Below are positions 1 through 64,000 of a stretch of DNA of 64,000 nucleotides, in pieces. A program made the position numbers and the translations under genes. The notes beneath the pieces were generated by a model. It did not search any database and was not told the DNA's origin. It worked only from the letters and a program-made list of their open reading frames with translations. Within the stretch, counting starts at the first letter, position 1. Every line of letters begins with the position of its first letter. Origin of the DNA: Enoplolaimus lenunculus (lineage: Eukaryota). Where the stretch lies: contig JASANG010002792.1 in NCBI GenBank assembly GCA_030248215.1, positions 124,001 to 188,000 on the forward strand, read 5' to 3'.

Positions 1-699
1 GGAATAGTTGGTTTAGGCACTGTTGGATTGGCACTAAAATCGACCCTTACATAGTTTGATACAATAAATCTCACGTGCCAGGGTTCCATCGGAATTCAAA
101 AATACGGAAACGGAAACCGAAAAAAGTGCAATTTGCAAAATAACTGTTACAAAATAAATTTTCGGCCCAATTTCACTTTAAATATAGTCGACATACGATT
201 ATTTAACAATTGCCATCAAACATGTAAAGTATGCAACGTTAAGAGGCTGCTTTTGTTGAAACCGCTATCGCAAAGACAGTTTGGGAAATTTTATATTTCG
301 CAATCGTTTTGCAGATTTTTCTATTTTGCCGAGGGGCCAAAATTCTAACCAGCCCGCTATGCTTTTGCCCTTTTCAACGCTGTAAAGAACTTTTGGACTT
401 AGTGGCGAAGCCTTGCAGCTTCATCCCTCTGCTAACCATTTGTCGCGGCTCTAGAATTAGTAGCAATAACGTCGTAACTGTGAATGAGCATAGAAAGTGG
501 CTTTGCTTGTGCCGTCTGATATTCAACGGCTTAGCATCGCATTCAATCTTCGTGGAAAATACTTTCACTCAAGCTAAACAAAGGTTGTAGATTGTAATTT
601 AAGTCATATTGACTTTAGTGGTCTCCCGACAATTGACAATTCATCGCCTGACAACTCGTCTATCGACAACACGTACGACGAATGGTTAATACGATTTTA

Positions 700-810
700 A
701 TTGGCCCATGTATACAGCAGGGTCGGAACCGCAGTATAAGCATATTTTTATGCCTAAGCCTAAGCCTAAGCCTAAGCCTAAGCAAAAAAGTTAGTCTAAA
801 GCTTAAACAG
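700..810. repeat. Dispersed repeat carrying (GCCTAA)5 / (TTAGGC)n tract
   Basis: GCCTAA x5 at 752-781 with flanks 'cagtataagcatatt' and 'ttagtctaaagctt'. The same flanks recur at about 3090-3185 and, reversed, at 8700-8860 and 42365-42560. Looser copies at about 2360, 3400-3640, 9455-9570, 36390. Confidence 0.7.
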
Positions 811-1393
811 ACTCTATTACAGCACCGCCGGAAAACAATCCAACCCTGTTCTATAAATGCTACTTTTAATGTATAAACTTGCGCTCAGTGTGGAATATTG
901 CTGTTTTGCATATTTCGAGGTAGAGGCTGTACTTATATAAATATAGAGCGTCGATGGCAGGCTGGGATAAGCGTAGTTTGTTGTTTTCATATTTTGTAAA
1001 AGTTTTGTGTCTGACAGGACCGCAACCAGTTCATCATGCTAGAAAGATAAAAATAATTTAAGAATGAGCAAGTACTGGTTTCACAAGCCTTTCAACCATG
1101 GCTAAAATTCTAGGGGAGGGCGAAATTTTTACTGAATAGACTAATGCCCATATCCAACTCTGGCTATAAACCTCGCTAATAAAAATAGCTTTTGTGAACC
1201 AAGATTATTTTTTGACCGAAGCATGAGCGCAGCTGAAGCGAGCAAATAGTGACAACATTTGTCTGGCCCCTGAAAAAAGCTACTATTTTAGAACCATTTT
1301 TGTGTCACAATTTAGGAACACCTGCACCTTGGTTATACGATCAAAATTACACTAGATAATTAACATTAAATAGAAAATTTATCACTATATTAT

Positions 1394-2322
1394 ACTAGGT
1401 AAAAGTGCCCCTAGAAGGGACAGATTGTGATATGTTTCGCTTGAAGCATGTAAAATACTTTAAACAAGGGTTAGTTAGACCATAGATCAGTAGGTAATAT
1501 TTATAATATTAGCTCCATAACTTCTATGAAAATAGTTGTCATCTATATCTTTGACGGCTGTCTTTCAGTGTTAACACGCTTGCGGTCAGTGAAACAAGAA
1601 ACATATGGGCCCAGCGGACATCACCTATCAGCTTAATTTTAGCGTTTGTTGGGTTTTACAATGTTCAGTTTATAAGTGATCTAATCTAGCATTCTTCATT
1701 GGAAGAGGATATTTTTTGAGTTTTAAAATATTATGTTTCTAAAACTTGATTAGTAAATATTTCAATATTGCAAGATTACAATTGGGTCTATTGATTATCG
1801 AATAAAAAATGTCACGCATACGTGCTCGACAATTTTAGCTATCTTTACCATGACAATTTGATGATGTGAAGTCGAGAAACTTTTCCAAATTGTGTTCTGT
1901 GCCGTGACATATTTAAGCTATTCATCTATAAAATACAATTCAAACGTTGCTAAATATTTCAAAGAACATGTTCTGGTGGCGCTCAATTGAGATAACTTTA
2001 AAAAGTAACTGACTGTTGTACGAAAGGCATGTTGAGAGTTGTACTTTATAACGCCTTGAAAACCCATAGTGTCAATTTATAGATTAACAGATGAAAGTTC
2101 GTTGGGCCCATATGTTTCTTGTTTCATTGACCGCAAGCATGTTAACACTGAAAGACAGCCGTCAAAGATATAGATGACAACGATTTTCATAGAAATTATG
2201 GAGCTAATATTATAAATATTACCTACTGATCTATGGTCTAACTAACCCTTGTTTAAAGTATTTTACATGCTTCAAGCGAAACATATCACAATCTGTCCCT
2301 TCTAGGGGCACTTTTACCTAGT
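1394..2322. mobile_element. Non-autonomous DNA transposon / foldback element with about 220-bp terminal inverted repeats
   Basis: 1394-1613 is a near-perfect reverse complement of 2103-2322 (ACTAGGTAAAAGTGCCCC...CATATGGGCCCA). Interior is non-coding. TSD is ambiguous (TA or CTAG). Confidence 0.85.
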
Positions 2323-2868
2323 TTCTTTCTTTTACATGGGATACGGTGAGGCTTTATGCTAAGACTACTCCTAAGCGTACGCCTAAGCCTAAACAAAATA
2401 TAAGTTTAAAGCGTACACTTGCTCCTTTGCAATCCACCAAAAAGCAGCCTGTTCTAAGCTGCAATTTCAGTAGAACAAACATCGCAGGGACACGTAATCT
2501 ATTGCACGGTGTCATTAGCATCACACAATAATATCGACTAGCTATGGTAATTACATATTTGTAATACAATTCTTGAAAAATTACAAAAATCAAACTTTTA
2601 ATAACAACTTAAATGAAACGTTTAGCTGTCCAATTTGTGTATGGTGTCGAAGCGGCTAATTAGGATATTCTATACGTAAGTTACCTCATTCCAGCTCTGC
2701 TTTCCAGCAGAGAACATTCCCCAAAACTTTCAAAAAGCGTGCATTCTCGATGCTTGAAACATATATTGAAAACACTAACGTGTTTCAATGATATACTTAT
2801 TGATTTAAATATAGACAATAACTGAAAACGTTTACTTTAAAGAACATCGGTATAAAAGTTTAAAGACA

Positions 2869-5800
2869 ATGATATATTTTGTTTTGACGCATCCATTTGT
2901 TGCGGTCGCTTGTGTTATTATTGGTATTTTGCTGTGGATCACTGCCGTTCGTATGTATTTCGTTAGACCCAAGTTGCCTCCTGGTCCCTTCCCGTTGCCA
3001 TTTGTGGGCAATATGTTTGGTATGTTCGATACAATTTTTCTACGATATTTGCTCATTTCCAATGTATAGAACAATGCAGTTCTCACAGTAGTGTAAGCAT
3101 ATTCCTAAGCCTAAACCTAAACGTAAAAATGAGCGTATTCTTAAGCCTAGTCTAAAGCAAGAAATTAGTCTAAAGCTTATAAGCTTACTCAACTTGTGTC
3201 GCACAGAAAGTTGTTTACGCCATTGATGTTTACATTTTCCTGCTCAGCTATAGAAAAGGATATTCAAGTTTTTGGGGACATTTTAAAGATATTTACGTCT
3301 GGTTCAATCGTTCTTAGACAAACTGAGAAAATTAGTAACAGCGCTGTTTTAGCGTGTAAATGTGATAACGTTTTCGCCACTTCTGGAATTGCCACACATT
3401 TAGGCTTGGGCTTGGGTAAAATATCAGGCTTAAGTATAGGAAATCCTTTTCTAAAACGTAAACCTAAATCTAAAGGCGTACAAGCTGGGCGTACGTTAAT
3501 ATATATTAAGGGCGAACCATTTTTTCGCTGCACTACAAAAAATTATTTAAGAGCTTTAAATCAGCTTTATTGCTAAAGCTATGGCTTAAAGCCAGCTATA
3601 GGCTTTTACCTTAGGCATAGGCTAACGAATATGCTTAATACTACTGTTACGCCCTCGAAGAGACATTAAGGGCCAAGCTCTCGCCAACATTGGAAGGGCC
3701 CCTATCTGTGTAACTAGTGGCAATCGTATTCGAAAACTTCTTAAATGAAAAAATGAGCTTTGCTCGCGCTCTTTATGAAGTCGTCCAAATTTTTCTACTA
3801 CTTTCCCAAATTTAAAAACCAACAAAAAGTTTAAACTAAGTTTTTACATTTACGTTTATTAATTCAATCGAAGCACAAATAGACGTACACATTTTATTTC
3901 AGAGTTCAAAGGAACGAACGTTCCATTTGGCACAACCGTTGCGGGAATGGTTGCGAAATACGGAGACCCGGTGACAATTTGGCTGGGATATCGGCCGATG
4001 CTATTTCTGAACAAAACGGAATCAATTCGTGAAATCCTTGTCGATAAACCACACGATTTCCAAGGACGTCCGGAAACATTTTTTGGTAACAATCTGTCAC
4101 TAGTGAATGTGGTTGTAACATTTGCTATCGTACTTGTTATCGTATTTAAGCTAGCATCAATTTGATGCCTTTGCCTTAAACGTTTCGCACCTTCTTATTG
4201 ATATATATTCGAGCAAGTTATGTAAATAAATTTTCATATATGCGTATACTGTTTATGTTTCAAAACATGGAAAGAAAAATTGGAAAGCTGTCCTAAATAC
4301 GTATGTGGGACGTTCCGGTTTTGCAGCTGGCTATAATAGCTGTATCGGCTTGATACGGCCTAATCACGCGAAATCTTAAGTTAACGCATTTTTCACTGAT
4401 TCAGTGACATAACCGTAATGATAAAAACATATAAATTCTTCTGAACGCGCAAAATGTTTCCAACACGCATTACGGATCGAGTTTTCCGGGCATATTCCCC
4501 CAGGCGTCCGGTCCCCTCCTATGACGAAGAAAGATGGATGGTATCTGCGGAAGTGACTACTGGCGCGCCGTTACCAAAGGGCCTGAGCTGGGCACGTTTG
4601 TTAAGAATTGCTTTCAGGTGAATTGTTTGTCAAAGATTGTCCCGATATTGTGTTTGGACAGTACAACGACGTATGGCATTTTCACAAAAAGCTTGGAGTG
4701 AAAGCTGTCAGGTGCGTGTACTTATAATATAAATTAGCTTCCATTTTGTTTTTGCCAGCTCACAAAAACTATAGCCTTCAAACGCTATTGAATAAGAAAT
4801 ATTAACCCGGCGCGAGGTTTACACTGCAAAAAATGGTGAGTCAAATTGACTCTCTCCGAAATAGGCTTTTCCTGACTACTACGCAAACTGAGTCAAAATT
4901 CGACTCTGCCAGAGTCAAATTCGATTCACTCGTAACGGCGCAATATCGATACTGGCTACCATCTTTATGCATCCTTATGTTTATTCTATGATTTATAGAA
5001 ACAGATCATAAAAATTGTTTCTGAATGAATGAACCTGAGAGACAACTTATTGTTGTCTTTTAAATAACGGCCTTTGTACACTGTTTACCCAACGGCCTAT
5101 TCTCAAATGAGTGTAGCGCCTATTATTACTTGATGGTAGGTCTTGTAACTTATTATTTAAGTAGAATGGAATGCACTTAAAGTTCAGAATTTAGCACATT
5201 TTATATGCGCAGAATTTATGATTAATATACTGCTAAGTTTTAGTTCTTTTGAAGACGTATTTAGTAATTCTTAATAGGTGTTGCATTAAATTTTCTGAAT
5301 ATTTAACAGTCAGCTAGCGTTACACACAGCTGAGAATGCGCATCTGCGATAATACAAACCGAAACAGCCTACCTTTATTCATTTCGCTAGTTGTTATTTT
5401 TAGGAGCATTGTTGATTCAACTAAACTGGCGTATCAAATTAACGAAGTCGTCGAAACAGCAATCGATCGAATGACGTGTCAATCAGAACCAACACTGCTA
5501 GAACCGTACACAACAAACATTGTTTTCAATGTTCTTTTCGCATTCTGTTTTGGAGAAAGGTAAACATCAGAACCGGAAAGTTAAAAATACCGTAACCGGA
5601 AAACAAAAAATACTTGTTACCGAAAAATTCATTTTGAACGCTATTTTATCGCCTTTAAACGTGTAAGCACACCATTTAATGCCAAAATCATGAAACAAAT
5701 GCAGTAGGTGGAAACGTATGATAAATTTGGAGTATGGCACGAATTGAAAATTTTGGCGATACACGCTCAGACAATTTCATGAAAATAAGTTAGAATAAAT

Positions 5801-8800
5801 ATGCCAATTTTTCTTGCATTTTCGATTGAAGAAAATTTTCAATATCGAAATACCGGAGAATTGCGGTGAAAATACCGGTTTATTATCGAAACCGGATAGT
5901 GAAAAATAACGGATTTCCCTACCGGAACCTGAATTCCGTTGCACCTTGGTTGCAGTGTGATACAAGGTATCCCGTGAGGCTTTAGTGCTTTTTCGACTAT
6001 ATATCTGTATATGTATGTAAGTACCTATGTATCCGATTCACTGGCTGATCGTAATGGAGGCCAATGAAGCCGCGACCTAAGGGCTGTCCCGTCAAGTGGC
6101 CCTTGACGAGTGCTTTAACTATAGAAAATTTTAAATGGAGAAATATTTTACCCATGTTTTTAAGTGAACCTGATTTACAGTCCGCGAGACAAGTCGGCCT
6201 CAGGACCCGGTTGGGTGATGATCCACCCCTGTAGTTTCGTCCTTAATTCTAGTAAATCCACTACAGGCTCTATTTTAGTCATCAGCCGAATCGCGTGTCT
6301 ATAGAGATTTCAGTTTGCCAATGAACGATCCAAAATTTCAACGCAGAATCGAACTTCGGCAAGAATCAATTGAACTTTCAAAACGAGCTGCGATACTCGA
6401 AATAGTGCCGTTTCTGTCTAAATTTGTTCCAATATTAGGTATTATTTACGTTGAACGATGTACTGGTTTAGAGGATTCATATAGTTTTCGGCGACCCTGT
6501 TTAATGTTTTGTGTATATAAACTGAGGCTAGTTGTAAGCATGGGGTATTCGTATTAGCTTCATTAACCTATATTTCAGGCAAAATATTTAAAAATTTCAA
6601 AACAAATTGAGGGAATACCGGTCGCTGAGTGTCAAATTATGACAGGTTTGGCTTACCTAAAAATATGACACTGTCATATTGTTGACGTAACTTTGCGCTG
6701 AGACTCAGGTTAATATGCTCGCTTAGCATGCGGTTACGAACCGTACCGTTAATCATTATTTACATATATCGAGTGGTAAACAGATAATATAAATATCCTG
6801 TTGTTTTTGTACATATTTTGAATCTGTCCGGTGTTCGTGGCTTATAACTGCTGCAGTTGTTTTACAATGAAATGTAGCAAAATATCCATTGGAGAGAAAA
6901 TATCATGGGTGGCAACTCACATGGCCATAAGACACAAAATTCTATAGAGGCATTAGAGCTGCACGCTATCTACCCGCGCGTACCTGCGGGTAAACGTGAG
7001 ACGAATAAGAAAATTTTGACACATGTATACCCGCGGGTAAACAACTTCAGAGTGCAGGGAAAGATTTGTTAATCTTCTTTGTCCATGTAAAATTTTCATA
7101 AGAAACTTGAAACCAGATACCGTAGATAAACTGGAATTTTTAAACTCTGAGTGAAAAATGAGTACCGAGTAACATCAGCGCAGCGCACTGTAAAATTACA
7201 CAACTGTATTGAACGCAGAACGAAACAAGGCGGGCAAAATAGTGGGCAAAAGTAAATGAATTTTGTGCGGGTAAAAGCGATTGCCAAATACAAGTTAGTT
7301 GATATCTGCTGAAACCACTATAGTAAAACTGAATTCGGTGTTGTCGTATATAAAACCCGAGTTAGAAAAAATTTGTACAATTTATAGTGCATATATATTA
7401 TTTTACAGCTAAATGCATTCCTTATATCAAACGATTTCAAGATTTGTTTAACGAACAATTACAATTTGCAAAAGATCGATTGAAAGAGCATCAAGTTGAA
7501 TTTAATCCAGGTACTGTAGTGACCCGAATAAGAGGGGGGCTGATATTTATACGGCCTCTCCAGAGGGTACCCTCCTGTTATTCAATTACGGACTGTTATT
7601 TATTTTTAACCCGCTTTTCGATGTACTTCTTTAACATCCGCTTACGGAGTCTTATTAGGGATACGGACTCCTATTGATCGGGACTCAAAATGGGGACTCC
7701 CCTCCCCTTTTATTACCCTCCCCCTCTTATTCGGGTCAATACCTACAGTAAAACTGCTTGCGGCAACATGGGAACGATTTTTTCCAGCGGTGTCAAATAC
7801 AAGGTCAACAGCTAGCCACAAAACAGAGGGGCCATAAAATGCAATAAAGAACCATATCTATGCAATCAATTGCGCAAAATGTGTATAAACGCAAAACTTC
7901 AGTTTTGGTTCGTTTTCTGGAGTGTTGGCCAAAAGTACAAATTTGACATTTCGATTGTCGTACGATCTCCTTATTATTAAAAACAAAGTTTACTACTGGC
8001 GTGGAACGCCGCCCAAAATACGTATGCGGGGTGGTCCAGCTTTAATAATAAAATTATGTTTATAACCTACAGATGCAGAACCCAATGATATTTTGGATGC
8101 AATGCTGTTAGAACAACATGAACAGCGGGCGAACGGCGAAGTCTCGGCAAAATTGACTGACAGTCATTTGGCAATGATTATTTTAGATGTGTTCGAAGGT
8201 GTGCAAAAATAGTTTTTGAAATATGTATTGGTCATGATGGTTAATTAAACATACGTTCTAGCAACTTGTCGTTTACAACTTTATTTTTTCTGCCTTTGTC
8301 ATGCTTTCAGATTTGTCTTCTCCTGGCGGTAAAATAATTGACCACACACACTCACTACCAGAGTGTAACCGGATATCCGTTTCCGTTTCCGGTAAGATTC
8401 GGTATCCGTTTCCGGTTTCGGTTGTTTCCTTCATGAAAAACCCGAAATTTCGTTATTTTGCGCTCAAAATTACTTTATTACAGATTTGTTGTAATTGTTC
8501 GAAACGAAATATAAATTACGAAATTCTATCCAAAATCTTAAAAATTCCCGTTCATCCGCCATTTTTTATCTGAAATTTTAGAAAGCCCGGCGAGTATTTT
8601 TATCTACTTCAATATCCGTTTTCCGTTTCCGTTATTTTGATCACTATTCGTGGCTCATGTAAAGATTAAGGGCGGAACGTTTTTCTGTGGAACTAAAATA
8701 GAGCAAGCTTAAGCTTTAGACTATTTTTTTTTGCTGGGCTTAGGCTTAGGCTTAGGAATAAACTCATTGTTACGTTTAGGCTTAGGCTTAGGCTAAGGCT

Positions 8801-11800
8801 TAGGCTTAGAAATATGCTTATAATACTGCTCCGCCCCTGTTCTTTTACATTGGCCCTATTCGTTTGCCACCTGCTCAGCACATTATAATTTAAGCTCAGT
8901 GGATTAAAATTTATCGAAGACCTATTGCCAACTGTTACAAGTGCTATTACCCATCGGATGAGAATACGGGTCCAGAATTCAAATGACATTTTTAATTTTT
9001 ACAGCCGGAGTTGAAACAACTTCAATGACACTACAGTGGTTTTTCCTTGAAATGGTAATGGAACCTGAGATTCAAGAAAAGTGTCACCGGCTTATTATTG
9101 AGGTTAGTCTACAAAATGCCTATCAACCAGTGTGCAGTTGATTGCATTTTGAAAGAAGTCCGTCCACTAAGAGAATAGGAGGCATTTCGAGATTGGGAGA
9201 ATGGAAGATTGCCACACTGAAATATTTCGACGCCTGGAGCCCGACTGTCTGGAAATAGCAGTCCTGTATAATTAACACCTGTGTGCAGAGCATTTTGTTT
9301 GCTGCTTAAATCGAAACTGTCTATTAAATACACAGGAAAGTTTTCTACGGATGGGCTTTCCTCGGGAAGGGAATGTATGATGGAGTCGTATTCATACAAA
9401 TTCGACCGACGATCTTGTACATTTCCTCCTACATTTACAGTTAAAATGGTAACTTTAGGCTTAAAACTGCAATGTTAGGTTTAGACAAAGGCTTTGACAG
9501 AAGTACAGGGTCAGACTTTATGTTTAAGTAGGCATAGTGAAGACTTACACCCAAGCCTAAGCTTAAGCGATGCGGGATGATTGTACAATTGTCACGACCG
9601 ACTTCCTGTTCCCAAGAGGGGCTGTGACAAAATTTCCATCTTTCTGCACACTCTAAAAGTTTTCGGCCCATTTTCCGGTGAAGAAAAAAATCAGATTTAT
9701 GTTATATGTATTTAAATCTTACAAAATGAGCACATGTGATGCAGTTAATGCTTACGTACCTATGAGACATAAACAGTAGACCCTTTTTGCGACAAAACGC
9801 CTGTTTAATGAATAAGCGAAATTAAAAGCAGTGGCGCTCGAACTAAATTAAAATTTGCTGGCGCTACTTGGATATTTAAATTATTTTAAAAAATTTTATT
9901 CATTTCGAAAACGATACTTATCTTTAAATGAAAAATTTATTTAGGAATAACGGCTGGTTTTCGGTAAATAACACTTGAGAGCACAAGCGTAGCATTAAAG
10001 GTTTTGAAGAAACGTTAGTTTAAGCTCAAGTTTAAAGGGTCTCGTTATCCTTTTTGAATTTTAATGTCTCGTCGACGTCCGCTGCCGTAGGTACGTCGCC
10101 GTTTGCTATCATAACGCGGATTGCTCGCGTGCCATAGCGCACTGTTACAAACACTAACGAACAGCGCCGAATAATAAGTACATGAGGCCACTCTAAGCCG
10201 AAAACTATACCTTGTGGGCCAATGTATATAGCACACTAGCTTTCCATTTGCCGATGTCGAAAACTTATGTACCAGAACTACAGTAAAGCCACTGCAGTAT
10301 GATGGCTGGGAATTCAGACGCGTGAATATTTGCAAGTTCGATAGGAAAAGTTAGAGGTTTAAGGAGGTTCGGAAGCCAGAAAAAGTGGAAAAGTTAAATA
10401 GGTTTTCTCTACGTCTAGTAGAATAGGAATGGTAAACGCCTAGATTTTCTCTTGGTTGGTAGGGCAAATCTGCATTAAAGTTTCCCTACCTAACCATGGA
10501 AAACCTATGTTTTAAATTTTCCACTTTTCCGTTTTCCAAACAAAACCTATGTTTCGGATTTTCCCTACCAACCAAGGAATAATCTAAGCGTTTAAATTTT
10601 TCACTTTTACCGTTTTCCAAACAAACTTTACAGTACAGATTTTTCCAACCAAAGTTTGGAATATCCAGGCTTCCGAATTTCCCACTTTTCTCAGCCACTT
10701 ATGCTTGTAGTTTTTCCTCCCAAGCCAGCGGAGTTCCCTGCCGTCATACAAGAGTGGCTGCGCAGCACTGCTGGTCATAAGGTTTCCACCTTGAAAACTG
10801 GAAACCCCAGTGCTATACATGGACCACTTGGTGTGTACAGTGAGTACTTATGTAAGTAATAAGCAGTGACCTAAAACTTTATTTTAGGCAATCGGAACAC
10901 GAGCCCCAGCTTTATCAGATCGCAAATCGTTACCGTACATCGAGGCGTGCATCTTGGAGACACTGCGAGTTCATCCAGTGGCACCAATGGGGGTTCCAAC
11001 CACGCCGAGCATTAAAAATGCTCGCTACAGTAACATACATCATTTTCTACTAAATAAATATTTCCATTTGTTTAAATTTCGAGGGAATTACATGAATTCT
11101 GACTCACTATGATCAATCACTGAGAGAAATGTTTATTGTCCAATATTGAACACAAATTAGTAATCAAGATCCTGAACTATATCCACCATCAAATATATAT
11201 TTCACCCAATAATTTGTGTTCGAAACTTTTAAGCATACTTACGTTTTGAAAGTACATCCCTAAGTATAACCTTGCATTATCACTCAAACTACTGACACAA
11301 GAGACGTTTAATTCAAAGGATAACTGCAGTACCGGATACATATCAGTAACGAAGAGTGGCGGAGCGTGGTTTAAAAATAAATAACAGACCGTAACCGAAT
11401 AACAGAGGGTACCTTCTGGAGGTCAAATAAATATCAGTCCCCCACTAAATCGAGTCACTACAGTACATGTATGTACTAATTGTTTGAAAAATACTGTGAG
11501 TTGTGGTACATAAGTGTAAAATTAGCGGTGCCATAATGCATTCAATATGTGCAGAAAAGCGTTATCTGAAATTTTTTCAACTTATGTATATATTGTTTTT
11601 AGAAAATTATCAAATCCCTGAAGACACGATGATTGTCACAAATTTAATGGCTTTGCACTATGACCCGACTTACTGGAAAGAGCCTGAGGTAAGATTTAAA
11701 AAATCGGGCGGGTCCGGTTCCGACAGAAAATCGACTTTCGGTGCTGGTTGAAACTTTACCAGAGCTCCAGTAATTTTGGTAATGAATTTTTTCGATTTTA

Positions 11801-13058
11801 CGAGTTATGAAAATCATCTTATCTTTGACCACAAGGGAGCAATCGGAACCAAATTTTACGGAGCGGGAGCTAAAGCGAACATAGGTAAAATGACGTTCAA
11901 TCTGCTAATTATCAAATATCTGTATATATTGTTAAACCTTTCGGTTTTCTGTTTATTTTCTACGAAATTGGGGGTAACACGATTTTTCTTCGCCTCCGAT
12001 TCCATTTCCAGTACATTTTGCCGTTTTCCCCTGCGGTATCGCCGTACAGACAGTTCATACTTTCTGCAGATTTTAAAAGTTATCGAGTAACGTTGAATTT
12101 CATTAAATACCGTCAAGCAGGGTGCAACCGGAATTACAATTTACCGGAACCGGAATTTGAAAATTTTACCGGAACCGGAAAGTGAAAAATGCATTTCACC
12201 AAAAATTTCATTTTAATCTTATTTTTTGCTCTATTATTTGTGAAATAACCTTAGTCGAACATAGGTATTTATTTTATCTGTTGTATTTTAGATTTTCATC
12301 ATCGAATGAAGTGAAATCTACCATTAATGGCTTATATTCGGAGTACAAGTGGCTTTCAAAAGAGATTTTTAAAAATTAGCAAAGTTAAGAAAACGGCCAA
12401 ATTATAATACCGGAATTTTTAAATCCGGTAAAAATTTACCGGAACCGGAAGGTGAAAAAATGCCGGAACCGGAATTCCGGTTGCACCCTGCCGTCAAGGT
12501 CTATGACACGTTCTTTTTTTGGCTGGTTGGCGACCGAAGGAACTAAAAATTTTAAAAGATTCAAATAATTTCTAGTAGCGGAAGTTGCGACGCATCGAGG
12601 TTAACTTCTATACGCCGATTTGTATGCGACCGTCTTGCACAGTAGAAGGTGAACGGTAATTATATATTTGCAGTTTGATTTAACTGTAAAATAGTTCAGA
12701 TTTACGAATCAACTATTTTACCAAAGATATAAAAGACAGTCACAATTGAAGTTTTAATTAAAAGCTCTTTTGCTTTAATATTTTGTAGATATTTAATCCG
12801 ACACGATTCTTGGATCCGGTAGATGGCGTAGTGATGAAACCGCCGTACTGGCTACCGTTTGGCTGTGGAAAACGCGTTTGCATGGGTGAAGCACTAGCGA
12901 AAAATGATTTGTTCCTGATTGTTACGGAACTACTTCAAAAGTGCCAGTTTTTGCCGGCGCCAGGTCAAACATACTCGCGGCGTATTGAAATGTCTGATTT
13001 CAATATTTTGCCGGAAGACAACAATCCGGTCATTGTGAAACGACGAGAAAATTATTAG
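2869..13058 (+). CDS. Cytochrome P450, clan 2 (CYP1/CYP17/CYP2-like), 11 exons, about 510 aa
   Basis: Exons with GT-AG boundaries and consistent phase: 2869-3019, 3903-4085, 4618-4711, 5404-5559, 6314-6438, 7409-7510, 8073-8198, 9005-9102, 10888-11029, 11603-11688, 12789-13058 (1533 nt). Motifs: N-terminal TM anchor + PPGPFPLP, I-helix FEAGVETT, K-helix ETLR, FNPTRF, heme motif [10 protein letters not shown]. Confidence 0.95.
7514..7748. mobile_element. TA-flanked MITE (Tc1/mariner-like), TIR CTGTAGTGACCCGAATAAGAGGGG
   Basis: TIRs at both ends (right one imperfect), flanked by TA on both sides. Family copies at 37626-38072, 41104-41484 and a reversed end at about 11463. Confidence 0.7.
12118..12490. 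mobile_element. hAT-like MITE, TIR CAGGGTGCAACCGGAATT
   Basis: Perfect TIRs and 8-bp TSD CCGTCAAG (12110-12117 / 12491-12498). Lies in P450 intron 10. Confidence 0.9.
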
Positions 13059-14452
13059 TTTCATTTTTTGCAATTTTTCAATCAGATTTCAGGGTAAAGC
13101 TGCAGGTAAAAAATCAAATTTCGGTCGGTGGAAATTAATATACTAACAATGACAGTAAAAATTAAATAGATTTCATTAGTATAGTATATAAACAATGACA
13201 ATCGCCGAAAATAAACCATCGAAGGTAAATTTCGGTTCCGTAGATTATGAAAATCTTAAATGCAGCAGATAAAGTCAATATCTCTAACTAGGGTTATTTC
13301 ACCATGAATAATGCCCAAAAAATTAAAATTAATTTTTTCTTTTAATGTATTTGTCACTTTCCGGTTCCGGTATTTTTTTAAATTCCGGCAGCACCCTGTA
13401 CATAGAATAGTAATTACGTAATCGTGCCAAAAATAACACTATTGTGGGTGTGACCGTTTTTCATGTCTCAGAACAATGACAGACACATTATTAAATTAAA
13501 GCTGAAAATTATATACATACTCAATAATGTGTTTATGTTGTTATGCTAGCAGCAACAATAATAACGCATTTGCCTGAAAGTTAAATATAAGGTCAGCGCG
13601 AGTCAAACAAAGCAATGAAAAAACATGAAATGAGTTTTTCTCGAAACATCAAATTCAGAAAAATTTAATACACATGCATAAGTGAAACATGGATTTTTCT
13701 GTGTCTTGCAAGCCGGTGTTTACTTAAAATTGAATAAATTTCGACAATATTTGGGCTTCCCGCGAGTCTAAAATCGTTCTGCGTCCAAATATAGATTTTC
13801 GAAAATTCCAATTGCCGAGGTCCTAAGGTACTCATTTGGGACAGACTAAAATTTACAATTTTTTCATCGCTCAAATAATCTTTGCTGGTTATAAATCGTT
13901 TTGCATTAATTTTTATATTAGCATTCTAGTAAAAATCAGTATAATAAAGTGCTGAAAATGCTGCATTTTTCTCAAGTATATCACAACATCTAGATGGGGT
14001 TTAAACAAAATTTTTTTGTGGTCTGTCAACTACATTTTCTTGTTTAAACGAAATTCTTTTTGTCTGCGCAAAGAATGCGCATGCGGAGTCGGTTTTGATT
14101 AATGTTTGAAAAAGTTTTTTAGCAGTAAATTTCTTTTGCAGTTTCGGTGCTTCTGATTATACAAATTCACGACTTCGGCCCTCTTGCATGCCAAGTGGAC
14201 ATTTAAAACACCCCCCTTCGGTCGCAAAACTAACCATCGGTGTGACCAAACAGTATGTTTTCACTAAAACAATCAGCTGAAACGAAACCAAACCACAAAA
14301 TCAACCATCATTAAGCATATTTAATTCATTTCTTCAATGAACGAACGAGAAACTATCTGCGACTCTTCGACAGGCGGCTCTTGCGTTTGTGTTTCCGCTA
14401 TCACGTTTTCCGAATCTTAAACATAAAATATTATACAGATAGAAATTGAAGT

Positions 14453-14922
14453 TAGGGATCAACCGGATCCAAGATCCGGATCCCGGTCGGATCTCTGCAA
14501 TTTTTAAGATCCGGATCCGAATCCGGTAAAATAAACTACCGGATCTTCGGATCCGAAATTTGATGTACAAACAAAAACATACCAAAATTGGTGTATGTAT
14601 TTCAACTATGCGTACGTAATCTAATAAGCACTGTGTGAGCATTAATGCTCTATCGGAATGTCAGGTTAATGACATCCACGTGGAGACCAGTGTTGTTGCG
14701 GAAGAAGAACAACCATAAATTTTTTTAAAGACTTCTTTTTTTAGTTGCTGCAAGTTTTGTTGACTAATTTTGCAAAAGAACCAGTTGAACTTTTTTCTAT
14801 TTATATACATTAGGTATTGAAAAATTATCCAGCTAGTAGGATGCGTATCCGGGCCGGATCTGAATTTTAAGATCCGGATTCGGATACGGTACATGCAACA
14901 TTTTGGATCCGGTCGCTCCCTA
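14453..14922. mobile_element. hAT-like MITE, TIR TAGGGA.C.ACCGGATCCAA
   Basis: Imperfect 20-bp TIRs, 8-bp TSD ATTGAAGT (14445-14452 / 14923-14930), internal (ATCCGG)n subterminal repeats. Confidence 0.85.
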
Positions 14923-14995
14923 ATTGAAGTGAACCATTATGAATCCGTTGTTCTTGAATATTATTGTCAATGTAAACAGATCTTTTAGTGTCACA

Positions 14996-17900
14996 TTATA
15001 CGCTGCGTTTGAAACTCAAACTTTCGTGCTCTAACCAATGCATCTTCTTTTTTTATGAAAGTCCAACAAAACGTCAAGAAAGAAATAGTTACTTTCATAT
15101 GATACAACACTGCTTTTACGGGACTTTGCTCCATCTTTAGCGACTGCTTTGCGAACTTCTCGACTCTGTTCGAAATACATATTTGGATGTGAAATTGTAT
15201 TTGCTTCATGATCGTCCATATTGTGAACGCATTCAAAATATCGTGTACATGCTGACTGATAATTTTTCTCTTTAACGTATTTCATCACCTAAACAACAAA
15301 AAGGAAATTGATAAATATAACTGGTGTCATTGTAAAACACGTCTGCTATTGGTATAATAAATTAACAAAAATCAGACGCTTTTTAAATACAGTTACGATA
15401 ATGTTTGCTGTACCATGATACTGGGTCAGTTTGGCATGGCAAAATTATATTAACCCTTTTTTTCGAAATGTAGTACTAAAATGTGCAAGAGTCTATATAT
15501 TTAATCAACGACTTTGAATTTTGAACCATAACGCGATATTAACATGAAATGATTCTAAAGTTTTGAACATAAATCTATTAAAACATGATCAACGGTTTCG
15601 GAATTTCACGTCTTACGAACAGAACTATGAATTACGACCCTCAAGCACAAAACATAAACCCTGTGCGAGACTCACACGTTCAATATGACTGTCACGCAAA
15701 TTCATAGACTGAAGTCGTTTAAGCAGATTGTCCTGGTCAAAATGTTTGAACGGGCATCCTAGAAATACGAACAAATTTGCAAGAAAGTCACAAATCGAAC
15801 AAAAAACTAACTGAAATCAAGCGGCTATATTACAGTCAGTGTATAAGTCAGCCATCCTAAACCTACTCTCGCGCTTATTTACATTTATAAAGTTTACTAT
15901 AACACCTTCCTACTCAAAACAGCAATTGATTCTATATTCCTGATACTTGATTCAAAGCCGTAACTATGTAGATGTACACTCATAAACTGAAACTACAATA
16001 TTAATCTTTTACAAAAGTTGATTTTTTTGCAACTAAGTGAAACTGACACGGAATTTCAAGCAATTATGTTATAGGCTCACCATGTGCATCCTGAGGCCCA
16101 GGTGGATTTGAAGTGATAATCTTAACGCACGAAAACGGTGTATAACTAACGCGTTTGCCTTCTTTACCATAATTGTGACGAATCGAATACGCATACTGTT
16201 TATCAAACTAAAATCACAAACCGTAACTTCAATAGCAGTGATCGTCCGCTAGTAAAAAGTGCTCAAATAGGCTAATTTAAAAGCAAAAATACCAAAATTG
16301 ACAGAGGTGCACGCCGAACGATATTTATCTTACCAGATCTATCACGAACTTAGTAACTGGTGCTATACAAGGTTTTAGCTGCCCTGTAGTTTATCTCAGT
16401 CAACATACACAGAAAAGCAATGCCACAATTTTTTGCACAACACATCAGTTTCAAGACATGTATTTTTAAAACACTTACAAAGATTAAAACTGTAAATTAC
16501 GTTTACGTACATTAATAGGTTATGTCAACTTCAGCAAAGAAAATCATACTGTCACTTATTCCAATTGTGACCGATGATAATAAATAACAAACATGCAGCT
16601 TCAACGGTGTATATCCGACCAACTAGAATATCAACACACACAATAAGTTAATTTTTTCCGAGAAACAAAAGCCCAAACTTGCCCTCATAACCTGTTTCCT
16701 AAACCATCTTACATACCTTATCATCAGGTATCAATTTTGTGAACTCTTTTCTCCAAAATCTCAACGAATCGTCCATTGTTATACCGATGCCTTTCAAAAA
16801 CAGTCCGTATTGCATACGACCGCCGTGTTTCAAATGATGATCTTTACGCAGTCGCGTATGCAATTCATGCATACACAATGGATAATCGGTTGTAGACAGC
16901 TGTAATCACGAACATTAACAGACATACAGTACATACATTATGCAAAGAACTTATAATTACAAAAAGTTGCAGCTGCAAATTTTGCAAAAGGGTTTTAAAA
17001 AAGTTGCACGTTAGAATAGGACCAACGAATATCATCCAACCTTGATAACGTAACGACTGAAACCATACAATCGCTTACATTATCCAGCATTTCCGGTGTG
17101 ACCTTTTCCCCTGAAGTTGCGTTCGCATAATCACTACCAGTATGAATTCCTTTCGTACTTAATTGATTTACAATTCGCACAAGGCGTTGATCAGATTGAA
17201 TTCGACAAAACAGACGCGCATAGGACTGAAATAATGCAAAGACACAGAAAACGTTTACATCATGTTGCTGTTGGTGCTTAATAATAAGAAATAGCGCCCA
17301 TAAATTTACCACAACCCAAAATAAAGTCTTCCTTAATAATATACGCACACCAGGCGACTTTTGCAACGTGGATCTGTGTGTGATACAGAAACCAAAAAGC
17401 TTCGTTGAAGTTAAATTTAAGAATAACGTTGGGTAATTCACGAAACATAATTTTGTAAAAAATATAAGATACTTTGTATCAAGCTGACAAAAATAGATCC
17501 GCCGAAATTTACATAAAGAATGGTTAATACTTCGTTTTCAGTTGAAAACACATGATGTACTCCAAAAACCACAAAACTAAACTAAGAAACTTAAAACTAA
17601 TTACTGCAAGTGATTGTGACAAATTTGATCGAAATTTTCCAACCAATATTCGATGCAATAAATCATGGGGCAGATATGCATCGCCTGCTCGAAGTATCAC
17701 ACGTCGCTCTTTGACCAAATCCAGCGCCTCTGTGAACGGAACCTATAACACAAAAGGTACGTACTAAGCAGGGTTCGACACGATACCAAATACCGAAGCA
17801 GGATATTTAAGTGAATATTTCAACCAAAAGTTACACTTAATGACGTAAATTTAGCATGTATTTGTTATAATATGTATTTTTGATTTTGTTTTTACAAGTC

Positions 17901-20900
17901 TTAGTATTAATTCGCCGTCTCTAGTCTTTATTTGTGTTATTTTGAACAAAATTCATTGAGAAGTATTTCGATTTTGGTCATAAAAAATCCCATACCACTC
18001 GTATGGGGACTACACACATTGAGAAAATTTCGGATCGCTTACTGATGATACGCTCAAATGCAATAACTGAAATAGCTAATATGCTATTCAGGTAGTATCC
18101 TATTAGTTTGCACATATAGAAAGTTGAACGACATATTTAAGTGTTTCTTATCCAAAAACGCTATGGAACATAGTGTATACACCAACAGAACTAATACTTA
18201 TGAAAATATAATGCACTCAAATAGTTTTAATTGGCATTAGTAATAATAATAATAATAATAATAATAATACGAATGTAGCTAACTTTTTCAAGTGTTCCAA
18301 ATTCTAAACGATGTATTTAAATTTCATATGCTCGAAAATCCAAGGTCAGCAGCGGGAATAGGCGGGGAGATATTAAAATTTTCAAAACAAATTATTTGTA
18401 TGCTTTGTTCGTAAATTGTTTGTTTTTCATAGTTTATGTTTAGTCTTAGAATATCTGCTCATAATTATTATTGCGTAGATTCGCAGCGAAAATTTATTTA
18501 TCAAAGACATCCCTTACATTAGCAGTACAGCCATACATTTGCTGAATCCTTGACCTCTACGGTTCCAAACCAACGAGACTCAATAAAACCGGGACTGTAA
18601 AAATTTCTAATATAGGTTTCACCAAAAATGAGCCGGTAACTAGTAAACGGCTTCGAATTTTAAAACCCAATGCAAGGTTAACACTCCACATTAAATGATG
18701 GTGTAAGATGGTACCTTGATATATAATGCAGGATGCAAGTCTATTCTAGATTAGTATGTAATACCGTATGGAGTTCTTCCCGAAAATTTTGTTGTGGTTA
18801 CGATAACGTTCGCACCCGCAATGTTCGTATCATACATCCGTTGCTTTCAACACTAAGCTATTCAATCATGTTGACCTCATAGAAATAGATCCAGATTGTC
18901 TCCCGCACATGTCCGTCAATCTGTCTCCCCAAAGCGAACCTCGGAAACCGTTAAACGGATTTTAATAACATTTGTCGTTTAAAAACTCATCGTGGTTTGT
19001 CGTTTTAAAACTTATCGTGTAATGTTACCAATAAACCCCACTGTCGTGTATGCCATTATTTTTACAATCTTAGATTTTCAATACCTTGTAAGCAGATTTC
19101 AAATTTCCAAGAGTAGGCGGCGGTTTAGCTCCAGGATGACATTGAAAACTCAACAGAAACTGTTTGGTCACATCGTCCATTTCTTCCGGTCGCACCTGAA
19201 ACAAACAAGTGACTTCGGTCAATACGAAATTGTATAATATTAACCAAACTAAATCAGCATATACTGGCTTCTCCACAGCGGGGGGGCGGGGGGCCCCCAG
19301 CACTTTTCGAAATTTTCATTTTCCCCCCGGCGAAAATTTTGCCGCCCCCAGGAAAGGCCCCCCGGCGTCTTTTCGGCCGCCCCCAGCAAAATGCCCCCAG
19401 CAAATTTTTTTGCTGGGGGCCCCCCAGGACTTTTCTAAGCCAAAAATTTTCAATGTAAAACATAAAGACCTGGATTTTTTTCAGGCGGACAATCGGCTAA
19501 ATGTGATTTTATATTACGCTGAGTACTCATAATTTTTAATAGCGTTACAAATACCGGTAGTAACTAGTACAATTCAATAATGAACTGAAAAAAGCACAAT
19601 TATATAAAGACCGTTTCAGGGCATACAGCATTCGAAAGTACCTTGCAGCAACAAGTTCAACCCGCCTGAGCCTGATGATAAACTGAAGCTGTGACTAATA
19701 TATAAAATATATGTTAATCACAGTTTCAATTATAGATTATCTATATTTTATATAATTGTGCTTCTTTCAACTTCTGGTAAAGTTGTCAGTAATATTAGTT
19801 AAAATTATAGGAAACGCCCCCCGGCGGAAATTTTCAAGCTGTGGAGAAGCCAGATATATACATTCGATTACAATCTATAATACTACAGTTTCAATTAGCA
19901 ATCGCAACAAACCTGTGTTATATAAGATAATCCCGGTGTTTGCAGAAAAGTTCTAATTTGATCTTGAGTAGCGTCATGAAGTCTCCATTTAAAAAGTTCA
20001 ACTTCTTGTTGTAAAAACCAACGACGCATTTCTGGTCTAAAATTAAGGATTTGATTTGTAATAACTTAGATACAACAGAATTATGGTGTATATGCGATTT
20101 ATTACAACTATATAGTGCACAGTACCTATATTCAGGGTGCAACCGGAATTATAAAGTACCGGAACCGAAACCGGAGAATAAAAAATATGTTACCGAAAAA
20201 TTCATTTTTAACGCTATTTTATCGATTTTAATGCTGTAAACACATCATTTCGAATGTCAAAACCTTGAAACAAATGCAGTAGGTGCAAACCAGGGAGTAA
20301 CCGGATATCCATGTGCATTTCCGCTAAAAATCGGTGTTCATTTCTGTTTCCGTTATAGAAATAATCAATATCCGTATTCCGTTTCCGCTATTTTTAGTAT
20401 CCGTTTACATATTGCTGGAAACCTATGATAAATATTGTGGAGTATGGCACAAACTGAACATTATGGCAATTATACATGATCAGACATTTTTTGAAAAATT
20501 TTTTCTTAAATTTTCGAATGAGAAAAATTTTCGATTCCAAAAATACCGGAAAATTCCGGTGAAAAAATACCTGATTTATTACCGGAACCGGGGCCTAATA
20601 GAAACCAGTTTGCTATTTATGTTTAAATAAGTTCCCGTACACCAGGGTGCAACCGGAATTCCGGTTCCGGCATTTTTTCACCTTCCGGTTCCGGTTCCGG
20701 TAAATTTTTACCGGATTTAAAAATTCCGGTATTATAGTTTGGCCGTTTCTTAACTTTGCTAATTTTTAAGAATCTCTTTTGAAAGCCACTTGTACTCCGA
20801 ATATAAGCCATTGATGGTGGATTTCACTTCAGTCGATGATGAAAATCTAAAATACAACAAATAAAGTAAATTCCTATGTTCGACTAAGGTTATTTCACAA

Positions 20901-23900
20901 ATAATAGAGCAAAAAATAAGATTAAAATGAAATTTTTGGTGAAATGCATTTTTCACTTTCCGGTTCCGTTTCCGGTTCCGGTAAAATTTTCAAATTCCGG
21001 TTCCGGTTCCGGTAAATTGTAATTCCGGTTGCACCCTGCCGTACACATATATCTATATTTTGTTACCGAATCATCAAGCGTAACGCAATTTTAATACTAA
21101 ATTTGGTTAATAGTGGCATGAAACTCGTGAGCGAAATGACAGAGGACGTATACATTACGTATATTCTAGCCAGAGTGCAACCGGAATTCACGTAACTAGG
21201 ATTATTTCACCAATAATAATGCAAAAAAATAAAATTAATTTTTCGGTGACATGCATTTTTCATTTTCAGGTTCCGGTTCCGTTTCCGGTAATGTTTTCAA
21301 ATTCCGGTTCCGGTAAATTGTAATTCCGGTTACACCATGATTGTAGCTCATGTTGATAGTTAACTTAATGAGTTATAACTTGGCCCCGGTTGGTACCGGC
21401 TTAGGCCCAGGTAAAAATACCGGCACCTGGGTTGTATATATGGAAATAAGCATTCACACATTGAAATAGTAAAAATCTAAAAGCCACAAATATACTAAAC
21501 AACGCAGTTTACAGACATTATTTTGCAAATGATGTATGCTTTGTGACCGGAATTACAACTTACTGGAATCGGAATTTGAAGAAATTGCCGAAAACGGAAC
21601 AGGAAAATGAAAAATACATGCCACCGAAAAGTTCATTTTAATATTCTTTTTTTTTGCAACATTCATGGTGAAATAACCCTAGTTGGAAATAGGTATTCAT
21701 TTTATCCAGATTGTAAAGCGGAACTGGATTATACCGGAATCGGAAACGGAATTGGAACAGCAAATTTATATTGGAATCGGAATTACAAAGTTTGTGAATA
21801 TACGGATAATTTGTATTTCCAAGTATAATATTGATTTAGGGCGTATGTTGGCTAGTAACAATTCTCAAAAACGTCGCAAGCACAAATTGGCAATATTTTT
21901 TGGCTCTGTAAAGCTAAACTACAATCAATTATTGATGTTACTTTTCGAAAATAAATTAATACATAAATGATGCTGAATTTTTATACAACATATCACAGAA
22001 AGTAGCTCTAAAATTAAAATGTGGAAATTCAGATTCCGATTGATTGTGCAATCGGAATTCTAATCGGAATCGTAATTCCGATTGCACCCTGATTTTATCT
22101 GCTGTATTTTAGATTTTCATAATCTACGTAAGATAAATTTACTTTCGACGGTTTATTCTCGGCGATTGTCAAGGTTTCATAGTATACTACGTAATGAAAT
22201 CTACGTATGTAATTTTTACCGTCATTTTTTAGTAAAGTATCGTAATTTCCACCGACCAAATTTTAACACCGGAATTTTTAATTCCGGTAAAAATTTACCG
22301 GAACCGGAAGGTGAAAAAATGCCGGAACCGGGATTCCGGTTGCACCCTGGCCGGATGTGAAAATACCGGATACCGAAATCTACAGAGTCGAAAATTTTCA
22401 ACAGAAGCCGGATCGTAAATCCTAAGTCCTGCTAGAAAACAGCTACCGGAATTCAGAAAAAGGAAATCCGGTATTTTTTATTATCTTTTTCCGGTGTTAA
22501 ATCAGGTATATACTTCATTTCATAGTACTTTTCTTTTTACTGCATGTATGGTATTTAATAAATGTTGCAATTACACATATGTTTTCTGAAAATCGCCGAC
22601 AGAACCAGGGTGCAACCGGAATTCCGGTTCCGGAATTTCTTCACCTTCCGGTTCCGGTAAATTTTTACCGGAATTAAAAATTCCGGTGTTAAAATTTGGT
22701 AAATGGAAAATAAGATATTTTGCTAAAAATGACTATAAAAAAATTAATATATAGATTTCATTCGTATAGTTTATAAACCTTGACATTCGCCGAAAATATA
22801 CCATCGAAGGTAGATTTTGCTTTCATGGATTATGAAAATCTAAAATACAGCAGATAAAGTCAATACTTATCTGCAACTAGGGTTATTTCACCAATAATAG
22901 TGTAGAAAAAAAATTAAAACGAAGTTTTTGCTGGCATGTCTTTTTCATTCATGGTTGGCGATTGCCAGGGTTTATTATTCGAACTATACAGGGTGCAACC
23001 GTAATTACATTTTATCCGGACCAGAATTTTTGCAATATTATTGATGAAATAACCCTTAGTTAGTTAAAGATAGGTATTCACTATCTGCTGTTTTCGATTT
23101 TCATAATTCACGGAAGCGTAATTAACCTTCGATGGTTTACTTTCGGCAATTGTCAAGGTTTATATAGTATACGAATGAAATCGACTTAATTTTTATTGAC
23201 ATTTTTATGTCATTTTCCGGTTCCGGTAAATTGTAATTCAGGTTGCACCCTGAACAGAACATCACTGAACGAAGATTTTACCAGCGTACGTTACCTTACC
23301 GTTTTCTGAAGGTGTTGTTTGTTTTAGCGTAAAAATGTATCTGCTAAACAATTGCCTATGCAATAGAGATCTGTTCAGCGTTCACCGTGAACATAAAGCA
23401 TAGACAGAAACGTAAACTTGGTATTATTTAAGTTGCGGTTTGAAACTTACTGAGACTCAAAAACTGAGACCATGACTACAGGCCAAAATACGTGTTGCAA
23501 GAAAACAACCTTTTCAAAGACTTCAAAATTTTCACTTCTCAGCATTCGCTAGTATTACTTACGTCCTACAAAACGTTAAACGTAGAATGTAATGCGATAT
23601 CAGATCATTTGACTGTTCGTCCAATTTCAAAATGCCTCCAGATCCGCTCTGAAATGCTATATATCCAAACTGGCAGCTCCACAATGAGGACTGGGGAGCC
23701 CCAGCAAATTGTCCCGCGCTCGCAGTCAATTTCTGGCGCCCCCGACAGTTTCCTACTGCGCCTGCCCCAATTTAAACCCTTACCTCCGGCTGAATCCAAG
23801 CTCCTAAAATTTTATGATACGTATGCAGGGTGCAACCGGAATTACAATTTACCGGAACCGGAACCGGAATTTGAAAATTTTACCGGAACCGGAAAATGAA

Positions 23901-26204
23901 AAATGCATTTCACCAAAAATTTCATTTTAATCTTATTTTTTGCTCTATTATTTGTGAAATAACCTTAGTCGAACATAGGTATTTATTTTATTTGTTGTAT
24001 TTTAGATTTTCATCATCGACTGAAGTGAAATCCACCATCAATGGCTTATATTCGGAGTACAAGTGGCTTTCAAAAGAGATTCTTAAAAATTAGCAAAGTT
24101 AAGAAAACGGCCAAATTATAATACCGGAATTTTTAAATCCGGTAAAAATTTACCGGAACCGGAACCGGAAGGTGAAAAAATGCCGGAACCGGAACCGGAA
24201 TTCCGGTTGCACCCTGACGTATGTCATTGTTTATATCTGTTTATTTTTATTATTGTTTCCAAGACGGTTCCGAATGCAACAATGCGCGTGGCAACATATG
24301 ATTACATCTTTAAACAATAAACTTTTGTATGACTTATAATTCAATACTTTTTGTTTCAGGTCAAAAATTTCAGAATTGAGGTCGGTCATGAAATAGCTGG
24401 GTTTGTGAAGAACGTGCATTTGCTGAAATAATAAATGTTATTAGTTTGACAGATCGAAAAACAACGTTCTAATTTTATTAAGTTTCCGGATTGGCCGACC
24501 ATTTGAACATAGTTTTGTAGTTTGTGAAAATATATCAGAAAAACACAAAAAAGTTTTTCCTGAAGTATTGTTCACCAGCTCATCAACACAAAAAGATTAA
24601 TGTTTCACCGTAACAGGAATCGGAACATCAATTTTGCCCGAATTTCAGTCGAAAGTGAAATTCCGTTCTAACCCCGATGCGATGCACAGTGCCTGGAAAA
24701 TTGTTGCGCCCGGATAATTTTTAGCAACCCCTTTCGCAACCCAGCCGGAATAGTTTCGTGCGTCCTTCCCCAAGTTCACACCCCTACACCCTTTCAAAAA
24801 TGTTAAATTATTGTGTTGTGATTGCTTACGTTTCTACTACTGTTTCGAAGACGACCCAAACCAGTGATCCGCCCTAGTTAAACAGATTTATTCCGAAAAC
24901 AAAATTTTAAGATTTTCGAAGAACCTATTGAAAAAATTCATTATTTACATACAATGTATGAAAGGTACGATTGAATATGATAATCCTGTTTTCTATATAT
25001 CAGGCAAAAAACCGATATTCGAATTAAGCAAGTCAAGAAGCTCAAATATAGATGCTATATCCGGTTAGCATCCGGATCCGGTAAATTAATATCCGGTTGC
25101 ACCCTGGCCCTGATATTCGTTCTTGTTTTGAGACAAATTTCAAAGTTCATTTGTTTTTTATTGCCATCATAAGAAGCGATTTGGTAAGCTGCAGGTTGTA
25201 AACGGAATTCCGAATATGATTGAAATTTCGATTGAAACCGTGTTCTGATTCTGATTAATTAAAGGTACTTATATAATCGAAACCCGAATAAAATTTTTAT
25301 CTTGTTTGCTGTTTTATTGTTATATGCTTCTTTGCTCCAACGCCACCCTGCGAAATGCACTTTTTACCATTTGTTCGTCCCGTTGTTTGAGCTTCAGAAA
25401 CGCCGCCTTCAACGCATTGTAAACGTCGACACGTGTTCGAGGAGCATTGTTCAAATTTGATATGTCTCGTTTCATTTCTCCAATGCAATCTTCGATCATT
25501 TCGAGGACTGACATAATAAAAACATTATTACTTATATATTCCTACGTACATAAAGAAAACGAAAAAGCCTGTACAAATATCCATAAGAAGTTTTGGTGTT
25601 TGATACATAAACCTCTTCTGGGTCTGGCCTAGCTACGCACTCGTGCTCAAGGTCTTTTACAGAATGTCATAAAACTAATTAAGTACATGTTACCGCGTTA
25701 AATATCACATCGTGGTATTTAGAGCGGTGAGCGGGTATCTAAGGAATATTTATGAAATTCTTAGAATTATGCAAGTTTTGAAACACACAAATAACACCCA
25801 CAGTACCGCGAAATTTGGTGAAAACATATATATACGTACGTACCAAAGTGAGAAAGTACGCAGTTTCGAAACCCCAACCCTCTTTCCCATTGCTTATGAT
25901 GTGGAAACTAAAAATATAACATGCATACAAATCCAAACTTAATTATACCAAATTATGTATTCGCATCGAACAAAAACTCACTTTTAACACGGGCTACGCC
26001 CAGTTGATACAGATCGATAAACTGAATACGGTCCATAGGCGGATCAGCGTATATAGACAAAAAATTTAAAAAACCGCGGGCAGCGACATGCTTTAAATAA
26101 GTTGTATTCAGTTCTCTCAATGGTTTGACTTGGATACCACGTAAATTGCACGCTGACTTCAGTTCACGAGGTAGCATTTGTGATTTAGGTTGAAGTATTT
26201 CCAT
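14996..26204 (-). CDS. PRIM2: DNA primase large subunit (p58), 12-13 exons
   Basis: Minus-strand exons: 26204-25982, 25507-25368, 24422-24348, 23648-23563, 20036-19913, 19195-19085, 17742-17605, 17225-17079, 16899-16717, 16207-16081, 15758-15676, 15288-15093. The end is either a short exon 15030-14996 or read-through to a stop at 15031. Motifs: [82 protein letters not shown]. All four Fe-S cluster cysteines are present. Confidence 0.93.
18240..18268. repeat. (AAT)n microsatellite
   Basis: Perfect TAA/AAT run of about 9 units. Confidence 0.9.
19264..19853. mobile_element. MITE with 16-bp perfect TIR CTGGCTTCTCCACAGC
   Basis: TIR at 19264-19279 and reverse complement at 19838-19853, with ATATA on both flanks. 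Lies in a PRIM2 intron. Confidence 0.8.
20643..21038. mobile_element. hAT-like MITE (same family as 12118-12490, reverse orientation)
   Basis: TIRs CAGGGTGCAACCGGAATT, 8-bp TSD CCGTACAC, near-identical interior. Confidence 0.9.
21169..22349. mobile_element. Cluster of degenerate/nested copies of the CAGGGTGCAACC MITE family
   Basis: Partial TIRs at about 21171, 21330, 22085 and 22340, plus recognisable interior segments and (CCGGAA)n repeats. Confidence 0.6.
22606..23252. mobile_element. Composite hAT-like MITE (same TIR family)
   Basis: TIRs at 22606 and 23252, TSD GACAGAAC/AACAGAAC (7/8 match), extra internal TIR at about 22989. Confidence 0.75.
23826..24216. mobile_element. hAT-like MITE (same family as 12118-12490)
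   Basis: Perfect TIRs, flanking direct repeat ACGTATG (7 bp), near-identical interior. Confidence 0.88.
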
Positions 26205-28823
26205 GCTTGAAGTACTTCGTAAATAATAAAATGATCTAAAAACGAACCTATGTAACTAGAAATATCACGCATCTACACACAGGACATTCACATGACTATA
26301 ATAACAATTTTTCAAAGACAAAGTTTTCAATGCATACATACGTACGTATTTAAATGATTATGAATAGTGTGCCACGAAACCGTACAATTCCGGCGTCACG
26401 GCTTGTTTCCCATATGCCAATTCCCCTGTATAACTTTACCCGGTTCAATTACGATACCCCAGATAATCCTTCTCAGATCGTTGGTTTCAAACTTTTCAGG
26501 TAGGTACCTACATGGGCAACTGGGTGCGAAATTCTGGCCACTACGGCATTTGTTTCCACAACAATTTTTATGTATTCTAAAAAGAATCCCAGGGAAGTGA
26601 CGGTAACTATCTAAAATTTCGATCCGCAACACTAGGAGGGCGCCATGGTTTCAATGGAAAAACATTTACCTCAATCACCGGGGAGAAAATCAGTACGAAT
26701 TTGTAATGAGTGCTTAAAATGTAAATTGCTGTAAAATGGTCTGGGAATTGTGACAATTCCACTTAGGGTATCTACTACAGATGTCAACCAAAAAACCACG
26801 GGGTATGAAATGTAGAGATTTTCAACTACAACGGAAATTTCTAGGCTACTTTTTACGAATATAATTTTGCGCATGTTATAGTTGCGCTATACTTTATAGC
26901 GCTGGACGCCACCGAAAGCCGATATGCGTTGCTAACAAAAATATAAAAAAATGTATTTGGTGGCGTGAGACAATTAACAAATTTTAGCGTGGCGCGCGCC
27001 GCAGCGACCCACTGCGCACGGTGAGTATAGCACAAACCCTAATTGCTAATTTTGGGTACTGCGACATACAGCTAGCTACGGCGTTGTCGCGGCTATAGCC
27101 AGACTTCAAAAATCAAAACAAAGACTTTATTGCTTTGCCTGAACAAACTATTTTAAAGTAATTGTATATCCAGTATTTAGGCAGCTAAATTTGTGCCGTT
27201 TCAATAGCGGACGCGACTTGCAATTGTTGTGTAATACAATATTAATTACATTTGTTTGAAGCTTCGTTTTGTTTCTTGCGAAGATCGTTTATAGGTAAAG
27301 CTAAAAAAACTTACGCTGATTTGTTTTTTGTTTCTGTAGATTTATCATCATGCAATGTATGACTTCATCAAAACATATCTTCTTGACTAGCGTAATTTTA
27401 GGCATTACTAATTTTTTTCAATAATGTCGTCGTTTTATAACGATTTTTCTTCTTGCTAACTGGGTTTTTATTTTTCTCTAGACTGGCTTTTATTCCTCTA
27501 AAGGTATAAATGGAAATGTAAAACTTGCAACATTCCACGTGATAACCATAGCTAGTATTCCAACTTTGGTAAGTACATTCACAAAGGCAAGGTTTTGCAG
27601 CAAGAAATCGCAACTGCAACTTGCACGAAATACTTGCAGCAGCAAGTATTTTCAAAGGAACATTTCGATTGACCAATCAAACTGCAGGTGCAAGAAATTC
27701 AAGCGACTTGCAACTGCGTTCTTAGGTGCGAATTAAATTAAATAGCATGGATTCCAGTGAATAATTTGCAGCTGCAAGAAATTCAAAGATGCTTTCTGAC
27801 AAAACTTGCCCATGCAAGTTGCACGTGTAAGTTTTTGCTGGTTTATATCGGAATTGGAACAGCAAATTTATATCGTAATCGGAACTAGAAATTTTGTGAC
27901 TGTGTGTATTTTTTATTGGCACATATAATAAACTAGGGTATATATCTGTTGGCTGGCAACATTTTTCAAAAACGTGGCATGAACAAATTGGTGATGATTT
28001 TTTTTGTAAAGCTAAACAACAATCAATTATTGATAAGTTAACTCATCGAAAGCAATTTGAAATGATATAGTATTTTAATGCAACGTATAACAAGTAGGAT
28101 TAAAATTAAGATTTCAAAATTCCGATTGGAATCGGAATTGTATGTAATTGGAATGGGAATTCCGGTTGCACCCTCAGGTCTTGGACTCGGTTTTTAACCG
28201 ACGCCGCCCATCCCTGCTCAGTTCAGTGGGACCACCATGGCAGAACTGCACGGTTGGGACACACCCTTTCTCGGAACCGAAGTACTGCGAATATACATAA
28301 TTTTTCCCCTTAATTTCACATATACATATGGCCGCGCCTTCCTGGTTGCTAGTTAGCTCTCCCTGAGAAGGTAGCGACAAAATTTATTTATCATAAAACA
28401 GTAAAAAATTGTTTATTAATTTTCACCGCTTTCGCGCCCCAAAATACCTCCAGTTTTCTTAAATAACCATAAAACTGCAAAAGAATGTCCGATCTCTCAC
28501 ATTACTATCCTAATAAGCTGAAGCTAATTACGTACGTAATCTCTTTAGCTCTATGACCAATTGATCTGTTGTGACGTGTGTATGGATATGAATTTTCAAA
28601 AATGTATGGATTATTTATATGCAGAATTTATGTATTCACAGTCAAATGAGAAAAGTGTTTTACTCTTGTTATACCGGGCGGTATTTAGATATTTAAGCAT
28701 GATTTTTTATTGCATATCTTGCTGCTAGACTGCATTCATACTGTGTGATACGGATAATATTCAAATTTATTATATTATTTGTTTGTACACGGAACGGTTA
28801 CGCGGTAATATATAATTGGTGCA

Positions 28824-30466
28824 ATGTCGGACTTTGATCGTGTAACGTTGGTGAAACACGAAGTATTCGTTTATCGCATTCCGCCGCTTCAAGCGAACAA
28901 AGCGATTCGTGCCGCTGATTGGAAACTCGATGCTCCGGATTGGATCGGACGTATGCGTGTGATTGTTAACGGCGTTCATCTGGTGCTCAAGTTAGAAGAT
29001 AAGGGCTCTGGTAAGCTTTCCTTATTTTTGGATAAATAGAGTATATATTCTTATTAGTAAACTAGCAAAAACGTACCAATTTGGCCAGAGCTGGAATTTG
29101 ATAAAACCGTACTGTACCATAGTAATTTTATTTACTGTCGCTTCAGAATCTGTCAGCCGAAAAGTGCTCTTATATGGCGTGTTGCACAACGTTTTATATG
29201 AAGCGATTGTGTCGTATCGTGTTATTAAGTGTTGAAGCGATTGTGTCGTAAACGTGTTATTAAGTGCTCTTCGTTGCTGAGATTTCTTCTAAAATTAATA
29301 CTGAATTATTTTTAGTGGGGATGGAACAACCGAATTTCCGACTCCGTTAAAACAATAATTAATATATACATACTACACTAGAGTAAATTAAATATGACTT
29401 TGCCGGGGTCGAATATTGAAATATATGGGTTTAGTATTTTTATTATCCGGTTGCACCATCATTTCTATGCTTGTACGGGATTTTAAATTATTGTGTGGTT
29501 GATTTTATAGGAGAATTATTTGCAAAAGCTCCGATTGACAAATATCCAGGTGTCGCAATACAGCCAGTTGTCGATTCGTCACGCTATTTTGTTGTTCGCC
29601 TTCAAGATGATAACGGCCGTAATGCGTTTATTGGCCTGGGATTTGCGGATCGCGGGGACGCGTTTGATTTAAACGTTGCACTTCAAGATCATTTTAAAGA
29701 TGTTGCGCGCAGTGTTGCAGCTGCGAATGATTCTAATTCCGTAATCACAGATGTCACTAACCAACCGAAACTTGATTTAGCGTTTAAATCGGGACAAACT
29801 ATCAAGTTGAATATTGGTAAGATAGGAACGTTAGAAGGTACCACTGAGGGCGGTGGTACTAGTGCTGGTGCTGCAGCTGGCCGACCTCGATCCAGAGGTG
29901 CTACAGCTGGAGCAGGGGCAGCAGGTGGGCCAGTTCCGTTCCTGCCGCCCCCGCCGTCGAGTGGTAGCCGCGTGACGCCAAAATCAGGCAAGCATGTGAC
30001 TCCAGTGCTCGATCCAGGGCGGTCCCCAACGCTAAACACAAGCGATCCAGCAGAATCGTTAGCAAATTATGGTGATGCGGTGGTGAAACCTTCGCCGAAC
30101 AATCCGTTTTTGTGTGGTTCTACTTCTAATAATAATAATAATAGTAATGGACCAGTGGCTGAAAATGAAAGGGTGAACCAAAATTCCATAATGGGTCAAG
30201 GTAATACCCAACTAGGTGCTGAGCGGTATGTAGCTAACGGCGCAAATGTGGCCAATGACAATAACTCAAGCGTAAATAGTAATCCCTTTTTGGATACATC
30301 AGGGATCTCTGGAAGTGATTCTTTATCGCATGGTATTAGTGGACTTCAAGTGTCCGAAACGCGATATGATACAATGAACCAGCATGCAACGTCAGGTGGC
30401 TCTAGTAATGTAAGCAGTAGCATAGCTGAAACTGTACCCGTTGCGAATTTATTAGATCTTATGTAG
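28824..30466 (+). CDS. NECAP: Adaptin ear-binding coat-associated protein (NECAP), 2 exons
   Basis: Exons 28824-29010 and 29511-30466. PHear-domain motifs [57 protein letters not shown], followed by [18 protein letters not shown]. Confidence 0.95.
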
Positions 30467-31968
30467 TATCATTTAAGTTGTGACCGTGCTTCACGTTTTG
30501 GAAGTTGATCCGTGCGGCCTTGTGCAAAAAACGTGCGAGTGAACTGTGAGAACTACCATTTAAGATTCGTTTGGGCATTTATACCAGTGTTTTTGCGTAC
30601 GGGGTAAGTTTAGCGTGTCGTTTTTCACTTATTGCCAATGTGGGATGAGTTTAGTGACACGCAAAACTTCACTAACTGATGCTAAGCCAACATTTTAAGG
30701 CAACATACTTTTTGTTTATAACAATATATTACCTGCATTGGTGGCAAAGTTATTGCGAGTGGCACTTTAAAGTTATTGTGTGTATGGCACTTGCACATTT
30801 CCCCGCATTTATGCTTAAGCTTAGCAAAAGGCTTGCTCTAAGCCTTAACCTTAAATGTGTGGTAAGAGTACAAAAAACCGGGAGAAAAAATTAAAAGTTT
30901 CATCCGATGGCGATGATATGCAAAGTGTCTGGCATTATATTGGTACACTCCATTAGCAATACTCACTTATATAATATTATTTATCGAGTTTGAACATTAT
31001 TATATATTATTCGTGTTCCTTCGCGATTCATGTAATCAGCCCAAATGACTCCGTTTTTTAGTAAATCCGTTGCGTACCTTATCCAGTTATGCCATTTATG
31101 TTTTGCACAATCGTATATATCGCTTACGGAACATGTAGAATGCATGTCCATTGTAAACGAATAATGTGTTTTGATGGGTAAAATGTGCAAAATTTATAAA
31201 AAAACTTTGAAGCTTGTTGCAGAAATTAAAACCAATGTACCTGTTGACTTTTATGTATAGTCGGTTCGGTTTTTGTTTGAATATTTAGGCAAAGAAACTT
31301 GGTGCGTAAACAAGATCACTGAATTTTTTATTTTCGTTGTTTTTATGTAATAGTTATCAACAATCCAAAATATGTCTGTTTGATTCGTTGTATGTACAAC
31401 TGACTTGTAGCAAACGCCTGGTGTGGACAGCGCAAAAGATGGTTCGAAAATATTCTCTGCAGACCCACAAGCAAGCTTATTGTGATTTTTGTTTCGTGTT
31501 TTTCCGCGTACTTAGTTTATGTGTCACTTCCGGCAGATACGCTGTCATCGCTGTGTATTTAGGTTGGCAGAAATCTTTATTTTCAGACGAAAGTATTTTA
31601 CAAATTGCTATCTATCAGCTGCACGTTACCTTGTTGATCATACAGCTATATCATTATTTGCATAATCGATATCAGTGTACTGTACCCCTAATATAATAAT
31701 ACCGCCAGTAAATATCAAAATGTTTTTAGTATTACATGAGCAACTACACTCGTTTATCATATTGCAGTTGCAAGTAAAGGTTGTGCTTGCAGCATGCAGA
31801 AGTAAATTGTCCATCTTGTTGTGAACGAAAGGGATGTCGATTAGAAGCGTATGCGCACATACAAGATATTGCAGTGATAATTTGCACGTACAGCTTTGCG
31901 CCCAGGATTTCCAACTGCAGGTTTTCGCAATCATAGGCATTAACGATATTGTCGCGAAAAGTTTGCAT

Positions 31969-32040
31969 GACTTCGTAGCTCAGTGGTTCGAGCAGCGGAC
32001 CGGTACTCCGTATATCGTGGTTCGAGCCCCACCGCATCTG
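31969..32040 (+). repeat. tRNA-derived SINE head or tRNA pseudogene
   Basis: A box TAGCTCAGTGG and B box GGTTCGAGCCC. D and anticodon stems pair, but the acceptor stem does not. Confidence 0.55.
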
Positions 32041-33363
32041 TATCAAATTTTTCGTCCAGGGCTCTATGTATCAAGCTGCTTCTCTTAAGATTTCATAAAT
32101 GATTTGCAGCACACTGGATATATGAACGAATTGCACCGTGATACCTCGAAGTTTCTGCCAATGTTACTCTAAAGGCTGATCCATTGTCCTGTTACATCAA
32201 TGTACCAATAATATACACAAATATAAGTGGAACAGTGGGGTCAACGTGCAACAGTCGGGAAAGGGGCAGCTTTGGGACAGGGGTGAAAAGTGGAGCATAT
32301 ATAGGCGTAGGTATAGCCTCTACATTCTTACACTTTGATCCACCACAAGCTCAGCAGACCCTAAGCAGGATGTGGGGCTGTCGCTTTTCAAATCCACACA
32401 CTAAGTACTTTCAATCTTTATTTGTGACATTCGATACATTATAGGGGACTACAAAAGTTTCGCAATGAGGTCAGGCACGTACAGGGGTCTGCACATGTGA
32501 ACCAAATCCGCAACTACAGCATACAACAGGGTACAACCGAATGTGAAAAATACCGGAGCCTGAGCCGTAGGTCAGCAAAACTTGCCGGAGCCGGAGGTGA
32601 GGCGAAATTATGTAATCTGGATGATGGTTAATTAGTCAAGTTTAGCCAATATCTGCACTATGTTATATTAACTTGTTTGGTTTTACGTTATTTTCCTGCG
32701 AAACTTTGGTAATCCTTTCCTGAAAATTGTGACAAAAGTAAAACGAAACGCGTTAAACGGATAAATTATACAAAATTACGCAAAACTTGACTACCGAAAT
32801 TGCCGGAACCTCTGGCAAAGATTCTACCGGAGCCGGACGCCAATTTTCTGCCGGAGCCGGAGGCAGACCTCCTGTTATACTCTGGCATACAAGTTATTGC
32901 TGCAAAATGTTGGGCTATAGTTTGCTTTTTTACCGCCCACAGGATAAGCTTAATAGGTTTGCGGAAATGTTTGCCTATAAAAAGCGTTTGCCAAAAAAGT
33001 CTGCCTAAAGCTAAAGTCTCAATTTATTATGTGGAGGAAACTGTATGCAAGAACCGACTCTTGCAAATATGGATGGTGGTGTGAATTTGACATCACAGAA
33101 CATTGCTGGCTCTCGTGTCAAACTCATAGAATTTATCGAATATTTTTGCAATGTCAAGAATTGTTTACATTTCATAGCTTACTTGTTGTTTGTTTTTAAA
33201 TGATTTTGCTCGATTCATGTTCGTTTTTGTGCCGAACACATCGCCGCTAAAGCTGTTACCTGAAATATGTAATGCCACAATTCTTTCATAGAATCTTTAT
33301 GCTTTTTTTATTTTATGCGTGAAACTGCACTTGTTTCTGATTTACTGTTGTACTTGGGTAGAA

Positions 33364-36300
33364 ATGGTCTCTATACTAACGAAAGAACCAGACAGTGTGG
33401 ACCCTAACTTCAAAGCCGTCACGAACTCAAATTCAAGTGAATCGCTATCCACGCCCTCCGATTCTTGTGACGGTAAAAATATCAGGGTACAACAGGGAGT
33501 TCTGCCTCCGGTGAACAATTCGATCTCTGGTTTCGATGAAATTTTTACCGGAGATTCCGGCAATTTTGGTAGCAAAATTTTTCATGGTTTTACAACAAAA
33601 TTGCATCGTTTGGTGCGTTGGCCTTTTAGTTTTGGTATACAATTTTTAGGAATAAAATATTATAGGGATTTCGGCCCATGTTACTTTAAGGGGCGTCCAG
33701 GTTTCTTGTGGCTCTTATATATTGAGGTGCTGGATGGAATGGGAATGGTTTTAAAATGCAAACGTTAAGCTTTCGTTGCTATTTTTGAATTTACAAGGTC
33801 AGATGTGTATGTAAGTCTAGAGGTGTGGAAGTCCCACGACCAACTGCACGCACAGTTGCCACAAACCTCAATTTATATCTTTCTTATGCATGAATACTTA
33901 TTTTCTGTTTCATATTAACACCAGTTTCAAGCAATAGGATTGTAACACCGCAGATTAAATCGGTGGCGTTTACCATTACCACTCAAGTTATGAGAGCTTA
34001 ACGCTCGAGCCTGAGAGAGAGTTCTCACGACTTGTGGAAGATTTAGTACTGCGTATGTGTGAAGCAACATTAACGGTGCATTGTGCATTATTCGCACCTT
34101 CACCTCATCGAGGTCACGTTTATAGATCTGAGGTGTAAGTGGTTAAAAAAATTTCTATCCGGCGCTGCGCTTTACCGCAGAAATATTATTTTTGTACCCG
34201 GGGTATACACGGAATAAATTGTTTTTCCCGCTACCCGCCTTTACCTGCCCTTATTTCCTCTATTGATAACTTTTATTATAAATGTCGTGCCCCATACAGG
34301 TATTCGCCTCAGTTGGCAATAGGGACGTCCCAACCGACAATACTGGTATGCAGGCTAATTTGATTGGTTGTTCAGGTTAAGTATATTCAAGAATACTGAC
34401 TTGCACAGTAATTCTTTGTCTTCACCGTGAAGAATTTCAATTACAGAGGTGCAATTTGATTGGCTAATCAAAACAACGGTATAAAAAACATTACCCACAC
34501 TTTGCATTCGATTAAACATTGCGGCACACGCTCACAAAGCTTGGTTTGTATACTATACAAACTTTGTTTAATTTACACATTGCAAACATGGTAAAGCTGC
34601 AAGTCAGTTTTCTCGAACACATTCAATCCTGAACAACCAATCACAAACCGCATTCCAGCAGCCGCTTGGTCAGTACAATCATCCAATCAAAAGCCGTTTG
34701 TATTTCAGAAGTTGTCTATGCTGCCTCGAACAGCAGTTATCATTTGGGAAGTCCCAGTTGCCAACTGAGACAAATAGTTGTTTGGGGCACGACATAGACA
34801 CTAAAATTAAAAAATTTTCCGTTTCGAACTGCAACAACTGAACAGATATCTGGTTCCATAAAAATCGGATTAAACGTGGTGTCTTAACACAAAAAATGTA
34901 TTTCAATAGCAACAGTTATAGCACGGTTTTCTGTGTCTCGGGTCCGTAGCCAAGGGGGGCAGGGGGTGCTCAGCCTCCCCTGGAAAAATTTTGGTCCCGC
35001 TAGACGATTTTCGATCTAGCTTGTAAGTCATTGAAAACCCTTCAATGTCCCTCCTAAAAAATTTTTGGGTCCCCTTAGCAAGATGAGCTGGCTGTGGGCG
35101 TGCTGTGTCTGAAGAATTAACATTCACGCCGTAAGATGATCTAAGGATACAGATTGAAGCTGCGAAACGCGCGGCAAGAATTACGTACGATGGTGTCGTT
35201 TAAAACCCATTGAAACCATCGTAAGATATGTTAACAGTATGTTGCTTAGCAGACAACTTGCTAGATTAAATAAAAGCTGATTTAAGCAAAAAATCAATAT
35301 AAAGGCATGCCTTTGCAACCAAGACATTTTCATGGTGGCTTTTGGCTGACACGCAGGTTCTATAAGCGAAGGCGATGACTTATCTTTGATCCAAGGCGCA
35401 TCGCTTACTGAAGTTAATCCACGCAAAGTGGACAATCGTACCATTTACAATGGTATTTGGGACGACCTGCCGTTAATTGCAACGATCGAAAATTCCAAAA
35501 CAAATCAGAAAATCGTAATAGGATCACTGATATGTGAACAACTCAGCAAATTGAACAAGCATTTAACGATTCTCAAGCGCCAGTTAGCTTTGAAGCAGGT
35601 GAAAGTAAGCGAATAAACATTTCTATTGCTCAAAACAATTTAATCTATATTATTAAAGCTAAAGCGTCGAGAATACGTTCGGATATACTTCGAGCAAACT
35701 TTTTTGTGTTTTCATTCTGTTCTGGTATAAAATTGTGCCAAATTCACTAAGTATAAATGTAAGATTCGTGTTTATTGTGTTGGAGATACGAATTTTAGCG
35801 CATTAGGCTCTTTAATATGAATGGTGAACAAATCAATACAGCACCAATCTGGCATGCCAGTCCGTGCAGCGAAAACTCGCACATGTAACTTGCATGGTAT
35901 TGGTGTTGTTGGTATTGTGCTAAAAACTACTCACTATTGTTAAACCTGACGGCAATCTTAAACATAATTGCGTAAACCTAAAGACTAATCCTAAACCTAA
36001 TGCGCGAAAACCCAAAAGTTTCAAAATAAAACGTCGAAAAAAGGGTACACAAGAACCAAACAAACGCTAGTTTTTCGACGGTAGTTTTTTTTTGCTGCTA
36101 AATTTTACTGCAGCTTCCATTTTCACCGCGAAGCCTTGAAATTTGTTTGGATTGGCTAACTTGCATTCTCAATCCGGACTCAGCGTGTTACCATGGTGAC
36201 GGTTGGGATGCAACGCTTCGCAAAGACTTCCCTTCCGAGTCACTGTTTGAACTGTGGTTTACTGCGGATCGGCTTGGAATTACGGCGTTTGCGAATATTG

Positions 36301-39300
36301 TGAAGAGTGTTATGGTCGAAAAAGTAAGACTAATTTGGGTCATTTTTACATTTTGTCAATCTTTTATTGCTAAGGTTTAGGCAATTGGCTTGAGCGTTTT
36401 AGGCTTAGGCATTAGGCATAGTCAGCTCTTTGGCTTAAGCTGAGTTGTTCTTCATGTAGCTTTGGCCACGGCAGAAAATCACACACATATCGATTAGCAA
36501 TATATTAACCGCTGGAAGCTGTTGTCTGGTAAAATATGAGTATCTGTGTTTTGGTTTAGCCATTCTTATTCAAGTAACGTCGTCGGCTGTGGCTTTCTCT
36601 TGTACGTTTTTTCACCGACAAACTTAAGCCTTTACGCCTAAGAATAATCCTAACCATAAGAAGAAACAGCGTAATGTCAAAGTTTATTCCTAAACCTAGT
36701 TGTTGGTACTATACGGTCTGCACGACTCCTGTTTGAAGTTTTGCCATAGTTAATGACCACGCCGAGAATCGAACCTCGGCCCTCTTGTGATCGAGCCAAG
36801 CATGCTACCACTACACTACGCGGTCATTGCAACCACTTTTTATACCGGCATATGTGCACAGGCATGGCAACATTTGCTTTACATATACCGACACTAGTCA
36901 CCACGGTGCAACTGGAATTATATATTACCGGAACCCGAGCCGAAACTGGAAACAATGCTTGTTACCGAACAATTTATTTCAAAGATATTACGCCGCTTTC
37001 CATGGGAAAATAGTTTAATTATTATAAGCGATGCGAATACTTGTGTTGCCAACATAGAAGTTAACTCAAATACGGGTTCGTAGGAATTTTGATATATACA
37101 CATGATCGTTTTTTCTTGAATTAAATCTTGAAGAAACGGTAAAGCGTTGGTCCCAAACCGTTGCCTGATATACTTATGATGAGATATTTTTTACTTTCTC
37201 TGTACACTCAAACATCATTGAAATTGAAATTCTAATTTATGAAACCCGAAAGTTGTAAGGTACACAAAAAATTGTCTTATATTCAAGAAATGTCTGAAAC
37301 TTAAGGACATATATATGTCTTGAATTTAAGACTTTTTTAAATTTTCAAAAAATTTTCAGACTTGAAAGTGTGAAATTTAAACTTTGTTTCATGAACAGCT
37401 TGGACAAATATTGTTGAAATATAAGGCAAATATTTCTGAAATGTAAGATAAATTTGTCTGAAATATAAGACAACGATTTTTCTGGAAAATGACTCCAAAA
37501 TTCGGGCTAAAACTCAACGAAATTCCCTGTTTTTACAAGCTAAGGTATGTTCAAGACGTAAACTTAGTTTGTGGGAGCCTGAGTTCAACCCGAAATTCCT
37601 TGAAATTTGAATATTTACAGCCCTACTGTAGTGACCCGAATAAGAGGGGGGACTGATATTTATTTCGCCTCACCAGAGGGTACCCCCCAGTTATTCGGTT
37701 ACGGACTGTTGTGTATTTTTAGCCACGCTCCACCACCCTTCGTGACTTATATATAATCCGGTACTGCAACTATCCGTTAAACTAAACGTTTATTTGTCTT
37801 GAGTTATAATAGCTTGAGCGATAATGCAAGGTTATGCTTGGGAATACGTTCAAAACTTAAGTATATACGCATTAAAGTTTCGGACTCAAATCATTTGGTT
37901 CTGGAGTCATTTATGTGCTACAATCAGGGATAAGTGACATTTGTGGACTCTAAATAGAGTTTAAGGACTCTATCCGATTACGGACTCTTATTAGGGATGC
38001 GGACTCCTGTTGATTGGGACTCAACATGGGGACCCCCTCTCTTATTACCCCCCTCTTATTCGAGTCACTACATCAAGCAGGGTTACGCACCGAAAGAAAA
38101 CCAACTGAAAACGGCTCTTTCGGTTTTTCCGTTTTTTCTGAAGGGTGGAAAAAACGGACCAAACGGAAAAAACCTTGAAATCTCAGCAAATCACTCGCAA
38201 AACAGCGAAAAACATCGCAAAAACCGTGAGAAATTGGATTATTTAATCCTACAGTCACCGCTAAGGCTGATTTACTGAAAGGAATCAGTGGCGAATCCAA
38301 GAAGCTCTGAAATTGGGGACCGCACGAGAAGCGAACCAAAAGCTTTATGCCATTTGCTAAACCTTTTAATACAAAATCCCGTTTGGATAATTCAGTAGGA
38401 AAATTAGTGGGATACATGCCTCTTTTAAAGCTCTAGAAAGGCTAGAGAAACACATGCTTACAGGTTCTAAATTCAACGGAACTTTACTAAAGCTACGGTG
38501 ACTCCTCAGAGACAGACGCAGGGTGAGTAGAGTGTGTCTTCTATCAACCCAGCAGTCCTACGGTGCTAAAAGTATGCTATACAAACGATTTCCTATCAAA
38601 TCGGATTTCCAGTTGCATCACTGCTACTATATACTTTTTTATTCTTAAACTGATTGCTTTATCTATTTGAGATTTTTAAGTTTCTCCTTGATGCCAAATT
38701 TATTGCCGATATATGCATCGTTTAGTTTAGAACCTAACTTCTGATTAATTTCACTTTTTATATACAAATTAAACTGCAAATCCTGTTTGAAGATTCTTTG
38801 CCGGACTCAACCCCGGAAGTTTTTGACCACCTTAGCTTGCATATGCACATTATGACACTCTGTAACGTGTGTAGCATGCTTATCATCATGCGTTATCAAA
38901 TGCTGATACTTAATAGTTTGACCCTTCTAATGTCTCTCTTCAATAGACAAATCTTCCATCATCAAAGTTTTAGCGCTTGCGGAACCATTAGCATATTTTC
39001 AATTTTTTCCGTTTTTTTGATTTTTCTAGAAACAAATGCAAAAAGTTTTTTCCGTTGAGCAAACTTTTCCGGAAAAATCCAACCCTGCTGCTAAGAATGT
39101 GAACGGTTTTTTACATGCGTAAAAATCAGAAAATTAGTTTTGAATATATAAAGACAACTGTTTTTGAAAGGAAGTAATATATATATATCTGATATTAAAT
39201 TGGCAACAGGCATTTCTTGAATATAACACATTTATGTTTTAACCATTTTAGACGCAAATTTCTGAGCTGTTTAAGGATATTGATGTCTGAAATACCCCTT

Positions 39301-40816
39301 ACCATTTTATCACATAAAATTCTAACGGGGGGCGTACGCCCGCCCCAACCCCCTCTGAATCCGCTACTGATTATGATACAAATTGACAATTTTGGCAATA
39401 TATACACTCAGACAATTTTAGAAAAATATGTTGAAATAATATGCCAACTTTTCTTAAATTTTTGAACGAAAAAAATTTTCAATACCTAAAGTGCGGAAAA
39501 TTCCGGTGGAAAAATACCTGATTTATAACCGGATCCGAACAGTGAAAAATACCAGGTTTGCCTACCGGAACCGAAATTCCTGTTGCAACACCCGCTAGTC
39601 ATGCAAAGATATAAAACTTTCGAAAACTGTTTAAAGTTTATACTTATGTACCGTGGCAGCCTTAGTCATTACGTGTCATTCTGCTTTGTTTGCCTTACAA
39701 TTGTATAGGCTTACGAGGCAAAAAAACTTCAGCCAAACACTGGAATTCCAAAACATAGCGAGCTTAACGAACTCTTTCTACTCAGCCAAGACTACGAAGC
39801 GTTTGAAGTTGATCCAAGAGCGATTGAAGTCTATCCAAAATTACTCAATGCCGGTCGAATTCAATTTGTTGCTCCGGACATTATTGAATTGAAGGTTTTC
39901 CATTTTGTTTCAAAAGGTTTTATAGCGGCAAATATTTGCCACTGTTTAAATGTGTGACCTTTGTATTTTACAAAACCTCAATTTCAGAAAAGACTTTGGA
40001 AAATTAAGCATCTTTTTGAAATTATATAATCCCAACGAAATTAAATATTTTATTTTTAATCTATAAAGACTTTGCTTGACCCCACAGCAACAGTGATATT
40101 CGTGACACTTTATACGCGCAAATGCGTATTGTACAAGGATAAATTGGGGTTGCTATATATCGTCGGGAATGTTTTGGGAACGCAAGAACAAGCAAATATA
40201 ACTCGCTTTTTTGGAATAAGGTTCTAAAATCACAATGTACATTAAAAAATTCTCGTTAGCTACGCTCGCCTGCAGAAACCTTAAAAGAAGGACTCGTATT
40301 CTCAAACGTGTGTGGCACACCATTACGTACTGGTGATAGGGCTTGTAGTTGTCGTACCAATGAATGGCAACGTTCTAATTTCAGCACATTTACCGTAATT
40401 GCCTTGCCCTACTTCTGTGTCAGTTTTGAGTTTAGCAATCACAGGGCGTTTGTGTGTTTCCGAACCTATCGCTAAACTGGTCATAGATGCTATACACATT
40501 CGAGAAAATGGCCCAAGGTACTAACCTTCCGAAATGAAATCCTATGACTACGCTCTGACCGTGTGTTGCCTATTATTTTTATGTTTAGATTCCAATCACG
40601 TTTTGTCCAGAACTAGAGTTCGTTATTGACTGGATTAACGCCCACGCATCCGTATCCCATGAATCCGAGAATTTCAGACAACTAATGCGCGATTCTGTTT
40701 GTGGTCCTGAATCGAACCCAAAAACTCAAAAAGATCTTTTGGCCCTTGCCGGCCTAGCAAAGCATTTAGAAATCGATGATTTAGTTCAATGTATTCGTCT
40801 GAAATTGTTCAACTGA
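33364..40816 (+). CDS. Protein with two tandem SKP1/ElonginC-like BTB domains, 5 exons, about 326 aa
   Basis: Phase-consistent exons 33364-33472, 35357-35604, 36114-36323, 39709-39894, 40589-40816 (981 nt). Domain 1: LPFSPRSLEICLDWL...GWDATLRKDFPSESLFELWFTADRLGI. Domain 2: FLLSQDYEAFEVD...LEFVIDWINAH...LLALAGLAKHLEIDDLV. Both resemble SKP1 motifs. Exon 1 is the least certain. Confidence 0.72.
36754..36825 (-). tRNA. tRNA-like sequence (probable SINE head or pseudogene)
   Basis: Minus strand reads GACCGCGTAGTGTAGTGGTAGCAT...GGTTCGATTCTCGGCGTGGTCA. Fully paired 7-bp acceptor stem and A/B boxes, but irregular anticodon and T arms. Confidence 0.45.
37626..38072. mobile_element. TA-type MITE (family of 7514-7748)
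   Basis: TIR CTGTAGTGACCCGAATAAGAGGGG at the left and CCCCTCTTATTCGAGTCACTACA at the right. Confidence 0.75.
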
Positions 40817-41103
40817 ACTTTGATGATAAAACTGTATAGTGGGTGCTTGTACATATTGCCCCCTGCATTTAAATTTGAGGCATACGCTTAAAAAAGCTAA
40901 ATCAACGGATTAGGCTTAGGTTCAAGTTTACTGAAGCCTTTTCCGAAACCTAATATTAAACCTATAAATAGAAAATGAACAAGAATTCATTATTTAATTT
41001 ATTTGCGTACAATGTTCATTCGAATCTCAAGCCAGAACGAGAGAAGTTCAGGTCTCTTCATGTTCTCCGTCATTAATGAATAAATTCAATTCTTGACCTT
41101 GTA

Positions 41104-41484
41104 CTGTGGTGACCCGAATAACAGGGGAAACCGTAATAAGAGCGCGGATCCCTATTTCGAGCTTGAATCAATATTAGCCTGTTTCCCTTTGTTAGAATCT
41201 AAAAACGGATATAGTCAACAATTGCTAATTAGTTGATAAACGTTAATTACCCGTTGCGTAATTGCTTTCTGGATTAAATTAAGTTCAGTACAATATTTAA
41301 TTCATTACTCAAAGTATAATGCTACCTGTATTCATTTTTTAAACCATAAAAACGACAGGTTTAAGAGGAGCGTTATTTAAATAGCTGGTGAAAAATATAT
41401 AACAGTCCGGAACCGAATAGCGTGGAGGTCCCATTTGGAGAAACGAAGTAAATATCACTCACCCTCTTATTCGGGTCACTGCAG
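41104..41484. mobile_element. TA-flanked MITE (family of 7514-7748)
   Basis: TA-CTGTGGTGACCCGAATAA ... TTATTCGGGTCACTGCAG-TA. Confidence 0.75.
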
Positions 41485-42147
41485 TACATCACTGGAAACG
41501 TGCATGCAATGCTGATAGTTTTTTGACATCTTCGAATACGCAGAACTGGCGTTATTGGCATTGTTTGAGTCCAAAATAGCAGACACTTCCTAAAATCATA
41601 CAATCTTTTGAAGCATATTAATAAAATTTTTTACAATGTTCTTTAGGCTGTTAATTTTGGCGGATTTAAACATAATTGCAGGTAAATATACCCAAAGCCT
41701 TATCAGTTCTTTCAAGTTCAACTTACTATCGTTATCAGAATAAGAATAACTTTAACTAAAGCTCCAACATGTAGCTTTGAGATTAGCGTCTACTGCAGTT
41801 GAAATCACCCAAGCTATTTATGACTTGCTCACTACACCGTAAAATGGCACGAATCTCAACTTGTCGGAAATAGGCTTTTCCTGATGATACTTGCACCAAA
41901 TCGACTCCACCAAAGCAAACGTGCGACATTGTAATTCGAATTGACGAGCGAATTGACTCAGTTGTGTAGTCAGGAAAAGCCATTTGAGAGCAATTTGAGC
42001 TCACCATTTTTTGCAGTGTATACACTATTGAGAAACAGCAGACTCATAGAACTACGCCTACTTGTTCTTCGCTTAAGCCTGGTGACTCCAAGCACAAGAC
42101 AAAGAAAATCAGACACCACTAAACACACCGAACAGGAAAATACTAAC

Positions 42148-42274
42148 TTGTCTTTCAGATAATTCAAGAAATTGCAATTTCAATACGCTTTTTCGGTTCG
42201 ATGAAAGAATTCTTTTTCAAGTTCAAGACTGAGTCCGCGGTACGCTGTTCGAATGCGTTTGCTTCACCATGACT
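42148..42274 (-). pseudogene. Hox/ParaHox-class homeobox exon with multiple small deletions (pseudogene or mis-called sequence)
   Basis: After a ttttag acceptor, the minus strand gives SKRIRTAY....LELEKEF, then in shifted frames KRIEIA and LSERQ, followed by donor gttagt. Confidence 0.6.
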
Positions 42275-42923
42275 CTAAAATGTAATCTAATTTACAATTA
42301 AGCCCATATTACAATCGTCAATTATTACCCATGCAAAGTAGTCAGTTTTTTCTGTGATTATAGAAGTAAGCTTAAGCTTTAGACTGTTTTTATTCGCTTG
42401 TTTAGCCTTAGCTTAGAATAAACCAATCTTACGCTCAGACTAGCTAGAATAAACTCATTCTACGCTCAGCTAGCTTAGAATAAACTTATTTCTTACGCTT
42501 AGCTTAGCTTTTAGCTTAGCTTAGAATATGCTTATAACACGTTTTCCTGTCTCTCACATTGGCCAATTTGTTTACCATATTTCAGCGGGACAGTTTCGGC
42601 ATTATATCGGGATTATTGTTAACTGGTCTGCCGGTTTTGAGTAATACGCAAAAATTTAGCGAATACACAAAAATTTGATTCAATAAATTAACCGATTTTA
42701 ATATGCACCTTAATTTAAATTAATTTTACATTTTTAGCAGTCGCTACAGTACGCATTTGAACAGCGTAGACCCCCCCCTAATGGATCGAAAAAAATTTTA
42801 ATTAATACAGTGTTTGGCCAGAGCCTACTCAGGAGTGGAGAACCAGCCGAATTTAAGGGGAACTGCCACCCATTGACTAAAATTAACTAATTTAATTTCC
42901 ATGTAACACAAAACAGTGGGCCC

Positions 42924-43230
42924 ATGTTACTCTCAGAGTGTCCCATTTACCCAAGGGACAGCAATATACACAGAATGAAATGTCTTTGCCCGGTTGGTCG
43001 GGACAGCTTCAAACGTGTTTGTATATACTGGGTCGGTCGGGGCAGCCGGGACAGCTTCGAGCCCGTATGTTTGCTGGGTCGGTCTGGACAGCCGGAACAG
43101 CTTCGAGCCCGTATTTTAGCTCGGTCGGTCTGGACAGCCCGGATAGCTTCAGGTATGGATAGATAGGACAGCACCAAACGTATGTTTTTGCTTTGTCGGT
43201 TGGGACAGCTGGGACACCGTGGACCCGGCC
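42924..43230 (+). repeat. GGGACAG-rich repeat (inverted partner at 50530-50800)
   Basis: About 47-bp units 'gggtcggtc.ggacagccgggacagcttcgagccc' preceded by GTTACTCTCAGAGTGTCCC. Confidence 0.65.
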
Positions 43231-43628
43231 CATGTATAGAACACTGGCACAAAAATATTGGTTTTATTGCGTTTTCAAGGGGCTGTCGACCCCCAAACCC
43301 CCACAAAAAGCAAATCTTTGTTTGAACAAAATTTTTTGACTTTGTCTGTAGCTTTTGTGAGAACCGCTTCGTGCGAATACTGCATTCTGACCAGGAAAGA
43401 CAAATTTAGGCTTAATAAAATTACAAAGCACTTTACTGCCTAAGGCTTCTGTAGAAAGTTGACCTACAGCTCCTGCTCCGGGAAAATTTTAGCCGGAGGT
43501 TCAGACAATTTGGGTATGCTTCAAAACAAAATTTTTTATTGACCAATGTTTTATAAACTGCGGTGCCGGCTCCGGTTTGTTTTAACCCAATTGCATTCAG
43601 GCATTAATATTTACTTTTATATTAAATA

Positions 43629-45401
43629 ATGCCTACAACCAGTGATCACGATGTCATTGGTATTGCTGGAGGCGGCAGTATTTTGTCGGAGGAGACTTCC
43701 ACCTTAACTGATCAACCACAAACCCCAATGGACACGGCAGCAATTGATCACAATCAGGATTACGACGTCGAGGGTAATAATGATGCAAATGAATTAAAAG
43801 GGGACTATGCGAACTTATTACGGTCTAGAACACTCTATGTAACTAATCTTAAATATCATGGTCTTAATAACTTAACGTGCGTAGAAGTGCTGAACGCTGT
43901 TAATAAGGTTTTCACTGTCCAGGGCGGTGAGAAGTTTAGTAATAGTGTTAAAATTATTTTCCCATCCAAGGACATTGCATCTATAGCAGCGGGTAAATCA
44001 ATTAAAATTGGGGACTCGGAGGTAATTCTAGAAATTCCTCGCGACGCAACATTGCAATCTCCTTTTATCGTTCGAACTTTACATCTATATGGCGTCCCCT
44101 TTGAAGTTCCGGATAAAGCGCTACAGTCTTTCTTAGCTGCTCAAAATATTCAGTGCTTGCAACCTGGTCGTTTCATCAAGCATCGAGGAAGTGAATACAT
44201 CTCAAGTGGTCGAAGTTTCTTAGTCCAGATCCGCCGCGACTATAAAATACCTCCTCGGCTCGAATGGTGCGATCCTCATTTTAGGCGCGGATATATTATA
44301 ATTCGGGCATGGTACCCGGGTATGGGTCGGTATTGCAAATCATGTTATAAATTTGGACATGAACAATTAGATTGTGTTGATTTTCCTGCTTTGAACAATA
44401 CTGAGGTGGACACGAACTCAGCTAAACAACAACAAGAAGAGCAAGAACCCAAACAACAGTCACAACAACAGCAGCAACAGAAACAACAAATACAACAACA
44501 ACAATTACAACAACAACGGCAACAAATGAAAGCCGGGATAGACAATGATCGCAGCAAGTTAAATACAAACAAGCAGTTTCTTGATATCAGTAACTTTATT
44601 ATGGGGTTAATCAAAAATATTCAGTCCAGCATTAACAATGATATTATTGTGAGAGAACCATTAGCTTTAGTCATCAATGGAAAGCTGGATTTGACTAAAC
44701 TGCCAGAATCCGGGAAATCTTTTCTCAATTTTTCTGCTTGGTATAGATATTTGCATTTGAAACGATCGATGTCTCCGCCATTTCACCCTGAGGGTGAAGA
44801 CGTTAAAACATTTTTTGATTCGAAACATCCAAGCAATTATCGTCTCTCGAATTTCCATGTTGACAATCCAGTATCTGTTTGGGGCGAGTCTTTCTCATCT
44901 CCTGAAAAATTTGTCGCAGTGTGGAAGGCGAGATTCAGTGGTCGCAAAGATATCGAAGAGAAGGTTTGGGGAACAGACGATCCTAAATCAATAAAATTTT
45001 TACATAGTCAGATAGTTTGGCCGGGTACAACGTTACATTATTTGTGTATCGTTTTCGAATTAATTTATACGATTTGTTTTGCACGAGCACAACAATGTGA
45101 TGTGATTGGGCGCACACTATTGTCAACAGAGGGTCTATTGGTTGAGACTGTACCTGGGCCGGGGCCTTGGAGCTGCGGCCGTGGACACTCTGATAATCGA
45201 GCTCAAAATAGAGTTACCTGGCGTCCTGGCAGTTTAAACTTAAATGGTGACTGTCAGACTCTTGTGCGAGAACACATTATGTTACGAAAGGTGAGAACAG
45301 TAAGCACATCGTCTGATATATCCTCTCGCGTTACAGGTGTTAAGCGGTTGTATGAAGAGTCAGATGTGATTAGTGGCAAAAAGCCAAACATTGCAATGTG
45401 A
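43629..45401 (+). CDS. LINE ORF1 (590 aa): RRM-like region, CCHC zinc knuckle, polyQ linker, C-terminal NADAR/YbiA-like domain
   Basis: RTLYVTNL and RTLHLYGVPFEVPD (RRM-like strands typical of Tx1 ORF1). CKSCYKFGHEQLDC at 44334-44375. Q-rich tract 44427-44525. aa about 395-550 carry LSNF, SPEK..VWK, DPKSIK, LLST, LVE, WSCG, NLNG..LVRE. Confidence 0.85.
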   Translation: MPTTSDHDVIGIAGGGSILSEETSTLTDQPQTPMDTAAIDHNQDYDVEGNNDANELKGDYANLLRSRTLYVTNLKYHGLNNLTCVEVLNAVNKVFTVQGGEKFSNSVKIIFPSKDIASIAAGKSIKIGDSEVILEIPRDATLQSPFIVRTLHLYGVPFEVPDKALQSFLAAQNIQCLQPGRFIKHRGSEYISSGRSFLVQIRRDYKIPPRLEWCDPHFRRGYIIIRAWYPGMGRYCKSCYKFGHEQLDCVDFPALNNTEVDTNSAKQQQEEQEPKQQSQQQQQQKQQIQQQQLQQQRQQMKAGIDNDRSKLNTNKQFLDISNFIMGLIKNIQSSINNDIIVREPLALVINGKLDLTKLPESGKSFLNFSAWYRYLHLKRSMSPPFHPEGEDVKTFFDSKHPSNYRLSNFHVDNPVSVWGESFSSPEKFVAVWKARFSGRKDIEEKVWGTDDPKSIKFLHSQIVWPGTTLHYLCIVFELIYTICFARAQQCDVIGRTLLSTEGLLVETVPGPGPWSCGRGHSDNRAQNRVTWRPGSLNLNGDCQTLVREHIMLRKVRTVSTSSDISSRVTGVKRLYEESDVISGKKPNIAM

Positions 45402-45454
45402 ACGTGCATTTTTTTTGTTTTACATGCCTTAAATTGATATGAAAGAGAGTCAAT

Positions 45455-48400
45455 ATGGATCTGCCAAATTTCTTTTCTTTTTCCAGTTTAAATTGCAGAT
45501 CCATTAAGCATTTTCGAAAAGTGTCGATAGTTTTTGAAAGGATAAAAGATTTGGATTTGATTTGTCTGCAAGAGACACATTTTAAAAACAATTGGGATGC
45601 AGAGATTTTTGATAGAATTTTCTCACGCAATTTTAAAATATTTCACAGTTTCGCAAGCGAGGAGAATAGTAAAACAGGGGTAACGGTCCTTATAAATAGG
45701 ACAGCTCCTGTTGGTCAAATTGAAAACATTTTTAATATTCAGGGTAGGGCGGTCACGATTGCTTTTAGTATTGGCTCTCTTTCTTTTTTCTTAATTGGTA
45801 TTTATGCTCCCGCGAACGGCGAGCAGCGAGTAGTTTTTTTCAACCAGCTGATGCAACAAGTGCAAAATTCGTTTTGGTTTGATTATAAATGTGTTATTAT
45901 GTTGGGTGATTTTAACTTAGTTGAGGACCCGGTTTTGGACCGATCACGGCCGTCATATGATCAGCAGAAAGGCCTGAGAGAGCTTTATTGTTTGAAGGAA
46001 CTGTTGGTGATATCTGATGTTTTTAGGGAGACACATCCAAATAAAAACGACTTTTTTACTTTTCTTTCAGACATTCATGGAAGTCAGTCTCGTATAGATC
46101 GGATTTATATGCCGGCTTTTTTACAACCGGGCGCTTTGTGTACCGCTCGCGCAGTGAACAAGACAGATCATAGGTTGTTTAGAGTTAAGATTCGCTTACC
46201 TAATTTAAAGAGAGGTAAAGGATACTATAAGATGAATACAATGCTTTTGGGTGAAGTCGGCGTACAGACCTTTGTTTTAACGCGGCTCAAACATTTAATG
46301 AACATTTCCACAGGGTTTTCTATGATGTGGGAAGTATTTAAGGCTGATGTTAAAACCTTCTTTGTAAAGTTGGGTAAAAATAAAGCTAAGGAACGCGACA
46401 TGTTGAGGAAATCATTAGAGAGCCAAGTTATTAATGTACAAATGCTGATAGGACAGTATCCAAACAATCCGAATCTCAGATCGGGTCTTAAAAAGCTAAA
46501 AAATGAAATCGAATTATTGAATGCATTTTATATTGCTTCTTGCAGGCATAATACGTACTACGGTAGTGAGGTAAATGACAACGCCTCTTTAGCAACAGTC
46601 AAGTCTCTTCAACGTAAGAACTGGGAAGCCAGGCATATAAGCTCGATCGAAAGGTCTGATGGCACGTTAGTAACAGACTCAGATGCAGTTCTAGGTGAAA
46701 TTACTGAGCAGTATTCCAACGTATTCAGATCGGAAGGGATAAGCGGAGAAGATCTCACTTTTTTTCTGGCACAAAATGGTCTTTCCAAGTTGAGTGAGGT
46801 GGAAAAAAATACTTTAGAGGGACCCATTACGTCAGTTGAAATAGCGAGCGCTATTAAATCTATGCAGGGTAAAAAGACGCCGGGATACGATGGTATTCCT
46901 GTTGAATTCTATTGGCTGTTTTGTGGAATATTATCTGAATTTTTGTGTAAAATGTATAACGCGTTCTTGGATGATCTTAAGCTCAATTCCTCCGCATATG
47001 ATGGTGTTATTACCCTATTATATAAAGGGAATGGAAGGAAAACGTGTCGCGATAATTGGCGGCCAATTACGTTGCTGAATATAGATTATAAGATTTTTAC
47101 GAAAGTTTTGGCAAAAAGATTAGAATCGGTCATGAAATCTTTAGTCCACCCGGATCAGACAAGCTCGGTTCCCGACAGAATTATCCAAGACAGTGTTGCA
47201 CATGTCATGTCTGTTATTCATTATGCCAATGAAAGCAACGCAAAGGCGTTGCTGCTATCAGTTGATCACAAAGCCGCTTTTGATTTGGTGGAGTGGTCAT
47301 TTATTTTTGAGACACTTAGGGTCATGAATTTTGGCGAAAACTTTTTAAACATGATCAAATGTATTTATAAACCCGGATGTACAAGATCATCTGTTATAGT
47401 TAATGGTTTTAAGTCAGAATTTTTTCATGTTTTCCGTGGAATTCGACAAGGGTGTCCCTTATCGCCGTCATTATATGTCATAACAGCGGAAGTGGTAGCT
47501 CATTATCTTCGAATAACTTCAAGAATTTCGGGGATACCACTATACGGCATTAACACCCGAGTGACTAAGTTTGCCGACGACACTAATATTTTTCTAAGTA
47601 GGATTTCAGATATAAGTGTGGTTTTTGATGTTTTTGAAAAATTTCAAAAGGCCTCTGGCAGCCGACTAAAGGAAACTAAAACACAGATACTATTAATGGG
47701 CGATCTAAGGAACGCACTTGTACCCCATCAATATGCACGCTTTATTGTTGAAAGAGTGAAAATTTATGGCCTTTGGTTTGATTCAAAGGGACTCGATGTT
47801 CCTGAAAATTGGATAAAGTGCTATGAAGCAATTGCAAGTCTTGAACAGCGAATACCGCCCCGAGGTATCTCTGTTTTTGGAAAAATCCATCTTGTTCACA
47901 TTTATTTTTTGTGTATGTTTAATTACTTGATAAAATTAGTAACACCCCCTGAGCAACTAGTGAAGGAAACTATCAATGTGGTTTATAAGTGGTTGTGGTA
48001 CCCGTCTACCGCTAGTATTATTAGAAGGGATATCCTGTTTTTACAACCTAGTCACGGCGGGATAAATTTCCCAAATATTTTTGTCAGACTGAAAGTGAAT
48101 CGTTTAATGTTTTATATTCGAATATTAAGAGGTACCGAAGTTGTGAGTTGGAAGAGATGTTTCGAACATTTCTTTCGGCAAGTTCAGTTTTCGACTAAAC
48201 GTCAACTGAGACGCATTGATGTACCGGAGTTATATAAAGAGATACGGATTGCAATGATTGAGTCATCTTTTAAAATGGATGGAAATTTTTGTTGGTTTTT
48301 TGGCGAAAAGTTATCCTTAAAAACAGTGTCGGCAAATAAATTGTATAAAATGTGGATACACGCTGTGTATAAGGTACTCATGCATCCTAAACATGTTTTT

Positions 48401-48991
48401 TGGCGAGACGAGCTAGGAGTTGAACCTATTTTTGTCGAGCGATCATGGATATGGGCAAAAGCGAAATATGTTGACGGCTCTGCGCGAGACGTCCATTTTA
48501 GGTTAAGACACAAGTCATTGTATACTAATCACCGCACTAGTCATTTTACAGATGGGACAAATATATGTTCGTTTTGTTATTTGGATGGAATTGAAGTGCG
48601 GGAGGATAATGTTCATGTGTTTATTTATTGTTTGCGGGCGCAAGAAATTAGTTTTTTCATTACTCCCGTTTTGCAACAGGTAGCTGGAGTAAATGAAATA
48701 ACGATTTCGGATTTAATTTTGGGACGAAATATTCACGACCCATTAAAGAGAATAGCTTTTAATTTCATCGTCCAACATGCACAATTGGCAATATGGAGTG
48801 CTCGATGTAAACTCGAGTTTAACAATGAAAATGTCTGTGTTGTTGATGTTTTTCAGGAAAATGTTTATAGAAATTTGTGCAAACTTAAGCTGTATCTAAA
48901 AGAAGAATGTTTTTTTAAGGTTTTTGGAACAATAACCCGACAGAATGATAGCATGCTGGGTTTTCGAATGTCTTTTTCTCAGCGTACCTGA
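45455..48991 (+). CDS. LINE ORF2 (1178 aa): APE endonuclease + reverse transcriptase + C-terminal CCHC zinc finger
   Basis: Endonuclease motifs SLNCR, LQETH, IYAP, GDFN, SRIDRIY, TDH. RT motifs KTPGYDG, WRPITLLNIDYK, DHKAAFD, GIRQGCPLSP, FADD. C-terminal CSFC...HVFIYC. Confidence 0.97.
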   Translation: MDLPNFFSFSSLNCRSIKHFRKVSIVFERIKDLDLICLQETHFKNNWDAEIFDRIFSRNFKIFHSFASEENSKTGVTVLINRTAPVGQIENIFNIQGRAVTIAFSIGSLSFFLIGIYAPANGEQRVVFFNQLMQQVQNSFWFDYKCVIMLGDFNLVEDPVLDRSRPSYDQQKGLRELYCLKELLVISDVFRETHPNKNDFFTFLSDIHGSQSRIDRIYMPAFLQPGALCTARAVNKTDHRLFRVKIRLPNLKRGKGYYKMNTMLLGEVGVQTFVLTRLKHLMNISTGFSMMWEVFKADVKTFFVKLGKNKAKERDMLRKSLESQVINVQMLIGQYPNNPNLRSGLKKLKNEIELLNAFYIASCRHNTYYGSEVNDNASLATVKSLQRKNWEARHISSIERSDGTLVTDSDAVLGEITEQYSNVFRSEGISGEDLTFFLAQNGLSKLSEVEKNTLEGPITSVEIASAIKSMQGKKTPGYDGIPVEFYWLFCGILSEFLCKMYNAFLDDLKLNSSAYDGVITLLYKGNGRKTCRDNWRPITLLNIDYKIFTKVLAKRLESVMKSLVHPDQTSSVPDRIIQDSVAHVMSVIHYANESNAKALLLSVDHKAAFDLVEWSFIFETLRVMNFGENFLNMIKCIYKPGCTRSSVIVNGFKSEFFHVFRGIRQGCPLSPSLYVITAEVVAHYLRITSRISGIPLYGINTRVTKFADDTNIFLSRISDISVVFDVFEKFQKASGSRLKETKTQILLMGDLRNALVPHQYARFIVERVKIYGLWFDSKGLDVPENWIKCYEAIASLEQRIPPRGISVFGKIHLVHIYFLCMFNYLIKLVTPPEQLVKETINVVYKWLWYPSTASIIRRDILFLQPSHGGINFPNIFVRLKVNRLMFYIRILRGTEVVSWKRCFEHFFRQVQFSTKRQLRRIDVPELYKEIRIAMIESSFKMDGNFCWFFGEKLSLKTVSANKLYKMWIHAVYKVLMHPKHVFWRDELGVEPIFVERSWIWAKAKYVDGSARDVHFRLRHKSLYTNHRTSHFTDGTNICSFCYLDGIEVREDNVHVFIYCLRAQEISFFITPVLQQVAGVNEITISDLILGRNIHDPLKRIAFNFIVQHAQLAIWSARCKLEFNNENVCVVDVFQENVYRNLCKLKLYLKEECFFKVFGTITRQNDSMLGFRMSFSQRT

Positions 48992-49300
48992 TTTGTAGTT
49001 TGTTTTGAAACTAGGTTTCTTGTGTGCTTTTTAACATATTTGCTCTGAATAATATCCTTGCAAGCAGAGTAGAATAATGGGTAATTTTCAAGGACCTTTG
49101 TTATGTTATGATAATATGTTGTTGCCTTCTTTGGTTTATATAATTGCTTTCGTTGATGTAAATGTGGTTTATCCTTTTAATAAAACCCGGGGTGTTCGGC
49201 AAACGAGCGCTTCGGACTTAAACTTAAAACTCTTCACCTCTGCTTGCGCACTGCATACTGTTTACCTTCGCTACATCGTTGCAACCAGGAATGATAGACC

Positions 49301-50302
49301 ACTTTATTTAATGCCACTGGTGGTGGTATTGGGTTTCCAGATATTAAAATTAGAGTTAAAGTTAACAGATTAATGTGTTATGTAAAGTGCTTGTGCTATA
49401 AGGAAATGCTTAGCTGGAGAAGATCCTTTTTCCACTTCTTTAGGAAGGTAGAATTTTTGACAAGCAGACAAGTAAGGCGGATCGCAATTCCTACGTTCTA
49501 TAAAGAAATTCGCTATTCGATTATCGAGTCCAGTTTCCGACAAGAGGGAGACTTTTGCTGGGTTTTCGGGGAAAAATATTACATGTTAAAATTGAAGTCA
49601 AAATTAGTTTATAAACTATGGATACACAATTATTGTAGCAAAAACATGATTTTGCAAATTTGTACTGGGAACGGCATTTAGGATCAGATACATTGTATGT
49701 CAAAGAATCATGGAAATGGGCAAAGGCGAAGTATGTGGACGGTAAAGTACGGGACTTGCACTATAAACTAAGACAAAACCGTCTTTATATAAATAATAGA
49801 TTATCATATTTTACTACAACATCAAAGTATTGTTGTTACTGCCATATACAAGGGATAGATGTAGTTGAGGACATCCCGCAGGTTTTTATTTATTGTTCCC
49901 GTGCGTATAATGAAATTACTCCAATTTTGCAACGGTTACTAGGTTGTCATCAGATTAATCTGTCCGATTTAATATTGGGTAAAAGTAATACATCTACACA
50001 AAATTATCAATGTTTTAATTTCTTAATTCAGTATATGCAGTTCGCTCTGTGGAAATCGCGATGCTTATTAAATTTTCATAATACATTAGAGAACCCAATG
50101 TCCATCTTTAGGAAAAATGTTTTTAGATCACTTTGTAGACTTAAAGTGCGACTGAAAGGGCCCGTTTTTGATCGTGTTTTCGGGATCATTACGGAAAACT
50201 CGAATGCGTCGCCAGGCTTTAAATTGGTAATATAGGCGGAACGTTTGCCGGAAAAATTTTAAGCGAAATTGTTTTTAGAAGTTAATGCCGGATAAGAATA
50301 AA
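49301..50302 (+). mobile_element. 5'-truncated, frameshifted 3' fragment of a related Tx1-type LINE
   Basis: Translates to GGIGFPDIKIRVKVNRLM..SWRRSFFHFFR..WAKAKYVDGKVRDLHYKLR..CCYC..ISDLILG-like segments, homologous to but clearly diverged from the ORF2 C-terminus upstream. Frameshift near 49650, stop at 50235, AATAAA at about 50297. Confidence 0.88.
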
Positions 50303-50529
50303 ACTAAGTAAATTAAATTTTGACCGCTTTTTTACTAGCATAACAAGAGAATCTAAATCAGTGATTGGTTTTCAGTTAGACATTTTCTAATAATTAGGTT
50401 TTCACATTGTTGATTTCTAAGCGTGAATAATCGTTGTTAACTATATCTGTGTTGGTTGTATTGTTTTGTTATAATCTCTATATGAACGGTGGAGAAGTGT
50501 TAAATTGACTAGTAAACTTTCTCTCTCTC

Positions 50530-50800
50530 TTATACTTTGCAAAAATTTAAGCTGTCCCGGCAATCCCGGCCGACCCAGCAAAAACACATGCTCGATGCTG
50601 TCCCGGCCAACCCACCAAAAATAGGCGAGATGCTGTTTCGGTCGACCCAGCGAAAACACAGGCTCAAAGCTGTCTTGGTTGTCCCGCCCGACCCTGCAAA
50701 GCATAGGCTCGAAGCTGTCACTCCGCCCCAGCTCAAATATGTGGGCAGGAGTGCGGTCCTGTTGCTGTACCGCGGGAAACGGGACGCCTCTCAGAGTAAC
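50530..50800 (-). repeat. GGGACAG-rich repeat, inverted relative to 42924-43230
   Basis: Reverse complement begins GTTACTCTGAGAGGCGTCCC...ACAGCAA and has the same 'gacagcttcgagcc' units. Confidence 0.65.
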
Positions 50801-51327
50801 TTTGGTCAAACAGTGAATGCGTGTATATGTCACAGGACACATTATGTGTCCGAAAAACGAAAATTTTAACATATGAATGTATATAAAATGGATTTTAGAA
50901 TTGAAGCTTTGCCACGAGATTCAATGTAAAACTACGTATGCATCTTTTTCTTTCGCTCACCAGGTTTCGTTGACAGTGCGGCCAAAGTTAGGGCGCTCAA
51001 AATTGAAAGCATGCCTTTACCGTTTGATTTATTAACACAAGAATACGTCAAGCTTCAACCTCGCTTTGGCAATTCTTTCAAAATACGCGTGACATGTCTA
51101 GCTTGCTCCAGTCATGAGTTTCTGATGTTCATATGACCTCTTCGGATTATTTCACGCCCAAACTCAAATTTTTAAATATTCGAATTTTTAGAACTCGACT
51201 CATCTCTGCAAACTGCGTCAAATGATATATAATTTGTCTCAAAGTTTTCGAAAAAATGGGCCCAAAGGGGCGCTGACCTTGTAAAATTCAGATCTGAGCT
51301 TGGAATTATAAGGGGATATCATCAGAA

Positions 51328-52880
51328 GACAGTGGGACAGCGGGACAGTAGGACAGTGAGTGGGACAGTAGGGCAGTGCGACAGCGGGACAGTAGGACAG
51401 TGAGTGGGACAGTAGGACAGTGAGTGGGACAGTAGGACAGCGGTACAATAGGACAGCGGTACAATAGGACAGCGGGACAGTGGGACGGTAGGATAGCGGG
51501 ACAGTAGGACAGTGGGACAGCAAGACAGTGGGACAGCAGGACAGTGAGACAGCGGGACAGTGGAACGGTAGGACAGCTAGACAGTAGGACAGTGGGACAG
51601 CAATACAGTAGGACAGCGGAACAGTAGGACAGCAAGACAGTGGGACAGTAGGACAGCAGGACAGTGGGACAGCGAGACAGTGGGACAGCGTGGCAGTGGG
51701 ACGGTAGGACAGTGGGACAGCAAGACAGTGGAACAACAGGACAGTGGGACAGTAGGACAGCGGGACAGAGACAGTAGGACAGTGAGACAACGGGACAGTG
51801 GGAAAGTGTAGCGGGACAGTAGGACAGTGGGACAGTAGGACAGCGGGACAGTAGGACAGCGGGACAGTAGGACAGCGGGACAGTAGGACACTGAGACAAC
51901 GGGACAGTGGGACAGTGAAACTGTGGAACAGCGGGACAATGGGACAGCCGGGACAGTGGGACAACGGGACAGCGGGGACAATGGGGCAGTGAGACAACGG
52001 GACAGTGGGACAACGGGACAGTGGGACAGTAGGACAGTGGGACAGTTGGACAAGCGGGACAGGGGGATAGCGGGACGGTAGGACAGTAGGACAACGGGAC
52101 AGTGGGACAGCCGGACAGTGGGACAGTAGGATAGTGGGACGGTGGGACAGTAGGACAGTGGGACAACGGGACAGTCGGACAGTGGGACAGTAGGATAGCG
52201 GGACAACGGGACAGTGGGACAGCCGGACAGTGGGACAACGGGACAGTGGGACAGTAGGACAACGGGACAGTGGGACAGCCGGACAGTAGGATAGTGGGAC
52301 GGTGGGACAATGGGACAACGGGACAGTGGGACAGTAGGATAGCGGGACAGCCGGGGCAGTGGGACAACGGGACTGTGAGACAGCGGGACAATGGGACAGC
52401 TGGGACAATGGGACAGTGAGACAATGAGACAATGGGGCAGTGGGAGAACGGAACAGTGGGACAACGGGACAGTGGGACAGTAGGATAGTGGGACGGTGGG
52501 ACAACGGGACAGTGGGACAGTAGGACAGTGGGACAGTAGGATAGCGGGACAGCCGAGGCAGTGGGACAACGGGACTGTGGGACAGCAGGACAATGGGACA
52601 GCTGGGACAACGGGACAGTGGGACAATGGGACAGTGAGACAATGGGGCAGTGGGACCACGGAACAGTGGGACAACTGGACAATGGGACAGTGGGACAACG
52701 GGACCGCTGGGATACTCGGGGCAGCCGGGATAGCTGGGACAGCCCAACAGCTGAGACAGCTGGGACAGGGGGGACAGCCGGAACAATAAGACAGCGGAAC
52801 AACAGGGCAATGGGACAGCCTTGACAGCAGAACAGCCCGGACGAATGGGACGGCGGGACAAATGGGACGGCAGATGTTAC
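51328..52880. repeat. Minisatellite, 8-9-bp unit (G/A)GGACAGT and variants
   Basis: About 1.55 kb of GGGACAGT/AGGACAGT/GGGACAAC units. A short inverted tract of the same unit lies at 54420-54546. Confidence 0.95.
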
Positions 52881-55218
52881 TATTAGGCCCAGCCGGGAGA
52901 CAATGTTTCCATGTTTCCACTTACACATTCCCTCTGCCTAAACCAAGCTTAACGTTGTCCTAACGCCGGTACTTTTTTACTTCCACACATAACTGAATGT
53001 GAAGGTGGAAGTCCTCAGTTATTTTACATATAAAATATGCACTAACACAAAAAAGTAGTGTGGTAGACAGACTTTTTCACTTTGAGGCTGCCGGTCTCCT
53101 GAACGGCTGCGATTGCAAGCGACCCAAAAAGTAACATGGGCCTCTGCTGTCCAGATTAAAGGAACTCTACATAAACGCAACAATTAGAGCCCTACTGTGC
53201 AACAACTTACAAAGTGTCAGTTGACAGGTGCCCCAATAAACACATGTAATCCCCCGCGAGAAGTTCAAAGTATATAAACTTTGAAAAGGTCAAAATTTTT
53301 CTGTTGTTTGAATCGGATTAAACTAAAAATGTTTACAATTTAAGCTTTGTACTTTGGTGACGCTGGCAAGATTGTTGAATTTAATCTCTTTTGTTCGGTT
53401 GCCGACTAAAATAAAACTTTTAAAATTTGGCCAAATAACAAAAATTCTAATCATTTTGACACAATGCGGTCTTATTACAGAGGAATTCAATTCGGAACAC
53501 GGAACCACCAGGCATTGATCATGTATCAGGTATAAAACCCAAAATTTTGTGTGGAGGTTTGCGACTTTAATTTGGTTTCACTTTTTACTCGCGTCAGTTT
53601 TGACTCGATAGCTAGTGCTCAGCTAAAACAAGTTCCGAGCAAAATTATAGGCTTTAGACCTGCGGTTTGGTTTCGAATTAAGTTGTTACATTAACGCTTA
53701 ACCTTCAATTCTAGTTCAACTTTAGCTCGCACAAGTTGTTAGGAAGCGTGTAGAATCAACAGCACAGCCAGACAAGTCAAGGTCAAAACTATTTTGTTCA
53801 CATTTAGCTGCATTTTCAATTTAAAACAGAAGACTTCACCTTCGAAATTTTTACAGAATACAACCTCCCGTTACTAAATCCTGGTTATGTTCGTAGCAAA
53901 TATGTCATGGGGTAAGAAACTTCTTCGTCACTCCGTACCACGGAATGTTTTAGTGGGCATTACCATAAGCATCCCGCTGCCTTACCAGCTTTCGGGCGTG
54001 ATGGACGTAATGCAGGTTTACAACGTTAATTGTTAATTAACCTGGCCAATTAAGTACTATTTGATTTGCCAATTTTTGTTTGTACCTTGATTTTTGATCG
54101 CAATGCTAAAGTCCCATTAAATCGTGCGTATTTATGCAACGAGAACTAGCAGCTGCAATTTGCACCAGTTTTTTGATCGAAAAACTTGCACTGAAACTTA
54201 CCACTGAAACTTCTGTGCGTAAACAAGGAAGGGCATAATGAAATGTACGAGTCTTGCAGATAAAAAATTTTAGCACAAGACTATCTGTTATGGGTTATGC
54301 AACCCACTTGAAGCGACATCAACCGAATTTTCGTGAGCACGGCATGCATAATGCACCAGAAAGCGGGAGTTCGAGAGGTTAAAAGATAGAGCCTGAGCAC
54401 TGAAACAGTAAACGGCCCCCGCTGTCCTACTGTCCCGATGTCCTACTATCCATCTGTTCCGCTGTCCCACTGTGCCGCTGTGCCGCTATCCCACTGTCCC
54501 ACTGTCCCACTGTCCCGGGACATCTGGACGGCCCTCAGTGTAACATGAGCCAGAAGCTCAAATATATAAAAAGTTCCAAAATCCGACCATTTTTGGGCAA
54601 ATAACGATTAAAGGGTGGGATAGCCGATCACTCAGGCAAAGAATGACTTTTGTCAAATTTTTCATTTCTTTCCGAAAAATGGAAAAATTCTTTTTTTTTC
54701 ATAACTTTTTCCGGAAAAAAGCGCCCCTGGTAGCTATATATTTCCGCAGGAAAAATGGAAAACGAGACAATATTTTTTGTTGACATTGATTTTATCTGGA
54801 GGCTGTCACCCCCCTGCACCCCCCGCATTTGGAAGAAGCCCCTCGCACTAAGCAATCTTGCTAATCAATCCACAAATAACAACAACAAAGTTTAATAATC
54901 TTCGCGTATGTACAAACAGGAATAGCAAATACTGTTTTGCGTCACTATTGCTGTCCCACACGAAAACGGGACGCCCCTGAAAATAACGGGCCAAATCACA
55001 GCCATACCGCTCGGAATTGGTAGACAAAAGAATGGAAAGAAAACACATAGCTAATATTAAGCGGAGGCTTAGGGTGAGCATCGACGTGACACTGAGTGAA
55101 CGCCATGGCCCTACTCAACAACATAATACTCCCAAGTGGGTAAGCTCGACCCACTAGTAAGGCAAGGCGTATTTGTAATCTGACTAGCAGTGTTAGTCTG
55201 GGTGGGAAGTTAACCGGG

Positions 55219-55962
55219 ATGTGATAAGTTGGGTAGGCTAGGGTACGACGGTTTTTAGTTCTGAGTTAGCAACTGCAAATGAGGCACGTTCCCTGGAGGT
55301 TTCGAACTCGGTCCACAGATTATCAGTCCCAGCGCGCTATCCACTGAGCCACGCCGCCTCACAATCAACTGCTGAGTTTTTCTGTGTTTTATGCCTTATA
55401 AGAAACTCAACATTATACACATTTATCTTGGTTCTTCCATGTTTTTACTGATGCTGCATATGAAGGCACTACTTATGCAGGTGTGATTTTACCGATGTAC
55501 AGCATCAGCATGAGATTATTACTTGTCTCTATGCATCCGCATGCCATATCCCCCGGTTTCTGCAAGGTCGTCCCTTGACCGCCAACTTGTATATTTTTGG
55601 TTCTATCGCGGAAGTTTGCCATTACGGTCCCATCGGGGTCGCCATGTGATAAGTTGGGAGGCTAGTGTACGACAGTTTTTCAGTTTTTCGTTCTGAATTC
55701 TCAGCAGCTGAAAATGAGGCACGTTCCCAGGAGGTTTCGAACTTGGTCGACAGATTATCAGTCCAGAGGACTTACTGCTGAGCCACGCAGCCTCACAATA
55801 AACTGCTGAGTTTTCTGTTTTTATGCCTTTCATCATTATACACATGTATCTTGGTTCTTCCATGTTTTACTGCTTCATATAGAGGCACTACATAATTAGC
55901 AGTGATTTTACCGATGTACAGCATCAGCATGAGGTTATTACTTCTCTCTATACATCCGCATG
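55219..55962 (-). repeat. Two diverged direct copies (about 320 bp) of a tRNA-headed SINE-like unit
   Basis: 55219-55543 aligns with 55644-55962. Minus strand of 55281-55360 has A box TGGCTCAGTGG and B box GAGTTCGAAACC. Confidence 0.7.
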
Positions 55963-57419
55963 TAACAACCGGTTCTCGGATTCTATGCGCTCATTGCACG
56001 CGTAGAGTGACACGGTGAATAACCCAAGAACTAGTAAAACCATCTACGCAAACACCTAGGCATTGGATGTAACCTTGTCGCCGACGTGTTGAAACTTTAA
56101 CTTAGGCTTAATCGAAGTTAGCCGCGAGACACTAGATAGAAACTGTATCATAAAAATTGCCATAGAATAATATTGTAAACTGTATACCATAACTGTGCCT
56201 TTTGTAAAAACGTTCTTTTGTAAATTCTTATAACCGGCCGTGCCGCTGGTTAAGAGCGATCAAACTCGTATTATAGATCCCGAACTTGGCCGTTTACTTG
56301 AAAATCCGACGTGCATTACGATAAGCACGTCTCTCATGCTCACAACTCACAAGCAGTTAAACATATTACCCAAATCAAGGGAATTTTATATAAGTGTTAG
56401 TAATAAAAAATATCAGTGAAAAGTGGGAGAGTCACTTATTTTCTCATATCTTGACACATAATGTTTCATACGATAGAAATGAACTGATAACCGCATTTTA
56501 AGGAATCTAGAAACGAATTTTATAGCCAGTTCAAGATTGGCCATAAGTCTTTGTGGTTGAAGCATTCACATCTAAATTAAATTCTTTTAATTTATTATCC
56601 TAAGTCATATAAGGGTAGTGTCATAAGACATATAAGGTTAATTTAAACGTTTAAAGAGTGTATATGCTAGTAAAGTGTTTTTGTACTTCTTCAAGTATCA
56701 GCACACGGATTAAAAAAACCATGCGAATCAGTTCGAGAAAGAAAATAAGTAATTTCAGTAAATTTACCAGTTAATTATTATTTAACTTTATAATAGTTGT
56801 AAAACAAGAGAACGTATGATGGAGAACTGATAAGTAACTAAGAGCGTGATCACCTGTAGAGAAGTTACTCTGCACGGCATGCCCACACACATGACTGGTT
56901 GATTTTGTAGAAATTAAATACAGATTAGTATTAACTCTAATGTTGAAATAAGGTCATTGAATAGCCTTAAGCTTCTGAATCCGGAAATACATTAAATTTT
57001 CCGATCGTATAAAAGTAAGTTGAAATCACCTAGTACTGTGATTATTTTGGTTTTGAAACAGAGATATAGTACACAGTTACTGAAAAATTGCACCACCTTG
57101 ACATTATACTCTGGAAGTAAATAGCATCAGACAATATGATGTTGATAAGCTACATCTCAATTAGGTACGATTATTCCTAATTTAAAGTATTCTGACGGGC
57201 GACAAAATGTTTTCACGTTACAACTCAACTGTAGTTGGATTTTTTGTGCACAAAAAACTTCGATTTGGTTAATCCAACTGCTACTTCATAATTTGCTGCC
57301 TGGTTGCTTTGGTTAAACACTTTTTCCTGTTAGGGCTCCGGCGCAACATAATTTTACGTGCGCAAGTTTTAAAAATTTACTTATATATACAGTGTAAATT
57401 GCAGAATATCATATCTACC

Positions 57420-59797
57420 ATGCCGTTGACCAGGCACCTGCGTGGGTTTTGTAACAAGAGATCAAATCTCGAACTGTTCTCTAGCGAAAGTTATTTGCGT
57501 TTGGAACGTAAAGCGCATTCACAGTGCCAACAAAAATCATATCACCTTGTTTCTTATATACGGGATCGCATAAGGGCTACAGGACCGATTACGGTATCAG
57601 AGTTTATGTCTTCAGCGCTTGGAGCACCTGAATCAGGTACTTATATACCAGCTAAGCTTATGAATTACGCTTAGTTTGACTTTTGAATGTTTTAGTTTTC
57701 ATTAATCTTGTTCGGTTTTGTTTACAATACTTTTCGAAAAACAAATATTATTGGTAAGGTTTGCATAGAGATTCTTCCATTAATTGGTTATATGGTTTCA
57801 GGATACTACTCAAAAGAGCGTACATCAAAGATGCGGAATATTTTGGGCAAATCTGGTGATTTTGTAACGTCACCTGAGTTATCTCAAATGTTTGGCGAGC
57901 TGGTTGGCATATTTGTGGTTCATGCGGTCCGCAACTTTCTTGGTCATCGTGACAGTTGGAGATTAACGGAACTCGGGCCTGGATCTGGAGAATTAATGGT
58001 GGATATTCTCAATACAATGAAATCACTTCACGTACCGCCCTCTGATGTTGACGTAGGTAAATGCTTATATATGATATGTCCCGGGGCCAGGATTTTATCC
58101 GGGGTCGGGGCGAGCAAAATACAATAAACATCAAATTTTATGTACCTTTTGCGTAATTATGTACCTGGGAGCACGGTGCCGTTTTATCGTATCGCATCAT
58201 GCGACATTTTATTTATACTCCCATGTTGTGAAGTTACTGATACTGTGTTTGTTATTCTGCCGTTAATTAACTGTTTTTGACTTGTTTTCGCGAAAGTTGA
58301 TGATGAAATAGCTGAAAATTCGCTTAAACCTTTTTACCAAGTTTTCTAAAAAGTCCAACAGTAATTTGGTGATGAAAATTATTTCAAATTCCATGTTTCT
58401 GCAAAATAATTCAATTCCTGTTGCGGTATAATTTACTTCCTCTTGGAACCATATAAACTTGAGTAGTGTTTTGCCAGATAAGCAGTTTCAAATCAATTTT
58501 GTTTCGCAGCATTGCAAATCAGTATAGTGATGTACTTAAACTCTGATATAAATCGGCCGGATACGTACTGGCGATTTACGGTTGTTGTCCCGAATAACGT
58601 TAAGTTGTTTTTTACAAAACGACAATATGTTAAAAAATATTGCTGCTATCGCATTTCCGGTTATTGTAGCATCCAGATAATTGTATTTCATTAAACCATA
58701 CATACTTATACACGACTTAAATACTAACGCCACTGCACAAATTTAGATGCTATATCCGGTTAACATCCGTTATTCGGTAAATTGCTATCGGTCACACCCC
58801 GCTTGTTATTACCCAGTGTTTTGAATTATGACTGAACAAAAAATTTGGTCTATTTTAGGTTAGTTTGGTTGATATCAGCAAACACTTTTGTCGTGTTCAA
58901 AGTGGAAAGCTGCTTAAACCGACAGATGCTTGGAAAACAGTGCCTGGTGCGACGTCAGGTCCTTCTTTAGATGTGAAATTTGATTCTCGCATAAACAACT
59001 ACAAACTTATGTGGCATTCCACGCTAGAACAAGTGCCGAACGACCGTCTGACATTGTTCATTGCTAATGAATTTTTCGATGCACTGCCGATTCATAAGTT
59101 TCGTCGTATTGCCGAACGCGGATGGCATGAAGTGCTTATTGACAATGCAACTTGTTCACGAGATACTTCTGCATACAGTAAACAAGATCACGAATTTAAA
59201 TTTGTGCTCTCGTCTGCGCCAACCATTGCGCAACAGACTTATTTAACTGACTCTGTATTGAACGTTTGTGGCGCAGATAATATCTTGTGTCGCGATATTG
59301 AAATATCACCCGTTGGTGCAGCTATTGTAGAAGCGATTGCTTTGAGGATTAAACGCCATGGAGGAGTTGCAATATTGGTGGATTACGGTTACGATGCCAG
59401 CGATTGCCGCGTGTTTCAAAGTGGCCGCCCGGTTGGTGATACGCTGCGTGGTTTTAAATCTCATTCAGTGGTCGACAATGAATTGAGTGATCTTGGGCAT
59501 ACAGACCTAACCGCAGATGTTAATTTTGGTTATTTAAAGTTTATTGCTGAAAAACACGCGTTAGTGTTGGGGCCGATATGCCAGAACGAATTTTTGACGA
59601 ATCTTGGCATACAGGTTAGGCGCGATGCATTGTTAGCGAAAGCGCGAACGGATAACCAGCGGCGTTATATTGAACGGTGCTATGAAATTCTTATGGATGA
59701 ATCGGAAATGGGTCATCGATTTAAAGCAATGGCGATTGTTCCACGCACCATTGGGCCCTATGTTGAAGTCAATCCACTAGCAGGATTTATGAAGTAG
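57420..59797 (+). CDS. NDUFAF7: Mitochondrial protein arginine methyltransferase NDUFAF7 (MidA), 3 exons, about 468 aa
   Basis: Exons 57420-57636, 57802-58052, 58859-59797. Motifs GPITVSEFM, GYY, GDFVTSPELSQMFGE, ELGPGSG, ANEFFDALP, DYG, DLTADVNF, MGHRFK. Confidence 0.95.
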
Positions 59798-60844
59798 TCA
59801 AAAACCCATTTGTATTAAACTACTAAAGCATCAGTCGCCAACATAGCATTTTTTCATACCGAAGATACAAAAAAGTATTATAGGCCAACTGAAACTCAGA
59901 AGAATATTTTGATGCAGCGTACAACAGGATGTCTGCATCCAGCTGCCGCAAAAAGTCTACCTCCAGCTCCGCTAAATCTTTTGCTGGAGGTTCTGGCAAT
60001 ATTGGTTTTTTGCAATAATTCTGATTACACCCTGTATTCTTTTGAATAGCTTTTTCGCGTACAATTTAACAATGTGCGTATGTTTTGAAACGGTTTTTAG
60101 CAGTCATCTCATAACTTTGTTTGCATTTGTAGTACTGCTTGATTTGATTCCGATACTGCTATAAACTTGGCATGTTCACAATAAAGTTTGTTTTTGGATA
60201 AGACATGTATCACAATTTTGCAGCCGGGGACATTGAGAAGCTAGATCGGTAGCTTTTTGGCCAATGGGAACGCATGTATAATAAACTTTGTTATTTGAAT
60301 AGTGCAAAATGTAATTAAAAATTCATTCAAAGACATGAAAGGAAAGCAATACAACCCCAGTTGTTCCTATTTCCAGGAACCAAAATTTGAGTGGCTTCAT
60401 AATGCGCGCCTTGCAAATCCTTCAGTTTTACATCATAAACATATGGCATTGTTTTTGTAGCTTATGTCTGAAGTAAATTATTTTATTTTGTTAGGCTGAA
60501 ATATCGTGGAACCGATAGGAGGAGCGATGTATAATCATGTAGATTTTATTGCATAGTGTTTACATATTCGGTTGAAAATTTCTCTTTTAAAATTAGCAGC
60601 AGTTTGAGCCATCAAAATTTTATGACTTAAGCGTGGTGTAAACGGATAGTAAAAATAACGGAAACGGAAGTGGAAAACGGATATTGAAGTTGAAGTTTCA
60701 AAAACGTTTTTATTATTCTGCCAACACATGTGAAGCGTGCATACATTTAGTAGTCTCAAAATTTTCAAAGAAATCGATGCGTCGACATTTTTAAGATTTT
60801 GGATGAATTTCGTAACTCTTATTTCTTTTCGAACAATTTCAGCC

Positions 60845-61530
60845 AGGGTGCAGCCGGAATTACAATTTACTGGAACCGGAGTTTTAAAAATTACCGGAAC
60901 CGGAGTTTTAAAAATTACTGGAACCGGTAAATGAAAAATACACGCCACTGAAATGTTTATTTTTAATTTCTTTGTGCAATATTCTTTGTGAAATAACTCT
61001 AGTTTGAGAGAGGTAATTACTTTATCTGCTGTATTTTAGATTTTCATAATCCACGAAAGCAATATAAAATTTTTTATCGCGATTTCTAGCAAAATATCTT
61101 AATTTTCAGCGACAAAATTTTAGTACTGGAATTTTTAATTCCGGTAAAAAATTTACCGGAACCAGAAGGTGAAAAAATGCCCGAACAAGATATATAGGTG
61201 ACGGGTACAACCGGAGGTCTGCCTCCGGTTCCGGCAGAAAATCCGGCTCCGGTAGACTTTTTGCCGGACTTCGGTAGTAAAGTTTTGCATAATTTTGCAA
61301 AATTTATCTGTTAGCGCGTTTCGTTTTACTTCTGTTACAATTTTCACGAAAGAATTTCTGAAATTTCGCAGAAACTTACCGTAAGAACAAAAAATTAACA
61401 TATTGAAGATATTGGCTAAAATTAACTAAATAAACCATCATTTTTGCAACTTAATTTCGCCTCACCTCCGGCTCAGGTAAGTTTCGTTCACCACCGGCTC
61501 CGGTATTTTTCAGCTCCGGTTGCATCATGA
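60845..61530. mobile_element. Degenerate copies of CAGGGT(G/A)CAACC MITE families
   Basis: TIR-like start at 60845. 61202-61530 is the reverse homolog of 32527-32884. Confidence 0.6.
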
Positions 61531-61953
61531 TCATGATTTATAACTAATTTTGAACGTAAAAATAACTATATCGTGATTAATATTTAACGGAAACGAAAAA
61601 CGGATATTCAAGCATAAGAATTTCAAAAATGTTTATTTTTCTGCCAACACAATTGAGACCTGCCAGCGGCGAATCCAGAAGTTTCTGACAGGGGAAGGCT
61701 CGTAAATATTTTGAAACGCAATTTTTCATCGAAAAATTTTCTGAGGAAGAAAATTGCATTAAGGTAGGGGATCTTATCATTTTATCACAAGAACATTTTC
61801 GGAAGGGAAAAATTGCAAGGTAGGAACCTTAACACTGTTACAAAAAATTTATGACGAGAGGGGCGTACGCCCGCCCGCCACCCTCTTTATCCGCTATTGC
61901 TCGCCTTTTCACACACTAGGCTTAAATTTTAGACTAGTTTTTTGCTTAGGCTT

Positions 61954-62533
61954 GGGGTTCATGTTATAACCGGGGCAGGCGTGACAGGGTTTGTCCCATG
62001 TTGATTCGACGTCAACGTTAAAATTCGAGCACTCATATCGGGTGAACAGACAAAACTCGAGGCCATATGTCATTAGCTTACAAACCACCGCTCTCAACTG
62101 ATCAATGTGTACAAGGGACGGTATGTCACGTGATACTGTGGGACATTTATGCGAATATCATATGATATTCCAAAATTTCAACGAATAAATAAGATATTCG
62201 GAGGACAAAACAACGAAAAAAAAAAAAAAGGACGGCAGCAAAACAAAACAAACGCGCCCAAACCCACAAACCCCACAAAAAAAAACACAACAACACAGAT
62301 TGGGTATGTTACCTCAAGTGTGCAGACATTTGAAAGTATGTCATATGATATTCGCGGACAATACGTCGAATATCATATGATATTGAAGTACAAAAGGTGA
62401 TCCACACATGATAATAGCAGACAAATACGAATTTTTGAATACGATATGGGGTTTATAAGCAGACAAAATGTCACCCAATAGTCTAATAGGGACAAAACGT
62501 GTCCCAAGCTGCCCCGGTTATAACGTGAACCCC
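61954..62533. mobile_element. MITE with 24-bp TIR GGGGTTCAYGTTATAACCGGGGCAG
   Basis: Near-perfect inverted termini. A similar right end recurs at about 63560-63587. No TSD resolved. Confidence 0.7.
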
Positions 62534-63406
62534 GCATTAGGCTAAACTTTGTTTTACACTTTTGTTTATTACTCTGAGGACGCTTAAAATTAGGAATATG
62601 TTTTGGTTGTTACATGCTTGAAGTTGGTCCAAGTTTTCAGGATCCGCTCCAGTCTTAATATATCGGGACATAATGCCGATTTGGTTCCTCATACCCTGCA
62701 CTGATAATTTCAATTAATTTCAATTTTTAAGACTTGAATATATACTTTCACTTTTTGCGATCTTATGGAATTGTGCGTAACCGAAAATTACCAATTTTCA
62801 AGTTAAGACATCTATATTTTTATGTATATTATTGTGTAAAAGCGACGCGCTGAGTTGAATTGCGTCACTTTTTGCGTTTGATGACCAGTTAGGCTTAGCG
62901 TCTTATTAAACCAAAAGCGATCATCAGAATTTAAAATAACGCCCAGCATGTAATCTCGCGCCTCTACTTGGTATATGTATATAAGTAGATTTTGTTTCTT
63001 GCAAAAGTAACAAACGTAGTAGTTGACGGTGCGTATTCGATGCAAATTTTTCACTGGGATAATTTTGAGATAATTTAAAATACGAAGCCATTATTCCGAT
63101 AAATATCAAACTAAACTGAAGTTTTTCTTTTAATTTTGGCATGTTTTAAAAAATCAAAATTTTAAATCATCATGAACTTATGCAGGAATGTGGATCAATG
63201 TTTTAACTCAGGTTTGAATGCAGAATTTGTTTTCGTCAGCTGCCGCTACTTTAATGGTGAAACGATGCAAATTATTCAGAAAATTTTTTTACACGATAGC
63301 ATTCGGATATCCGGATACGTGTTTCTTTTCGGATACATATCCGGAAATTTTGCGTGTCCGGATATCCGATGCCCATCTATAAATAACCAATACATGATGG
63401 TAGCAG

Positions 63407-63468
63407 GCATTTATGGTGGACCATGTAAAGATCAGGGTCTCAACGGTTTTCTATGCGACTGCAATAGA
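63407..63468 (+). other. Possible isolated EGF-like exon
   Basis: AG/GT-bounded segment encoding (C)IYGGPCKDQGLNGFLCDCNR with EGF-like cysteine spacing. No partner exons identified. Confidence 0.3.
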
Positions 63469-64000
63469 GTATGCTTAAGCTTTATACTTTTTTAGTTCGA
63501 TATCGGGCTTATTAGCAGATAAACTGTTACTAGTGGAAAAGGAACAGAATGTGCCCCAAACTGCCCCAGGTTTAATCGTGCACCCCGCAGGTTCTCTTGT
63601 TAAGGCCGAAAACTGTATTAAAAGCACTTCATTTAAAGCTTTAGCGGTTCCAGTAATGAGCTAAGAGTCTTGAAAATGCGGTGGGTTAAAGGGGGCGGCA
63701 GCCGTTTGGAATGGAAATTAAAATATGCCCATACCACATTAGTTCGTAAATGTGTGGGGACTATTTTGGGGAGGGTAAACTATACAAGAATATATATACC
63801 CGAAATATGGGGGGTTTCGTGTATAGAAAACACCAATTACATATATCTTAATCAATATGTACAGTGGAATCAAGTTCTATTTCTGTTTCTATGCTTCTTG
63901 ATTTATTTTGCTTTTTAGGGGGCGGTAGGAATTCTGCAATACATATTTTTATACATTTTTGTTTTATAATAATGGCTCACATGAATGGTAGTTGCGTAGA

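What the first reader, a model, noticed from the sequence alone, without database searches (positions are those of the whole stretch)
44811..45278. LINE retrotransposon ORF1 carries a NADAR (YbiA/DUF1768)-like domain
Seen in sequence: after the RRM-like region, CCHC knuckle and polyQ tract, ORF1 aa about 395-550 reads FF..LSNF..PVSVWGESFSSPEKF..WKARF..I...DDPKSIK..RAQQ..LLST..LVE..PWSCG..W..GSLNLNG..LVREH. This follows the NADAR consensus in order and spacing (FSNF, F.S.EH..KA, P..K, KF.Q, LL.T, LVE..D..WG.G, G.N.LG..L..RE). Established knowledge: NADAR proteins include the YbiA riboflavin-intermediate N-glycosidase and the DarT1 antitoxins that remove ADP-ribose from guanine in DNA, and they occur in phages and some viruses. 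Accessory domains I know in LINE ORF1 are esterase and PHD; I know of no NADAR example. Inference: the element may package an ADP-ribose eraser or reader in its RNP, countering PARP/ART-based restriction or managing ADP-ribosylation at the integration nick, analogous to viral macrodomains.
Basis: partly seen in the sequence, partly recalled or inferred. Interest (0 to 1): 0.92.

Follow-up and report, generated by a model that had tools for sequence, protein, structure and literature searches.

The report
LINE ORF1 with remodelled NADAR domain
An intact jumping gene in a eukaryote genome carries, at the end of its RNA-coating protein, a conserved domain predicted to have the fold of NADAR enzymes, which likely strips ADP-ribose marks from the element's RNA or DNA; this kind of fusion was already noted in print in 2025 and its function is untested.

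Summary
Window 43629-45401 (+) is a 590-aa LINE ORF1 (tandem RRM-like, one CCHC, polyQ) ending in a NADAR domain at aa 395-550, just upstream of an open APE-RT ORF2. Pfam NADAR is matched nearly end to end, though under the curated cut-off. 50 of 52 relatives are NADARs. The model (pLDDT 95.7) matches 8BAU at Z 18.5. It is a family trait: other full-length ORF1s share the architecture, and 5 of 80 metagenome LINE loci carry NADAR upstream of APE-RT. It is not new in kind: NADAR in ORF1 of oyster Tx1 LINEs is in print (PMC12477816), and this scan noted it before in at least 4 other genomes. Specific here: in this lineage the catalytic Glu/Lys/Glu and a Trp are kept throughout (Lys or Arg), while an otherwise conserved pocket Asp is lost in 18 of 18 sequences. 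Most likely an N-glycosidase of altered specificity carried in the RNP (about 45%); a binder is the main rival. The counter-PARP idea is untested and partly contradicted by a 2026 preprint.

The parts
43629..45401 (+). ORF1, 590 aa, type I-like (RRM-RRM-CCHC) with C-terminal NADAR
43815..44324 (+). tandem RRM-like region, about aa 63-232 (limits approximate)
   Evidence: profile of 5 ORF1s hits nucleolin RRMs, E 3.5e-4; no Pfam RRM hit for this protein alone
44334..44375 (+). single CCHC zinc knuckle C236-C239-H244-C249
   Evidence: invariant in 5 of 5 ORF1s aligned
44425..44525 (+). polyQ / (AAC)n tract in the linker; not seen in the homologues aligned
44811..45278 (+). NADAR domain, aa 395-550; E426, K433, E506, W514 kept; S460, Y471, V475, P511 stand where 8BAU has R79, W89, R93, D130
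   Evidence: residue roles from PMC11543638
45342..45386 (+). basic tail KR-X10-KK, resembling a bipartite nuclear localisation signal (inferred; pattern recalled); similar tails in P0002, P0003, P0004, P0006
45455..48991 (+). ORF2, 1178 aa from the first ATG: APE endonuclease, reverse transcriptase (FADD), C-terminal C..C/H....C knuckle; no stop or frameshift
48992..49186 (+). probable 3' UTR ending at AATAAAAC; the exact 3' end and the 5' end are not fixed; no target-site duplication found
49298..50235 (+). 5'-truncated ORF2 end of a related LINE, in two frames, 44-55% aa identity to the main ORF2; a separate insertion

Best explanation
This is an intact L1/Tx1-group LINE whose RNA-coating ORF1 protein ends in a conserved domain with the predicted NADAR fold, which likely acts inside the element's RNP as an N-glycosidase that removes ADP-ribose from bases of the element's RNA or of single-stranded DNA during insertion. 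Shown here: the architecture, its persistence across a diverged lineage, and retention of the Glu/Lys/Glu positions. Predicted: the fold. From established knowledge: ORF1p coats the RNA through RRM and CCHC, and all NADARs tested in the papers read remove guanine-ADPr. Inferred: that this lineage is still catalytic, that the lost pocket residues shift its substrate, and that a host or environmental base-modifying transferase (pierisin/CARP-1-like or unknown) is the pressure.
For: E43 position is E in 16 of 16, K50 is K or R in 16 of 16, E125 is E in 18 of 18 and W133 is W in 18 of 18 lineage sequences that cover them (positions mapped through; roles from PMC11543638 passages). The domain is about as conserved as RRM2 and far more than the linker (against P0004: 52/156, 40/88 and 10/88). 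7 of the 9 ORF1 differences listed between the window and three public runs are synonymous (only 40 of 199 differences were shown). All eight NADARs tested in PMC12945103 section 2.4, from four subfamilies, remove G-ADPr. CARP-1-type transferases occur in bivalves, cnidarians, sponges and other bilaterians. Animal RNA viruses embed NADAR in polyproteins, largely exclusive with Macro domains.
Against: No activity was measured. The D130 position is never Asp in the lineage (0 of 18, against 31 of 39 outside it); R79 is R in 2 of 17 and R93 in 0 of 17; W89 is Tyr in 11 of 17. R93 is also variable outside the lineage (16 of 39). These residues hold the pyrophosphate in 8BAU, and the SNA-3 paper mutated the Asp/Trp homologues as residues critical for YbiA. 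This copy also has RAQQ for KF.Q. A NADAR does not remove PARP15-made guanine-N1-ADPr. No host transferase was identified, as no genome is held. 30 of the LINE loci with at least 1.5 kb upstream have no NADAR hit, so it is dispensable for the group.
Confidence: 0.45

Rival explanations
1. The domain is a kept but non-catalytic or weakly catalytic module that binds ADP-ribose, a nucleotide, RNA or a partner protein and helps build or target the RNP.
For: Lineage-wide loss of D130 and mostly of R79/R93, and W89 to Tyr. The first NADAR of nematode SNA-3 lacks the catalytic residues in an essential RNP protein (PMC9303266). Earlier scan notes describe other LINE lineages with catalytic residues replaced (unchecked).
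Against: Both Glu residues are invariant and the Lys position stays basic over sequences only 25-45% identical, which a pure binder need not keep.
Confidence: 0.28
2. The domain is an enzyme of RNA processing or clean-up (ADP-ribose derivatives from RNA repair, NAD-type caps, or other N-glycosides on the transposition intermediate) and has nothing to do with a host defence.
For: This is the suggestion in PMC12477816. NADARs associate with RNA-repair systems and with trans-splicing. The altered pocket suggests another substrate.
Against: No such substrate is shown for a NADAR in the passages read; ordinary LINEs complete their cycle without the domain.
Confidence: 0.22
3. The domain is a neutral passenger, a one-off capture or an assembly chimera.
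For: Below the Pfam gathering score; two word-indexed searches for long homologues found nothing.
Against: Same architecture in P0004, P0018, P0032 and (cut short) P0016 at 20-30% identity. NADAR ends 32 nt before the ORF2 frame in L001, a member of the same RT clade. Contigs of an independent run cover 44553-44845 with 0 and 44877-45416 with 2 differences.
Confidence: 0.03

Closest known systems
NADAR in ORF1 of Crassostrea gigas Tx1 LINE families (Repbase), noted in PMC12477816
   Same: NADAR domain inside ORF1 of an L1/Tx1-group LINE; function unknown
   Different: Whether the oyster families belong to this RT and NADAR lineage could not be tested: Fig. S2 is a picture and Repbase is not held. 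The passages read give no residue analysis.
Phytophthora nicotianae NADAR (8BAU) and E. coli YbiA (2B3W)
   Same: Predicted fold (Z 18.5 and 16.1); E43, K50, E125, W133 positions kept
   Different: 16-18% identity; R79, W89, R93 and D130 positions replaced; fused to RRM-CCHC instead of free-standing
DarT1-associated NADAR antitoxin (8BAT)
   Same: Same superfamily (Z 8.4, rmsd 3.8); K456 stands at the K75/K115 position
   Different: Weaker structural match; uses Glu (YbiA type) and not the DarG1 Asp arrangement; no partner transferase known
NADAR at the N-terminus of Pol in Ectocarpus lineage IV Gypsy elements; NADAR in animal RNA virus polyproteins
   Same: Accessory NADAR carried by a selfish RNA-based replicon
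   Different: Different element class and position; the Gypsy domains are 57-58% identical to bacterial NADARs, whereas this one is far diverged
Type I LINE ORF1 (RRM upstream of CCHC), PMC4120745
   Same: Two RRM-like domains directly before a CCHC knuckle
   Different: One knuckle, not three, and a C-terminal NADAR; 'DUF1768' does not occur in that paper's main text

Membership tests
NADAR superfamily (PF08719) | profile match over the whole domain | tested here: met
   model 2-162/163, E 5.8e-7; 50 of 52 nearest proteins are NADARs
NADAR superfamily (PF08719) | score above the Pfam gathering threshold | tested here: not met
   30.3 bits against 35.1; the close relatives P0002-P0005 pass
NADAR superfamily (PF08719) | helical core with two small beta-hairpins (YbiA fold) | tested here: met
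   predicted model pLDDT 95.7; 8BAU Z 18.5, 162 aligned
active guanine-ADPr hydrolase (YbiA type) | catalytic E43, K50, E125 positions | tested here: met
   E426, K433, E506; mapped by profile alignment, not by superposed side chains
active guanine-ADPr hydrolase (YbiA type) | pyrophosphate-binding R79, W89, R93, D130, W133 | tested here: not met
   only W133 (W514) kept; S460, Y471, V475, P511
active guanine-ADPr hydrolase (YbiA type) | measured hydrolysis | not testable with these tools
   needs a bench assay
L1/Tx1 group of non-LTR retrotransposons | two ORFs; ORF2 = APE + RT + C-terminal zinc knuckle, closest to L1 ORF2p | tested here: met
   human L1 ORF2p E 2e-79 against R2 at best 8e-10
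Tx1 clade proper | RT groups with reference Tx1 elements | tested here: inconclusive
   the only TX1-named protein (P0133) lies outside the 18-row clade that holds the window RT; deeper forks weak; no curated references
Tx1 clade proper | target-site specificity (common in Tx1; recalled) | tested here: inconclusive
   no Rfam family at either end, no target-site duplication; only one locus available
type I ORF1 | RRM immediately upstream of CCHC | tested here: met
   (RRM evidence moderate, E 3.5e-4)

The most novel reading that the evidence does not exclude
A deep, unnamed lineage of L1/Tx1-group LINEs has evolved a NADAR with a rebuilt pocket that erases a base modification not yet described, put on retrotransposon RNA or cDNA by a host transferase. 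The domain is traded among ORF1 types and even with an LTR-type Pol (P0019), marking a chemical anti-transposon defence in invertebrates and its counter-defence.
Probability: 0.2. Interest if true: 0.85.

Novelty: new member of a known kind. Interest (0 to 1): 0.38.

Why it matters
If the domain is an eraser, it implies that hosts attack retrotransposon nucleic acid by base ADP-ribosylation, a defence known from bacteria and phages. An intact, conserved element gives a direct substrate for the test, and the lineage-wide pocket change points to a different adduct. As it stands, the fusion is in print and only its function is open.

Tried and rejected
Single-sequence phmmer against the PDB gave only chance hits, and the single-sequence fold was useless. 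Word-indexed searches for long homologues found none, although HMMER found them, so those blanks are a limit of the method. Repeated independent captures of NADAR by LINEs looked likely from the tree, but an AU test did not reject one origin for the 27 element-linked or neighbouring domains against 24 others (p-AU 0.68; 10 tandem-repeat rows dropped), so I do not claim it. No RNA holder was listed. The depth cannot be read as copy number or expression, and whether the runs are DNA or cDNA stays open. No snRNA/tRNA target or target-site duplication was found. The 3' region folds no better than shuffles overall (z -1.28). No own genome is held, so no copy census or host transferase search. The YbiA mutagenesis paper was not held under the id I recalled, and a search did not list it. 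Literature searches for the fusion: PMC12477816 is the only relevant paper seen in the listings; 0 papers; no relevant LINE macrodomain paper; subscription journals and Repbase Reports are not covered. Complex prediction was not used, as no protein pair is claimed.

Full report
Anatomy. Window 43629-45401 (+) is an open frame of 590 codons; 53 bases later ORF2 runs from 45455 to 48991 without a break. ORF2 holds an APE endonuclease and a reverse transcriptase with intact motifs and a C-terminal knuckle. Its best solved relative is human L1 ORF2p (E 2e-79; R2 proteins 8e-10 or weaker). ORF1 has two RRM-like domains (a profile of 5 ORF1s hits nucleolin RRMs, E 3.5e-4), one CCHC knuckle, a polyQ tract found only in this copy among those aligned, the domain in question and a basic tail. 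The host is an intron-bearing eukaryote: P450, NECAP-like and Methyltransf_28 exons lie in the window (74 of 119 frames scanned).

The domain is a NADAR. Pfam PF08719 covers aa 395-550 nearly end to end at E 5.8e-7, but under the gathering score. A search of the domain alone against 1.84 billion proteins returned 52 hits; 50 match NADAR and 47 pass the gathering score, and the two misses are short fragments. A profile of 48 sequences (the query and 47 hits; 5 tandem-repeat proteins left out) finds only 8BAU and 2B3W in the PDB. The AlphaFold2 model built on that alignment has pLDDT 95.7 and matches 8BAU at Z 18.5 and YbiA at Z 16.1, the first unrelated row being Z 3.3. The named top matches among viral models are NADARs too, as are the Atlas feature hits (0.91). 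The fold check is not fully independent of the sequence search.

It is a family trait. P0004, P0018 and P0032 are full-length ORF1s of the same architecture, P0016 is cut within the NADAR, and P0003, P0010, P0025 and P0028 keep the knuckle and the NADAR; identities are 20-34%. The ORF2 search returned 222 proteins; 12 stand apart at 49-56% RT identity. Two of them (P0059, P0065) share source and contig length with ORF1-NADAR proteins P0010 and P0018, which suggests but does not prove the same contigs. Of 80 metagenome LINE loci, 5 carry a NADAR frame upstream of APE-RT. In L001 and L078 it ends within 90 bases of the ORF2 frame; in L026, L071 and L053 the gap is 0.9-1.6 kb. In an RT tree of 130 of 194 RT stretches (distant proteins thinned to every third), the window sits in an 18-row clade (support 99) with L001, P0059 and P0065. 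The other four NADAR loci fall in two other places, and 30 loci with at least 1.5 kb upstream have no NADAR. Three public runs of one organism (two samples, one study) hold the element; contigs cover 44553-44845 and 44877-45416 with 0 and 2 differences, and no listed joint skips the domain (15 of 122 joints shown). Seven of nine listed ORF1 differences are synonymous (40 of 199 differences shown).

Active site. Using the residues named in PMC11543638 (passages) and the profile alignment to 8BAU: E426, K433, E506 and W514 match E43, K50, E125 and W133. Across 20 lineage sequences these are E in 16 of 16, K/R in 16 of 16, E in 18 of 18 and W in 18 of 18 where covered. In contrast D130 is Asp in 0 of 18 (31 of 39 outside), R79 is Arg in 2 of 17 (27 of 39), R93 in 0 of 17 (16 of 39), and W89 is Tyr in 11 of 17. 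So the residues that act at the distal ribose are kept, while part of the pyrophosphate grip is rebuilt. The mapping is by profile, not by side-chain superposition. In the domain tree (61 rows, quick search; 5 short and 4 duplicate rows dropped) the lineage forms one group together with P0019 and P0021 (support 96).

Mechanism. Established: type I ORF1 proteins bind and chaperone the transcript (PMC4120745 passages), and NADARs of all four subfamilies, including a sponge enzyme, remove guanine-ADPr, some also cytidine-ADPr, from DNA and RNA (PMC12945103 section 2.4; PMC11125620 part 2 of 6). Inferred: the domain rides on the RNP and cleans base adducts from the RNA template or single-stranded DNA during insertion (0.45). 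Against a PARP link: a NADAR did not remove PARP15-made guanine-N1-ADPr (bioRxiv 10.64898/2026.03.31.715305, passages); CARP-1-type transferases of invertebrates fit the known specificity better. Rivals are a binder (0.28) and RNA processing unrelated to defence (0.22). A chimera or one-off is excluded.

Origin. NADAR sits on three ORF1 contexts (this lineage; coiled-coil plus L1-type RRM in L026, L071, P0041, P0044, P0027, judged by eye from sequence; another RRM-CCHC lineage in L078 and L053) and after RT-RNase H in P0019. One origin with later exchange or loss is not rejected (p-AU 0.68), so repeated capture is not shown.

Novelty. PMC12477816 (three passages; supplement legend and Table S1 rows) reports NADAR in Ectocarpus Gypsy Pol and in ORF1 of several oyster Tx1 families, and suggests RNA processing. 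It is the only relevant paper seen in the listings. This scan has 16 earlier findings with the same words in at least 4 other genomes, none close in sequence to this ORF1. The finding is therefore a new member of a known but uncharacterised kind; its own contribution is a diverged lineage with kept catalytic residues and a rebuilt pocket. Interest 0.38.

Noticed in passing
protein P0019, NADAR at aa 530-684: Gypsy-type RT-RNase H followed by a NADAR that groups with the window-type ORF1 NADARs; a possible domain exchange between LINE and LTR elements, in a position unlike the Ectocarpus case.
   Followed up: partly
L026 1-996, L071 2-1363, L053 384-1376: The NADAR-bearing ORF1 is 0.9-1.6 kb upstream of ORF2; L053 has an open frame in between (1418-2299). 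Earlier scan notes speak of three-gene LINEs; not tested here.
   Followed up: no
window 46622 and 49077: Loose ends in run X1 join onto TGGG/ATGGG in the window, as a template-switching cDNA adapter would (adapter recalled); a weak hint that X1 is cDNA and that the element is transcribed.
   Followed up: partly
window 49187-49215: A 12-pair hairpin with G-U pairs is predicted directly after AATAAAAC, followed by short (ACTTAA)-like repeats; may be the true 3' end of the element.
   Followed up: no
window 49298-50235 and 50297: A truncated related LINE directly downstream in the same orientation; both end in AATAAAAC, which might reflect clustered insertion.
   Followed up: partly
window 752-783, 8737-8820, about 42400-42510: Interstitial TTAGGC-type repeats; 46 TTAGGC/GCCTAA against 18 TTAGGG/CCCTAA in the window. 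TTAGGC is the nematode telomere unit (recalled); a hint only.
   Followed up: no
window 42980-43236, 50564-50674, 51328-52781, 54418-54517: GGGACAG-rich tandem repeats (46, 37 and 8 bp units) on both sides of the element, some in opposite orientation.
   Followed up: no
window 3863-13055, 28809-30463, 57696-59794, 31974-32034, 36754-36825, 55268-55962: Host exons of a cytochrome P450, a NECAP-like protein (DUF1681) and a Methyltransf_28 protein; two tRNA-like matches; a duplicated segment of about 430 bp.
   Followed up: no
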